In this document: positions 1 to 45,268 of the stretch, in pieces
Position numbering within the stretch: position 1 is the first letter of the stretch
Layout of the letters: every line of letters starts with the position of its first letter
NCBI GenBank assembly: GCA_036444495.1
Contig: JAZGBC010000160.1
Span: forward strand, 1-45,268
DNA from: Kiloniellales bacterium
GTDB lineage: Bacteria > Pseudomonadota > Alphaproteobacteria > Kiloniellales > J153
Length of the DNA: 45,268 nucleotides
Reading direction: 5' to 3'
Position numbers and translations under genes: made by a program
The notes under the pieces: model-generated
Seen by the model: only the letters and a program-made list of their open reading frames with translations
The model's database searches: none
What the model was told of the DNA's origin: nothing

Positions 1-148
1 TGTCGCGGATCGCCGTGGCCGCCTCCTCCAGGGTCTCCAGGCGCCGGGTAACGAATTCATGGGGCAGGCGGGTCTGGTCGATGATCTCCACGCCCCAGCC
101 GTCCCCGGCAAGCCAGATACTGCGATAAGCCTGCGCGCCCACTTTCAT
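1..148 (-). CDS. mtnA: methylthioribose-1-phosphate isomerase, 5' fragment (gene continues past the left window edge)
   Basis: Reverse-strand ATG at 146-148. Translation MKVGAQAYRSIWLAGDGWGVEIIDQTRLPHEFVTRRLETLEEAATAIRD has the MtnA/eIF-2B-like N-terminus (IDQT.LP motif). It starts 10 nt after the mtnP stop, consistent with an mtnP-mtnA operon. Confidence 0.75.
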   Translation of the reverse strand, partial: MKVGAQAYRSIWLAGDGWGVEIIDQTRLPHEFVTRRLETLEEAATAIRD

Positions 149-158
149 GGCTCTCGCC

Positions 159-1046
159 TCACCCGCCCAGAACCCGCCCCGCCACGGCGTCGAGCCGGGC
201 GATCATCGCGGGATCGCGCGCGTCCGGTGACGTGATGAGCGCGTTGTCCAGCGCCCGGTGGCAGCCGGCGGAACAGGATTGGGCACGGCCGGCGAGCCTA
301 GGCGCCACCTGCTTGACCAGCGCGCGGGCCTTTTCCGCGTTGTCCATCAACACCTGGATGATCTGCTCCACGCTGACGTGGTCGTGGTCCTCGTGCCAGC
401 AGTCGTAATCGGTCACCATCGCGACCGTGGCGTAGCAAATCTCCGCCTCGCGGGCGAGCTTGGCTTCGGGCATGTTGGTCATGCCGATGACATCGCAGCC
501 CCAGGAGCGGTAGAGTTCGGATTCCGCCTTGGTGGAGAACTGCGGCCCCTCCATGACCAGATAGGTCCCGCCGCGCCGGGCCGAGAGCCCCGCCGCGCGC
601 GCCGCTTCCGCCAACTGCTCACCCAGACGATCGCAGACCGGGTGCCCCATGCCCACGTGGGCCACCAGCCCGGTATCGAAGAAACTCTTCGCGCGCGCGA
701 AGGTGCGGTCGATGAACTGATCGATAATGACGAAGTCACCGGGCGCCAGCTCCTCCTTGAGCGAGCCCACGGCACTCACCGAGATGATCTCGGTGACGCC
801 CGCGCGCTTCATGGCGTCGATGTTGGCCCGGTAGTTGAGCTTGGTGGGCGGCACCTTGTGTCCGCGCCCGTGGCGCGGCAGGAAGACCATGGCCTGTCCG
901 TCGAGTTCGCCGAACAGCAACTCGTCCGAGGGCGCGCCGAAAGGCGAGTCCACATGGCGCCACTCGGTCTTTTCGAGACCCGCGATGTCGTAGACTCCGC
1001 TGCCGCCGATCACGCCGATCACCGGCGGGGTGCCCGGCTCGCTCAT
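159..1046 (-). CDS. mtnP: S-methyl-5'-thioadenosine phosphorylase
   Basis: 295-aa ORF. N-terminal IGVIGGSGVY, then FLPRHGRGH, MTNMPEAKLAREAEICYA and a DYDCW block, typical of MTAP/PNP family 2. Confidence 0.9.
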   Translation of the reverse strand: MSEPGTPPVIGVIGGSGVYDIAGLEKTEWRHVDSPFGAPSDELLFGELDGQAMVFLPRHGRGHKVPPTKLNYRANIDAMKRAGVTEIISVSAVGSLKEELAPGDFVIIDQFIDRTFARAKSFFDTGLVAHVGMGHPVCDRLGEQLAEAARAAGLSARRGGTYLVMEGPQFSTKAESELYRSWGCDVIGMTNMPEAKLAREAEICYATVAMVTDYDCWHEDHDHVSVEQIIQVLMDNAEKARALVKQVAPRLAGRAQSCSAGCHRALDNALITSPDARDPAMIARLDAVAGRVLGG

Positions 1047-1231
1047 GCCCGCTCCTTCCCCAATCGGCCCTCACCGGGCCGGTCTTCCGGGTGTACTCGA
1101 CACCGCGGCAGATGCCAAGGGCGGGAGCCGTAAAACGGCTCCAGAACTGACGAGATCACAGGATCGGTAACCATTTCTTGACTTCCGCCGAATAGTTGAT
1201 TCTGTTCCGCCATAGAAACGGGGGACGGACC

Positions 1232-1765
1232 ATGATGCACAAGCTTCACACGGTGGGATACGAACGCGCTAGTGTCGAGGACTTCATCGCGACACTGCGT
1301 AAAGCCAGAGTCAGTTGCGTGATAGATGTCAGAGCTGTTCCGGTGTCGCGCAAACGAGGTTTCTCAAAGAACATCCTCCGCACATCCTTGGAGGAACAGG
1401 GCATCGAATACCTGCACATCTCCGCTTTAGGCGATCCCAAACCCGGTCGTGAGGCAGCGAAGGCGGGTCGATATGCCGAGTTCAGGCGTATCTACAAAGC
1501 GCACCTCCGATTGTCTCAGACCAAGGGAGGGCTGGACCTCGCTGCGCGTGTCGCATCAGAGGTCAGCGCGTGCCTTCTTTGCTTCGAACGCGATCCGGTC
1601 GTTTGTCATCGAACTTTAGTGGCCGAGAAGGTATCATTCCTAACCGGGCTCGAAGTGAAGCATTTGACGGTTATAGAGGGGGCGGGAGCAGATCGGCACC
1701 GTGCAGTCAGAAGAAGCGCTCATCCTCGTCTTGGCCGTTCCCCGGCCCAGCCAGAGGCACGGTGA
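1232..1765 (+). CDS. DUF488 family protein
   Basis: MMHKLHTVGYE...DVR..P.SRKRGFSK..L...L...GI.Y.H...LG and a CFERDP..CHR block are the hallmark DUF488 (YeaO-like) motifs. I prefer the ATG at 1232 (preceded by GGGGGA) over the TTG at 1196 in the ORF track. The 3' end overlaps the next ORF. Confidence 0.7.
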   Translation: MMHKLHTVGYERASVEDFIATLRKARVSCVIDVRAVPVSRKRGFSKNILRTSLEEQGIEYLHISALGDPKPGREAAKAGRYAEFRRIYKAHLRLSQTKGGLDLAARVASEVSACLLCFERDPVVCHRTLVAEKVSFLTGLEVKHLTVIEGAGADRHRAVRRSAHPRLGRSPAQPEAR

Positions 1766-2450
1766 AACGGTCTGCTGCGCCGGAGTTACGATCGAGCGTA
1801 AATGGCGCCGACTATACCCCGTCCGATTCCGCCAACTAGGGGAAAACAGATTTAGCCGAGCGCAGTGGGTCCGCTACTCATGGCGACCACCCACGTCAGA
1901 CCGGCGACATGAAAGTCGACACGTCTTCGAGGAAAGTCTCTCGCCCGGTAGAAAGATACCCGAGCGTGAGCGCGCAGAATTTCTGGAGCCGCTAATTGTC
2001 GGCAGTGTCCGCGAAGCCATGGATCGAGGCGACTCGCTGACACTCATCCGGCCGCGCGAAGCAAAGTTTAGTTGGAAGAAGAAATCTCCACAGGCAATTG
2101 AACTGGAGCGGACGGGATATGCGTCCGTCGCTAAGCAAAAGTCCTTCTTTGACAAGGGACTGGCAGCTCTTGAGCCGTCGCCATTCGAGTTTCGACTGCG
2201 GTTTCTTGATGAGGATGGCGAGCACAATCATTCTTGTTCGGACTGGGAAACAACGGCCGCTTTCTGGAATCTTAGTAAGAAATACGGACCCGATCATGCC
2301 CTGGCTCACCTAGACAACATGTACAACACCATTTATCGAGAGAAAGGCATGATCTTGGCGCTTGGAACGATGGCGAAGCGCCCCAAGACATGGCTCCTGC
2401 TCGGTGTAATCCGCCTTGATCAGCCGAGCGGTCCCCGGCTAATTCCCTAA
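1701..2450 (+). CDS. hypothetical protein, no family recognised (249 aa)
   Basis: Long ORF in a region of visibly lower GC, with protein-like amino-acid composition unlike the Arg/Pro/Gly-rich shadow ORFs elsewhere. GTG start at 1701 (alternative TTG at 1731). Either start overlaps the DUF488 ORF end, which suggests translational coupling. A hairpin terminator follows. Confidence 0.55.
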   Translation: MQSEEALILVLAVPRPSQRHGETVCCAGVTIERKWRRLYPVRFRQLGENRFSRAQWVRYSWRPPTSDRRHESRHVFEESLSPGRKIPERERAEFLEPLIVGSVREAMDRGDSLTLIRPREAKFSWKKKSPQAIELERTGYASVAKQKSFFDKGLAALEPSPFEFRLRFLDEDGEHNHSCSDWETTAAFWNLSKKYGPDHALAHLDNMYNTIYREKGMILALGTMAKRPKTWLLLGVIRLDQPSGPRLIP

Positions 2451-2490
2451 AGCGCTTGCATCGCTCATTTGAACCCTGACAGAAGGGCCA

Positions 2491-2525
2491 AGAGAAAAGG
2501 CCGCCCGATGCGGGCGGCCTCGTTT
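2491..2525. terminator. rho-independent terminator-like hairpin shared by convergent genes
   Basis: Perfect 9-bp GC stem GGCCGCCCG (2499-2507) / CGGGCGGCC (2511-2519). On the minus strand it is followed by TTTTCTCT (petC side), on the plus strand by TCGTTTC. Confidence 0.6.
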
Positions 2526-2549
2526 CAGTGGTTCGGTGTCTCCGCCCGC

Positions 2550-3308
2550 TCAGTGCAGATCGGCCCAGACCTTGCGCTTGGCGGCGTAGAGCAGGGCGGT
2601 GAAGACCAGCAGGAAGATGATGACCCCGCGTCCCATGCGGATGCGTTCCTCCAGGTTCGGCTCGGCCGCCCACATGAGGAAGTTGGAGACATCCGCGGCC
2701 AACTGCTCGGCCGTGGCCGCCGTGCCGTCGCCGTATTCCACGTCGTCGCCGAAAAACGGCTGGGGCATGGCAACCTGGCCGCCCGGGAAGTAGCCGTTGT
2801 AGCTGGTTCCCTCGAGCAGCTCGACGCCCTCCGGCGGCTCCTCGTAACCGATCAGGAACGCGTGAAGATAGTCCGGCCCCCCCTTGCGCGCCTTGGCGAT
2901 CAGCGAGAGGTCGGGCGGCACCGCGCCGTTGTTGGCCGCGGCCGCCGCCTTGTCGTTCGGGAAGGGCGACGGGAAGCGGTCCGAGGGGATGGCCGCGCGC
3001 TCGAACATCTCGCCCTCGTCGTTGGGGCCGTCCACGACCGTGTATTCGGCGGCGAAGGCCTTGATCTCCTCTTCGCCGTAACCGAGGTCCGCCAGATTCC
3101 GGAAAGCGATCAGGCGCAGGGAGTGGCAACCCGCGCAAATCTCGCGGTAGACCTGGAAGCCGCGCTGCAGCGCCGCCCGGTCGAAGGTACCGAAGACCCC
3201 GGAGAAGGACCAGTCGCGCGCCGAGATTTCCTTGCCTTCGGCGGCCACGGCGGCGCCCGCATGAAGGGTGATGATCGCGGCAGCGGCGCTGATTATGAGC
3301 CTCTTCAT
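2550..3308 (-). CDS. petC: cytochrome c1 of the ubiquinol-cytochrome c reductase (bc1) complex
   Basis: 252 aa starting at MKRLIIS (signal peptide). Haem motif CAGCHS, PPDLSLI block and a C-terminal TM anchor. Only this C-terminal part of the 638-aa track ORF is real. The ATGA overlap with the petB stop fixes the start at 3308. Confidence 0.9.
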
Positions 3309-4615
3309 CGCGCCTTCTCCATCGGCTTGGCCGCGGCGCCTGCGGGCGTGCCACCGCCTTTCAGGACCGGCTCGCTGATGGAGCTCGGCAAGGGCCTCGG
3401 CCGCTCGAAGAAGGAGAGCAGCGGCAGCAGGATGAGGAAATGGAAGAAATAGTAGGCCGTGGCCGCCTGGCCGAAATAGAGGTAGGGCGGCTCGGCCGGG
3501 TTGGCGCCGACCCAGCCCAGCACCACGCAGTCGGCCAGCAGGATCCAGAAGAACTGCTTGTAGATCGGGCGGAACTTGGCGCTGCGCACCGGCGAGCGGT
3601 CCAGCCAGGGAATGACAAAGAGGATCAGGACCGAGCCGAACATGAGTAACACGCCGATCAGCTTGGCCGAGAGGAACCAGATGTCGAAGGTGACCGAGCG
3701 CAGGATCGCGTAATAGGGCAGGAAGTACCACTCGGGCACGATGTGCGCCGGGGTCACCAGCGGGTTGGCCGGGATGTAGTTTTCGGGCTCGGCCATGAGG
3801 TTCGGCGCGAAGAACACGACCGCCGTGAAGAGCAGCAGGAACACGCCGACGCCATAGGCGTCCTTCGCCGTGTAGTAGGGATGGAAGGGGATCGTGTCCT
3901 GCGGCCCCTTGGTGTCGATGCCGAGGGGATTGTTCGAGCCGAAGCGGTGCAGCGCCCAGATATGCAGGAGCACCACGCCGACGATCACGAAAGGTATAAG
4001 GTAATGCAGGGCGTAGAAGCGGTTGAGCGTCGGGTTGTCCACCGCGAAGCCGCCCCACAGCCAGGTCACGATCCAATCCCCGACGAGCGGTATGGCCGAG
4101 AAGAGGTTGGTGATCACCGTGGCGGCCCAGTAGCTCATCTGCCCCCAGGGCAGCACGTAGCCGGTGAAAGCGCCCATCATCATGAGCACGAGGAGGGCCA
4201 CGCCGAGTATCCACAGGAGTTCGCGCGGCTCCTTGTAGGAGCCGTAGTAGAGGCCCCGGAAAACGTGGATGTAGACCACGATGAAGAAGAACGAGCCCCC
4301 ATTCGTGTGCAGGTAGCGCAGCAGCCAGCCGTAATTCACGTCGCGCATGATGCGCTCGACCGAATCGAAGGCGTAATCCACGTGCGGGGTGTACTGCATG
4401 GCCAGCATGATGCCGGTCATGATCATGATCACCAGCGCCAAGCCGGCCAGCGAGCCGAAGTTCCACCAGTAGCTAAGGTTGCGCGGGGACGGATAGCCCC
4501 TGCCCACCGCATGGTCGATGAAGGAGAAGATCGGAAGCCTGTACTCGATCCACTTGATCGTGCCGCCAACCATCCTCACGAGGGGGTTGTTCGCTTTGCC
4601 GTCGCTCATGCTCAT
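3305..4615 (-). CDS. petB: cytochrome b
   Basis: 436 aa with the canonical cytochrome b sequence ([31 protein letters not shown]). Confidence 0.95.
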
Positions 4616-4621
4616 TCCCCC

Positions 4622-5170
4622 CTAGCCGATCCTGATGACGTTGCCGTCGAGAAATTCGTAGGGCGGGATATCCAGGTTCCTGGGCGCCGGGCCCTTGCGA
4701 ATTCGCCCCGAGGTGTCGTAGTGCGAGCCGTGGCACGGGCAGAACCAGCCGCCGAACTCGCCCTTCGGGTCGCCGGCGCGCTGGCCCTTGGGGATGCAGC
4801 CCAGATGCGTGCAGATGCCGACCATGACCAGCCACTCCGGCTTCTGTACTCGGTCCTTGTCGGACTCGGGATCGGGCAGATCGTCCAAGGCGACCTTACC
4901 GGCGTCCTCAATCTCCTCCGGCGTCCGGCGGCGGATGAAAACCGGCTTGCCCTGCCAGACCACGGTGATCGCCATGCCCTCCTCGATCGGCGAGAGGTCC
5001 ACCTCGGTCGAGGACAGCGCCAGCACCTCCGCCGAAGGATTCATGGAGTGGATAAACGGCCAAGCCACGATCCCCGTGCCGATGGCGCCCATGGCGCCGG
5101 TCAGCAGGTAGAGGAAATCGCGCCGCGCCTCGCCGTCTCCCAAATGACCGGGATTCGCGCTGTCTGCCAT
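4622..5170 (-). CDS. petA: Rieske iron-sulfur subunit of the bc1 complex
   Basis: 182 aa from MADSANP. Tat-like RRDFL, and the Rieske boxes CTHLGC and CPCHGS. The upstream extension of the track ORF is rejected. Confidence 0.9.
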
Positions 5171-5330
5171 CTTTGTCGTTCCCCTATGGTCCAGGATGCG
5201 GAGGCCCCGGCTTCGCGTTGTCCCCAGCGACCTCTTGCGGGCCCCGCTTGTGTCGCAGCACGCATATAGAGGAAAATTTCCGCGAAGGCAAAGCCCGAAG
5301 CCGCACTTTTCAAGGACGGAATTCCCTACT

Positions 5331-5789
5331 ATGCGCCTGGCCCTTTTTGAACCCGACATCCCACAGAACGCAGGCGCGATCCTGCGCCTGGGCGCCTGCC
5401 TGGGCCTGCCCGTGGACATCATCGAGCCCTGCGGATTCCTGTTTGACGACAAGCGCTTGCGCCGGGCCGGTATGGATTACCTGGACCAGGTGGAGATGAC
5501 CCGGCACGATTCCTGGGCCGCCTACGCGCGCGCCCGGACCGGCCGGCTTCTGCTGCTGACCACCAAAGGCCGCACGCGCTATACGGACTTCGCCTTTCGC
5601 GCGGACGACACCCTGCTGCTCGGCCGCGAGAGCGCGGGCGTGCCAGAAGAAGTGCATGCCGCCGCCGATGCGCGCCTGGTGATCCCGCTGCGGCCCGAGG
5701 CGCGATCCCTTAATGTCGCGCTGGCCGCGGCCATGGTATTGAGTGAGGCCCTGAGACAAACCGAGTCGTTCCCGGACACTGCCCCATGA
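5331..5789 (+). CDS. trmL: SpoU/TrmL-type tRNA 2'-O-methyltransferase
   Basis: [19 protein letters not shown]...[11 protein letters not shown]...IP......SLNVA..A.. matches the TrmL (YibK) pattern. ATG at 5331. The length of about 152 aa is typical. Confidence 0.8.
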
Positions 5790-6682
5790 GCCCATCGACC
5801 GACGAACAGAAAGCCCGCGCCACGGCTTGGTTCGAGGAGCTGCGCGACAGGATCTGCGCCGCCTTCGAGGGCCTGGAAGACGCCCTCGGCGAGAAGATCG
5901 CCGACGGCCTGCCTATCGCCGCCGAGCTGCGCGATACCCCCCCCGGTCGTTTCGAGCGCAAGGCCTGGAGCCGCGTGGAAGGCGACTCGGCCCAAGGCGG
6001 CGGCGGGGTCATGTCCGTCATGCGCGGCCGCCTGTTCGAGAAGGTGGGGGTCAACGTCTCCGCAGTCTTCGGCGAGTTCACGCCCGAATTCGCCAAGCAA
6101 ATCCCGGGTGCCGAGGAGGACCCGCGCTACTGGGCCGGCGGCATCTCGCTGGTCGCCCACCTGCGCTCGCCGCTCGTGCCCGCGGTGCATATGAACACGC
6201 GCCACATCAACACCACCAAGGGCTGGTTCGGCGGCGGGGCGGACCTCACGCCCATGTTCCCGGACGAGGCCGACACGGCGGCCTTCCATGCCGCCTTCAA
6301 GGCCGCTTGCGACAAGCACGACCCGGAGTACCACCAGCGCTTCAAGGACTGGTGCGACGAATATTTCTACCTCAAGCACCGGGAGGAGCCGCGCGGGGTG
6401 GGCGGCATCTTCTACGACTACGTGGATACGGGGGACTGGGAGGCGGATTTCGCCTTCACCCGCAACGTGGGGCTCGCGTTCCTGGAGACCTACCCCAAGA
6501 TCGCGGCCCGCCACATGGCCGAACCCTGGAGCGAGGAACAGCGGCAGGTTCAGTTGGTCAAGCGCGGGCGCTACGTGGAGTTCAACCTGCTCTACGACCG
6601 GGGCACCATCTTCGGCCTCAAGACCGGCGGCAACGTGGAGGCGATCCTCATGTCGCTGCCGCCCGCGGTGGCCTGGCCTTAG
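5786..6682 (+). CDS. hemF: oxygen-dependent coproporphyrinogen III oxidase
   Basis: 298 aa with conserved HemF blocks ([41 protein letters not shown]). ATGA overlap with trmL. Confidence 0.9.
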
Positions 6683-6694
6683 GCGCCCCTACCC

Positions 6695-7009
6695 CTATCC
6701 TTCCACAATATCGTTGATCCAGGAGAGCGCGGCCATGGCGGCGGGGAAGCCGAGCGTGGTGATGGCCAGCGCCGCCACCTGACGCAGCTCCTCGGGCGCG
6801 ATCCCCTCGTCACGGGCCTGGCGCGTGTGGGAGTGCACCGCGCCCTCCGAGCGCGCGCCGATGGACAGCGCCAGCTTGATCAGGCGCCGGCTGTGCGTAT
6901 CCAGTGGCCCCGATTCGGCCGCGGCCTTGCCCAGGGCTGCGTAGGCCTCCCAGGCTTGCGGGAATTGCTCGGCGAAAACGCCGGCGCCGGAGGGAGGAAG
7001 CTTGCTCAT
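6695..7009 (-). CDS. carboxymuconolactone decarboxylase (AhpD-like) family protein
   Basis: 104 aa. Small CMD-domain pattern (LD...R.LI.LA......S.GAV.SH...A...G...EEL..V). Confidence 0.7.
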   Translation of the reverse strand: MSKLPPSGAGVFAEQFPQAWEAYAALGKAAAESGPLDTHSRRLIKLALSIGARSEGAVHSHTRQARDEGIAPEELRQVAALAITTLGFPAAMAALSWINDIVEG

Positions 7010-7120
7010 GAGACTCTCCTGCTTGTCTTCGGGTTCGGGTTAGGGATCTCTCACACGGGCGAATGACCGGGCCACGGACTATCCGAAATACCCGACCGCT
7101 GAAAGGGAAATTAGCGGATT

Positions 7121-7795
7121 TCAGTGGGGGCTGGGATCGGCGCCGTTGCCGACGCGGCGCGTGACGTCCTGGTGCTCGGTCTCGATGAAGTCCCGGGTGA
7201 GCGCGGCAAGCTCCCGGTAGAAGGGCGAGTCCGTCTCGGCGAGCACGCGCTCACAGAAGGCGGGCGTCCAGCCGGCAAGATGCTGGTGCAGGAAATCACG
7301 CTCGATCTGCAAGCAGCGGCGCGCCTCTGCCTCATCGCCCTCGGCCCAGGCCAGGGCCTCGCGCCGGGTCAGTTCCTGCATCAGCTCCAGTTCCACACTG
7401 ATATGGTCCGGCAGGCCGTGGTAATCGGGGTCGTAGGCAAATCCGCAACGCCTGACGAAGGCGACGGTCTCGCTGGCCGCCTGACCGCAGAGCGTGCCCT
7501 CGCGCTGTACGCTCTCGTAGGGTGGGATGTGCTTGCCCGGCCCGATGAAGAGACGCGTGTATTCAACCGCCAGATCGTCGGCAAGTTCCTCGGGCGGTCT
7601 ATCGAGATAGCCGGGCTCGAAACGCACCCCCGCGTCCTTGAGCGATGCAAGCACGTTCTCGTCGCGGATGCGCCGCAGGAGCTCGGGAGTGGGTTCGGCG
7701 CGATGGATCGTGGCCAGGAAGCCGTAGAGGTTGCTGCGCTCTTCGGCGTTCCTGGCCAACTCGCGGGCCGTATCAGGGGTTCCCTGCGCGCTCAT
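7121..7795 (-). CDS. TorD/DmsD-family molybdoenzyme maturation chaperone
   Basis: 224 aa from MSAQGTP. YTRLFIGPG...PYESV and LPDHISVELE.M blocks are typical of TorD-like chaperones. It starts 2 nt after the stop of the catalytic-subunit gene. Confidence 0.75.
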   Translation of the reverse strand: MSAQGTPDTARELARNAEERSNLYGFLATIHRAEPTPELLRRIRDENVLASLKDAGVRFEPGYLDRPPEELADDLAVEYTRLFIGPGKHIPPYESVQREGTLCGQAASETVAFVRRCGFAYDPDYHGLPDHISVELELMQELTRREALAWAEGDEAEARRCLQIERDFLHQHLAGWTPAFCERVLAETDSPFYRELAALTRDFIETEHQDVTRRVGNGADPSPH

Positions 7796-7796
7796 T

Positions 7797-10334
7797 TCAG
7801 ACCACCAGGGCCTTGGATACCTGGACCACCGTGTCCATCCAGCGCTGCTGGCCGCTGATCGGATCCGGGCTGTTCGGAATGATCCAGTTGGGGTGCGCGC
7901 CGAAGTTGGTCCACCACTGGCCGTCATCGCCGACCTCCCCGCTACCGTTCACGGCCTTCTTGCCGGAGGCGTAGCGACCGTACTCCCAGTGCCCGCAGTG
8001 GAAGGAGATCGCCACCACACCCGGAGCGATCGCCGGCGTGACCCGCGCGTGAGTCTCGAGCTTGCCAACCGCCGAGCGCACGATGATGGCGTCCCCGTCC
8101 TCGATATCCCGGGCCGCAGCGGTCTCGGGGTTAATCCAGGCCGGGTTGTCGTGGTAGATTTCGCTCAGCCACTTGCAGTTCTGGGTACGCGAGTGGACCT
8201 GCACGTTGACCTTGTAGGTGGTCAGAATCAGCTCGTCCTCCTTCATGGCCTCGTGCTCGGGGATCGGCTTGTAGCTCGGCAGGGGCGCGAAGCCCTTCTC
8301 CTCCATAATCGTCGAGTAGATCTCGAAGTAGCCCGACTTGTTGACCGCGTCCGGTGGGAAGCACTTGTAGACCGCCGCGCCGATCATCTGGCCCACATAG
8401 CCCTTGTAGGCCTTCTTGCTGTGGGCGTAGCCCTTGGCGAGCGCCTCTTCCTCGCTCTTGGCCTTGGACTTGTGCCAGTTCCAGTAGACGCCGGTCGCCT
8501 CGTCGAAGACGACGCCGTCCTTGGCCAGATCCTCGGCCTTCACCTTCTTGGCGTAGGAGAAGTATTTCGGCTTGGCCTCGGGGTCGTGCCAGACGCCGTT
8601 GGCCTTCATGTATTCGAAGCCACCGGCCTCCTTGACGCCCGGAGTCTTCTCGCAGGACTCGCGGACGAAGGCCTCCTTGGACTCGATGCCCAGCGGCATG
8701 CCCATGCGCTCCGCCAGGTCGATGCAGACGTCACCGAAGTCCCGCACCTCGCCTAGGGGCTTGATCAGGGGCTGGCGCAGGTAATACTCCGGTACCTGGT
8801 TCGGCGACACCATGTCCTCCCAGTCCCAGCGCTCCAGATACGTGGCGTCGGGCAGGATCATGTCCGCCAGCGAAGAGGACTCGTCGTAGAACGGGCTGAC
8901 CGCGACGGTGAAGGGAAGCAGCTTCTCGTCCTTCAGCACCGCTTCGTTCTCCTTGCAGTCGCCGTTCGAGTAGACCGGCTGATAGCAGTACCACATGTAG
9001 ACCTCGGGCCTGCCGGCACTGCCATCCTTGATCATCCTGAAGATTTGATTGCTGACATGGTGCGTCGGCAGCACCACTTCACCCTTGAAGCCGTCGAGGA
9101 TTTTCAGCTTCTTGGCCTTGGGCTTGTCCTTCGGGCCCTTGGGGTATTTCCACTTGGCGCCCACGGCCTTGCACCGGCCACCGGGGTTGTCGACGTTGCC
9201 GGTGATCGCCGCCAGCGTCTGGATGGCCCGCTCGGTCTCAGCCCCATAGTAGTGCGCGACCGCGCCGCGATAGCTGATCAGGCAGGCCGGACGGGTGGTG
9301 GCAAACTCGCGCGCGATGCGGCGGATCGTCGCGGCGCCGACCCCGCTCACCCCTTCGGCCCATTCGGGCGTGTACTGGGCGAAGTGCGCTTTGAGCGCGG
9401 CCACCTTCTCATCGGTCGTGGCCTCACGCTCGGAGGTCGCCTTGCAGAACTCGAGGAAGGCCTCGCCCGCGCCGCGGTGGAGGTCCTCGCTCATCACTAC
9501 GTTGCACATCGCCAAGACCACGGCCAGGTCGGTGCCCGGCCTGATCGGCACCCATTCCGTCGAGCGCGTCGCGGTGTTCGACAAGCGCACGTCGAAGGTG
9601 ACCATCTTGACCCGCCGGTCGGCGAGCGCCCGGACCAGCCGATGCGCCACCGAGGTATGGTTGGTGTGCGCCTCGAGGCAGTTGGAGCCGAAGTTGAGCA
9701 CGTACTTGGTGTTGTCGAAGTCCCAGTTATCGTAGTGCTTGCCCCAGGTCAGCTCCTGCGCGGTCCACTTGCCGCCCTCGCAGATGCTGGTGTGGTTGCC
9801 GACCGTGCCGGTACCGTAAGTCCCCAGGAAGACGCTCTTGATCAACTTACTCGAGCTCGCCTTCATGCGGCCGTAGTGGAACATGAACTTCTCGGGATGG
9901 CCGTCGTCGCGCAGCTTCTTGAGCCGGCCGGCGACCTCATCCAGCGCCTCGTCCCAGGTAATCCGTTTCCACTTGCCCTCGCCGCGCTTACCGGCGCGCT
10001 GCATGGGATAGAGAATACGGTCGGGATCGTAGACCTGGTTGATGCCCGCCTGGGCTTTGGCGCAGACCAGGCCCTCGGTGCGGATCGAGTTGGGCTGACC
10101 CTCGATCTTGGCCAGGCGGCCGTCCTCCACATAGCCGATGATGGAACAACGGCTGACGCACTGCCAGCAGGCGCTCGGCACCGCCCTGCGCTCCTTGCCG
10201 GTGCGCGGGGAGAAATCCTTGCCGCCCTTGATCCGGGCCTCTTTCGCCTCGGTGAGGGCGCCTGCTCCAACGGTCCCGCCCGTCGCGGCAACAGCAGCGC
10301 CGAGCAGCAGGAAATTACGTCGGTTCAGCATCAT
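7797..10334 (-). CDS. Tat-exported molybdopterin oxidoreductase catalytic subunit (TtrA/PsrA/PhsA-like)
   Basis: 845 aa. Twin-arginine signal MMLNRRNFLLLGAA, N-terminal C-x2-C-x3-C...C [4Fe-4S] motif (CWQCVSRCS), and a probable Cys Mo ligand in HTSICEGG. Confidence 0.85.
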   Translation of the reverse strand: MMLNRRNFLLLGAAVAATGGTVGAGALTEAKEARIKGGKDFSPRTGKERRAVPSACWQCVSRCSIIGYVEDGRLAKIEGQPNSIRTEGLVCAKAQAGINQVYDPDRILYPMQRAGKRGEGKWKRITWDEALDEVAGRLKKLRDDGHPEKFMFHYGRMKASSSKLIKSVFLGTYGTGTVGNHTSICEGGKWTAQELTWGKHYDNWDFDNTKYVLNFGSNCLEAHTNHTSVAHRLVRALADRRVKMVTFDVRLSNTATRSTEWVPIRPGTDLAVVLAMCNVVMSEDLHRGAGEAFLEFCKATSEREATTDEKVAALKAHFAQYTPEWAEGVSGVGAATIRRIAREFATTRPACLISYRGAVAHYYGAETERAIQTLAAITGNVDNPGGRCKAVGAKWKYPKGPKDKPKAKKLKILDGFKGEVVLPTHHVSNQIFRMIKDGSAGRPEVYMWYCYQPVYSNGDCKENEAVLKDEKLLPFTVAVSPFYDESSSLADMILPDATYLERWDWEDMVSPNQVPEYYLRQPLIKPLGEVRDFGDVCIDLAERMGMPLGIESKEAFVRESCEKTPGVKEAGGFEYMKANGVWHDPEAKPKYFSYAKKVKAEDLAKDGVVFDEATGVYWNWHKSKAKSEEEALAKGYAHSKKAYKGYVGQMIGAAVYKCFPPDAVNKSGYFEIYSTIMEEKGFAPLPSYKPIPEHEAMKEDELILTTYKVNVQVHSRTQNCKWLSEIYHDNPAWINPETAAARDIEDGDAIIVRSAVGKLETHARVTPAIAPGVVAISFHCGHWEYGRYASGKKAVNGSGEVGDDGQWWTNFGAHPNWIIPNSPDPISGQQRWMDTVVQVSKALVV

Positions 10335-10346
10335 TCCCTCCTCGAT

Positions 10347-11309
10347 TCAAATTCCCACCGGGCCGGTAACCTGACCCGCGATTACCACCACGTAGCGCAG
10401 CAGGAAGCCGCCGATGAGCACCGCCACCGAGACGACGATGTCGACGTACCTCGGCGACGCGAACCCGCGGTGGTAGAGCAGCTCGGGAATCACGTAATAG
10501 AGCTCGATGAGCGCCGGGATCAGCAATCCGATCAGCACGACGCCCAACCAGAACAGCGGCGCCAAGTCGCCTCCCGGCAGGATGACGGACATCGCCTCCT
10601 TGACGTTGCCGATGGTCAACTGGGCGTACATGAGGAACAGGAAGATGACCATCAGCTCGAAGCCGATCAGCATCACGTCGGTCGCCGTCAGCAGATAGTC
10701 GCTCTCCTTGGCCGCCTGCTCGGCTTCCGGCGTGGACGTCCGGTGCAGAAGCGCCCGGAATAGCAGGATCACCGCAACCCCGGTGGAGATCGACGAGAGC
10801 ATGAACAGCAGCGCCAGGATGGGCGAGTTCCAGAACGGCCGCGCCGGCATGGCGCCCAGCAGGATGCCCGTGTAAATGGCGGTCGCGATGCCGAGCGGCA
10901 CGCTGACCCATGCCAGCATAACGCGCAGCGGCCTCTGCCACTCGCCCAGGAAGGGCGCGTTGGGCACGAAGGTATATGCGTAAGCCATGCTCACCATGAT
11001 GAAGAAGGAGAGCAGCCAGGTCCCGATGGACATGGGCGAGAGGTTGATCGTCATGTAGAGGTTGATCCAGCGGAACCAGTTTCCGACCTCGAAGGAACCC
11101 AGTTCGAAGATCAGCGCCAGGCAGCCAACCATCACCGGAAGCGGCGCGAGAAATGCCCCGTAGCGGGCGATCTCGACATGCGACCCGCCAAATCCGCCAC
11201 CGCCGCCGCGCAGCAGTACCGAAGCGCTCGCGGTCAGGGCCCCAGCGCCGACACCGGCCAGGAAAAGGTACAAGATGACGGGCATGCCCCAAGTCAGTTC
11301 GGCGGTCAT
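10347..11309 (-). CDS. NrfD/PsrC-type integral membrane quinol-interacting subunit
   Basis: 320 aa, about 8 hydrophobic helices. The N-terminus WGMPVILYLFLAGVGAG is characteristic of NrfD/PsrC. Confidence 0.8.
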   Translation of the reverse strand: MTAELTWGMPVILYLFLAGVGAGALTASASVLLRGGGGGFGGSHVEIARYGAFLAPLPVMVGCLALIFELGSFEVGNWFRWINLYMTINLSPMSIGTWLLSFFIMVSMAYAYTFVPNAPFLGEWQRPLRVMLAWVSVPLGIATAIYTGILLGAMPARPFWNSPILALLFMLSSISTGVAVILLFRALLHRTSTPEAEQAAKESDYLLTATDVMLIGFELMVIFLFLMYAQLTIGNVKEAMSVILPGGDLAPLFWLGVVLIGLLIPALIELYYVIPELLYHRGFASPRYVDIVVSVAVLIGGFLLRYVVVIAGQVTGPVGI

Positions 11310-11311
11310 GA

Positions 11312-12067
11312 CTACCTCCTTTCCGCTTGCCGGCGATGGGTCTCGATCCTGATGTACTCCCCATGCGCGTGCGAGGTATGCGGGTCGGAATGATCCGCGG
11401 CGATGTAAAAGACATTGGGTTGAGTGCCCATTTCCGGCCGCAACACGGTCACCGGATTATTGGCGATCATCCTGGAGATCTCGCTCTCGGGATCGTGCAG
11501 ATCACCGAAGATCCGCGCCCTGCCGATGCAGGTCTGCACACACGAGGGCTCCAGCCCCTTGGTGACGCGGTGCAGGCAGAAGTCGCACTTGTCAGCGGCG
11601 CCGGTCTTGGGGTTGAGGAAGCGGGCATCGTAGGGGCAGGCCTGGATGCAGTACTTGCACCCGATGCAGATATCGGGATCGATGACGACAATGCCGTCTT
11701 CCTTGCGCTTCCAGGTCGCGTTCGTGGGGCAGACGCTGACGCACTGCGGCTTGGAGCAGTGGTTGCACAGCCGCGGCAGGAAGCTGCGCCTCACGTTGGG
11801 ATAATCGCCCTTCTCGATGTATTCGACCCACGAGCGGTTGACGCCCAGGGGAACATCGAACTCGGCCTTGCAGGCGACGCTGCAGGCATGGCAGCCGATA
11901 CACCTGCGTAGGTCGATCAGCATTCCGTAATGAGGCTTGAGCGCCGTCACGGCTGCTCGCGTCGATTCGGCACCGGCCGCTACGCCCACGCCGGCCGCCG
12001 CGACGGCGGCCGTGCCCTTGAGAAACGCTCTGCGGTCGATCGAGGATGAATTATTTGGATCGGTCAC
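11312..12067 (-). CDS. Tat-signal 4Fe-4S ferredoxin-type electron-transfer subunit (TtrB/PsrB-like)
   Basis: 251 aa. DRRAFLKG twin-arginine motif and several CxxCxxCxxxCP clusters (CIGCHACSVACK, CNHCSKPQCVSVCP, CIGCKYCIQACP). Confidence 0.85.
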   Translation of the reverse strand: MTDPNNSSSIDRRAFLKGTAAVAAAGVGVAAGAESTRAAVTALKPHYGMLIDLRRCIGCHACSVACKAEFDVPLGVNRSWVEYIEKGDYPNVRRSFLPRLCNHCSKPQCVSVCPTNATWKRKEDGIVVIDPDICIGCKYCIQACPYDARFLNPKTGAADKCDFCLHRVTKGLEPSCVQTCIGRARIFGDLHDPESEISRMIANNPVTVLRPEMGTQPNVFYIAADHSDPHTSHAHGEYIRIETHRRQAERR

Positions 12068-12135
12068 GGCGGCCCCCTCGACTCTGCTTGGTTAGGGAAC
12101 ACCGGGACAAATCTCACTTTTCGTTGTTCGCCGCA

Positions 12136-12149
12136 TTGACCTGCATCAA
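12136..12149. promoter_or_regulatory. FNR/CRP-family box candidate upstream of the molybdoenzyme operon
   Basis: TTGAC-CTGC-ATCAA matches the FNR consensus TTGAT-N4-ATCAA at 9 of 10 positions. It is centred about 75 nt upstream of the 11312..12067 start codon. Confidence 0.4.
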
Positions 12150-12229
12150 GCCAACCTGACATCGGACGCAAGCCTGGGCTGCGCGGGGGACCTGGGTCGA
12201 AGGAGGGAGATGGGCGCCGAGCACGGCCC

Positions 12230-13477
12230 TCAGCCGGCGGTGATCATCTCGCGCAGCCGATCGAGGCATTCCTTCCTGCCGGGCGCAAAGCCCTGCTCGA
12301 CCCACCAGTCCTCGACCTCGTCGAGCAGGCGGCCCAGGTCGGGGCCTTCGGGCACGCCGAGGGCGAGCGCATCGGCGCCCTTGAGCGGAAAGGTCTTGCC
12401 GGCCAGGAACCCGGCCTCATCGAGCGCTCCCCACAGGGCCTCGCCGGGGAACTCCTCATCGCTCGCATGCGCCCGGGCCCAGGTCAGAAGCAGCAGGTCG
12501 CGATAGAGCGGCACGCCCAGCTCGTGCAGCAGGCGATGGCGGTCCCGCGGGGAAAGACCGGCCTCCGGCCGCCGCGGCGGGGCGGCCAGATTGAGCAGCG
12601 CATGACGCTGCCGGTTGGACAGGCGCAGCCGGTCCGCAATCCAGTCCGCGCCGCCGCGATCGGGCTTAATCACCGCCGTCAGGCGCAGGACCGGGTTGGG
12701 CGGCTCGCTCCCTATCTCGGCGCGCATCAGGGCCCGCAACGCCAGGGTATCGCCGGCAGCAGGCAAGACATGCTGCAGGATTCCCCTCTCCAGCATGACA
12801 TCCAGAACCGGCGCCGGATCGGACGCCAGGAAAAGCTTGAACAGCTCTTCGCGCACCCGTTCGCCCGACAGACGCTCCAGCTCGGGCGAGAGCTCCGACG
12901 CAATGTCCAACACCTCCGGCTCGGGCGGCTGCTTGCCGAAATGCGCCTGGAATCGGAAGAAGCGCAGTAGGCGCAGGTAGTCTTCCTCGATGCGCGCGCG
13001 CGCGTCCCCCACGAAGCGCACGCGCCCCGCCGCAAGGTCCGCCTCGCCCTCGAAGGGATCGTGGAGCGTGCCGTCGGGCGCGCAGGACAGGGCATTAAAG
13101 GTGAAATCCCGGCGCGCGGCGTCAGTCGTCCAGTCATCGGTGAACTCCACCTTGGCGTGGCGGCCATCGGTCTCCACGTCCTTGCGCAGGGTGGTGATCT
13201 CGAAGGGCTTGCCACGGGAAACCGCGGTCACCGTTCCGTGCGCCAGGCCGGTCGGCACCGCCTTGAGGCCCGCCGCGGCGAGCAGGCGCATGACCTCCTC
13301 GGGTGGCAGAGGGGTGGCGATATCCACGTCCTTGACCTGGCGCCCTATCAGGGCGTCGCGCACGCAGCCGCCCACGAAGCGCGCCTCCGCGCCCTCGGCG
13401 TTGAGCGCCTCGATCACCGCGTGGGTTTCCGGCGCACGCATCCAGTCTTGAACGGGAATCCTGCGAACCGGCGGCAT
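12230..13477 (-). CDS. cca: CCA tRNA nucleotidyltransferase / poly(A) polymerase family protein
   Basis: GGCVRD......KD.DIAT nucleotidyltransferase head motif and the RRDFTFNA block. I prefer the ATG at 13477 (MPPVRR). An ATG at 13441 is also possible. The track start at 13537 lies inside the repeat element. Confidence 0.8.
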   Translation of the reverse strand: MPPVRRIPVQDWMRAPETHAVIEALNAEGAEARFVGGCVRDALIGRQVKDVDIATPLPPEEVMRLLAAAGLKAVPTGLAHGTVTAVSRGKPFEITTLRKDVETDGRHAKVEFTDDWTTDAARRDFTFNALSCAPDGTLHDPFEGEADLAAGRVRFVGDARARIEEDYLRLLRFFRFQAHFGKQPPEPEVLDIASELSPELERLSGERVREELFKLFLASDPAPVLDVMLERGILQHVLPAAGDTLALRALMRAEIGSEPPNPVLRLTAVIKPDRGGADWIADRLRLSNRQRHALLNLAAPPRRPEAGLSPRDRHRLLHELGVPLYRDLLLLTWARAHASDEEFPGEALWGALDEAGFLAGKTFPLKGADALALGVPEGPDLGRLLDEVEDWWVEQGFAPGRKECLDRLREMITAG

Positions 13478-13493
13478 GGAACCCGGGGTCCTT

Positions 13494-13756
13494 ATACCAA
13501 GGAGCGCTGATAATGACCCGTAGAGACGGCTTCCCAAGGTTTTCGGCCAGGAGCGCGTGGTGCGGCGATGCGGGACATCGGAAGCCGCGCGCGACGCCGC
13601 CCGAAAGCCTTGGGAAGCCGCCGTTCCGGTCGCGCGGGCGATCCGCCGGAGGGCGTCGGAAAACCTTGCCGATGCACCACATCGCCTGCGGCTTCCCTCC
13701 TACCCGGCGGATCGCCCGCACGATCTCTATGGGTCATTATCAGCGCTCCTTGGTAT
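13494..13756. repeat. 263-bp MITE-like / intergenic mosaic element with 33-bp terminal inverted repeats
   Basis: 13494-13526 (ATACCAAGGAGCGCTGATAATGACCCGTAGAGA) is the reverse complement of 13724-13756 at 32 of 33 positions. There are two internal hairpins: 13527-13546 with 13601-13620 (19/20), and 13634-13649 with 13704-13719 (16/16). No ORF with protein-like composition inside. Confidence 0.75.
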
Positions 13757-14037
13757 TACTCGACGACCCGGCTGGGCTGAACCTGGCCGTCGATGAGCCG
13801 CGGGGATTCGAGCTTGGTGCCCGCCGGCACGCCGGTCATGAAGCGCCAGGTAAGCAGGGCCGCCAGAACCAGCCCGGCACCGCCGAGGATGACCCAGGGC
13901 CAGGGCCCCTCCTGCCAGCGAGGCAGCGAGGTCTCGCCCGCTATCTGCGCCCGGCGGCGCATGAGCGACATGTAACCGAAGTAGGCGATGAGCGGCAGCG
14001 CGATGGGTAGGACGATGGTGAGCAGAATGCGCAGCAT
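13756..14037 (-). CDS. small two-TM membrane protein (93 aa), function unknown
   Basis: MLRILLTIVLPIALPLIAYFGY... plus a second hydrophobic helix. The ATG at 14037 is 2 nt after the Nudix gene stop. The position between the Nudix gene and cca suggests an operon member. Confidence 0.5.
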   Translation of the reverse strand: MLRILLTIVLPIALPLIAYFGYMSLMRRRAQIAGETSLPRWQEGPWPWVILGGAGLVLAALLTWRFMTGVPAGTKLESPRLIDGQVQPSRVVE

Positions 14038-14039
14038 GA

Positions 14040-14714
14040 TTAGCCTCCCTGCCCGGGGGCGAGAATTTCCGCCAAGTTGACCAGCATCCCGGCGGTGGCG
14101 CCCCATATGTAATAGTCGCCGTAGGGGAAGGCATGGAAATAGCGCTCCTTGCCCTCGTAGAAGCGGCTATGGCGCTCGCAGTTGCCGGGATCGAGGAAAA
14201 AGCCCAGCGGCACCTCGAAGATCTCGGCTACCTCGAAGCTGTCGGGCGCCAGATCGAAGGGCGGTGTGACCAGCCCAACCACGGGCGTCACCTCGAAGCC
14301 GGTGCGCGTGACATAGGTATCGAGCCGTCCGATCAGGCGCACCCGATCCCGCGGCAGGCCCGTCTCCTCCTCGGTTTCGCGCAGCGCGGCTCCCTCGGGC
14401 CCATCGTCGCCCGTCTCGATCCGCCCGCCGGGAAAACTGATCTGCCCGGCGTGGTCGTCCAGGTGGTCGGTGCGCTGGGTCAGCAGCAGGGTCAGCTCCG
14501 CCTCGCGCTCGACGATGGGCACCAGCACCGCGGCATGTATAAGTGCCCGATCCGGCTCGTAGAAATCCGGGTTGAGGTCGTGGTCGCCGCGCGGCCGCCC
14601 ATCGGCCAACTCGGAGCTACGCCGCCCCGGCGCCGAGCCCTCCGTCAAACGGCGCTCGACCTCCGTCGCGCTCAGTCCGGGCTGCCGAGGGGAAAGAATG
14701 TCTCGTTGCTCCAT
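14040..14714 (-). CDS. Nudix hydrolase, CoA pyrophosphatase type
   Basis: Nudix box GQISFPGGRIETGDDGPEGAALRETEEETGL preceded by an LLTQR motif, typical of NudL-like CoA pyrophosphatases. Confidence 0.85.
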   Translation of the reverse strand: MEQRDILSPRQPGLSATEVERRLTEGSAPGRRSSELADGRPRGDHDLNPDFYEPDRALIHAAVLVPIVEREAELTLLLTQRTDHLDDHAGQISFPGGRIETGDDGPEGAALRETEEETGLPRDRVRLIGRLDTYVTRTGFEVTPVVGLVTPPFDLAPDSFEVAEIFEVPLGFFLDPGNCERHSRFYEGKERYFHAFPYGDYYIWGATAGMLVNLAEILAPGQGG

Positions 14715-15241
14715 ACACCTAAAACCGTCTTGGCCCCGTCCCGCCGCTCCTCGGCAAGTTCCACCAGGTGATAGTAGACCGAGCGCAGGATCAGCGCCTC
14801 CAACCCGTCCCGTACCAGGATATAGGGACTCGGCTCGCCGCTGTCAGGCGCCAGCGCGACCCGGATGGGATGCTGGGGCCCGGCTTCGACCCAATCATCC
14901 ACGTTGGTGCGGAACTTGAGCACCTGCCCCGGCCCGCTGCCGCCCGCGGAAAGTTCAACGGCCGTAAAGGGCGCATCGTCCACGATCACCCGGCCGCGCT
15001 CCACGGGGGTGACCAGCCAATAGTCCCCGTCGTCCTCGCGGCGCAGGACGCTGGAAAACAGCCTGACCAAGGCTTTGCGGCCGATCGGCGAGCCGCGATA
15101 GAACCAGGTCCCGTCGCGCGCGATGCGGATATCGAAGTCGCCGCAGAACGGCAAGGTTTCGGCCCCGGGCGGCTGGCCAGAAGGGTCCGAAATGCTTATG
15201 TTCTGCACATCGCTGGCCGGGCGTGACGAATCTTTGGTCAT
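14672..15241 (-). CDS. DUF1285 domain protein
   Basis: 189 aa. F.I..DG.W.Y.GSPI.R..LV.LF..VL and P.F..V blocks are typical of DUF1285. Conserved neighbour of the Nudix/cca genes in alphaproteobacteria. Confidence 0.7.
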   Translation of the reverse strand: MTKDSSRPASDVQNISISDPSGQPPGAETLPFCGDFDIRIARDGTWFYRGSPIGRKALVRLFSSVLRREDDGDYWLVTPVERGRVIVDDAPFTAVELSAGGSGPGQVLKFRTNVDDWVEAGPQHPIRVALAPDSGEPSPYILVRDGLEALILRSVYYHLVELAEERRDGAKTVLGVWSNETFFPLGSPD

Positions 15242-15281
15242 GGCCTGCCGTTTTTCACATCCATATCAGGAGCCGCACCGC

Positions 15282-16298
15282 GTGACAGCCAGCCCCACCG
15301 CATCCATCCAGGAAGCGCCCGACGCCAAGCTGGCCGACGAGATCGAGGCCCTCGGCCATCGCCTGAACGCCGTGCGCGAGAGCATCGGCCGGGTCATTTT
15401 CGGCCAACAGGCGGTAATCGATCAAACCCTTATCACGTTGCTCTCGGGCGGGCACGCGCTGGTTATCGGGGTGCCGGGCCTGGCCAAGACACTACTGGTG
15501 GAGACGCTGGGCACGGTTTTCGGTGTCGAGGACAAGCGCGTGCAGTGCACGCCGGACCTCATGCCCGCCGATATCCTGGGCTCGGAGGTGCTCGAGGAAA
15601 GCGAGACCGGGCGCCGCTCGTTCCGCTTTATTCCCGGGCCGGTCTTCTGTCAGCTTCTCATGGCCGACGAGATCAACCGCGCCAGCCCACGCACCCAATC
15701 CGCCCTGCTCCAGGCCATGCAGGAGCAGCGCATCACCGTGGCCGGCGAGACGCACGAGTTGCCCAGGCCCTTCCACGTGCTCGCGACCCAGAACCCGCTG
15801 GAGCTGGAAGGCACCTATCCGCTGCCCGAGGCGCAACTCGACCGCTTCCTGATGCAAATCGATATCGGCTATCCGGACCTTGAGGCCGAGCGCCGCATAC
15901 TGATCGAGACCACCGGCGCCGAGCAGGCCGAGGCCGTGCCGGTGATGTCAGCCGAGGAGTTGATGGCGGCCCAACGCCTGGTGCGCCGGATACCGGTCGG
16001 CGAAAAGGTGGTCGAGGCCATCCTGTCGCTCGTGCGCTCGGGCCGGCCCGAGGAAAGCGAGCTGCCGGAGGTGCGCGGCCAGGTCGCCTGGGGACCGGGA
16101 CCGCGCGCCAGCCAGTCGCTCATGTTGGCGATACGCGCCCGCGCCCTGCTCGACGGCCGCTTCGCGCCGTCCATCGACGACGTTCTAGCACTTACCGGCC
16201 CGGTACTGCGCCATCGCATGGCACTTAACTTCGCCGCGCGGGCCGAAGGCAACACCATCGACGGGATCATCGACCGGCTGTGTGCACCTTTCGCGTAA
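15282..16298 (+). CDS. MoxR-family AAA+ ATPase
   Basis: Walker A GVPGLAKT, Walker B LLMADEINRA, and the ATQNP.E.EGTYPLPEAQLDRF block. I prefer the GTG at 15282 (CAGGAG 8 nt upstream) over the ATG at 15240, which overlaps the divergent gene's start. Confidence 0.85.
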   Translation: MTASPTASIQEAPDAKLADEIEALGHRLNAVRESIGRVIFGQQAVIDQTLITLLSGGHALVIGVPGLAKTLLVETLGTVFGVEDKRVQCTPDLMPADILGSEVLEESETGRRSFRFIPGPVFCQLLMADEINRASPRTQSALLQAMQEQRITVAGETHELPRPFHVLATQNPLELEGTYPLPEAQLDRFLMQIDIGYPDLEAERRILIETTGAEQAEAVPVMSAEELMAAQRLVRRIPVGEKVVEAILSLVRSGRPEESELPEVRGQVAWGPGPRASQSLMLAIRARALLDGRFAPSIDDVLALTGPVLRHRMALNFAARAEGNTIDGIIDRLCAPFA

Positions 16299-16302
16299 GT
16301 CA

Positions 16303-16573
16303 TAGGGCCTGTGGACAATTGGGTTGCGGGCTTTGGTATGAGCGAAATCGTCAGGCTTCTAGGAGCGAGGACGAAGGACATGCCGGGCATATTCGAGGAC
16401 GAGCGACGCGGAAGCGGGGCGATTTCGCCATATCCCCTTGGGACGGGGCGCATTTGGGCCAGGGGCGGCGTCGAGCAAGACTTGTGGTGGTTGGCACCAC
16501 GGCGCCTTACTCTCCTGGCCCTGACCCAAATTCGCTCCCGCCAAAGCCGTAACCTAATTGTCCACAGACCCTA
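16303..16573. repeat. 271-bp MITE-like element with about 33-bp imperfect terminal inverted repeats flanked by TA
   Basis: 16303-16336 (TAGGGCCTGTGGACAATTGGGTTGCGGGCTTTGG) pairs with the reverse complement of 16541-16573 (TAGGGTCTGTGGACAATTAGGTTACGGCTTTGG): 3 mismatches and 1 indel. TA dinucleotides lie at both outer ends. It fills the moxR-DUF58 intercistronic gap. Confidence 0.7.
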
Positions 16574-16592
16574 GTTCAGGTTCGCGACGCCC

Positions 16593-17474
16593 ATGTCCGC
16601 CAGTCCGCTTTATCTAAGGCAGCGGGCCGAAACGCTCGCCGCCACCTTGCCGCCGCTTCTGGTCGCCGCCGAGCGGGTCGCCTCGACGGTGGCCCAGGGC
16701 GTGCACGGACGCCGGCGCGTCGGTCAGGGCGAGACCTTCTGGCAGTTCCGGGACTATGACTATGGCGATCAGCCGCAGTCCATCGACTGGCGCCAGTCGG
16801 CCAAGTCGGACCGCGTCTTCGTGCGCCAGATGGAGTGGGAGGCGGCACAGTCGGTCTGGATCTGGCGCGACACCTCGGGCTCCATGGACTGGCGCTCCAG
16901 CGAGACGCTGCCGCACAAGCGCGAACGCGCCGATCTTTTGGCCCTTGCGCTCGCCGGCCTGTTGCTGCGCGGCGGCGAGCACATTGCGCTGCTCGGCTCG
17001 GGCCTGCGCCCGGTCGGCGGCCGCACGGCACTCGGCCGCCTGTCGGCCCAGATGGAGCGGCAGGATGATTCCGGCCCCGACCTGCCGCCCGTGGTTCCCC
17101 TGCCGCGCAATGCGCAGGTCGTCTTCATCGGCGATTTCCTGGCTCCGCTGGATCAGGTCGACCGCATGGTCCGCGGCTATGGGGAAGCCGGCCTGAGCGG
17201 GTTCATGTTGCAAGTTCTGGATCCGGCCGAGGAAAGCCTGCCTTACGGCGGCCGTGTGCGCTTCGAAGGGCTCGAGGGCGAAGACTCCTGGCTCCTGTCG
17301 CGCGTCGAGTCGATACGCGGCGATTACAAGTCGCGGCTTCGGGCGCAACGCGCCGGGCTGCAGGCGATTGCGCGCAACGCACATTGGAACTTCGCCGTGC
17401 ACCACACGGATCGACCGCCGCAAGCGGCCTTGCTCACCCTCTATACGGCACTGGCACAGATACCGGGACGCTGA
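16593..17474 (+). CDS. DUF58 (vWA-like) protein, MoxR partner
   Basis: 293 aa. G...FWQFR.Y..GD....IDW..SAK......R..EWE motif is diagnostic of DUF58. It sits downstream of moxR. Confidence 0.8.
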   Translation: MSASPLYLRQRAETLAATLPPLLVAAERVASTVAQGVHGRRRVGQGETFWQFRDYDYGDQPQSIDWRQSAKSDRVFVRQMEWEAAQSVWIWRDTSGSMDWRSSETLPHKRERADLLALALAGLLLRGGEHIALLGSGLRPVGGRTALGRLSAQMERQDDSGPDLPPVVPLPRNAQVVFIGDFLAPLDQVDRMVRGYGEAGLSGFMLQVLDPAEESLPYGGRVRFEGLEGEDSWLLSRVESIRGDYKSRLRAQRAGLQAIARNAHWNFAVHHTDRPPQAALLTLYTALAQIPGR

Positions 17475-17478
17475 GGCA

Positions 17479-20259
17479 ATGTTGACGCTCGGACCCCTGG
17501 CCTTCGCCCAACCCTGGCTGCTCATGGCGCTGGCCGGCCTGCCGCTTATCTGGCTCCTGCTGCGGGTCACGCCGCCGGCCCCGCGCCGTCTCAGCTTTCC
17601 AGCCATCCGTCTGCTCTTCGGCCTGCACCCGCCCGAGGAAACCTCGGCACGCACGCCGCCTTGGCTGATCGCGCTGCGCATGGCAATCGCGGCGCTGGTC
17701 ATCCTGGGACTCGCCCAACCGCTGCTCAACCCGGCGAAGCGGCTCACCGGAAGCGGCCCGCTGCTGCTCTTGATCGACGACGGCTGGGCCGCCGCGCGCG
17801 GCTGGCAGAGGAGGCAGGCGGCGCTGGATTCCCTGCTCGACCAGGCCGAGCGGGACGGCCGCCCGGTGGTCGTGGTCACCACCGCGCCCGATTCCCTGGA
17901 GCGGCCGCCCGCACCCTCGGGCATGCTTTCCGCCGGCGAGGCGCGCCGACTGGTCCAGGGCATCAAGCCGAAGCCCTGGCTCACCGACCGGGGCGCGGTG
18001 CTGGCCGCGCTCGAGGGCCTGGCGCTGCCCGGTTCGACCCACACGGTCTGGCTATCGGATGGTCTGGATGCGGGCCAGGCGCAGGCCTTGGCCAATCACC
18101 TGCAGGACTATGGCCGCCTGGATATTCTGCGCGACCGGCCGGGCGCACAGGCGCGCCTCCTGCTGCAGCCGGAAAGCGACGGCTTGGCACTTGTCGTGCG
18201 TCTCGCCCGCGCGGACCCGCAGGGCGCGGACAAGACCGCGATTCTGGCCACCGCCGATGACGGCGCCCTGGTGGCGCGCGCCGAGCTGACCTTTGCCGAC
18301 GGCGAGAGCGAAGCCCAGACACGCCTGGATCTGCCGGTCGAGTTGCGCAACCGCATCGCGCGCATCAGCGTCGAGGGCGAGGGCTCGGCCGGTGCGGTCG
18401 TGCTACTGGACGAGCGCTGGCGCCGCCGCCCAGTGGGACTGGTTTCGACCGGCCCCTTGGAAAACGCCCAGCCCCTGCTCAGCGAACTCTATTACTTGCA
18501 GCGCGCCCTCGAACCTTTCACGGAGCTGCGCCGCGGCACCATCAGGGAGCTGCTGGGCCGCGAGATCGCGGTGCTCATCCTGCCCGATATCGGGGCTCTC
18601 CCCGAGGAAGAGCGCAGCCTTCTGCGCGACTGGATGGAGAAGGGCGGCCTGCTGCTGCGCTTCGCCGGGCCGCGCCTGGCCGAGGGAAGCGGCGCGGGCA
18701 GCGCCGCGGCGCAAGCCGACGATCCGCTCATGCCGGTGCTCCTCAGGGTCGGCAACCGGAACCTGAGCGGCGTGCTCACCTGGGACCAGCCGGCGCGGCT
18801 CGCGCCCTTCGGCGAAGATAGTCCCTTTACGGGCCTCGCCTTATCCGAGGAGGTTCTGATCGGACGCCAGGTCCTGGCCGAGCCCTCGCTCGACCTGGGC
18901 GGGAAAACCTGGGCGCGGCTCAGTGACGGCACGCCGCTGGTCACCGCCGCCCAGCGCGGCGAGGGCCGCATCGTCCTGGTGCACACCACCGCGAACACCG
19001 ATTGGTCGAACCTGCCGCTGTCGGGCCTCTTCCTCGACATGCTGCGCCGGATCGTCGGCGTCAGCCAGGGCGTGGCGAGCGGGGATTCGGCCCAGGGCGC
19101 GCTGCCGCCGGTCGAAACGCTGGATGGTTTCGGGCAGCTCGGGCCGCCGACCGCGACCACCCTGGCGCTCGGCCGCGAGGCGTTGGGTGAAGGCCGCATC
19201 GGCCCGCGTCATCCGCCCGGCTACTACGGCAGCCAGGACCAACGCCGGGCGCACAATCTGATCGCGGCGAATCCTCCGTTTACGCCGATCACCCAGGTTC
19301 CCTTGGGCGTCACCCTGGGCTATTACGCCAAGGACAGTGAAACGGACTTGAAGCCCTGGCTCTTGATGACCGCGTTCCTGCTGCTGCTTGCGGATTTCCT
19401 GGTCGCGCTGGCCCTGCGCGGTCTGCTCGGCAACCTGTCGCGTACGGGGGCGCGGGCGGGCGCAGGCGCACTCCTGCTCGCGCTGCTGCTGCCCTTTGGT
19501 GAAAGCGCCGCGCAGACGAACGGCGCCGCCACGTCCGATGCGCGGGCGCTGGAAGCGACCCTGCAAACGCGCCTGGCCTATGTCGTGACCGGCGTGCCCG
19601 CGGTGGACGAGGTCAGCCGGGCGGGTCTTAGCGGCCTGACGCGGGTGCTCTATCAGCGCACCTCGATCGAAGCGGGCGAACCACTCGCGGTGGACGTGGC
19701 GCGCGACGAGCTGGCCTTTTTCCCGCTGCTCTACTGGCCGGTCACCACGGAGCAGCGCGACCTGCCCGAGATCGCCGTGCGCAAGCTGAACGCCTATATG
19801 AAGAACGGTGGCACGATCCTCTTCGACCTGCGCGATCCGGGCGGCGGCGCACAAATCCTCGGCCGCGGCGGGCGCGGTACCCAGGCCCTGCGGCGCCTGA
19901 CCCGGGACCTGGAAATTCCACGCCTGGCGCCGGTCCCGCCGGACCATGTGCTGACCAAATCCTTCTACCTGATGCAGGACTTCCCGGGCCGCTTCTCCAA
20001 CGGAACACTCTGGGTCGATGCGGGCGAGGAGCGGGTCAACGACGGCGTCGCCTCGGTGATCGTAGGCAGCAACGATTGGGCAGGCGCCTGGGCGGTCAAT
20101 GAATTCGGCCGGCCCAGCTTCGCCGTGGTGCCGGGCGGGGAACGCCAGCGCGAGATGGCCTACCGCTTCGGCGTGAACCTGACGATGTACGCCCTGACCG
20201 GCAACTACAAGGCCGACCAGGTGCATATTCCCTTCATCCTGGAGCGTTTGGGACAATGA
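17479..20259 (+). CDS. BatA_N (N-terminal double-TM) / DUF4159-type large membrane protein
   Basis: Start at ATG 17479: MLTLGPLAFAQPWLLMALAGLPLIWLLLRVTPP is the aerotolerance-regulator N-terminal motif. The C-terminal ...NLTMYALTGNYKADQVHIPFILERLG resembles DUF4159. The 75-codon upstream extension in the track is rejected. Confidence 0.75.
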   Translation: MLTLGPLAFAQPWLLMALAGLPLIWLLLRVTPPAPRRLSFPAIRLLFGLHPPEETSARTPPWLIALRMAIAALVILGLAQPLLNPAKRLTGSGPLLLLIDDGWAAARGWQRRQAALDSLLDQAERDGRPVVVVTTAPDSLERPPAPSGMLSAGEARRLVQGIKPKPWLTDRGAVLAALEGLALPGSTHTVWLSDGLDAGQAQALANHLQDYGRLDILRDRPGAQARLLLQPESDGLALVVRLARADPQGADKTAILATADDGALVARAELTFADGESEAQTRLDLPVELRNRIARISVEGEGSAGAVVLLDERWRRRPVGLVSTGPLENAQPLLSELYYLQRALEPFTELRRGTIRELLGREIAVLILPDIGALPEEERSLLRDWMEKGGLLLRFAGPRLAEGSGAGSAAAQADDPLMPVLLRVGNRNLSGVLTWDQPARLAPFGEDSPFTGLALSEEVLIGRQVLAEPSLDLGGKTWARLSDGTPLVTAAQRGEGRIVLVHTTANTDWSNLPLSGLFLDMLRRIVGVSQGVASGDSAQGALPPVETLDGFGQLGPPTATTLALGREALGEGRIGPRHPPGYYGSQDQRRAHNLIAANPPFTPITQVPLGVTLGYYAKDSETDLKPWLLMTAFLLLLADFLVALALRGLLGNLSRTGARAGAGALLLALLLPFGESAAQTNGAATSDARALEATLQTRLAYVVTGVPAVDEVSRAGLSGLTRVLYQRTSIEAGEPLAVDVARDELAFFPLLYWPVTTEQRDLPEIAVRKLNAYMKNGGTILFDLRDPGGGAQILGRGGRGTQALRRLTRDLEIPRLAPVPPDHVLTKSFYLMQDFPGRFSNGTLWVDAGEERVNDGVASVIVGSNDWAGAWAVNEFGRPSFAVVPGGERQREMAYRFGVNLTMYALTGNYKADQVHIPFILERLGQ

Positions 20260-22334
20260 GCGGCGCGCTGTCCATCGATTGGGCCCCCTTCTTTCCCTGG
20301 GCGCTGCTCGGGATCTTCACCCTGGCCGCGCTCGCGACACTCGCACTCGCGCTCTGGCGCCGGGCGCGCGGGCTGTGGTGGCGGGCGCTCGCGCTCACCT
20401 CCCTGCTCCTGGCGCTGGCCAACCCGACGCTCATCCGCGAAGAACGCAACCCGCTCAACGACATCGCGCTGGTCGTCATCGACGAAAGCCCGAGCCAGCG
20501 GATCGCGCCGCGCGAAACGCAGACCCTTGAGGCGGCACGACACGTGATCGAGGCGATCGAAGGGCTTCGGGACACCGAAGTGCGTGTCTTGCGCGCCGGT
20601 GGCGGGGCGGGCCGCACCGAGGAGGACGGCACGCGCCTTTTCACTACGCTGCGCCAAGGACTCTCCAGGGTCCCGCGCCAGCGCGTGGCCGGCGCCATCA
20701 TGATCAGCGACGGCCAGGTACACGACCTGCCCGAAAGCCTGGAGGCGCTCGGGCTCAACGCACCGCTGCATCTCCTGCTGACCGGCGACGTCGATGAGGC
20801 GGACCGGCGCTTGAGTATCACCCAGGCGCCGAGTTTCGGCATCATCGGGCGCAAGCTCACCCTGAAACTTCTGATCGAGGATCTGCCAAAGACGGGCGGC
20901 AAGGGCCTGGCGCGCGTCACCCTGCGCCGCGACGGCGGCGATGAGCGCATCCTGCAGGTGCCGGTGGGAAAGGAGCGCGAGGTCACCTTCGAGCTGGACC
21001 ACCGCGGCCCGACGGTGATCGAGATCGAGGCCGAGGCGGCGCCGCGCGAGCTGACGCTCGCCAACAACCGCTCGGTCGTGGTGGTCAACGGCGTGCGCGA
21101 CCGCCTGCGGGTGCTTCTGGTCTCGGGCGAACCCCACGCCGGCGAGCGCGCTTGGCGCAACATCCTCAAATCCGACCCTTCGGTCGATCTGGTGCACTTC
21201 ACCATCCTGCGCCCGCCGGAAAAGCAGGACGGCACGCCGATCCGCGAGCTTTCGCTCATCGCCTTCCCGACGCGCGAGCTGTTCGAGGTCAAGCTGGAGG
21301 AGTTCGACCTCGTCATCTTCGACCGCTACCGGCGCCGCGGCGTGCTGCCCGGCATCTATCTGGACAACATCGCGCGTTACGTGGAGGACGGCGGCGCGCT
21401 GTTGGAGGCCGTCGGCCCCTCCTTCGCCACGCCGCTTTCGCTGTACCGCACGCCGCTGGGGCGCGTGCTGCCGGCCGAGCCGAGCGGCGCGGTCTTCGAG
21501 CAGGGCTACCGCCCGCGCGTCACCGAGTTGGGCCTGCGCCACCCGGTCACAGCGGACTTGGCGGGCGCCGATCCCAAGTCCGAGCCCCGCTGGGGCCGCT
21601 GGTTCCGCCAGGTGGACGGCGACACCAAGAGCGGCGCGGTGGTCATGTCCGGCATCGAAGAACGGCCGCTCCTGATCCTCGATCGTGTCGGCGAAGGCCG
21701 GGTCGCGCAATTCATGAGCGATCACATGTGGCTCTGGGCGCGCGGCTTCGAGGGCGGCGGGCCGCAGGCGGAGCTGCTGCGCCGCGTCGCCCATTGGCTC
21801 ATGCGCGAGCCCGACCTGGAGGAGGAGGACCTGCGCGCCTCGGTCTCGGGCGGGCGGCTGGAGATCCTGCGCCGGTCACTCACGCTCGAGCACCCGGAAA
21901 TCGAGATCACCCTGCCCTCGGGCAAACGCGAAACCGCCACGCTGGAGATCGAGCAGGGCGGCCGCGCGCGGGGTTCCATAGCGGCTGCGGAAGGCGGGCT
22001 TTACCGGGTAAGCGACGGGACGCGCACCGCCCTGGCCGCCGCCGGCCCGCTCAATCCGCGCGAGTTCGAGGACGTGCGCGCCAGCGCGGCGCTCCTGCGG
22101 CCGCTCATCGAGCAAAGCGGCGGGACCGTGGTGACCCTGGCGACGCAGGACCTCCCCTTCCTGCGCAAGGTGAACCCGGGACGGGACAAGCACGGGCGCG
22201 GCTGGATCGGGCTCACGGCAAACGGCGGCTACGTCGTAACCGGCGTGGATCAGATCCCGCTCTTGCCGGGGCTGGCCTTGCTGCTCCTGGTCCTCGGCGC
22301 CGGTCTGATCGCCTGGTACCGCGAGGGGCATTAG
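20256..22334 (+). CDS. large membrane-anchored protein of the MoxR/DUF58 cluster (function unknown)
   Basis: 692 aa. N-terminal and C-terminal TM helices, ATGA overlap with the previous gene, protein-like composition. Confidence 0.6.
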   Translation: MSGALSIDWAPFFPWALLGIFTLAALATLALALWRRARGLWWRALALTSLLLALANPTLIREERNPLNDIALVVIDESPSQRIAPRETQTLEAARHVIEAIEGLRDTEVRVLRAGGGAGRTEEDGTRLFTTLRQGLSRVPRQRVAGAIMISDGQVHDLPESLEALGLNAPLHLLLTGDVDEADRRLSITQAPSFGIIGRKLTLKLLIEDLPKTGGKGLARVTLRRDGGDERILQVPVGKEREVTFELDHRGPTVIEIEAEAAPRELTLANNRSVVVVNGVRDRLRVLLVSGEPHAGERAWRNILKSDPSVDLVHFTILRPPEKQDGTPIRELSLIAFPTRELFEVKLEEFDLVIFDRYRRRGVLPGIYLDNIARYVEDGGALLEAVGPSFATPLSLYRTPLGRVLPAEPSGAVFEQGYRPRVTELGLRHPVTADLAGADPKSEPRWGRWFRQVDGDTKSGAVVMSGIEERPLLILDRVGEGRVAQFMSDHMWLWARGFEGGGPQAELLRRVAHWLMREPDLEEEDLRASVSGGRLEILRRSLTLEHPEIEITLPSGKRETATLEIEQGGRARGSIAAAEGGLYRVSDGTRTALAAAGPLNPREFEDVRASAALLRPLIEQSGGTVVTLATQDLPFLRKVNPGRDKHGRGWIGLTANGGYVVTGVDQIPLLPGLALLLLVLGAGLIAWYREGH

Positions 22335-22362
22335 AGTTGGTTCTAGGGCCCCTTACCGTGTC

Positions 22363-22902
22363 CTATGCGGCGCTGCCGCCCGATCTAAGGGAGTCTCCTG
22401 CGCCTGCTTCCTCGGCCCGGCCGACGAGGCCGCTTACGCCATCGAGGGCAGCAGGGACGATCTCCAGCACCTGGAAGCGCCGCGCCTCCACCGGTCCGGG
22501 CAGGACGAGCCCGGCCGCCCCGGCGTTCACGAAGCCATAGGGGCCGTAATACTCCGGCTCGCCCACCACCAGGCAGATGCGCTCGCCCAGGCGCTTGGCC
22601 GCGGCCAGGCCGTGGCGCACCAGCGCGCGGCCGATGCCCAGGCCCTGCAGCACCGGCTCCACGGCGAGCGGGCCCAACAGGATCGCGCGCGCCTCGCCGA
22701 TCCGCACCGGCCAGAAACGCAGCGAGGCGAGCAGCCCGCCATCGGGCGCAATAGCGGAGAAGGAAAGTTCAGCCATGGGCTCGACGCCTTCGCGCAGGCG
22801 ATAGACGGTCTTGTCCAGCCGGTCGAAGCCGAAGGTGCGGTCGAGCAGGGGATTGAGGAGCGCGGCGTCGTCGGGCCGCTCAGGGAGGATTTCGAATTGC
22901 AT
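22363..22902 (-). CDS. GNAT family N-acetyltransferase
   Basis: 179 aa. The LGPLAV.P..QG.GIG.ALV..GL acetyl-CoA binding motif (Q/RxxGxG/A) is present. Confidence 0.8.
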   Translation of the reverse strand: MQFEILPERPDDAALLNPLLDRTFGFDRLDKTVYRLREGVEPMAELSFSAIAPDGGLLASLRFWPVRIGEARAILLGPLAVEPVLQGLGIGRALVRHGLAAAKRLGERICLVVGEPEYYGPYGFVNAGAAGLVLPGPVEARRFQVLEIVPAALDGVSGLVGRAEEAGAGDSLRSGGSAA

Positions 22903-23139
22903 GGTTTCTCGGGTCCTGACGGCCCGGGACTAGTCTTCCGGACCGGATCGTTGCTGTGTCATGTCAATGTTTGGGGCCGCGGTCGCGGCGACGGGGCCCT
23001 TACGCGCGGAGCGCAAAGGTTCTGATACGTCTTCGCCGTAGAGCAGCCCGTTGGAACATTGGCCAGACCCCGCCTCGATGGGTTCGGATCCGAGAAACGC
23101 GCCCCGAATAACACAAGACTTGTTAACAAACCAGTGCCT

Positions 23140-24030
23140 TCAGGGCTCCTTCACGCGCCGGGCCCGGAGCTCCGGCAGGGCCTCGGTGACGCCGGCCAGG
23201 ATGATCAGCACACAGCCCGCCCCCTCGCGCCAGCCGAAGGGCTCGTCGGTCAACAGGCTGGAGCTGATGGAAGCCACCACCACCTCGAGCAGCAGAAGGA
23301 TCGAGACGCGCCCGGGTTCGAGCTTGGAAGCGGCCCAGAGCACGGGCCAGGTGGCCGGCAGCACGAAGAAAACCGCGATGACGAAGGCGAGCGGCAGGCC
23401 CTCCAGCACCAGGCGTCCCGTGGCCGGCGGCGAGGCGCCGAAGGCGATCAGCAGGAACGCGGTCAGGGTGGCGGCAACGAAGGCCACGAAGGTCTTTTCC
23501 AGACCCGCGACCTCCTCGGAGTCGCGCGCCAGGGTGGCCGAGACGGCGAAAAGCAGGCCCGAAATCAGGCCCAGCCAATCGCCTTCGGAACGCGGCAGGG
23601 GCAGGCCCTCCTCCACACCCAGGATGATCGCCGCACCCGTCAGCCCCAGGATCACGGTGAGCGCACGCAGGGGCCCGACCCGCGTCTTGAGAACGAAGAT
23701 GGCGAGCAGCGTGGCCCAGACCGGCGCCAGATAGAACAGCAGCACGACGCGCATGACCTGGCCGACGAGGACCGCATGATTCCACAGGACCAGCACCACG
23801 CCGAACAGCAGGCCGCAGAGCAGCAGCGTCCAGCCGCCCGCGTACAGCCGCCGCCGCCGCACCCAGGCCACGGGCAGGAGCACGCCCGCACCGATGGCGA
23901 AGATGGCCAGGCTGGCCCAGTCGCCCGGCAGGCCGCGCTCGGCCAGCCAGCGCAGGGGCAGCCACCAGAGTCCCCACAAGACCGCGCAGGCCACGACGGC
24001 GAGCGCCGGCAGGGCGGCCCCGCCGCCCAT
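23140..24030 (-). CDS. EamA/DMT-family transporter
   Basis: 296 aa from MGGGAAL, about 10 hydrophobic helices in two EamA-like halves. It starts 5 nt after the LysR gene stop. Confidence 0.7.
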   Translation of the reverse strand: MGGGAALPALAVVACAVLWGLWWLPLRWLAERGLPGDWASLAIFAIGAGVLLPVAWVRRRRLYAGGWTLLLCGLLFGVVLVLWNHAVLVGQVMRVVLLFYLAPVWATLLAIFVLKTRVGPLRALTVILGLTGAAIILGVEEGLPLPRSEGDWLGLISGLLFAVSATLARDSEEVAGLEKTFVAFVAATLTAFLLIAFGASPPATGRLVLEGLPLAFVIAVFFVLPATWPVLWAASKLEPGRVSILLLLEVVVASISSSLLTDEPFGWREGAGCVLIILAGVTEALPELRARRVKEP

Positions 24031-24035
24031 CGTGC

Positions 24036-24965
24036 TCAGGCGCTCAGTTCCTCGTCCCAATAGGGTGTCCCCCCGAAGCGTTCGGCCAGAAAATCCACGA
24101 ACACGCGCACCTTCGGCGAGAGGTGCCGCGCGGCAGGATAGACCGCGTAGACCGCGGTGTCTGCCGGCTCGCTCCATTCGGGCAGGATATGCACCAGGCG
24201 CCCGGCGCGCAGGTCTTCGCCGCAGATGAAGGTGGGCAGGAAGGCTATCCCCAGACCGCCAATGGCCGCGGCCAGCAGGGCATCCCCATTATTGATGCGC
24301 AGGCGCCCGGTCACGCGCAGGCGCCGCTCGCCGCCCGGGCCGCACAAACGCCAGACATCGCCCGCCGTCTGGTAACTGTAGAGCAGGCACTCGCGGTCCT
24401 GCAGGTCATCAAGGGCGGCCGGCTGCCCGCGCTCAGCCATATAGGCGGGCGCGGCGCAGAGCACGCGCCGGTTGGGCGCCAGACGCCGGGCGATCAGACT
24501 GGAGTCCTCCAGCTTGGCGATGCGCACCCCCACATCGAAGCCCTCCTCCACCAGGTCCACGAATCGGTCGTTGAGCGTCATCTCGACCGAAAGCTCGGGA
24601 TAGCGCGCCATGAAGTCCGGCAGGGCCGGGCCGACGCGGCGCACGCCGAAGGACATGGGCGCGTTGACCCGCAGCCGCCCGCGCGGCGCGGCGGCCAACT
24701 GCGTGACCGCCTGCTCGGCGGCCTCGGCCTCGGCCACCACGCGTTGACAGCCCTCGTAGTAGGCGGCCCCCGCCTCGGTCAGCGACAGGCGCCGGGTGGT
24801 GCGGTTGAGCAGGCGGACGCCGAGCGCCTCCTCCAGTCGGCTCACCTGTTTGGACACCGCCGACTTGGACAAGCCCAACTCGCGCGCCGCCTGGGAGAAG
24901 CTCTCGGCCTCCACGACACGGGCGAAGACCGCCATGGCATCCAATCGTTCCATATTCCAGCCCAC
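24036..24965 (-). CDS. LysR-family transcriptional regulator
   Basis: N-terminal wHTH (FARVVEAESFSQAARELGLSKSAVSKQVSRLEEALGVRLLNRTTRR) plus an LTTR substrate-binding domain. The start could instead be the ATG at 24953. Confidence 0.85.
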   Translation of the reverse strand: MGWNMERLDAMAVFARVVEAESFSQAARELGLSKSAVSKQVSRLEEALGVRLLNRTTRRLSLTEAGAAYYEGCQRVVAEAEAAEQAVTQLAAAPRGRLRVNAPMSFGVRRVGPALPDFMARYPELSVEMTLNDRFVDLVEEGFDVGVRIAKLEDSSLIARRLAPNRRVLCAAPAYMAERGQPAALDDLQDRECLLYSYQTAGDVWRLCGPGGERRLRVTGRLRINNGDALLAAAIGGLGIAFLPTFICGEDLRAGRLVHILPEWSEPADTAVYAVYPAARHLSPKVRVFVDFLAERFGGTPYWDEELSA

Positions 24966-24984
24966 CCCCGGGAAAGCGGGAACC

Positions 24985-25008
24985 TATTGTTTCTATATAG
25001 AAACAATA
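24985..25008. promoter_or_regulatory. perfect 24-bp palindrome, candidate LysR-type operator
   Basis: TATTGTTTCTAT/ATAGAAACAATA is exactly self-complementary. It lies in the AT-rich divergent LysR-pirin intergenic region. A half-site-like TAGAAAC recurs about 40 nt downstream. Confidence 0.6.
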
Positions 25009-25147
25009 AATTTCTTCAAGGGCCTATTATAAATACTCTAGAAACCGCCTATCTTTCCGGTCGAGACAAGAGCATGCGCGGGCGCGGGCCCTAGGGGCGC
25101 TGGGCGCCAGGCTGGGACGGAATGACGGGAACAAGGAGGTCCTTATC

Positions 25148-25846
25148 ATGATCGAGGTGCGGCGATTCGACGCACTCGGCCGGTTCGACAACGACTGGCT
25201 GTCGGCGCGATATCATTTCAGCTTTGCGGGCTACCACGACCCGACGCGCAGCGGGGTCGGCCCGCTCTTGGTCTGGAACGACGATACGATCCAGCCGGGC
25301 CGCGGCTTCGACCTGCACGGCCACCGCGACATGGAGATCGTCACCTACGTGCGGTCCGGCGCCATCAGTCACGAGGACCACTTGGGCAACCGGGGGCGCA
25401 CCGAGGCTGGCGACGTCCAGGTCATGTCCGCCGGCACGGGCATCCGCCACGCGGAGTTCAACCTGGAGCCGGAGATCACCCAGATCTTCCAGATCTGGAT
25501 CGAGACGGCGGAACAGGGCCTGGCGCCCCGCTGGGAGCAGCGCCGCTTTCCCAAGGCCGAGCGCGAGGGGGTGCTCACTCCGCTCGCCTCGGGCCGAGCG
25601 GGCGATGAGGGTGCGCTCAAGATCTATCAGGACGCGGCGATCCTGGGGGCCACGCTGAACGAAGGGCAAAGCGTCACCCATCGCCTGGACGCCGGCCGCC
25701 GTGCCTATCTCGTGCCGGCGCGCGGAAGCATCGAGGTCAACGGCACCCGGGTTGAGGCGCGCGACGGCGTGACGATCACGGACGAAACGGAGATCACCAT
25801 CGGCGCGCTGGAGGACTCCGAAATCCTGCTCGCCGACTTGCCGTAA
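25148..25846 (+). CDS. pirin family protein
   Basis: 232 aa. GF..HGHRDMEI.TYV..G...H.D..GN and AG.GI.H.E.N motifs of the pirin bicupin. Confidence 0.85.
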   Translation: MIEVRRFDALGRFDNDWLSARYHFSFAGYHDPTRSGVGPLLVWNDDTIQPGRGFDLHGHRDMEIVTYVRSGAISHEDHLGNRGRTEAGDVQVMSAGTGIRHAEFNLEPEITQIFQIWIETAEQGLAPRWEQRRFPKAEREGVLTPLASGRAGDEGALKIYQDAAILGATLNEGQSVTHRLDAGRRAYLVPARGSIEVNGTRVEARDGVTITDETEITIGALEDSEILLADLP

Positions 25847-25890
25847 AGGCGGATGCGGCGATCACGCTAAGTCACGAAGGAGGAAGAGTT

Positions 25891-26364
25891 ATGACCGATA
25901 CAACCAGCGAGCCCCGCCTGATCGTCCCGGCGCTGGGGCCGCTTTATGCGAATCTCTCGCGCTGGAGCTATCCCATCATCCGGTTTTTCACGGGACTCAT
26001 CCTCGTGCCCCACGGGGCGCAGAAGCTGTTCGGCTGGTTCGGCGGCTACGGCCTGGAAGGCACCGGCGGTTATCTTTCCAAGAGCCTGGGGCTCGAGCCG
26101 GGCGTGTTCTGGGCGGCGCTGGTGGGCGGCACGGAGTTCTTCGGCGGGCTGCTCCTGGCCATTGGCCTGCTGACACGACCCGCCGCCGTGGGCGTGGTCA
26201 TCGTCATGGCAGTGGCCGTCTTCGCCGTGCATCTGCCGAACGGCTTCTTCTGGGGCGCGGGCGGCTACGAGTATCCGCTGCTCTGGGGCCTACTTGCTCT
26301 AGCCATCGCGTTCCGGGGCGGGGCGGAGATGTCGCTCGACCGCATGATCGGCCGCGAGTTCTGA
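25891..26364 (+). CDS. DoxX family membrane protein
   Basis: 157 aa, 4 TM helices. R...G..L..HG..KLFG motif of DoxX. Confidence 0.75.
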   Translation: MTDTTSEPRLIVPALGPLYANLSRWSYPIIRFFTGLILVPHGAQKLFGWFGGYGLEGTGGYLSKSLGLEPGVFWAALVGGTEFFGGLLLAIGLLTRPAAVGVVIVMAVAVFAVHLPNGFFWGAGGYEYPLLWGLLALAIAFRGGAEMSLDRMIGREF

Positions 26365-26388
26365 ACGAAAAAGGCCGGAGCGAAGATC

Positions 26389-27405
26389 ATGGGCCTTTTG
26401 GTCGACGGGGTTTGGCAGGACCGCTGGTACGACACGAGGAAGACCGGCGGGCGCTTCGTCCGGCAACGGACCGCTTTCCGCAATTGGGTGACGCCGGACG
26501 GGGCGCCGGGCCCGAGCGGCGAAGGCGGCTTCAAGGCCGAGCCGGGGCGCTATCATCTCTACGTCTCGCTCGCCTGCCCTTGGGCGCACCGCACGCTGAT
26601 CTTCCGCAGGCTCAAACGGCTGGAGGAAATTATCTCCCTCTCGGTCGTGCACTGGCACATGGGCGAGCAGGGTTGGGAGTTCCGCGACGGCCCGGGCTGC
26701 ATCCCCGATGACGTAAACGGCGCGCGCGCCCTGCACGAGGTCTACACCAAGGCCAAGCCCGATTACACGGGCCGGGTGACCGTGCCCCTGCTCTGGGACA
26801 AGGAGCGCCGGACCATCGTCAACAACGAGTCCTCCGAGATCATCCGCATGTTCAACTCGGCGTTCGATGCCTGGGGCGATGCAACGCTGGACTTTTGCCC
26901 CGAAGAGCTGCGTGCCGAGATCGACGCGATCAACGAGCGGGTCTACGACACTATCAACAACGGAGTCTACAAGGCCGGCTTCTCCACGCGCCAGGAGGCC
27001 TATGAAGAGGCCGTTGACGCGCTCTTCGACATGCTCGACGAGCTGGAGGACCGACTGTTGCGCCAGCGCTACCTGACCGGCGATCGCATCACCGAAGCCG
27101 ACTGGCGCCTGTTCACCACGCTCCTGCGCTTCGATCCGGTCTACCTGGGCCACTTCAAGTGCAACAAGCGGCGACTCATCGACTATCCCAACCTCTGGGG
27201 CTTCACGCGCGAGCTCTATCAGGTGCCCGGCGTGGCCGAGACCGTGAACCTGCACCACATCAAGCAGCACTATTACGGTAGCCACAAAACCGTGAACCCG
27301 AGCGGCATTGTGCCCAAGGGCCCGGAGATCGATTTCACGGAACCTCACGGGCGCGAAAGACCAAAGAGGAAAGATATTGAGACATGGGAGGTGACAAGAG
27401 CATGA
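26389..27405 (+). CDS. yqjG: Xi-class glutathione transferase (glutathionyl-hydroquinone reductase, YqjG/ECM4-like)
   Basis: 338 aa. GRYHLYVSLACPWAHRTLI (CPWA active-site motif) and VTVPLLWDK blocks. Confidence 0.85.
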   Translation: MGLLVDGVWQDRWYDTRKTGGRFVRQRTAFRNWVTPDGAPGPSGEGGFKAEPGRYHLYVSLACPWAHRTLIFRRLKRLEEIISLSVVHWHMGEQGWEFRDGPGCIPDDVNGARALHEVYTKAKPDYTGRVTVPLLWDKERRTIVNNESSEIIRMFNSAFDAWGDATLDFCPEELRAEIDAINERVYDTINNGVYKAGFSTRQEAYEEAVDALFDMLDELEDRLLRQRYLTGDRITEADWRLFTTLLRFDPVYLGHFKCNKRRLIDYPNLWGFTRELYQVPGVAETVNLHHIKQHYYGSHKTVNPSGIVPKGPEIDFTEPHGRERPKRKDIETWEVTRA

Positions 27406-28940
27406 ACCGGCCCGCCGTTGCCGATACAAAGCCCAAGGCGGTCATGCTGGAAGCCGGCCAAGACTATCACTGGTGCGCCTGCGGCCTGTCGCGAAACCAG
27501 CCCTTTTGCGATGGCTCGCACCGGAACACGCCCTTCACGCCCCTGGCCTTTACAGCCGAAGAAAGTGGCGAGGCCCATCTCTGCATGTGCAAGCGCACGG
27601 GCAATGCCCCCTATTGCGACGGCGCGCACACCAAGCTGGACAGCGAAGACGCCAAGGCTCCGGAACCGTCCACCACCTCGGGCGACTGGCCGCCTGAGGC
27701 GGTGCCCACACCGGAGGAACCTACCCTTAAATACATCCACGACCTGGCGCGCGACGGCTTGAACAAAGTCGGCGGCCATGGGGAGATGGGAGCCATGGGC
27801 GTGCCGCGCTCGGCGCTGCCCCTATGGGACGACATCCAGATCCTGGCGGCGCAGTTCGCAACAAAACCCTTGATGGACGATGCCGCGGTGGGCACGGACC
27901 TGGTCATCGGCCCGAACGCCAGGAAGCCCCTTCATCTGAAGATTCCGCTGTTCGTCTCCGATATGAGTTTCGGCGCACTGTCGGAGGAAGCCAAGATCGC
28001 CATGGCCAAGGGCGCCGAGATTGCGGGGACCGGAATCTGCTCCGGCGAGGGCGGCATGCTGCCGGAGGAGCAGGCGGCCAACAGCCGCTATTTCTATGAA
28101 CTGGCCTCGGCGAAGTTCGGCTATAGCGAGGAACACCTCCCCCGGGTCCAGGCCTTCCATTTCAAGGGCGGCCAGGGCGCCAAGACCGGCACCGGCGGCC
28201 ACCTGCCCGCGAGTAAGGTGACCGGCAAGATCGCCGAGGTGCGTGGCCTGCCGGAGAGAACGGCCGCGATCTCGCCACCGACCTTCGCGGGCCTCGAAAC
28301 GCCCGCGGATTTTCGAAGCTTCGCGGATCGCGTCCGCGAGATTACCGGCGGCATACCGATCGGCTTCAAGATGTCGGCCAATCACATCGAGCCTGACATA
28401 GATTTCGCGGTTGAGGCGGGGGCCGACTACATTATTCTCGACGGGCGCGGCGGCGGCACCGGCGCGGCCCCTCTCCTATTCCGCGACAACATCTCGGTCC
28501 CGACCATACCGGCCCTGGCTCGCGCCCGGCATCACCTCGACAAGGACGGGCGCCGGGACATCACCTTGATCGTGACCGGCGGGCTTCGCGTTCCCGCGGA
28601 CTTCATCAAAGCCTTGTGCCTGGGCGCCGACGGTATCGCGCTCGCCAACTCCGCAATGCAGGCAATCGGCTGTGTGGGGGCGCGAATGTGCAACAGCAAC
28701 AACTGTCCCGCCGGCGTGGCGACACAGAAGCCGGAACTCCGCGCCCGACTGGACGTGGCGGAATCCGCCGCCCGGCTTGCGCGTTTCCTGCAAGCCTCGG
28801 TCGCGCTCATGAAGGTGATGGCCCGGGCCTGCGGGCATAATCACCTGAGGGACTTCAACAGGGACGACATCACAACCTGGAAAAGGGATATGGCGGACCT
28901 CGCCGAAATCTCCTTTGCCGGCTTCGACCCGGCCCGGTAG
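27402..28940 (+). CDS. fusion protein: two CDGSH iron-sulfur motifs + FMN-binding glutamate-synthase-domain (GltS-FMN family) protein
   Basis: N-terminus has CACG..RNQPFCDGSH and CMCKRTGNAPYCDGAH. The rest matches the GltB FMN-domain family (PL.IS.MSFGALS, GEGG, FKGGQGAKTG.GGHLP, DGRGGGTGAAP). The ATG at 27402 follows GGAGGTGA and overlaps the yqjG stop (ATGA). Confidence 0.8.
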   Translation: MNRPAVADTKPKAVMLEAGQDYHWCACGLSRNQPFCDGSHRNTPFTPLAFTAEESGEAHLCMCKRTGNAPYCDGAHTKLDSEDAKAPEPSTTSGDWPPEAVPTPEEPTLKYIHDLARDGLNKVGGHGEMGAMGVPRSALPLWDDIQILAAQFATKPLMDDAAVGTDLVIGPNARKPLHLKIPLFVSDMSFGALSEEAKIAMAKGAEIAGTGICSGEGGMLPEEQAANSRYFYELASAKFGYSEEHLPRVQAFHFKGGQGAKTGTGGHLPASKVTGKIAEVRGLPERTAAISPPTFAGLETPADFRSFADRVREITGGIPIGFKMSANHIEPDIDFAVEAGADYIILDGRGGGTGAAPLLFRDNISVPTIPALARARHHLDKDGRRDITLIVTGGLRVPADFIKALCLGADGIALANSAMQAIGCVGARMCNSNNCPAGVATQKPELRARLDVAESAARLARFLQASVALMKVMARACGHNHLRDFNRDDITTWKRDMADLAEISFAGFDPAR

Positions 28941-29035
28941 CCACACTCGCAGCCGAAGGTAGCAGCGCGCGCCTAGGTTCTGGCGGCGCGGCGACTCTGT
29001 GATATAGAGGGCACGCCCGTGCCACCCAATACGGA

Positions 29036-31531
29036 TTGACGCAAGTGTCCATTCGCGTTCCCGCCGGATTCCTTCTTCTACTCTCGATCCTCTGGCTGGC
29101 CGGCTCCGGGCCTGCCCAGGCTCAACAGACGAGCCGCCCCTTCGGCAAGGTGGTCGAGGAATGGAATCGGGCCTTCGACCTGGTGGCCGGGGAGACCGCC
29201 GGGCCGGAACTGACCGAACCGCGTGCCGAAAAACTCAAGGACCGTCTCGCCAAGATCGAAACCGAGGCGCGCGAGATCAAAGCCACGGCCCAGGTCGAAA
29301 TGGAGCCGATCCAGGGACGGCTCGACGCGCTTGGGCCGCCGCCCGGCGAAGACGACCCCCCTGAAGCCGCGGAGATCGCAGAACAGCGCCGCAAGATCGG
29401 CGAGGAAATCACGTTCTACGAAGCCCGGGTCAAGCAGGCGGACCTAGCCCTGGCGCGGGCCCAGGAACTCCACCAGGAGATTATCTCGCGCACCCTGGCG
29501 CGGTCGATCGAGCAGCTCTCCGAAAGGTATCCCTTCCCGCTCGCGCCGGACACGCTCGCCACGGCGATACCGGAATTTTTCCAGATCTTGGCGCTCATCG
29601 CCCGCTCGCCCGCGGAATGGTGGGGCTCGCTGAGCGAGGCACAGAAAGAGCAAGTCGTCTTCTACCGCTTTGCCTTGGTCCTCCTGTTCGCCGTCATTTT
29701 TGGCTGGGGAATCCGGCGCGCCCTTTTGCGTTGGTTCGGCCGCGATCCCGCGATGCAGGAGCCGAGCTACACACGGCGCCTGACGGGTGCCATCGCCGAC
29801 GGCTTGGCGCACGGGATCGTGCCGTCGCTGATCCTGGCCGGGTTCCTGGCGCGCGTGTTGAGCGGCGAGTCCTTGATCAGCGGCCGCTTTGCCGAGGTCG
29901 TCGTCAACTTCTGCGCCGTCACGATCATGTTTATCCTGGCCTGGGCCCTGCCCCGGGCCGTGCTCGCCCCCGACTTGCCGGCCTGGCGCCTGATCCCGAT
30001 TAGCGCGCCCAATGCGCGTAGGCTCAGCCGTCGTGTTACCTTTCTCGCCGCGGTCTTTGCCGTCGACCTGTTTCTCGCGGCCTCGACCCGGGACCTGGTC
30101 CTGTCGAAGGAGTTGGTCTCCCTTTACACGCTGTTCAGCAAGGTACTGGAAGCCGGCCTCATCCTCGCTCTCATGCAGGGGCATCTGTGGGCCTACGACG
30201 AGACGGCGGCGCCGGACGAAGCCGAAAGAGAGACCGCGAGGAGCGCGGGCGGTTGGGGCTTTTGGGCCACGATTAGGCGGGCGATCAGCCTGATCGCGGC
30301 AGCGGCGGCCATTTCCGCGCTCGGAGGATACGCTAGCGCCAGCAACTATCTCGCCGAAAATCTCGTTATCAGCGGGATGATCGTCGGCGCCCTGGTGTTG
30401 CTGCGCGGACTGCTACGCGAGCTCATAGGGGTGGCGCTACGCTCGGGGCTGCTTCAGGCGGCCCTGGCAATCCCGCACAAGGCGCGCAGCCGCTACAAGT
30501 TCTGGCTTCGCGGCCTGCTCGACCTGGGGATTTACCTGGGCGGACTGGTCCTGATCCTCATCGTCTGGGGCGTGGCGCCCCGGGACATCTGGAGTTGGGC
30601 CGGAAAAACCTGGCGCGGCGTCACCATCGGCAACGTCACAATTTCGCTGGGCGACATTCTGGTCGCGATCGCCGTTTTCGTTGTGACACTGACCGTAACC
30701 CGCATGATTCAGCGGTTCCTGACCGAGCGGGTCTTTCCGCACACCGACCTGGACATGGGCGTGCGGAATTCGCTCTCGACCGGTCTGGGGTACACAGGGC
30801 TGGTGCTGGCCCTGGCGTTGGCCATCGCGGCGGTCGGATTCGATCTGTCGAATATCGCGATCATCGCCGGCGCCCTGTCGGTGGGTATCGGCTTCGGCCT
30901 GCAGAATGTGGTCAACAACTTTGTCTCCGGCCTCATCCTCCTGATCGAGCGGCCGATCAAGGTCGGCGACTGGATCATGGTGGGCGGAAACGAAGGCTAC
31001 GTCCGGCGAATCAACGTGCGTTCCACCGAAATCGAGACCTTTCGCCGCGCCGCCGTCATCGTGCCAAACAGCGAGCTCATTTCCGGCGCTGTAACCAATT
31101 GGACCTACAAGGACCGCTTCGGGCGCGTCGAGGTTCCCGTCGGGGTTGCCTATGGTTCGGACGTGGCCCAGGTCATGGACGTACTTCAGCGCTGCCTGGA
31201 GGACCACGAGTCGATCCTGGCCCAGCCCGAACCCTACGTCCTGTTCAAGGGTTTCGGCGACAGCTCGCTCGATTTCGAAGCCCGAGGGCATATCGCCAAC
31301 GTGGAATACCGGGTGGTCGTGCAAAGCGATCTGCGCTTCGCTATCTACCAGGCCTTCGCAGAGGCCGGGATCGAGATCCCCTTCCCCCAGCGCGACTTGC
31401 ACATCAAGGGCGTGGAGAATCTGAACGAGGAGATCGCAGGGCGGACGCCCGGAGATGCGGACGCTCCCCGAAGCGGTGCAACGCCCACGACGCACCGGGT
31501 CCGGACCGGCCCCAGCGGCGCGGAGGAATAG
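29036..31531 (+). CDS. MscK/KefA-like mechanosensitive channel (MscS family with long N-terminal domain)
   Basis: 831 aa. Signal peptide, coiled-coil periplasmic region, multiple TMs, and the MscS core (GFGLQNVVNNFVSGLILLIERPIKVGDWI). Start is TTG 29036 or GTG 29045. Confidence 0.8.
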   Translation: MTQVSIRVPAGFLLLLSILWLAGSGPAQAQQTSRPFGKVVEEWNRAFDLVAGETAGPELTEPRAEKLKDRLAKIETEAREIKATAQVEMEPIQGRLDALGPPPGEDDPPEAAEIAEQRRKIGEEITFYEARVKQADLALARAQELHQEIISRTLARSIEQLSERYPFPLAPDTLATAIPEFFQILALIARSPAEWWGSLSEAQKEQVVFYRFALVLLFAVIFGWGIRRALLRWFGRDPAMQEPSYTRRLTGAIADGLAHGIVPSLILAGFLARVLSGESLISGRFAEVVVNFCAVTIMFILAWALPRAVLAPDLPAWRLIPISAPNARRLSRRVTFLAAVFAVDLFLAASTRDLVLSKELVSLYTLFSKVLEAGLILALMQGHLWAYDETAAPDEAERETARSAGGWGFWATIRRAISLIAAAAAISALGGYASASNYLAENLVISGMIVGALVLLRGLLRELIGVALRSGLLQAALAIPHKARSRYKFWLRGLLDLGIYLGGLVLILIVWGVAPRDIWSWAGKTWRGVTIGNVTISLGDILVAIAVFVVTLTVTRMIQRFLTERVFPHTDLDMGVRNSLSTGLGYTGLVLALALAIAAVGFDLSNIAIIAGALSVGIGFGLQNVVNNFVSGLILLIERPIKVGDWIMVGGNEGYVRRINVRSTEIETFRRAAVIVPNSELISGAVTNWTYKDRFGRVEVPVGVAYGSDVAQVMDVLQRCLEDHESILAQPEPYVLFKGFGDSSLDFEARGHIANVEYRVVVQSDLRFAIYQAFAEAGIEIPFPQRDLHIKGVENLNEEIAGRTPGDADAPRSGATPTTHRVRTGPSGAEE

Positions 31532-31613
31532 AACCGGTCATTGAGCTTATACCTCGAACTCGGCGACGAGCGGCGCATGGTGCGACGCCGGGCCCGCGTC
31601 GAGATCAAAGAAC

Positions 31614-32150
31614 CTAATCCCGCTCGGCGAGGAAGGCCTCTTCCTCGGGCCTGTTCTCGCGCCCCAGGATGGCGTTGCGGTGGGGGAAACGGCCAAAGCG
31701 GGCGATGATGTCCCGGTGATGCACGGCCCACTTGTGGAAGTCTGGGTTGTCGGTCAGGGGGCGCGTGAGCTCCACCGCCAGCTCCTTGTCTTCGAGTGAC
31801 TCGCTGTGCAGGAGCGGCAGGTAGAGGATGCCGCGCTGATTGTGGGTCAGTTTCCGGTCGAAACCTTGTTCGATCGCGTGGCCGGTAATCGCGCGGGCCA
31901 TCTCGTCGGTAGCATAGGTCCGCTGATCGCCGCGGAAAATGTTGCGCGGCGTCTGGTCCAGCAGCACGAGGAGGGCAAGGCAGCCTTCCGCGCTGTCCCG
32001 CCAGGAATCGAGCTCGCCAGCCGCGGCCTTTTCGTGCAGCGCGCCGAGGCGCTCGCGCACCTGCCGGTCAAGGTCCGTATCCTGCTCGAACCACTTCTCC
32101 GCCATGCCCGGCGCGAACCAGAAGCCCAGGATGTCGTCGATTTCGGACAT
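31614..32150 (-). CDS. DUF924 family protein
   Basis: 178 aa. FWF......WF, LLDQ.PRN.FRG and RFGRFPHRN..LGR motifs are diagnostic of DUF924. Confidence 0.8.
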   Translation of the reverse strand: MSEIDDILGFWFAPGMAEKWFEQDTDLDRQVRERLGALHEKAAAGELDSWRDSAEGCLALLVLLDQTPRNIFRGDQRTYATDEMARAITGHAIEQGFDRKLTHNQRGILYLPLLHSESLEDKELAVELTRPLTDNPDFHKWAVHHRDIIARFGRFPHRNAILGRENRPEEEAFLAERD

Positions 32151-32254
32151 GGGGCATTGTAACGCCGAGCGATGCCCCGTCCATGGTCATGGCGGCGCGC
32201 GCTCATCGATGCGCCCCGAAATACCTCCGCCAAATCGGCCCGCTGCGAGTTGGG

Positions 32255-33013
32255 TTACACCAGCGTGCGGCCGCCATCGACGTAGATGGTCTGGCCGGTG
32301 ATGAAGGCGCCCGCCGGTGAGGCGAGCAGCAGGACCGTTCCCACCAGATCCTCGACCGTGGCGAAGCGGCCCAGGGGGATGCGGCTCATCTGGTAGTCGT
32401 ACTTGCCGGTCTTCTTGAGAAACTCCTCGACCAGCGGGGTCGCGATCACCGCCGGACCGATGGCGTTCACCGTCACCCCGAGCGGGGCCCATTCCAGCGC
32501 CAGCACGCGGATCAGATGCGAGAGCGCCGCCTTGCCGCTGGCATAGGCCGCGTATTCCGGGTTGACCACCTGGCTGGAGACCGAGGCGAGGTGGATCATG
32601 CGCCCGCCGCCCCGATCGGCCATGACCCGGGCCGCTTGGCGGGAGAGGAGAAACGCGCCGGTCACGTTGGTCGCCAGCGTCTCGGCGAAGTCCTCCGCCG
32701 GAAGCTCGAGTGCCGGGGCGGTGCGGAAGATGCCCACGCTGTTGAGCAGAAGGTCCAGACGCCCGGTCAGGCCAAGCGCCGCCTTAACCGCGGCCTCGCA
32801 GGAGGCCTCGTCCCGGACATCGAGCGGGCAGGAGCCGTGGCCCTCCCCGGGCAGCCCCCCGGCCACCCCGCGCGCCGCCGCGGCGTCCTGGTCCGCCACC
32901 ATGACCCGCGCCCCGCGCTCGGCCAGCGCCTCGGCCAGCCCGGCCCCGATGCCGCCTGCAGCCCCGGCGGCGAGCACCGCCCGCCCGGCCATATCGAACA
33001 GCGGATCGGTCAT
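32255..33013 (-). CDS. short-chain dehydrogenase/reductase (SDR)
   Basis: 252 aa. Gly-rich NAD(P) motif GAAGGIG, catalytic YASGKAAL (YxxxK), and the C-terminal GQTIYVDGG. Confidence 0.8.
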   Translation of the reverse strand: MTDPLFDMAGRAVLAAGAAGGIGAGLAEALAERGARVMVADQDAAAARGVAGGLPGEGHGSCPLDVRDEASCEAAVKAALGLTGRLDLLLNSVGIFRTAPALELPAEDFAETLATNVTGAFLLSRQAARVMADRGGGRMIHLASVSSQVVNPEYAAYASGKAALSHLIRVLALEWAPLGVTVNAIGPAVIATPLVEEFLKKTGKYDYQMSRIPLGRFATVEDLVGTVLLLASPAGAFITGQTIYVDGGRTLV

Positions 33014-33044
33014 GGCGGCGCCGCGTTCCCGAAGCCGCCCGCGA

Positions 33045-33956
33045 TCAGACCGCGGGCCGAGGCTGGGGCGATGCCGGCATGTGCAGCATCTCGCGCGCCT
33101 CTTCCGGACTGGCCACCTCGCGCCCCAGCTCTCGCACGATGCGCACCGCGCGCTCGACCAGTTGCGCGTTGCTTTCGGCGAGCCGTCCGGGGCCGTAGTA
33201 GACGTTGTCCTCCAGCCCGACGCGGATGTTGCCGCCCATCGCCACCGCCATGGTGCTGAGCGGAAGCTGGTACTTGCCGATGCTCACGATCTGCCAACTG
33301 GAGCCCTCGGGAATGGCGTCCAGCATGGCGAGCAAATTGGCGGGGCTGGCCGGGATGCCGCCGCGGATGCCCATGACGAAGCTGAAGTGAAGCGGCGGCT
33401 CGAACACGCCTTTCTTGGCCAAATCGAGGACGTTTTCGATGTGGCTCAGGTCATAGACCTCGATCTCGTTGGCGATGCCGCGGTACTTGCAGCCCTCGAT
33501 GAACTCGGCGTTCCATTGCTTCGAATTGGAGAACAGCCACTCCTGACCCTTGTGGTCGAAGTGGAAGGTGCCGGCGTTCACGGTCAGCATGTCCGGTTGC
33601 GGCGCGATGTCCAGCAGCGCCGTACGCTCCTCCTGCTTGAAGGGCTGGCCGATGCCCTCGTCATCGAACCAGATGCCGATGCCGTTGCCCACCTGGGTGA
33701 TCATGCCGGGACAGCGGCTCATCACGCCGTCGACCACCTCGCGATAGATCGACAGGTCGCTGGAGGTGCGCCCCTTGGGGTCGCGCACGTGAATGTGGGC
33801 CACCGAGGCGCCGGCGTCGTAGCAATCGTGAAAATCGCTAATGATTTCCTCCGGTTGCTCGGGCAGGGCCGAATTCGCCTCCTTGCCGTGCAGGCCGCCG
33901 GTCGTGGCGATCGTGATGACGGCTTTTCCCGGGTTGGTCAGGTTCGGTTTCATCAT
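33045..33956 (-). CDS. beta-keto acid cleavage enzyme (BKACE / DUF849, 3-keto-5-aminohexanoate cleavage family)
   Basis: 303 aa from MMKPN. ITIATTGG...LP..PEEI......C.DAGASVAHIHVRD matches the BKACE TIM-barrel N-terminus. The upstream track extension is rejected. Confidence 0.8.
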   Translation of the reverse strand: MMKPNLTNPGKAVITIATTGGLHGKEANSALPEQPEEIISDFHDCYDAGASVAHIHVRDPKGRTSSDLSIYREVVDGVMSRCPGMITQVGNGIGIWFDDEGIGQPFKQEERTALLDIAPQPDMLTVNAGTFHFDHKGQEWLFSNSKQWNAEFIEGCKYRGIANEIEVYDLSHIENVLDLAKKGVFEPPLHFSFVMGIRGGIPASPANLLAMLDAIPEGSSWQIVSIGKYQLPLSTMAVAMGGNIRVGLEDNVYYGPGRLAESNAQLVERAVRIVRELGREVASPEEAREMLHMPASPQPRPAV

Positions 33957-34050
33957 CGGCCTCCCGTTCTCGTTACCCCGTTTCCCGGAGTTTCGCGGCG
34001 AAAACGGCCGGGACCCAGGAGTCCGGGCGCGACGGCTTCGCCGGACGTCA

Positions 34051-34097
34051 ATCATGTTCGCTACGGAAAATGAAATCAATCGTATTGCATACCGGAA
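34051..34097 (+). promoter_or_regulatory. copy 1 of a conserved 47-nt promoter-region block (candidate IclR operator)
   Basis: ATCATGTTCGCTACGGAAAATGAAATCAATCGTATTGCATACCGGAA matches 38902-38948 at about 39 of 47 positions (hand alignment), with a 31-nt core differing at 3 positions. It contains the dyad ATGAAAT-N7-ATTGCAT and lies between the divergent BKACE and TAXI genes. Confidence 0.55.
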
Positions 34098-34208
34098 CGG
34101 ATGCGCTAAAGTGAATTGGCATAAGAAAAATTGCAGAAACGCGCACCGGAAGCGGGCCCCGGCGCTTAAACGGGCTCAACCGCATGAGGTGCCAGGGAGG
34201 AACGAACC

Positions 34209-35285
34209 ATGCTGAGACGAGGAGTCTTGCGCGCCCTTGCGGGCGCAATCGCCGTCCTGTTGCTCGGGGCGGCGGGTCTTCCGGCCTATGCCCAGAGCAA
34301 ACCGATTGTCGTTCCCATCTTGAGCTGCCCCTTCGGCTGCGGCGTGGTCACCGGCAACACCTTGTTCGGCACCGTCATGGCCAAGGGCGGGGAACAGCTC
34401 ATGATCGCGGCCCAGGAAACGCCCGGCTACATGTACAACGTGCGCGCCATGGCGGCCGAAAAGCGCTGGAAGACCAACGTTTTCGGCACCGAGGACGTGA
34501 TCATCCAACTCGCGCTCCAGGGCGGCACGCCGGAGCTCAAGGAGTTCCTTCCCGAGCCCGTGCCCATCAAGTTCCAGCTCTTGCACGGGGAGGCCTATTG
34601 GGCCCAGGGCAAGTTCTTCGTGACCACGGACCCGAACATCAAGTCCATCGCCGACATGAAGGGCAAGCGGGTCTCACTCGGCCTGCGTGGGCAGAGCGAT
34701 TGGGGCGTTTACCCGCGTCTCATCCTCGAGCACGCCTATGGCATCACGCCGGACAACACCGACATCCGGCACATGACCCCGGGCGCGCTGACCCAGCAGT
34801 TGATCGACGGCACGACCGATGTGGCGGTCACCGGCTTCGGCACCGAGCCGAGCCAGACCTTCCACCTCATCACCGGGCCGCTGCGCAAGCTGCAGGCCTC
34901 GGGCAAGAAGATCTACTACATTCCCATCGAGCAGTCGGCCATCGACAAGGTGAACAAGAAGTTCCGCACCACCTTCGTGGCCAAGACGGTCAAGGCGGGC
35001 ACCATGCCGCAGCAGGACAAGGACCTCCTGATCGGCTTCGTGCGGGGCTACAAGGCGGTGCACCCGAACTTCCCCGAGGACGTCGCCTATCAGTTCGTCA
35101 AGGCGGTGCACAAGTACTCCGGGGAGATGAAGAAGCTCCACCCGCTCTGGGGCATGCTGACCCCGGACATGATGATCGACGGGTTGACCGAGGAGAACAC
35201 CCACCCCGGCGCCATCCGGGCCTACAAGGAGATCGGTATCTGGGATCTCAGGTTGAAAACGATCCCGGTCACCTATCCGGAATAG
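34209..35285 (+). CDS. TAXI-type TRAP transporter solute-binding protein (probable)
   Basis: 358 aa with a signal peptide (LLLGAAGLPAYAQS). Periplasmic-binding-protein-like composition, immediately upstream of a fused 4TM/12TM TRAP permease, which is the usual partner of TAXI receptors. Family assignment is by context and weak motif recall. Confidence 0.6.
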   Translation: MLRRGVLRALAGAIAVLLLGAAGLPAYAQSKPIVVPILSCPFGCGVVTGNTLFGTVMAKGGEQLMIAAQETPGYMYNVRAMAAEKRWKTNVFGTEDVIIQLALQGGTPELKEFLPEPVPIKFQLLHGEAYWAQGKFFVTTDPNIKSIADMKGKRVSLGLRGQSDWGVYPRLILEHAYGITPDNTDIRHMTPGALTQQLIDGTTDVAVTGFGTEPSQTFHLITGPLRKLQASGKKIYYIPIEQSAIDKVNKKFRTTFVAKTVKAGTMPQQDKDLLIGFVRGYKAVHPNFPEDVAYQFVKAVHKYSGEMKKLHPLWGMLTPDMMIDGLTEENTHPGAIRAYKEIGIWDLRLKTIPVTYPE

Positions 35286-35306
35286 GCTAGGCTAAACGGC
35301 CTTCTT

Positions 35307-35341
35307 GTCCCCGGCGTGGCGGCGCGGCCCGCGCCGGGGAC
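35307..35341 (+). terminator. intercistronic GC hairpin between receptor and permease genes
   Basis: Perfect 10-bp stem GTCCCCGGCG (35307-35316) / CGCCGGGGAC (35332-35341) followed by TTCATTCT. This could be a partial terminator or mRNA stabiliser giving excess binding protein. Confidence 0.4.
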
Positions 35342-35414
35342 TTCATTCTGAGACGAACGTGGCCCGGACCGCGCAGCCGCTCGGCCGGGCCACTTCTATG
35401 GCGGGGGCGGGGCG

Positions 35415-37364
35415 ATGGAGCAAACCTGGAAGACGGTCAGACTCGCGCTCAGCGTGCCGTTCTGGGCGGCGGGCGCGGTGTTGACCTTCTACATCGGCCT
35501 GAACGTCTTCGGCTTCATCCGCAATTCCTCGGAGCACTACGCCACCTTCGTGCTGGCCATCGTGGTCATGACGGGGCTGCTCGCCCTGCGCAACGCGGTC
35601 GACAGGCAGGGCGGCCGGGCCCCGGATTGGCGTTTCTGGGCGCGCTTGGCCGCCGCATTGCTGGGCTCGCTGCTGGCCACCGCGGGCGCGGGCTTCGTCC
35701 TGCTGAATGCCGTGCGTTTCGAGATGATTCAGCCCTTCTTCGAGCCCTTCGATGTCCAGATGGGGCTGGTGCTCGCGGCGGGCATCCTGATCCTCACCTG
35801 GATCCACTGGGGACCGCTTCTGACCGCCATCGTGGTCGGCGCGATCGTTTATTTCTTCTACGGCCATCAGATCGGGAACGTGCTGTTCGCCCACCCGGAG
35901 TACGACACCAACTTCGTGATGAACTACGTCAGCCTGGGGACCAACCAGGGCTTCTACTGGCTGGCGCAGGTGGCCGCCGACAGCATCTATTTCCTGATCT
36001 TCTACGCCGCCATCCTGCTCGGCCTGGGCATGCTCCAGATGGTGCTCGAGATCGGCAAGGTAAGCGGCCGCTACATCCATGGCGGCGCGTCCTTCCCCGC
36101 CATCGTGGGCAGCGGCATCGTGGCCTCTGTCATGGGCCAGGCGGTATCCAACGTGGTGCTGACCGGCCGTTTCACCATCCCCATGATGAAGGAGAACGGC
36201 TACCGCGCTTCCATGGCCGGGGCGATCGAGGCGGTGGCCTCGACCTCGGGGCAGATCATGCCGCCGATCCTGGGCCTGGCCGGCTTCATCATCGCCTCGT
36301 TCCTCAACGTGCCCTATATCGAGGTCGCCCTGTCCGCGCTCATCCCCGCGTTTCTGTTCCTGAGCGGCGTTACCATTGGGATCCTGATCTATGCCCGGCG
36401 CTATAAGCTACCCAAGCTGGAGACGCGGGCCGACCGCAAGCTCATCCTGCGCATGCTGCCCGCCTTTCTCGGCTCCTTCATCGTGGTCCTGGTACTCCTG
36501 CTCAATTACCACTCGCCGGCCTTCGCCGGCCTGGCCGGAACCGCCGTGGCCCTGGTGCTCTGCCTCTTTCAGGGCCGCTACCGGCCCAAGCTGAAAAAGT
36601 TTCTCGAATCCGTCGAGGACGGGCTGGTGCTCATCGCCCTGCTCTCGCTGCTGCTCATCGCCATCGGGCCGCTCGGGCAGGTGATCCTGACCACCAACCT
36701 GTCCGGACGGCTGGGCGCGGCGCTGGTGGGTATCCTGCCCGACATCAAGGTGGTGCTGCTGCTCGGCGCCATGGTGGTGTCGCTGGTACTCGGCATGGGG
36801 CTGCCGACGCCCGTCGCCTACGTGGTGGTGGTGCTGGCGCTTTCGCCCTTCCTTCAGCAGTTGGGCGTGCCGGCGCTGCACGCGCATTTTTTCGTCTTCT
36901 ACTTCGCGGTCTTCTCCACCCTGACCCCGCCCGTTGCGGTCAGCGTGTTGGCCGCGGCCAAGCTGGCCAACGCCCGCTTCCTGGACACCGCCGCCGACGC
37001 CATGAAGCTGGCGGTGACCACCTTCCTTATTCCCTTCGCTTTCGTCTTTCACCCCCAGCTGCTGTCCTTTCCCAACCTCACCTGGTCGGTGATCCCGCCG
37101 GTTGTTCTCCTGCTCGTGCTGCAATGGACGGTCTCGGTCGCCGCCTACGGCTATTTCCGGCGCAATCTCGGGGCGGTAGAGCGCACGGCCTTCACGCTCG
37201 TTTCCCTGGCCGGCTTCCTCGCCATCGTGACGCCGGGAGCCACCACCAAGCTCCTGTTCGCCCTGTTGCTGGTCTTGACCATGGGTTGGATCCTGCTGGC
37301 GCCCGCGGGCCGCGCCGCCGCCCTGGCCAACACCGAGCCCCGACGTAACGAGGAATCGTCGTGA
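35415..37364 (+). CDS. TRAP transporter fused 4TM/12TM permease
   Basis: 649 aa, highly hydrophobic with more than 14 predicted helices. Size and architecture fit the fused DctQM-like permease of TAXI-TRAP systems. Confidence 0.8.
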   Translation: MEQTWKTVRLALSVPFWAAGAVLTFYIGLNVFGFIRNSSEHYATFVLAIVVMTGLLALRNAVDRQGGRAPDWRFWARLAAALLGSLLATAGAGFVLLNAVRFEMIQPFFEPFDVQMGLVLAAGILILTWIHWGPLLTAIVVGAIVYFFYGHQIGNVLFAHPEYDTNFVMNYVSLGTNQGFYWLAQVAADSIYFLIFYAAILLGLGMLQMVLEIGKVSGRYIHGGASFPAIVGSGIVASVMGQAVSNVVLTGRFTIPMMKENGYRASMAGAIEAVASTSGQIMPPILGLAGFIIASFLNVPYIEVALSALIPAFLFLSGVTIGILIYARRYKLPKLETRADRKLILRMLPAFLGSFIVVLVLLLNYHSPAFAGLAGTAVALVLCLFQGRYRPKLKKFLESVEDGLVLIALLSLLLIAIGPLGQVILTTNLSGRLGAALVGILPDIKVVLLLGAMVVSLVLGMGLPTPVAYVVVVLALSPFLQQLGVPALHAHFFVFYFAVFSTLTPPVAVSVLAAAKLANARFLDTAADAMKLAVTTFLIPFAFVFHPQLLSFPNLTWSVIPPVVLLLVLQWTVSVAAYGYFRRNLGAVERTAFTLVSLAGFLAIVTPGATTKLLFALLLVLTMGWILLAPAGRAAALANTEPRRNEESS

Positions 37365-37501
37365 TCCTGATCGGCCGGTACTTTTCCCCTTTCACCCGGC
37401 GCGTAGCCGTCACGCTGCGCCGAGTCGCCGGCCTTCGCCGCGACCCAGCCGGAGCCCGGTTGAGCGCGAAGCCGCGTAACTGGCCGCTCAGGCCGGCTCG
37501 A
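37361..37501 (+). pseudogene. glutathione S-transferase 5' remnant (about the first 20 codons recognisable)
   Basis: From GTG 37361: VILIGRYFSPFTRRVAVTLR resembles the conserved N-terminus of alphaproteobacterial GSTs (..LIG.Y.SP..RRVAV.L). The reading then degenerates into Arg/Pro-rich sequence and stops after 46 codons, running into the convergent BCCP gene. Confidence 0.35.
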
Positions 37502-37988
37502 TGACGAAAAGGGCCTGGTCGTATTCCACCGCGGTCGCGTTCTCGACGGCGATCTCCACGATGCGGCCGGCTTCCTGCGCCTCGATCGTGGTGAAGAGCT
37601 TCATGACCTCGATCATGCAGACGGGATCGCCCGGCTCGACGCGGTCGCCGACTTCGACGAAGGGCGGGTCCTGGGGGCTGGGCGCGCGGTAGAAGGTGCC
37701 GACCATGGGCGCCCGGATCGTCACCAGGCCGTTGCTGTGCGCCGCCGCTTCCCCCGCCCCCTCGGCGCGCCGGGCCACGGGCGTAGTCTCCGACCCCCCC
37801 GTCTCGAAGGCCGCCGCAGTGCCTGCCGCCGCCTTTTCGCTATCGCTATAGTCCGCCTCCGCCTGCCCGTCCGCGCCGCGCCGGCGCACGACAAGCCGCA
37901 TATCGTCCAGCTCGACGATCAGCTCCTGGCAATCGCTGGCGTCGATCAGCTTGATGATCTCGGCCACGTCCTTGTAGCTAAGGGCCAC
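37488..37988 (-). CDS. biotin carboxyl carrier protein (stand-alone BCCP, AccB-like)
   Basis: 166 aa. AccB-type N-terminus (IKLID.S...EL), Ala/Pro-rich linker, and the biotinyl-lysine motif CMIEVMKLF. Confidence 0.85.
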   Translation of the reverse strand: MALSYKDVAEIIKLIDASDCQELIVELDDMRLVVRRRGADGQAEADYSDSEKAAAGTAAAFETGGSETTPVARRAEGAGEAAAHSNGLVTIRAPMVGTFYRAPSPQDPPFVEVGDRVEPGDPVCMIEVMKLFTTIEAQEAGRIVEIAVENATAVEYDQALFVIEPA

Positions 37989-38031
37989 CTTGTTTACCCA
38001 TTCTCTCTTGCCTTCGCCGCCGCCTCGCCCA

Positions 38032-38901
38032 TTACATTTCCTCGGCGAAGGTCTCGGAAAGCTTTTCCGCGGCCTCGCGCAGCAGCGGCACCTGCGCGCG
38101 CGCCTGTTCCAGGGTCATGCGCGCCTCGGGCGCCGAAAAGGCGATCCCGGCGCAAAGGCCCCCTTGGGGCCCGGTGACCGGCACCGCGAGGCAGACGACC
38201 CCGGACATGAACTCCTGATTGTCGGTCGCGTAACCTCTGCGGCGAATGTCTGCGAGTTCGGCGAGCAGGCGATCCCGCGCGGTGATGGTGTTCTCCGTAT
38301 AGCGCTTGAGCGGCAGCGTCGTGAGAGTCTTCTCGAGCTGCGCCTCGGGCAGTTTGCTGAGGAACAGCTTGCCCAGCGAGGTGCAGTGCAGCGGCACCCG
38401 GCTGCCCGGCTCGAAACGCAGGCCGAGCGGCCAGGCGGCCTCGACGCGATCGAGATAGACCACCTCGTTGCCGGACATGACGCCCAGGTTGCAGGTCTCG
38501 CCGATCTCCTCGGACAGGGCCTTGAGGATGCCGTGGCGCGGGCCGCGCCGGGCGGCCGCCTGCAGCACCTGAAGGGCCAGCTGCACGAGCCGCTTGCCCT
38601 CGACGAAGCGCCGGCTGCCCGGCTCGCGCTCCAGGTAGCCCAGGCCCTCCAGCGCCGTGCCGATGCGGTGCGCCGTGGGTTTTGACAGGTGCAGCATGGC
38701 CGAGAGCTCCGCGATCGAGACCGGGTGGCCGTCGCGCACCACCGCTTCGAGGATCCTGAGCGCCTTGCCGGTCGACCCGGCGCCCTCTTCGGCGGCGGGG
38801 GCGGCCCCGGGGCGTTCCCCGCGAGGTTCGATGGGTTGTTGCGTCTGGATCGTAGGCACGCGGCAATTCCGGCTTTCTTGACAGGGAATAGGGTGTGGCA
38901 A
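38032..38901 (-). CDS. IclR-family transcriptional regulator
   Basis: wHTH (LRILEAVVRDGHPVSIAELSAMLHLSKPTAHRIGTALEGLGYLER) plus the IclR effector domain (...CLAVPV.G..G...AGI.FSAP..RM). An alternative GTG start is at 38859. Confidence 0.85.
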   Translation of the reverse strand: MPHPIPCQESRNCRVPTIQTQQPIEPRGERPGAAPAAEEGAGSTGKALRILEAVVRDGHPVSIAELSAMLHLSKPTAHRIGTALEGLGYLEREPGSRRFVEGKRLVQLALQVLQAAARRGPRHGILKALSEEIGETCNLGVMSGNEVVYLDRVEAAWPLGLRFEPGSRVPLHCTSLGKLFLSKLPEAQLEKTLTTLPLKRYTENTITARDRLLAELADIRRRGYATDNQEFMSGVVCLAVPVTGPQGGLCAGIAFSAPEARMTLEQARAQVPLLREAAEKLSETFAEEM

Positions 38902-38948
38902 ATTATGATTGCTGCAAAAAATGAAATCAATCGTCTTGCATGTCGGAA
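38902..38948 (+). promoter_or_regulatory. copy 2 of the conserved 47-nt promoter-region block (candidate IclR operator)
   Basis: ATTATGATTGCTGCAAAAAATGAAATCAATCGTCTTGCATGTCGGAA lies between the divergent IclR and carboxyltransferase genes. It has the same orientation as copy 1 and contains the ATG at 38940 used by the ORF track. Confidence 0.55.
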
Positions 38949-40463
38949 TTCACCTCCCAGGCCCCAGGGGGACCGGAAGTGCCTAGTCCGCGACGCGTGC
39001 GCCTGATCGACGTCACCCTGCGCGACGCCCACCAGTGCCTCTGGGCGACCCGCATGACCACCGCCATGATGCGGGATATCGCGCCGCTTCTGGACCGCGC
39101 CGGCTTCGAGGCCATCGATCTGGTGGGCGGGGCGGTCTTCGACGTCATGGTGCGTTACCTGCGCGAGGACCCCTGGGAGCGCATGCGCATCCTGAGCGCC
39201 TGGGTGACCGAGACGCCGCTCATCGTGCACCACCGGGGCCAGAGCCTCTTTACCTTCGAGTTCTTCCCCGACGACGTGGTCGAGCGCACGGCCGAGCGCA
39301 TCGCGGCCAACGGCATCCGCTATCACACGCTCTACGATGCCTTGAACGACATGCGCAACCTGGAGGTCCCGGTGCGCGCGGCCAAGAACGTGGGCCTGCA
39401 CACCGTGGGCGGCCTGGTCTACACCCACAGCCCTGTCCACACCGACCAATACTATACCGGCAAGGCGCGCGAGCTGATCGCGCTCGATGTCGACGGCGTC
39501 TTCATCAAGGACCCCAGCGGCCTTCTCACGCCCGAACGGGTGGCGACCCTGGTCCCCGCGCTCAAGGCGGTCTGCGGCGAACTCCCGCTACAGCTTCATA
39601 TGCACTGCCTGACGGGGCTCGCGCCCTATGCCGCGCTGCAGGCGGTGGAGCACGGCGTCGAGGTGGTGCACACGGCCACCTCGGTCATCGCCAACGGCGC
39701 CTCCCACTCGCCCACCGAGCTGTTCACGCGCAACTGCCGGCGCCGCGGCCACGAGGTCTCGATCGACCTGGAACCCGTGGAGCAGGCGGCCGAGAAGCTC
39801 GCCTTCATCGCCGAGCGCGAGGACAAGGCCCTGGGCCGGCCGCTGGAGTACGAGGAGTTCCATTTCCACCATCAGGTTCCGGGCGGCATGGTCTCGAACC
39901 TGAAATACCAGTTGGAGACCATGGGCATCGCCGAGCGCCTGGAAGAGATACTGGAGGAGGCGGGGCATGTGCGCGCGGACCTGGGCTATCCCATCGTGGT
40001 CAGCCCCTTCGCCCAGTTCATCATCACCCAGGCGGTGCTCAACGTCATGGGCAAGGACCAGGGCCGGGAGCGCTACGCCACCGTGCCCGACGAGGTGCGC
40101 CGCTATGTCATGGGCGGCTATGGCGAGATCGCCGGGACCATCGAGCCCGATCTCTACGACCGGATCGCGCGTGGCGCGGAACCCGCCACCGAACGCCCCG
40201 GCGCGCTGGTGCCACCGGCGCTGGAGCGCATCCGCAAGGAGCGCGGTCCCTTCGAGTCCGACGACGACCTGCTGCTGGCCGCTTTCTACGGCGAGACGGA
40301 ATACGGCGCGCTCAAGGCCGCCGGCCCGATCGATACCGACTACGCGCTCGGCCCTTCGCCACTCGTCACCCTGGTCAAGGAGATCGCGGCGCGCCCCGAC
40401 ATCAAGTCGCTGCGCATCACGGGCCGCAACGGCCGGAGGCCTCGGGTTGGTGCCGCGGGCTAG
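38940..40463 (+). CDS. biotin-dependent carboxyltransferase (oxaloacetate decarboxylase alpha / pyruvate carboxylase B / transcarboxylase 5S-like), without a biotinyl domain
   Basis: RLIDVTLRDAHQ....RM.T..M....P.LD..GF..I...GGA.FD...R.L.EDPWER is the HMGL-like/PYC_OADA carboxyltransferase signature. There is no C-terminal (A/V)MKM motif. The start is uncertain: ATG 38940 lies inside the conserved operator-like block, and GTG 38979 is an in-frame alternative. Confidence 0.85.
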   Translation: MSEFTSQAPGGPEVPSPRRVRLIDVTLRDAHQCLWATRMTTAMMRDIAPLLDRAGFEAIDLVGGAVFDVMVRYLREDPWERMRILSAWVTETPLIVHHRGQSLFTFEFFPDDVVERTAERIAANGIRYHTLYDALNDMRNLEVPVRAAKNVGLHTVGGLVYTHSPVHTDQYYTGKARELIALDVDGVFIKDPSGLLTPERVATLVPALKAVCGELPLQLHMHCLTGLAPYAALQAVEHGVEVVHTATSVIANGASHSPTELFTRNCRRRGHEVSIDLEPVEQAAEKLAFIAEREDKALGRPLEYEEFHFHHQVPGGMVSNLKYQLETMGIAERLEEILEEAGHVRADLGYPIVVSPFAQFIITQAVLNVMGKDQGRERYATVPDEVRRYVMGGYGEIAGTIEPDLYDRIARGAEPATERPGALVPPALERIRKERGPFESDDDLLLAAFYGETEYGALKAAGPIDTDYALGPSPLVTLVKEIAARPDIKSLRITGRNGRRPRVGAAG

Positions 40464-40687
40464 ACGCCGCCCCTCTCGCAGGAGCCGGCCAGCCTGCCCT
40501 GCCCCTCCGCTTTCATACTGCCATGGATTCCCCGGACGAAGTTTTCAGAAACCACACCGGTACCGCGACAAAATGCTAGAATTTCTGCGGTCGACGGAGT
40601 TTCCCGGCAGGGACAGCGTATCCAAGGAATACAATCGACGCCGTTTCGTGCGTTATCTGCAAAATGTAGGTTGAAAGAGATCGTATT

Positions 40688-42730
40688 ATGACCGCCAAGA
40701 CGACTTACTCCTCGTGTTACCAGTGCGCTTACGATTGTCCGATAACCGTGATTAGCGAGGGAGAAGAGGTCATTTCTGTCGCACATCCCGATTGTGTGCG
40801 GGCGGAAGCGATGCTTGAGCAACGGGATAGCGAGAGACGCCTGATCCGGCCACAGATTCGCGCAAGCTCCAGTGATGATTGGCGGAACGTGTCATGGCGC
40901 GATGCGATCTCTCACGGTGCGAAAAAACTCCGGGAAATCCGTGACCGTTACGGCCCGGATGCGATCGCCTTCGCGGTTGGCTACACCAAAGAGGTGCGAC
41001 CGTATTTACAACGGCTCGCCTATTCCTTCGGCTCTCCCCATTACATCACCGAATCCAGTTGCTGTTTCGGAGCGGGCTATGTGGCTGCCGCGATCACGTT
41101 GGGCGAGGAGTACAGTTATTACCTCGGCCCGAGCCGGGCCAACGTTCCGGAGAGCCGGTGCCGGCTCGTTTGGTCCAATAATCCAACCGAGAGCCAGTTG
41201 CCCTTTGATCGCCACCACCTGATTACCGGGGCAGCGAAGGTGCCGACGATCGTGGTTGATCCGCGCCGCAGCCCGCTGGCGGAACGTGCGGCCATACACC
41301 TGATGTTGCGCCCCGGAAGCGACGGAGCGCTGGCCTTGGGGCTGGCCCACGTCATTTTCGAGGAGGGCTTGGAGGACGAGGACTTTCTGGCCAAGCACGC
41401 CCACGGGCTGGAAGAGTACAAGCGCTATGTGAAAGGTTTCACGCCCGAGTTGACAAGCGAGATCACTTGGGTTGCGAAGGAAAAGATCATCGAGGCGGCG
41501 CGGCTCTACGCCTCATCGCGCCCGGCGCAGATCACCATCTCGCCCACAGCCACCGTCCACCACAGCAATGGTTTCCAGAACCATCGCGCCGTTCTCCTGC
41601 TTTCGGCTATCTGCGGTAATTTGGACATCACCGGCGGCAACAAGCCATCTGGAAACCGATTGCTGGGGAAGAACGTCTCCTTGCGCGAGGAAAAGTTGTC
41701 AGAGCACGGCAAGGAGATGGGCGAAGCGGAGTTCCCCGTTTTCACCAAGCATTACGGACAGGGCCAGGCTATGGCGCTAGCGGATTACATCGAGTCGGGC
41801 AAAGTGAAGGCGGTCTTTTCCGTCGGCATGAACCTGATGATGTGGCCGAATTCCAAAAGGTTGGAGCGGGCGCTTCATTCCCTGGAATTCTTCAGCACCA
41901 GCGATTTCTTTCCCACCCCCACCGTCGAGGCGGCGTCGATCTTCTTTCCGGCCGCCACCCACCTGGAACGGCAGTCGCTCATCATCGACGCCAAGGGCCG
42001 GGTGCAATACCGGCCTGCCGCGGTTCCGCCACGCGGGGAGGCAAAGGGGGATACGGAACTGGTTTTCGACATGGCGGCGGCGTTGGGGCTGGACAACATG
42101 TTCTGGGGCGGCAATATCCACGCCAGTTTCAACGAACGGCTGCAACCCACCGGCCTGTGCTTCGACGATCTGCCCGCGGATGGAAAAAGCGTCCCCGTCG
42201 AGGTGCCGGCCATCCCGGATCTCAGTTACGAGCAGAATGGTTTTGGCACACCAAGCGGCAAGGTCGAATTTGCCAGTACGACCTTGGAAAAGGCCGGTCA
42301 TAATGCTCTACCCGTTTACAAGGAACCGTACTGGAGTCCGATAAGTACGCCGGAGGTCGCCAAGGACTTTCCGCTGATCCTCACCTCCGGTGGCCGTAGC
42401 GCCAACTACACCCACTCGCAGGGGCGGTTTCTGGCAACGCTGAGAAATCGCGAACCTGGACCTCGCTTGCAATTGAATCTTGATGACGCCAGGGAGCGCG
42501 GCATCGAGGACGGTGACCGGGTGGCGGTTACCTCGCCGCTCGGCAAGATCGAGATGAACGCATGGCTGACGGAAATCTTGCCTCCCGGCGTGGCGCACGC
42601 CTTCCACGGATGGGCAGAGGCCAATATCAATGACCTTATTCCCGATCAAGGCCTTGATCCGATCTCCGGCTATCCCCCTTTTAAGTCTAGCCTTTGCGAG
42701 GTTTCCAAGAGTTCTCGAACCTTATCGTAG
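40688..42730 (+). CDS. cytoplasmic molybdopterin (bis-MGD) oxidoreductase, single catalytic subunit, substrate unknown
   Basis: 680 aa with no Tat signal. The Fe-S motif starts at residue 10 (C-x2-C-x3-C-x18-C). MopB-family blocks are present (DAIAF..G, VVDPRRS..A..A..HL.LRPGSDGAL, C-terminal GD.V.V.S..G). Candidate Mo-ligand region ITESSCCFG. Codon usage is visibly more AT-rich than in neighbouring genes. Confidence 0.8.
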   Translation: MTAKTTYSSCYQCAYDCPITVISEGEEVISVAHPDCVRAEAMLEQRDSERRLIRPQIRASSSDDWRNVSWRDAISHGAKKLREIRDRYGPDAIAFAVGYTKEVRPYLQRLAYSFGSPHYITESSCCFGAGYVAAAITLGEEYSYYLGPSRANVPESRCRLVWSNNPTESQLPFDRHHLITGAAKVPTIVVDPRRSPLAERAAIHLMLRPGSDGALALGLAHVIFEEGLEDEDFLAKHAHGLEEYKRYVKGFTPELTSEITWVAKEKIIEAARLYASSRPAQITISPTATVHHSNGFQNHRAVLLLSAICGNLDITGGNKPSGNRLLGKNVSLREEKLSEHGKEMGEAEFPVFTKHYGQGQAMALADYIESGKVKAVFSVGMNLMMWPNSKRLERALHSLEFFSTSDFFPTPTVEAASIFFPAATHLERQSLIIDAKGRVQYRPAAVPPRGEAKGDTELVFDMAAALGLDNMFWGGNIHASFNERLQPTGLCFDDLPADGKSVPVEVPAIPDLSYEQNGFGTPSGKVEFASTTLEKAGHNALPVYKEPYWSPISTPEVAKDFPLILTSGGRSANYTHSQGRFLATLRNREPGPRLQLNLDDARERGIEDGDRVAVTSPLGKIEMNAWLTEILPPGVAHAFHGWAEANINDLIPDQGLDPISGYPPFKSSLCEVSKSSRTLS

Positions 42731-42820
42731 CGCTTTTCCCGCCGTCACCGGATCCGGAAAAACTGCGGGAATCGGAGTTTTCTGAAGCGACAGAACAGCC
42801 ATCATGACGACCGCCCAGGT

Positions 42821-44915
<2,095 letters not shown>

Positions 44916-44923
<8 letters not shown>

Positions 44924-45268
44924 GGGCGCCGAAGGCCTCCGCCAGCGCTACGAAATTCGGGTTTATGAGATCTGTAGCGACGACCCTTCCGGGGTAGACC
45001 TCCTACTGATGCAAGCGGATCGTACCGTAACCACCGTTGTTGGCAACAAATAGCCGCACCCGGGCGTTGTACTTCATCGCGGCGGCCGACTCGTTGCCCG
45101 TCACGAGACCCGCCCCCGTCACCGGCCAGCGCCATCACCTCACGACCCGGAAGCCGCAAGGCTGCGGCGGCTGCCGCCGGCACGCCCAGGCCCATCGCCC
45201 CGAACTTCCTTGCGTTATGGCGGCTGTTGACCACCGCATCGAAGGCAGATCTGGGGCAGATCTGAGCC
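44916..45268 (-). pseudogene. decayed thiamine-diphosphate enzyme gene (acetolactate-synthase-like C-terminal ThDP domain); extends past the right window edge
   Basis: One frame gives ...GAMGLGVPAAAAAAL....VMALAGDGG (ThDP-binding GDG motif). The family continuation (..TGNE.AAAMKYNARVRLFVANNGGYGTIRLHQ*EVYPGRVVATDLINPNFVALAEAFGAHG*) is in a different frame, so a frameshift lies near the C/G run at 45105-45118. That continuation contains an in-frame TAG (45003-45005). It also ends at 44916, about 40-60 aa short of family members, overlapping the fadB-like start. Confidence 0.6.

Follow-up and report, generated by a model that had tools for sequence, protein, structure and literature searches.

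A repeated promoter-operator block, most likely bound by an IclR-type regulator, in a biotin-enzyme/BKACE/TRAP gene cluster of a Kiloniellales bacterium

Introduction

The repressor systems TtgV-ttgGHI and BlcR-blcABC each use an operator of ~40 to 50 bp that overlaps the promoter and carries two adjacent sites, occupied by a dimer of dimers that a small molecule releases. IclR repressors act as tetramers on DNA, and ligand releases them (PMC5814911). For group 1 of the family, the consensus GKTYCRYW3RYGRAMC has been published, with a tandem spacing of 18 to 22 nt (PMC8222616). PcaU and PobR of Acinetobacter use three 10-bp boxes in the divergent pobR/pobA or pcaU/pcaI region. In these operators an extra box is needed for binding, and KdgR is listed among the A/T-rich palindromic motifs (PMC8222616).

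Here, we analyzed a window of 45,268 nucleotides (the whole stretch of DNA under study; assembly GCA_036444495.1, contig JAZGBC010000160.1) from a Kiloniellales bacterium, in which a block is repeated in two divergent promoter regions close to an IclR-family gene. Among the sequence relatives of the encoded protein are PDB 2XRO and 3MQ0, which we take to belong with the tetrameric IclR repressors TtgV and BlcR. As in those systems, a predicted two-site operator overlaps putative promoters and a dimer of dimers is proposed; however, sequence identity is low (E values of 1e-16 to 1e-18), effector and pathway differ, and here a single type of operator would act in two divergent regions that lie apart. 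The nearest named NCBIfam subfamily is PcaR/PcaU/PobR (163 bits, versus a cut-off of 285), with which the locus shares a regulator divergent from its predicted target and a predicted site overlapping the regulator's own putative promoter. However, PcaU and PobR are activators with GTNCG-N5-6-CGNAC boxes, whereas the boxes here are AT-rich and their position relative to the predicted promoters favors repression. The half-site AATGAAA(T/C) of the block resembles that of KdgR, the third best NCBIfam match of the protein (142 bits, below the equivalog cut-off of 275). Compared with the AT-rich operators of KdgR, IclR, and AllR in Enterobacteria, though, the boxes are arranged and spaced differently, and the genes under presumed control have nothing to do with pectin catabolism. 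The locus also resembles group-1 tandem operators (PMC8222616): the 17-bp predicted sites fit that consensus at 12 to 15 of 17 positions, have centers 22 bp apart, within the 18- to 22-nt range, and lie in a divergent region beside the regulator gene, with site centers 38 to 119 nt from the gene starts. In contrast to that group, the AT-rich arms (GAAAT/GGAAY) show little symmetry and come nearer to the WTT-11-AAW subgroup, and the linker is invariant, doubling as a putative -35 element.

A block repeated in two divergent promoter regions

The genes and block copies considered are the following:

32255-33013, minus strand: SDR dehydrogenase (Pfam adh_short_C2; NCBIfam scores below equivalog cut-offs)
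33045-33956, minus strand: BKACE (Pfam BKACE; ATG at 33956 with a GGGAGG ribosome-binding site; NCBIfam scores below equivalog cut-offs)
34050-34099, plus strand: block copy 1, "far type," between BKACE (minus) and TAXI (plus); direct repeat, PWM score 87.3
34209-35285, plus strand: TAXI solute receptor (TIGR02122/TIGR02123 matches for the TAXI and TRAP pair)
35415-37364, plus strand: fused TRAP permease (same pair of matches)
37488-37988, minus strand: biotin carboxyl carrier protein (BCCP) gene, downstream of iclR (Pfam Biotin_lipoyl, TIGR00531 BCCP)
38032-38859, minus strand: IclR-family regulator gene, 275 aa, GTG start (Pfam HTH_IclR and IclR_C)
38901-38950, plus strand: block copy 2, "near type," between IclR (minus) and carboxyltransferase (plus); direct repeat, PWM score 88.6
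38979-40463, plus strand: carboxyltransferase, pyruvate carboxylase subunit B/OadA-like (NF006761, 435 bits), corrected GTG start

A direct-repeat search paired 34050-34097 with 38901-38948 as a 48-nt direct repeat (81% identity, 39/48), and a hand count gave 38 of 47 identities between 34051-34097 and 38902-38948. Exact matches to the degenerate 31-nt core AAAATGAAATCAATCGTMTTGCATRYCGGAA lie at 34067-34097 and 38918-38948. Three core positions differ between the copies, whose flanks fail to align. The original prediction is thereby confirmed as to a block of one orientation in two divergent promoter regions, a core with only three differences, unrelated surrounding intergenic DNA, and the gene neighbors (BKACE and TAXI for copy 1, IclR and the PYC_OADA carboxyltransferase for copy 2). 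With up to three mismatches, the core had no other match in the 45 kb, nor any in 100 shuffles.

The ATG at 38940, taken as the carboxyltransferase start in the open reading frame list and suspected of being wrong, does lie inside copy 2. It is not conserved, and the start codon of eight orthologues falls opposite GTG 38979, from which the protein aligns with their M-P/G/A-R-T/S-V-R-L-I-D; judged by this alignment, the start is GTG 38979.

The IclR protein is 100% identical to a database protein of 275 aa (P0001) and has full-length similarity to the solved IclR proteins 1mkm, 2ia2, and 3mq0. Its gene adjoins copy 2 in all loci and lies within 5 kb of copy 1. No other regulator gene belongs to the conserved cluster, and the next one in the surroundings is a LysR gene 9 kb away. 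The IclR-BCCP pair is kept in most related loci. Literature searches linking BKACE to IclR, or to biotin carboxylase and TRAP, brought up no pertinent work.

Conservation and distribution among relatives

Comparison of loci yielded 14 block copies from eight related genomes (IclR 69 to 100% identical), where the block was seen at two places alone, between BKACE and TAXI and between IclR and the carboxylase operon. Four of the loci giving copies were reached via the protein and not the DNA pattern. The block was always found together with the IclR gene, and every relative with an IclR at least 72% identical keeps it at both syntenic positions: the far type in L001, L088, L096/L106, L099/L128, and L132/L133, and the near type in L001, L106, L123/L128, L127, L130, and L132, with more diverged near-type versions in L134 and L122. 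A PWM scan of the loci found exactly two copies per locus, and the PWM built from the 14 copies revealed no third site, even a weaker one, across the window and nine related loci. The 24-nt center of the block is almost invariant and the flanks are unalignable (consensus aAt.ATG...g...c..aaAaTGAAATCAATcGT.TTGcAT..cGgAA). Within the clade with the invariant core, the recognition helix SKPTAHRIGT is invariant as well; in L134, the helix is changed to KPTGHRIAS and the block core is changed too. Near- and far-type copies cluster by type, not by genome, which argues for an old duplication and for selection on both copies.

A metagenome-wide scan with the 21-nt core returned 47 stretches. Eight of them also carried the block flanks, all at IclR-carboxylase or BKACE-TAXI junctions; the remainder had the 21-nt pattern alone, most being one low-GC gut element. 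Among 80 IclR-homologue loci, L001 alone matched the 21-nt core with up to six mismatches. The distant orthologues were compared by alignment anchored on TTGCA. Dispersal of the block over many unrelated loci, and its lack of conservation in orthologous promoters, had been named as outcomes that would count against a shared operator. Copies with flanks occur in two syntenic contexts only, with two copies in the 45 kb, and the block is conserved in the orthologous intergenic regions. An Rfam scan of 33000-40000 (E of ≤1) had no match in the block (its sole match, with an E of 0.34, lay elsewhere), and when each copy was folded on either strand, the z-scores ranged from -0.38 to +0.70. The RNA-element reading was rejected on these two grounds. 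The block is a conserved cis-regulatory module, neither a dispersed repeat nor an RNA.

Predicted IclR sites and promoter-like hexamers

Matching against the group-1 consensus gave two predicted sites per copy (no strand assigned):

34060-34076: predicted IclR site A of copy 1, GCTACGGAAAATGAAAT, 13/17; among the two best registers in all 14 copies
34082-34098: predicted IclR site B of copy 1, GTATTGCATACCGGAAC, 14/17; center 22 bp from that of site A
38911-38927: predicted IclR site A of copy 2, GCTGCAAAAAATGAAAT, 13/17
38933-38949: predicted IclR site B of copy 2, GTCTTGCATGTCGGAAT, 12/17

Across the block copies, predicted site A reads GCTRCRRAAAATGAAAT and predicted site B GTMTTGCATNNCGGAAY. 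The best registers are block positions 11 and 33 (12 to 15 of 17 in all 14 copies, the next best averaging 9.9), and they lie exactly 22 bp apart in 14/14 copies. The same two are also best in 18 distant orthologous regions, a replication not fully independent because the registers were found post hoc and those regions are homologous. Pairs at exactly 22 nt were also found in sequence-unrelated TAXI or IclR upstream regions of L134 (15+15/17), L122, and L025. Upstream of 80 IclR homologue genes (~400 nt each), 31 tandem pairs stood at a distance of 22, versus 1 to 8 at other spacings (17 at a distance of 21), an enrichment of ~19-fold; no such excess at 22 appeared in the other 1.2 Mb. The consensus is very degenerate (298 window positions reach at least 12/17, and 13 tandem pairs fall at 18 to 22 nt), so that the fit of any single site is weak evidence. 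Symmetry inside each predicted site is poor (2 to 3 of 5 arm positions, with a variable left arm in site A), and the 5-bp linker CAATY varies no more than the arms do, which the sites alone leave unexplained and which must be ascribed to the overlapping -35.

In the examined parts of the Suvorova and Gelfand 2021 tables, neither this orthologous group nor any site string from its distant orthologues was found; COG5016, AccB, and COG3246 are among the regulated COGs there (PMC8222616). Other candidates were rejected by eye: a sigma-54 site, for want of the GG at -24, and ECF/EcfG (GGAAC-N16-CGTT), FNR (TTGAT-N4-ATCAA), LysR (T-N11-A), and CcrM (GANTC) sites, none of which fits.

The predicted sites overlap conserved -35/-10-like hexamers on both strands:

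34051-34079, minus strand: promoter-like TTGATT-N17-CATGAT, putatively for BKACE-SDR (8/12, under the scan threshold)
34085-34112, plus strand: promoter-like TTGCAT-N16-TAAAGT, putatively for the TAXI-TRAP operon (read from the sequence; -35 inside site B)
38878-38906, plus strand: promoter-like TTGACA-N17-AATTAT, carboxyltransferase operon (consensus scan 10/12; predicted start near 38913, at the edge of site A)
38902-38930, minus strand: promoter-like TTGATT-N17-CATAAT, iclR-BCCP (consensus scan 9/12; -35 between sites A and B, overlapping site A)

The consensus promoter scan found none above threshold in copy 1. All 14 copies conserve the CATNAT box, whereas the 17-nt spacer varies, and TTGACA-N17-AAYTAT is kept in eight of the nine near-type copies, the exception being L122 (19-nt gap, ACTATG). 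In the far type, ATCATG is invariant in 6/6 copies without an accompanying plus-strand -35, and a TAXI-TRAP -10-like hexamer (TAAACT, TACACT, or TAGACT) stands at equal spacing in L088, L096, L099, and L001 and is absent from the L132 far copy. Distant orthologues retain TTGCAA-N18-CAnnnT. Given the conserved promoter-like hexamers inside it, the block appears to be more than an operator. Among the sequencing runs searched, the locus was present in DNA metagenomes only; four sediment metatranscriptomes held short contigs of ~90%-identical relatives, mainly of the TAXI gene, which were uninformative on transcription starts.

Proposed mechanism and alternative explanations

Syntenic conservation, co-occurrence with IclR, and the family signature support the original prediction of a shared operator for the adjacent IclR protein, with autoregulation and control of both loci, and the block is most likely the binding site of this neighboring regulator. 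We consider it probable that the two copies act as a composite promoter-operator module with paired 17-bp IclR sites, through which an IclR tetramer would repress four units. The two putative sites of each copy, with centers 22 bp apart, would lie on one face of the DNA, as 22 bp is about two helical turns; two tandem sites at this distance imply a tetramer, and each pair is probably occupied by a dimer of dimers of the 38032-38859 gene product. On the minus strand, the sites of both copies would overlap a promoter TTGATT-N17-CATRAT in its -35 or its spacer; on the plus strand, they would cover the start region in copy 2 and the -35 in copy 1. With promoters of both strands overlapped, one bound tetramer would shut both divergent promoters. 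The regulon would thus comprise iclR-BCCP (autoregulation), the carboxyltransferase operon, TAXI-TRAP, and BKACE-SDR, and a small-molecule effector acting on the IclR_C domain would lift repression.

It is unlikely that, as first proposed, the operator is a single 21-bp imperfect dyad, ATGAAAT-N7-(A/C)TTGCAT, bound by one IclR dimer. The dyad sits in the invariant center of the block and its arms are complementary at 6/7 positions in copy 1 and 5/7 in copy 2, but the arms are no better conserved than the 7-nt spacer between them, conservation runs 7 nt further right (CGGAA) and left into the A-tract, and the two changes in L134 are not symmetric. Distant orthologues lack the dyad and keep both 22-bp-spaced registers. 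Neither published IclR arrangement has boxes 7 to 8 nt apart in such an orientation, and the group-2 consensus TGRAACAN1-2TGTTYCA was rejected, fitting only 8 to 10 of 15 to 16 positions. The dyad appears instead to join the right arm of one predicted 17-bp site to the left arm of the next.

We attach an equally low probability to a block made only of back-to-back sigma-70 promoters with AT-rich UP-like elements, or of an IHF-type architectural site, with no dedicated regulator and IclR acting elsewhere. Both strands do carry conserved, correctly spaced -35/-10-like hexamers separated by a variable spacer, and AATCAA-N5-TTG resembles the IHF core (WATCAANNNNTTR). However, the IHF spacing is one base off, 24 consecutive near-invariant positions exceed the needs of promoter hexamers, the block is found solely beside this IclR gene cluster, and the tandem signature at 22 bp specifically marks the DNA upstream of IclR homologue genes.

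Activation, or a dual role of the PcaU/PobR type in which the protein represses its own gene and activates the divergent catabolic operon with effector, seems very improbable. The closest NCBIfam subfamily would favor it, as would the activator-like placement of site A in copy 1, between about -43 and -59 relative to the predicted TAXI promoter. Against this, at least one site overlaps a core element in every predicted promoter, and the copy 2 sites lie downstream of a consensus TTGACA-N17-AATTAT promoter, which should need no activator. Finally, a structured RNA leader or riboswitch common to both plus-strand operons can practically be dismissed, as can a neutral leftover from a mobile repeat or from a recent duplication: both copies are oriented alike relative to the plus-strand genes, but Rfam and folding gave no sign of an RNA, the predicted promoters of the far-type copies would begin transcription outside the core, the grouping by type speaks against a recent duplication, and unrelated loci had no copies in the metagenome scan.

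Biological meaning

As a probable IclR-controlled module, the block is an ordinary local gene switch of an uncharacterized regulator, unusually cleanly delimitable, and reveals no new kind of regulatory mechanism. It offers a precise predicted operator (39 bp, two boxes) and a predicted four-operon regulon for an IclR orthologous group without a characterized member, together with one corrected start codon, that of the carboxyltransferase. The second divergent pair, TAXI-TRAP/BKACE-SDR, was probably recruited into the regulon by copying the whole promoter-operator cassette.

A further reading, which we regard as speculative and rather doubtful, is that the two operators define the regulon of an uncharacterized catabolic module widespread in Alpha- and Betaproteobacteria that constitutes a new ATP-dependent carboxylation route. 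The module parts are a biotin enzyme of three components (biotin carboxylase, PYC/OadA-type carboxyltransferase, and free BCCP), the beta-keto-acid cleavage enzyme BKACE, an SDR dehydrogenase, and a TAXI-TRAP carboxylate importer. In the lineage of the window, the locus no longer has its biotin carboxylase gene, so that this enzyme would depend on a carboxylase provided in trans or would work in the decarboxylating direction. If the reading is true, an imported keto acid would be carboxylated to a beta-keto diacid (for example, a levulinate-like substrate to 3-oxoadipate) and then cleaved by BKACE with acetyl-CoA, and the IclR protein, with PcaR/PcaU as its nearest subfamily, would be the sensor of this intermediate. 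The predicted regulon would tie the conserved but functionally unassigned biotin-carboxylase/BKACE/TRAP cluster into one functional unit, which narrows the search for the substrate of the cluster and the effector of its regulator.

A repeated block in two divergent promoter regions

A repeat search of the window recovered the two repeated stretches of the original prediction as a direct repeat of 48 nt with 81% identity (34050-34097 and 38901-38948). The 31-nt degenerate core matched exactly at 34067-34097 and 38918-38948; no third match was found elsewhere in the 45-kb window at ≤3 mismatches, and none in 100 dinucleotide shuffles. Because the G+C content of the window is 59 to 71%, the AT-rich block is conspicuous. 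The genes previously assigned around both copies were also found to hold.

Genes around the two block copies
32255-33013, minus strand, SDR
33045-33956, minus strand, BKACE (start ATG 33956 behind a GGGAGG ribosome-binding site)
34050-34099, block copy 1, between BKACE (minus) and the TAXI receptor (plus)
34209-35285, plus strand, TAXI receptor
35415-37364, plus strand, fused TRAP permease
37488-37988, minus strand, BCCP
38032-38859, minus strand, IclR (start GTG 38859, 275 aa)
38901-38950, block copy 2, between IclR (minus) and the carboxyltransferase (plus)
From GTG 38979, plus strand, PYC/OadA-type carboxyltransferase
40688-42730, plus strand, molybdopterin oxidoreductase

The carboxyltransferase start at ATG 38940, which the original prediction had doubted in favor of GTG 38979, uses the G of TTGCATG, where copies like copy 2 (near type) in other genomes have T, C, or A, except L130 (G). 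Eight orthologous carboxyltransferases begin M-(P/G/A)-R-(T/S)-V-R-L-I-D, and their start codon lines up with GTG CCT AGT at 38979 (the closest matches read ATG CCT AGA). Locus L106 has an in-frame stop immediately past the block. Therefore, the start is GTG 38979, and the doubt was justified.

Conservation and distribution

Scanning genomes for homologues of the IclR protein retrieved 80 loci, the closest of which (L001, from a Kiloniellaceae MAG, with an IclR 81% identical) has both block copies at syntenic places. Cultured strains with the cluster include members of Azospirillum, Xanthobacter, Bradyrhizobium, and Roseovarius. In a four-way alignment, conservation was confined to the block. 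Across metagenomes, ATGAAATCAATNGTNTTGCAT was matched by 47 stretches, the majority belonging to one unrelated low-GC human-gut element, while two mid-GC matches had the pattern alone in common with the block. The block flanks were also present in 8 of the 47 (L088, L096, L099, L106, L122, L123, L124, and L127), all located between BKACE and TAXI or beside IclR and carboxylase genes. Where the genes are present, the block is kept at both places in L128 (77%), L130 (76%), L132/L133 (72%), and L134 (69%), loci that were reached by similarity of their IclR proteins and not by the DNA pattern. Flank-bearing copies thus occur only in two syntenic contexts, not as the dispersed repeat that had been named as an argument against a shared operator, and the conservation in orthologous promoters that had been proposed as a check is found in these relatives.

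Fourteen copies from eight genomes gave the consensus aAt.ATG...g...c..aaAaTGAAATCAATcGT.TTGcAT..cGgAA. A PWM built from them detected exactly two copies per locus and no weaker extra copies at the loci scanned. Near-type copies and those like copy 1 (far type) are distinguished by a few positions that are specific to the type and shared across genomes; therefore, the duplication is older than these lineages, and selection maintains both copies.

The low-GC element (27 to 51% G+C) occurs in human-gut and other metagenomes, and ATGAAATCAATGGTTTTGCAT stands in it between the same flanks in >30 contigs (L082-L086, L089, L090, L094, and ~25 more loci from the metagenome scan). The element has no relation to the block and is probably the beginning of a gene that is widespread.

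Predicted tandem sites within the block

The dyad originally proposed, ATGAAAT-N7-MTTGCAT, is weak but real, with arms complementary at 6/7 and 5/7 positions. The spacer is conserved as much as the arms, and conservation extends past the dyad on both sides. Suvorova & Gelfand (PMC8222616) give GKTYCRYW3-4RYGRAMC as the main IclR-family motif and describe tandem sites with centers 18 to 22 nt apart in 94 orthologous groups, which fits tetramer binding. When the 50-nt block was scanned with this consensus, the best registers were block positions 11 and 33 (a distance of exactly 22 nt), scoring 12 to 15 of 17 in all 14 copies (the next best averages 9.9). Positions 11 (G) and 15 (C), partly conserved in an otherwise variable spacer, coincide with the same two bases in the left arm of site A. 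GAAAT (34072-34076 and 38923-38927) falls in site A and GGAAY (34094-34098 and 38945-38949) in site B, with CAATC as the linker.

Predicted IclR-type sites (consensus registers)
34060-34076, copy 1, site A
34082-34098, copy 1, site B
38911-38927, copy 2, site A
38933-38949, copy 2, site B

Any single fit means little because the consensus is degenerate (298 window positions score ≥12, with 13 tandem pairs at 18 to 22 nt), and the argument for the predicted tandem sites is built on three replications. First, 18 distant orthologous IclR-upstream regions (44 to 59% identity) have a different sequence, GTATCAAAAACCGGAAC-N5-GTCTTGCAATATGAATC, and the same two registers are best. Second, pairs spaced by exactly 22 nt also appear in regions that are not copies of the block, upstream of TAXI in L134 (15 + 15 of 17) and L122 and upstream of IclR in L025. 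Third, in the 80 IclR-homologue loci, 31 pairs at 22 nt lie within ~400 nt upstream of the regulator, other spacings having mostly 1 to 8 (17 at 21 nt, a secondary excess); this enrichment is ~19-fold, with no 22-nt excess in the remaining 1.2 Mb of these loci. Thus, the arms of the dyad would come from two neighboring sites: the right arm of A and the left arm of B. IclR as the regulator stands from the original interpretation, as does the corrected start codon, while the site anatomy is revised to tandem sites spaced by 22 bp. On this sequence evidence, we consider it likely that the block is a composite promoter/tandem-operator module.

In distant orthologues (L003-L016 and L029), a homologous 45-bp element, TATCAAAAACCGGAAnnnnnnnnCTTGCAATAYGAATTTTTGATA, lies upstream of IclR at ~50 to 150 nt. 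In L012, the two arms of the outer inverted repeat, TATCAAAAA / TTTTTGATA, match perfectly. The hexamer at the center of the element, TTGCAA, is a palindrome that could act as a -35 for either direction. Only ~10 nt separate the element from the start codon of IclR in those orthologues, suggesting a leaderless or very short-leader mRNA. Betaproteobacterial IclR homologues have quite different arms, e.g., GGGTGGCTAAATAGAACC-N4-GTTCCGGAATATGATAA, with unchanged phasing.

Promoter-like elements

TTGACA precedes every near-type copy, 17 nt from AATTAT except in L122 (L134 has AACTAT instead), which predicts a carboxyltransferase transcription start at ~38913. On the minus strand, TTGATT-N17-CATNAT is kept in 14/14 copies with invariant hexamers and a variable spacer, the pattern expected of a promoter, here putatively for iclR-BCCP and BKACE-SDR. 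The upstream TTGACA is absent from far-type copies, five of six of which have TTGCAT-N16-TA(A/C/G)A(C/G)T; distant orthologues keep TTGCAA-N18-CAnnnT. The other three predicted starts fall at ~34044 (minus), ~34119 (plus), and ~38895 (minus). All promoter assignments at the block copies are putative and read from motifs, the sequencing runs holding the locus being DNA metagenomes only and four metatranscriptomes containing only short contigs of ~90%-identical relatives.

Sediment metatranscriptome contigs (X24-X27, ~90% identical to the window) span parts of the TAXI receptor gene (34410-35236), so that relatives may express the TAXI transporter in situ, although runs of this kind can contain DNA.

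The regulator and its proposed action

The sole regulator gene of the conserved cluster is IclR; the nearest other, a LysR gene, is 9 kb off beside a pirin operon. The encoded protein is a full-length IclR-family member scoring under every NCBIfam equivalog cut-off (nearest, PcaR/PcaU/PobR, BhcR, and KdgR). Its recognition helix, SKPTAHRIGT, does not vary within the clade whose block core is invariant, and in L134 both helix and core differ, a soft but consistent covariation that fits IclR as the candidate binder.

IclR repressors reportedly bind DNA as tetramers and are released by ligand (PMC5814911). Each 39-bp site pair would be bound by one IclR tetramer. Site A of copy 2 would overlie the carboxyltransferase promoter at ~+1 to +15 and, on the iclR promoter, the spacer and part of the -35. 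At copy 1, the TAXI promoter would have its -35 covered by site B, and the BKACE promoter its spacer and -35 covered by site A. Such an arrangement favors repression of all four units, with iclR autoregulated; activation by the IclR protein of the PcaU/PobR kind seems unlikely.

Elsewhere in the window

The ORFs of an EamA transporter (23140-24177, minus) and LysR (24036-24965, minus) overlap by ~140 nt as listed, and the EamA start was probably called too far upstream. A PsrABC-like set on the minus strand (7121-12067), comprising a molybdopterin oxidoreductase with an Fe4S4 domain, a 4Fe-4S dicluster protein, an NrfD membrane subunit, and a NarJ-like chaperone, adjoins cytochrome bc1 genes (3305-5452) and is unrelated to the block.

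Downstream of the carboxyltransferase (40464-42730) come a 225-nt gap and the molybdopterin oxidoreductase at 40688-42730, which gave no Fe4S4-domain match. There, G+C falls to 0.59-0.63 (0.60 and 0.59 at 41-43 kb), third-position GC is low, and the region may be a replacement or insertion. A second BKACE gene (276 aa) follows the carboxyltransferase in L128, L130, and L132.

The putatively regulated cluster

In L001 (8351-9706), L127, L132 (4126-5484), L134, L122, and most distant orthologues, the block is separated from the carboxyltransferase by a gene for biotin carboxylase (~452 aa). This gene is missing at this position from the window (38860-38978), L106, L128, and L130, the last keeping a short N-terminal remnant (RVLVADRGKN...) at 7701-8000. 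The main ORFs of the window yielded no biotin carboxylase, so BCCP and carboxyltransferase appear without a cognate carboxylase in the 45 kb. We found no literature on a cluster of biotin enzyme, BKACE, SDR, and TAXI-TRAP.

The block would be a local tandem operator of the usual IclR type, placed between a regulator and its divergent target and duplicated so that a second divergent gene pair comes under the same control. New here are the particular orthologous group, the phasing of its predicted sites by 22 bp, and its proposed regulon, and the putatively regulated cluster is a more interesting question than the operator.
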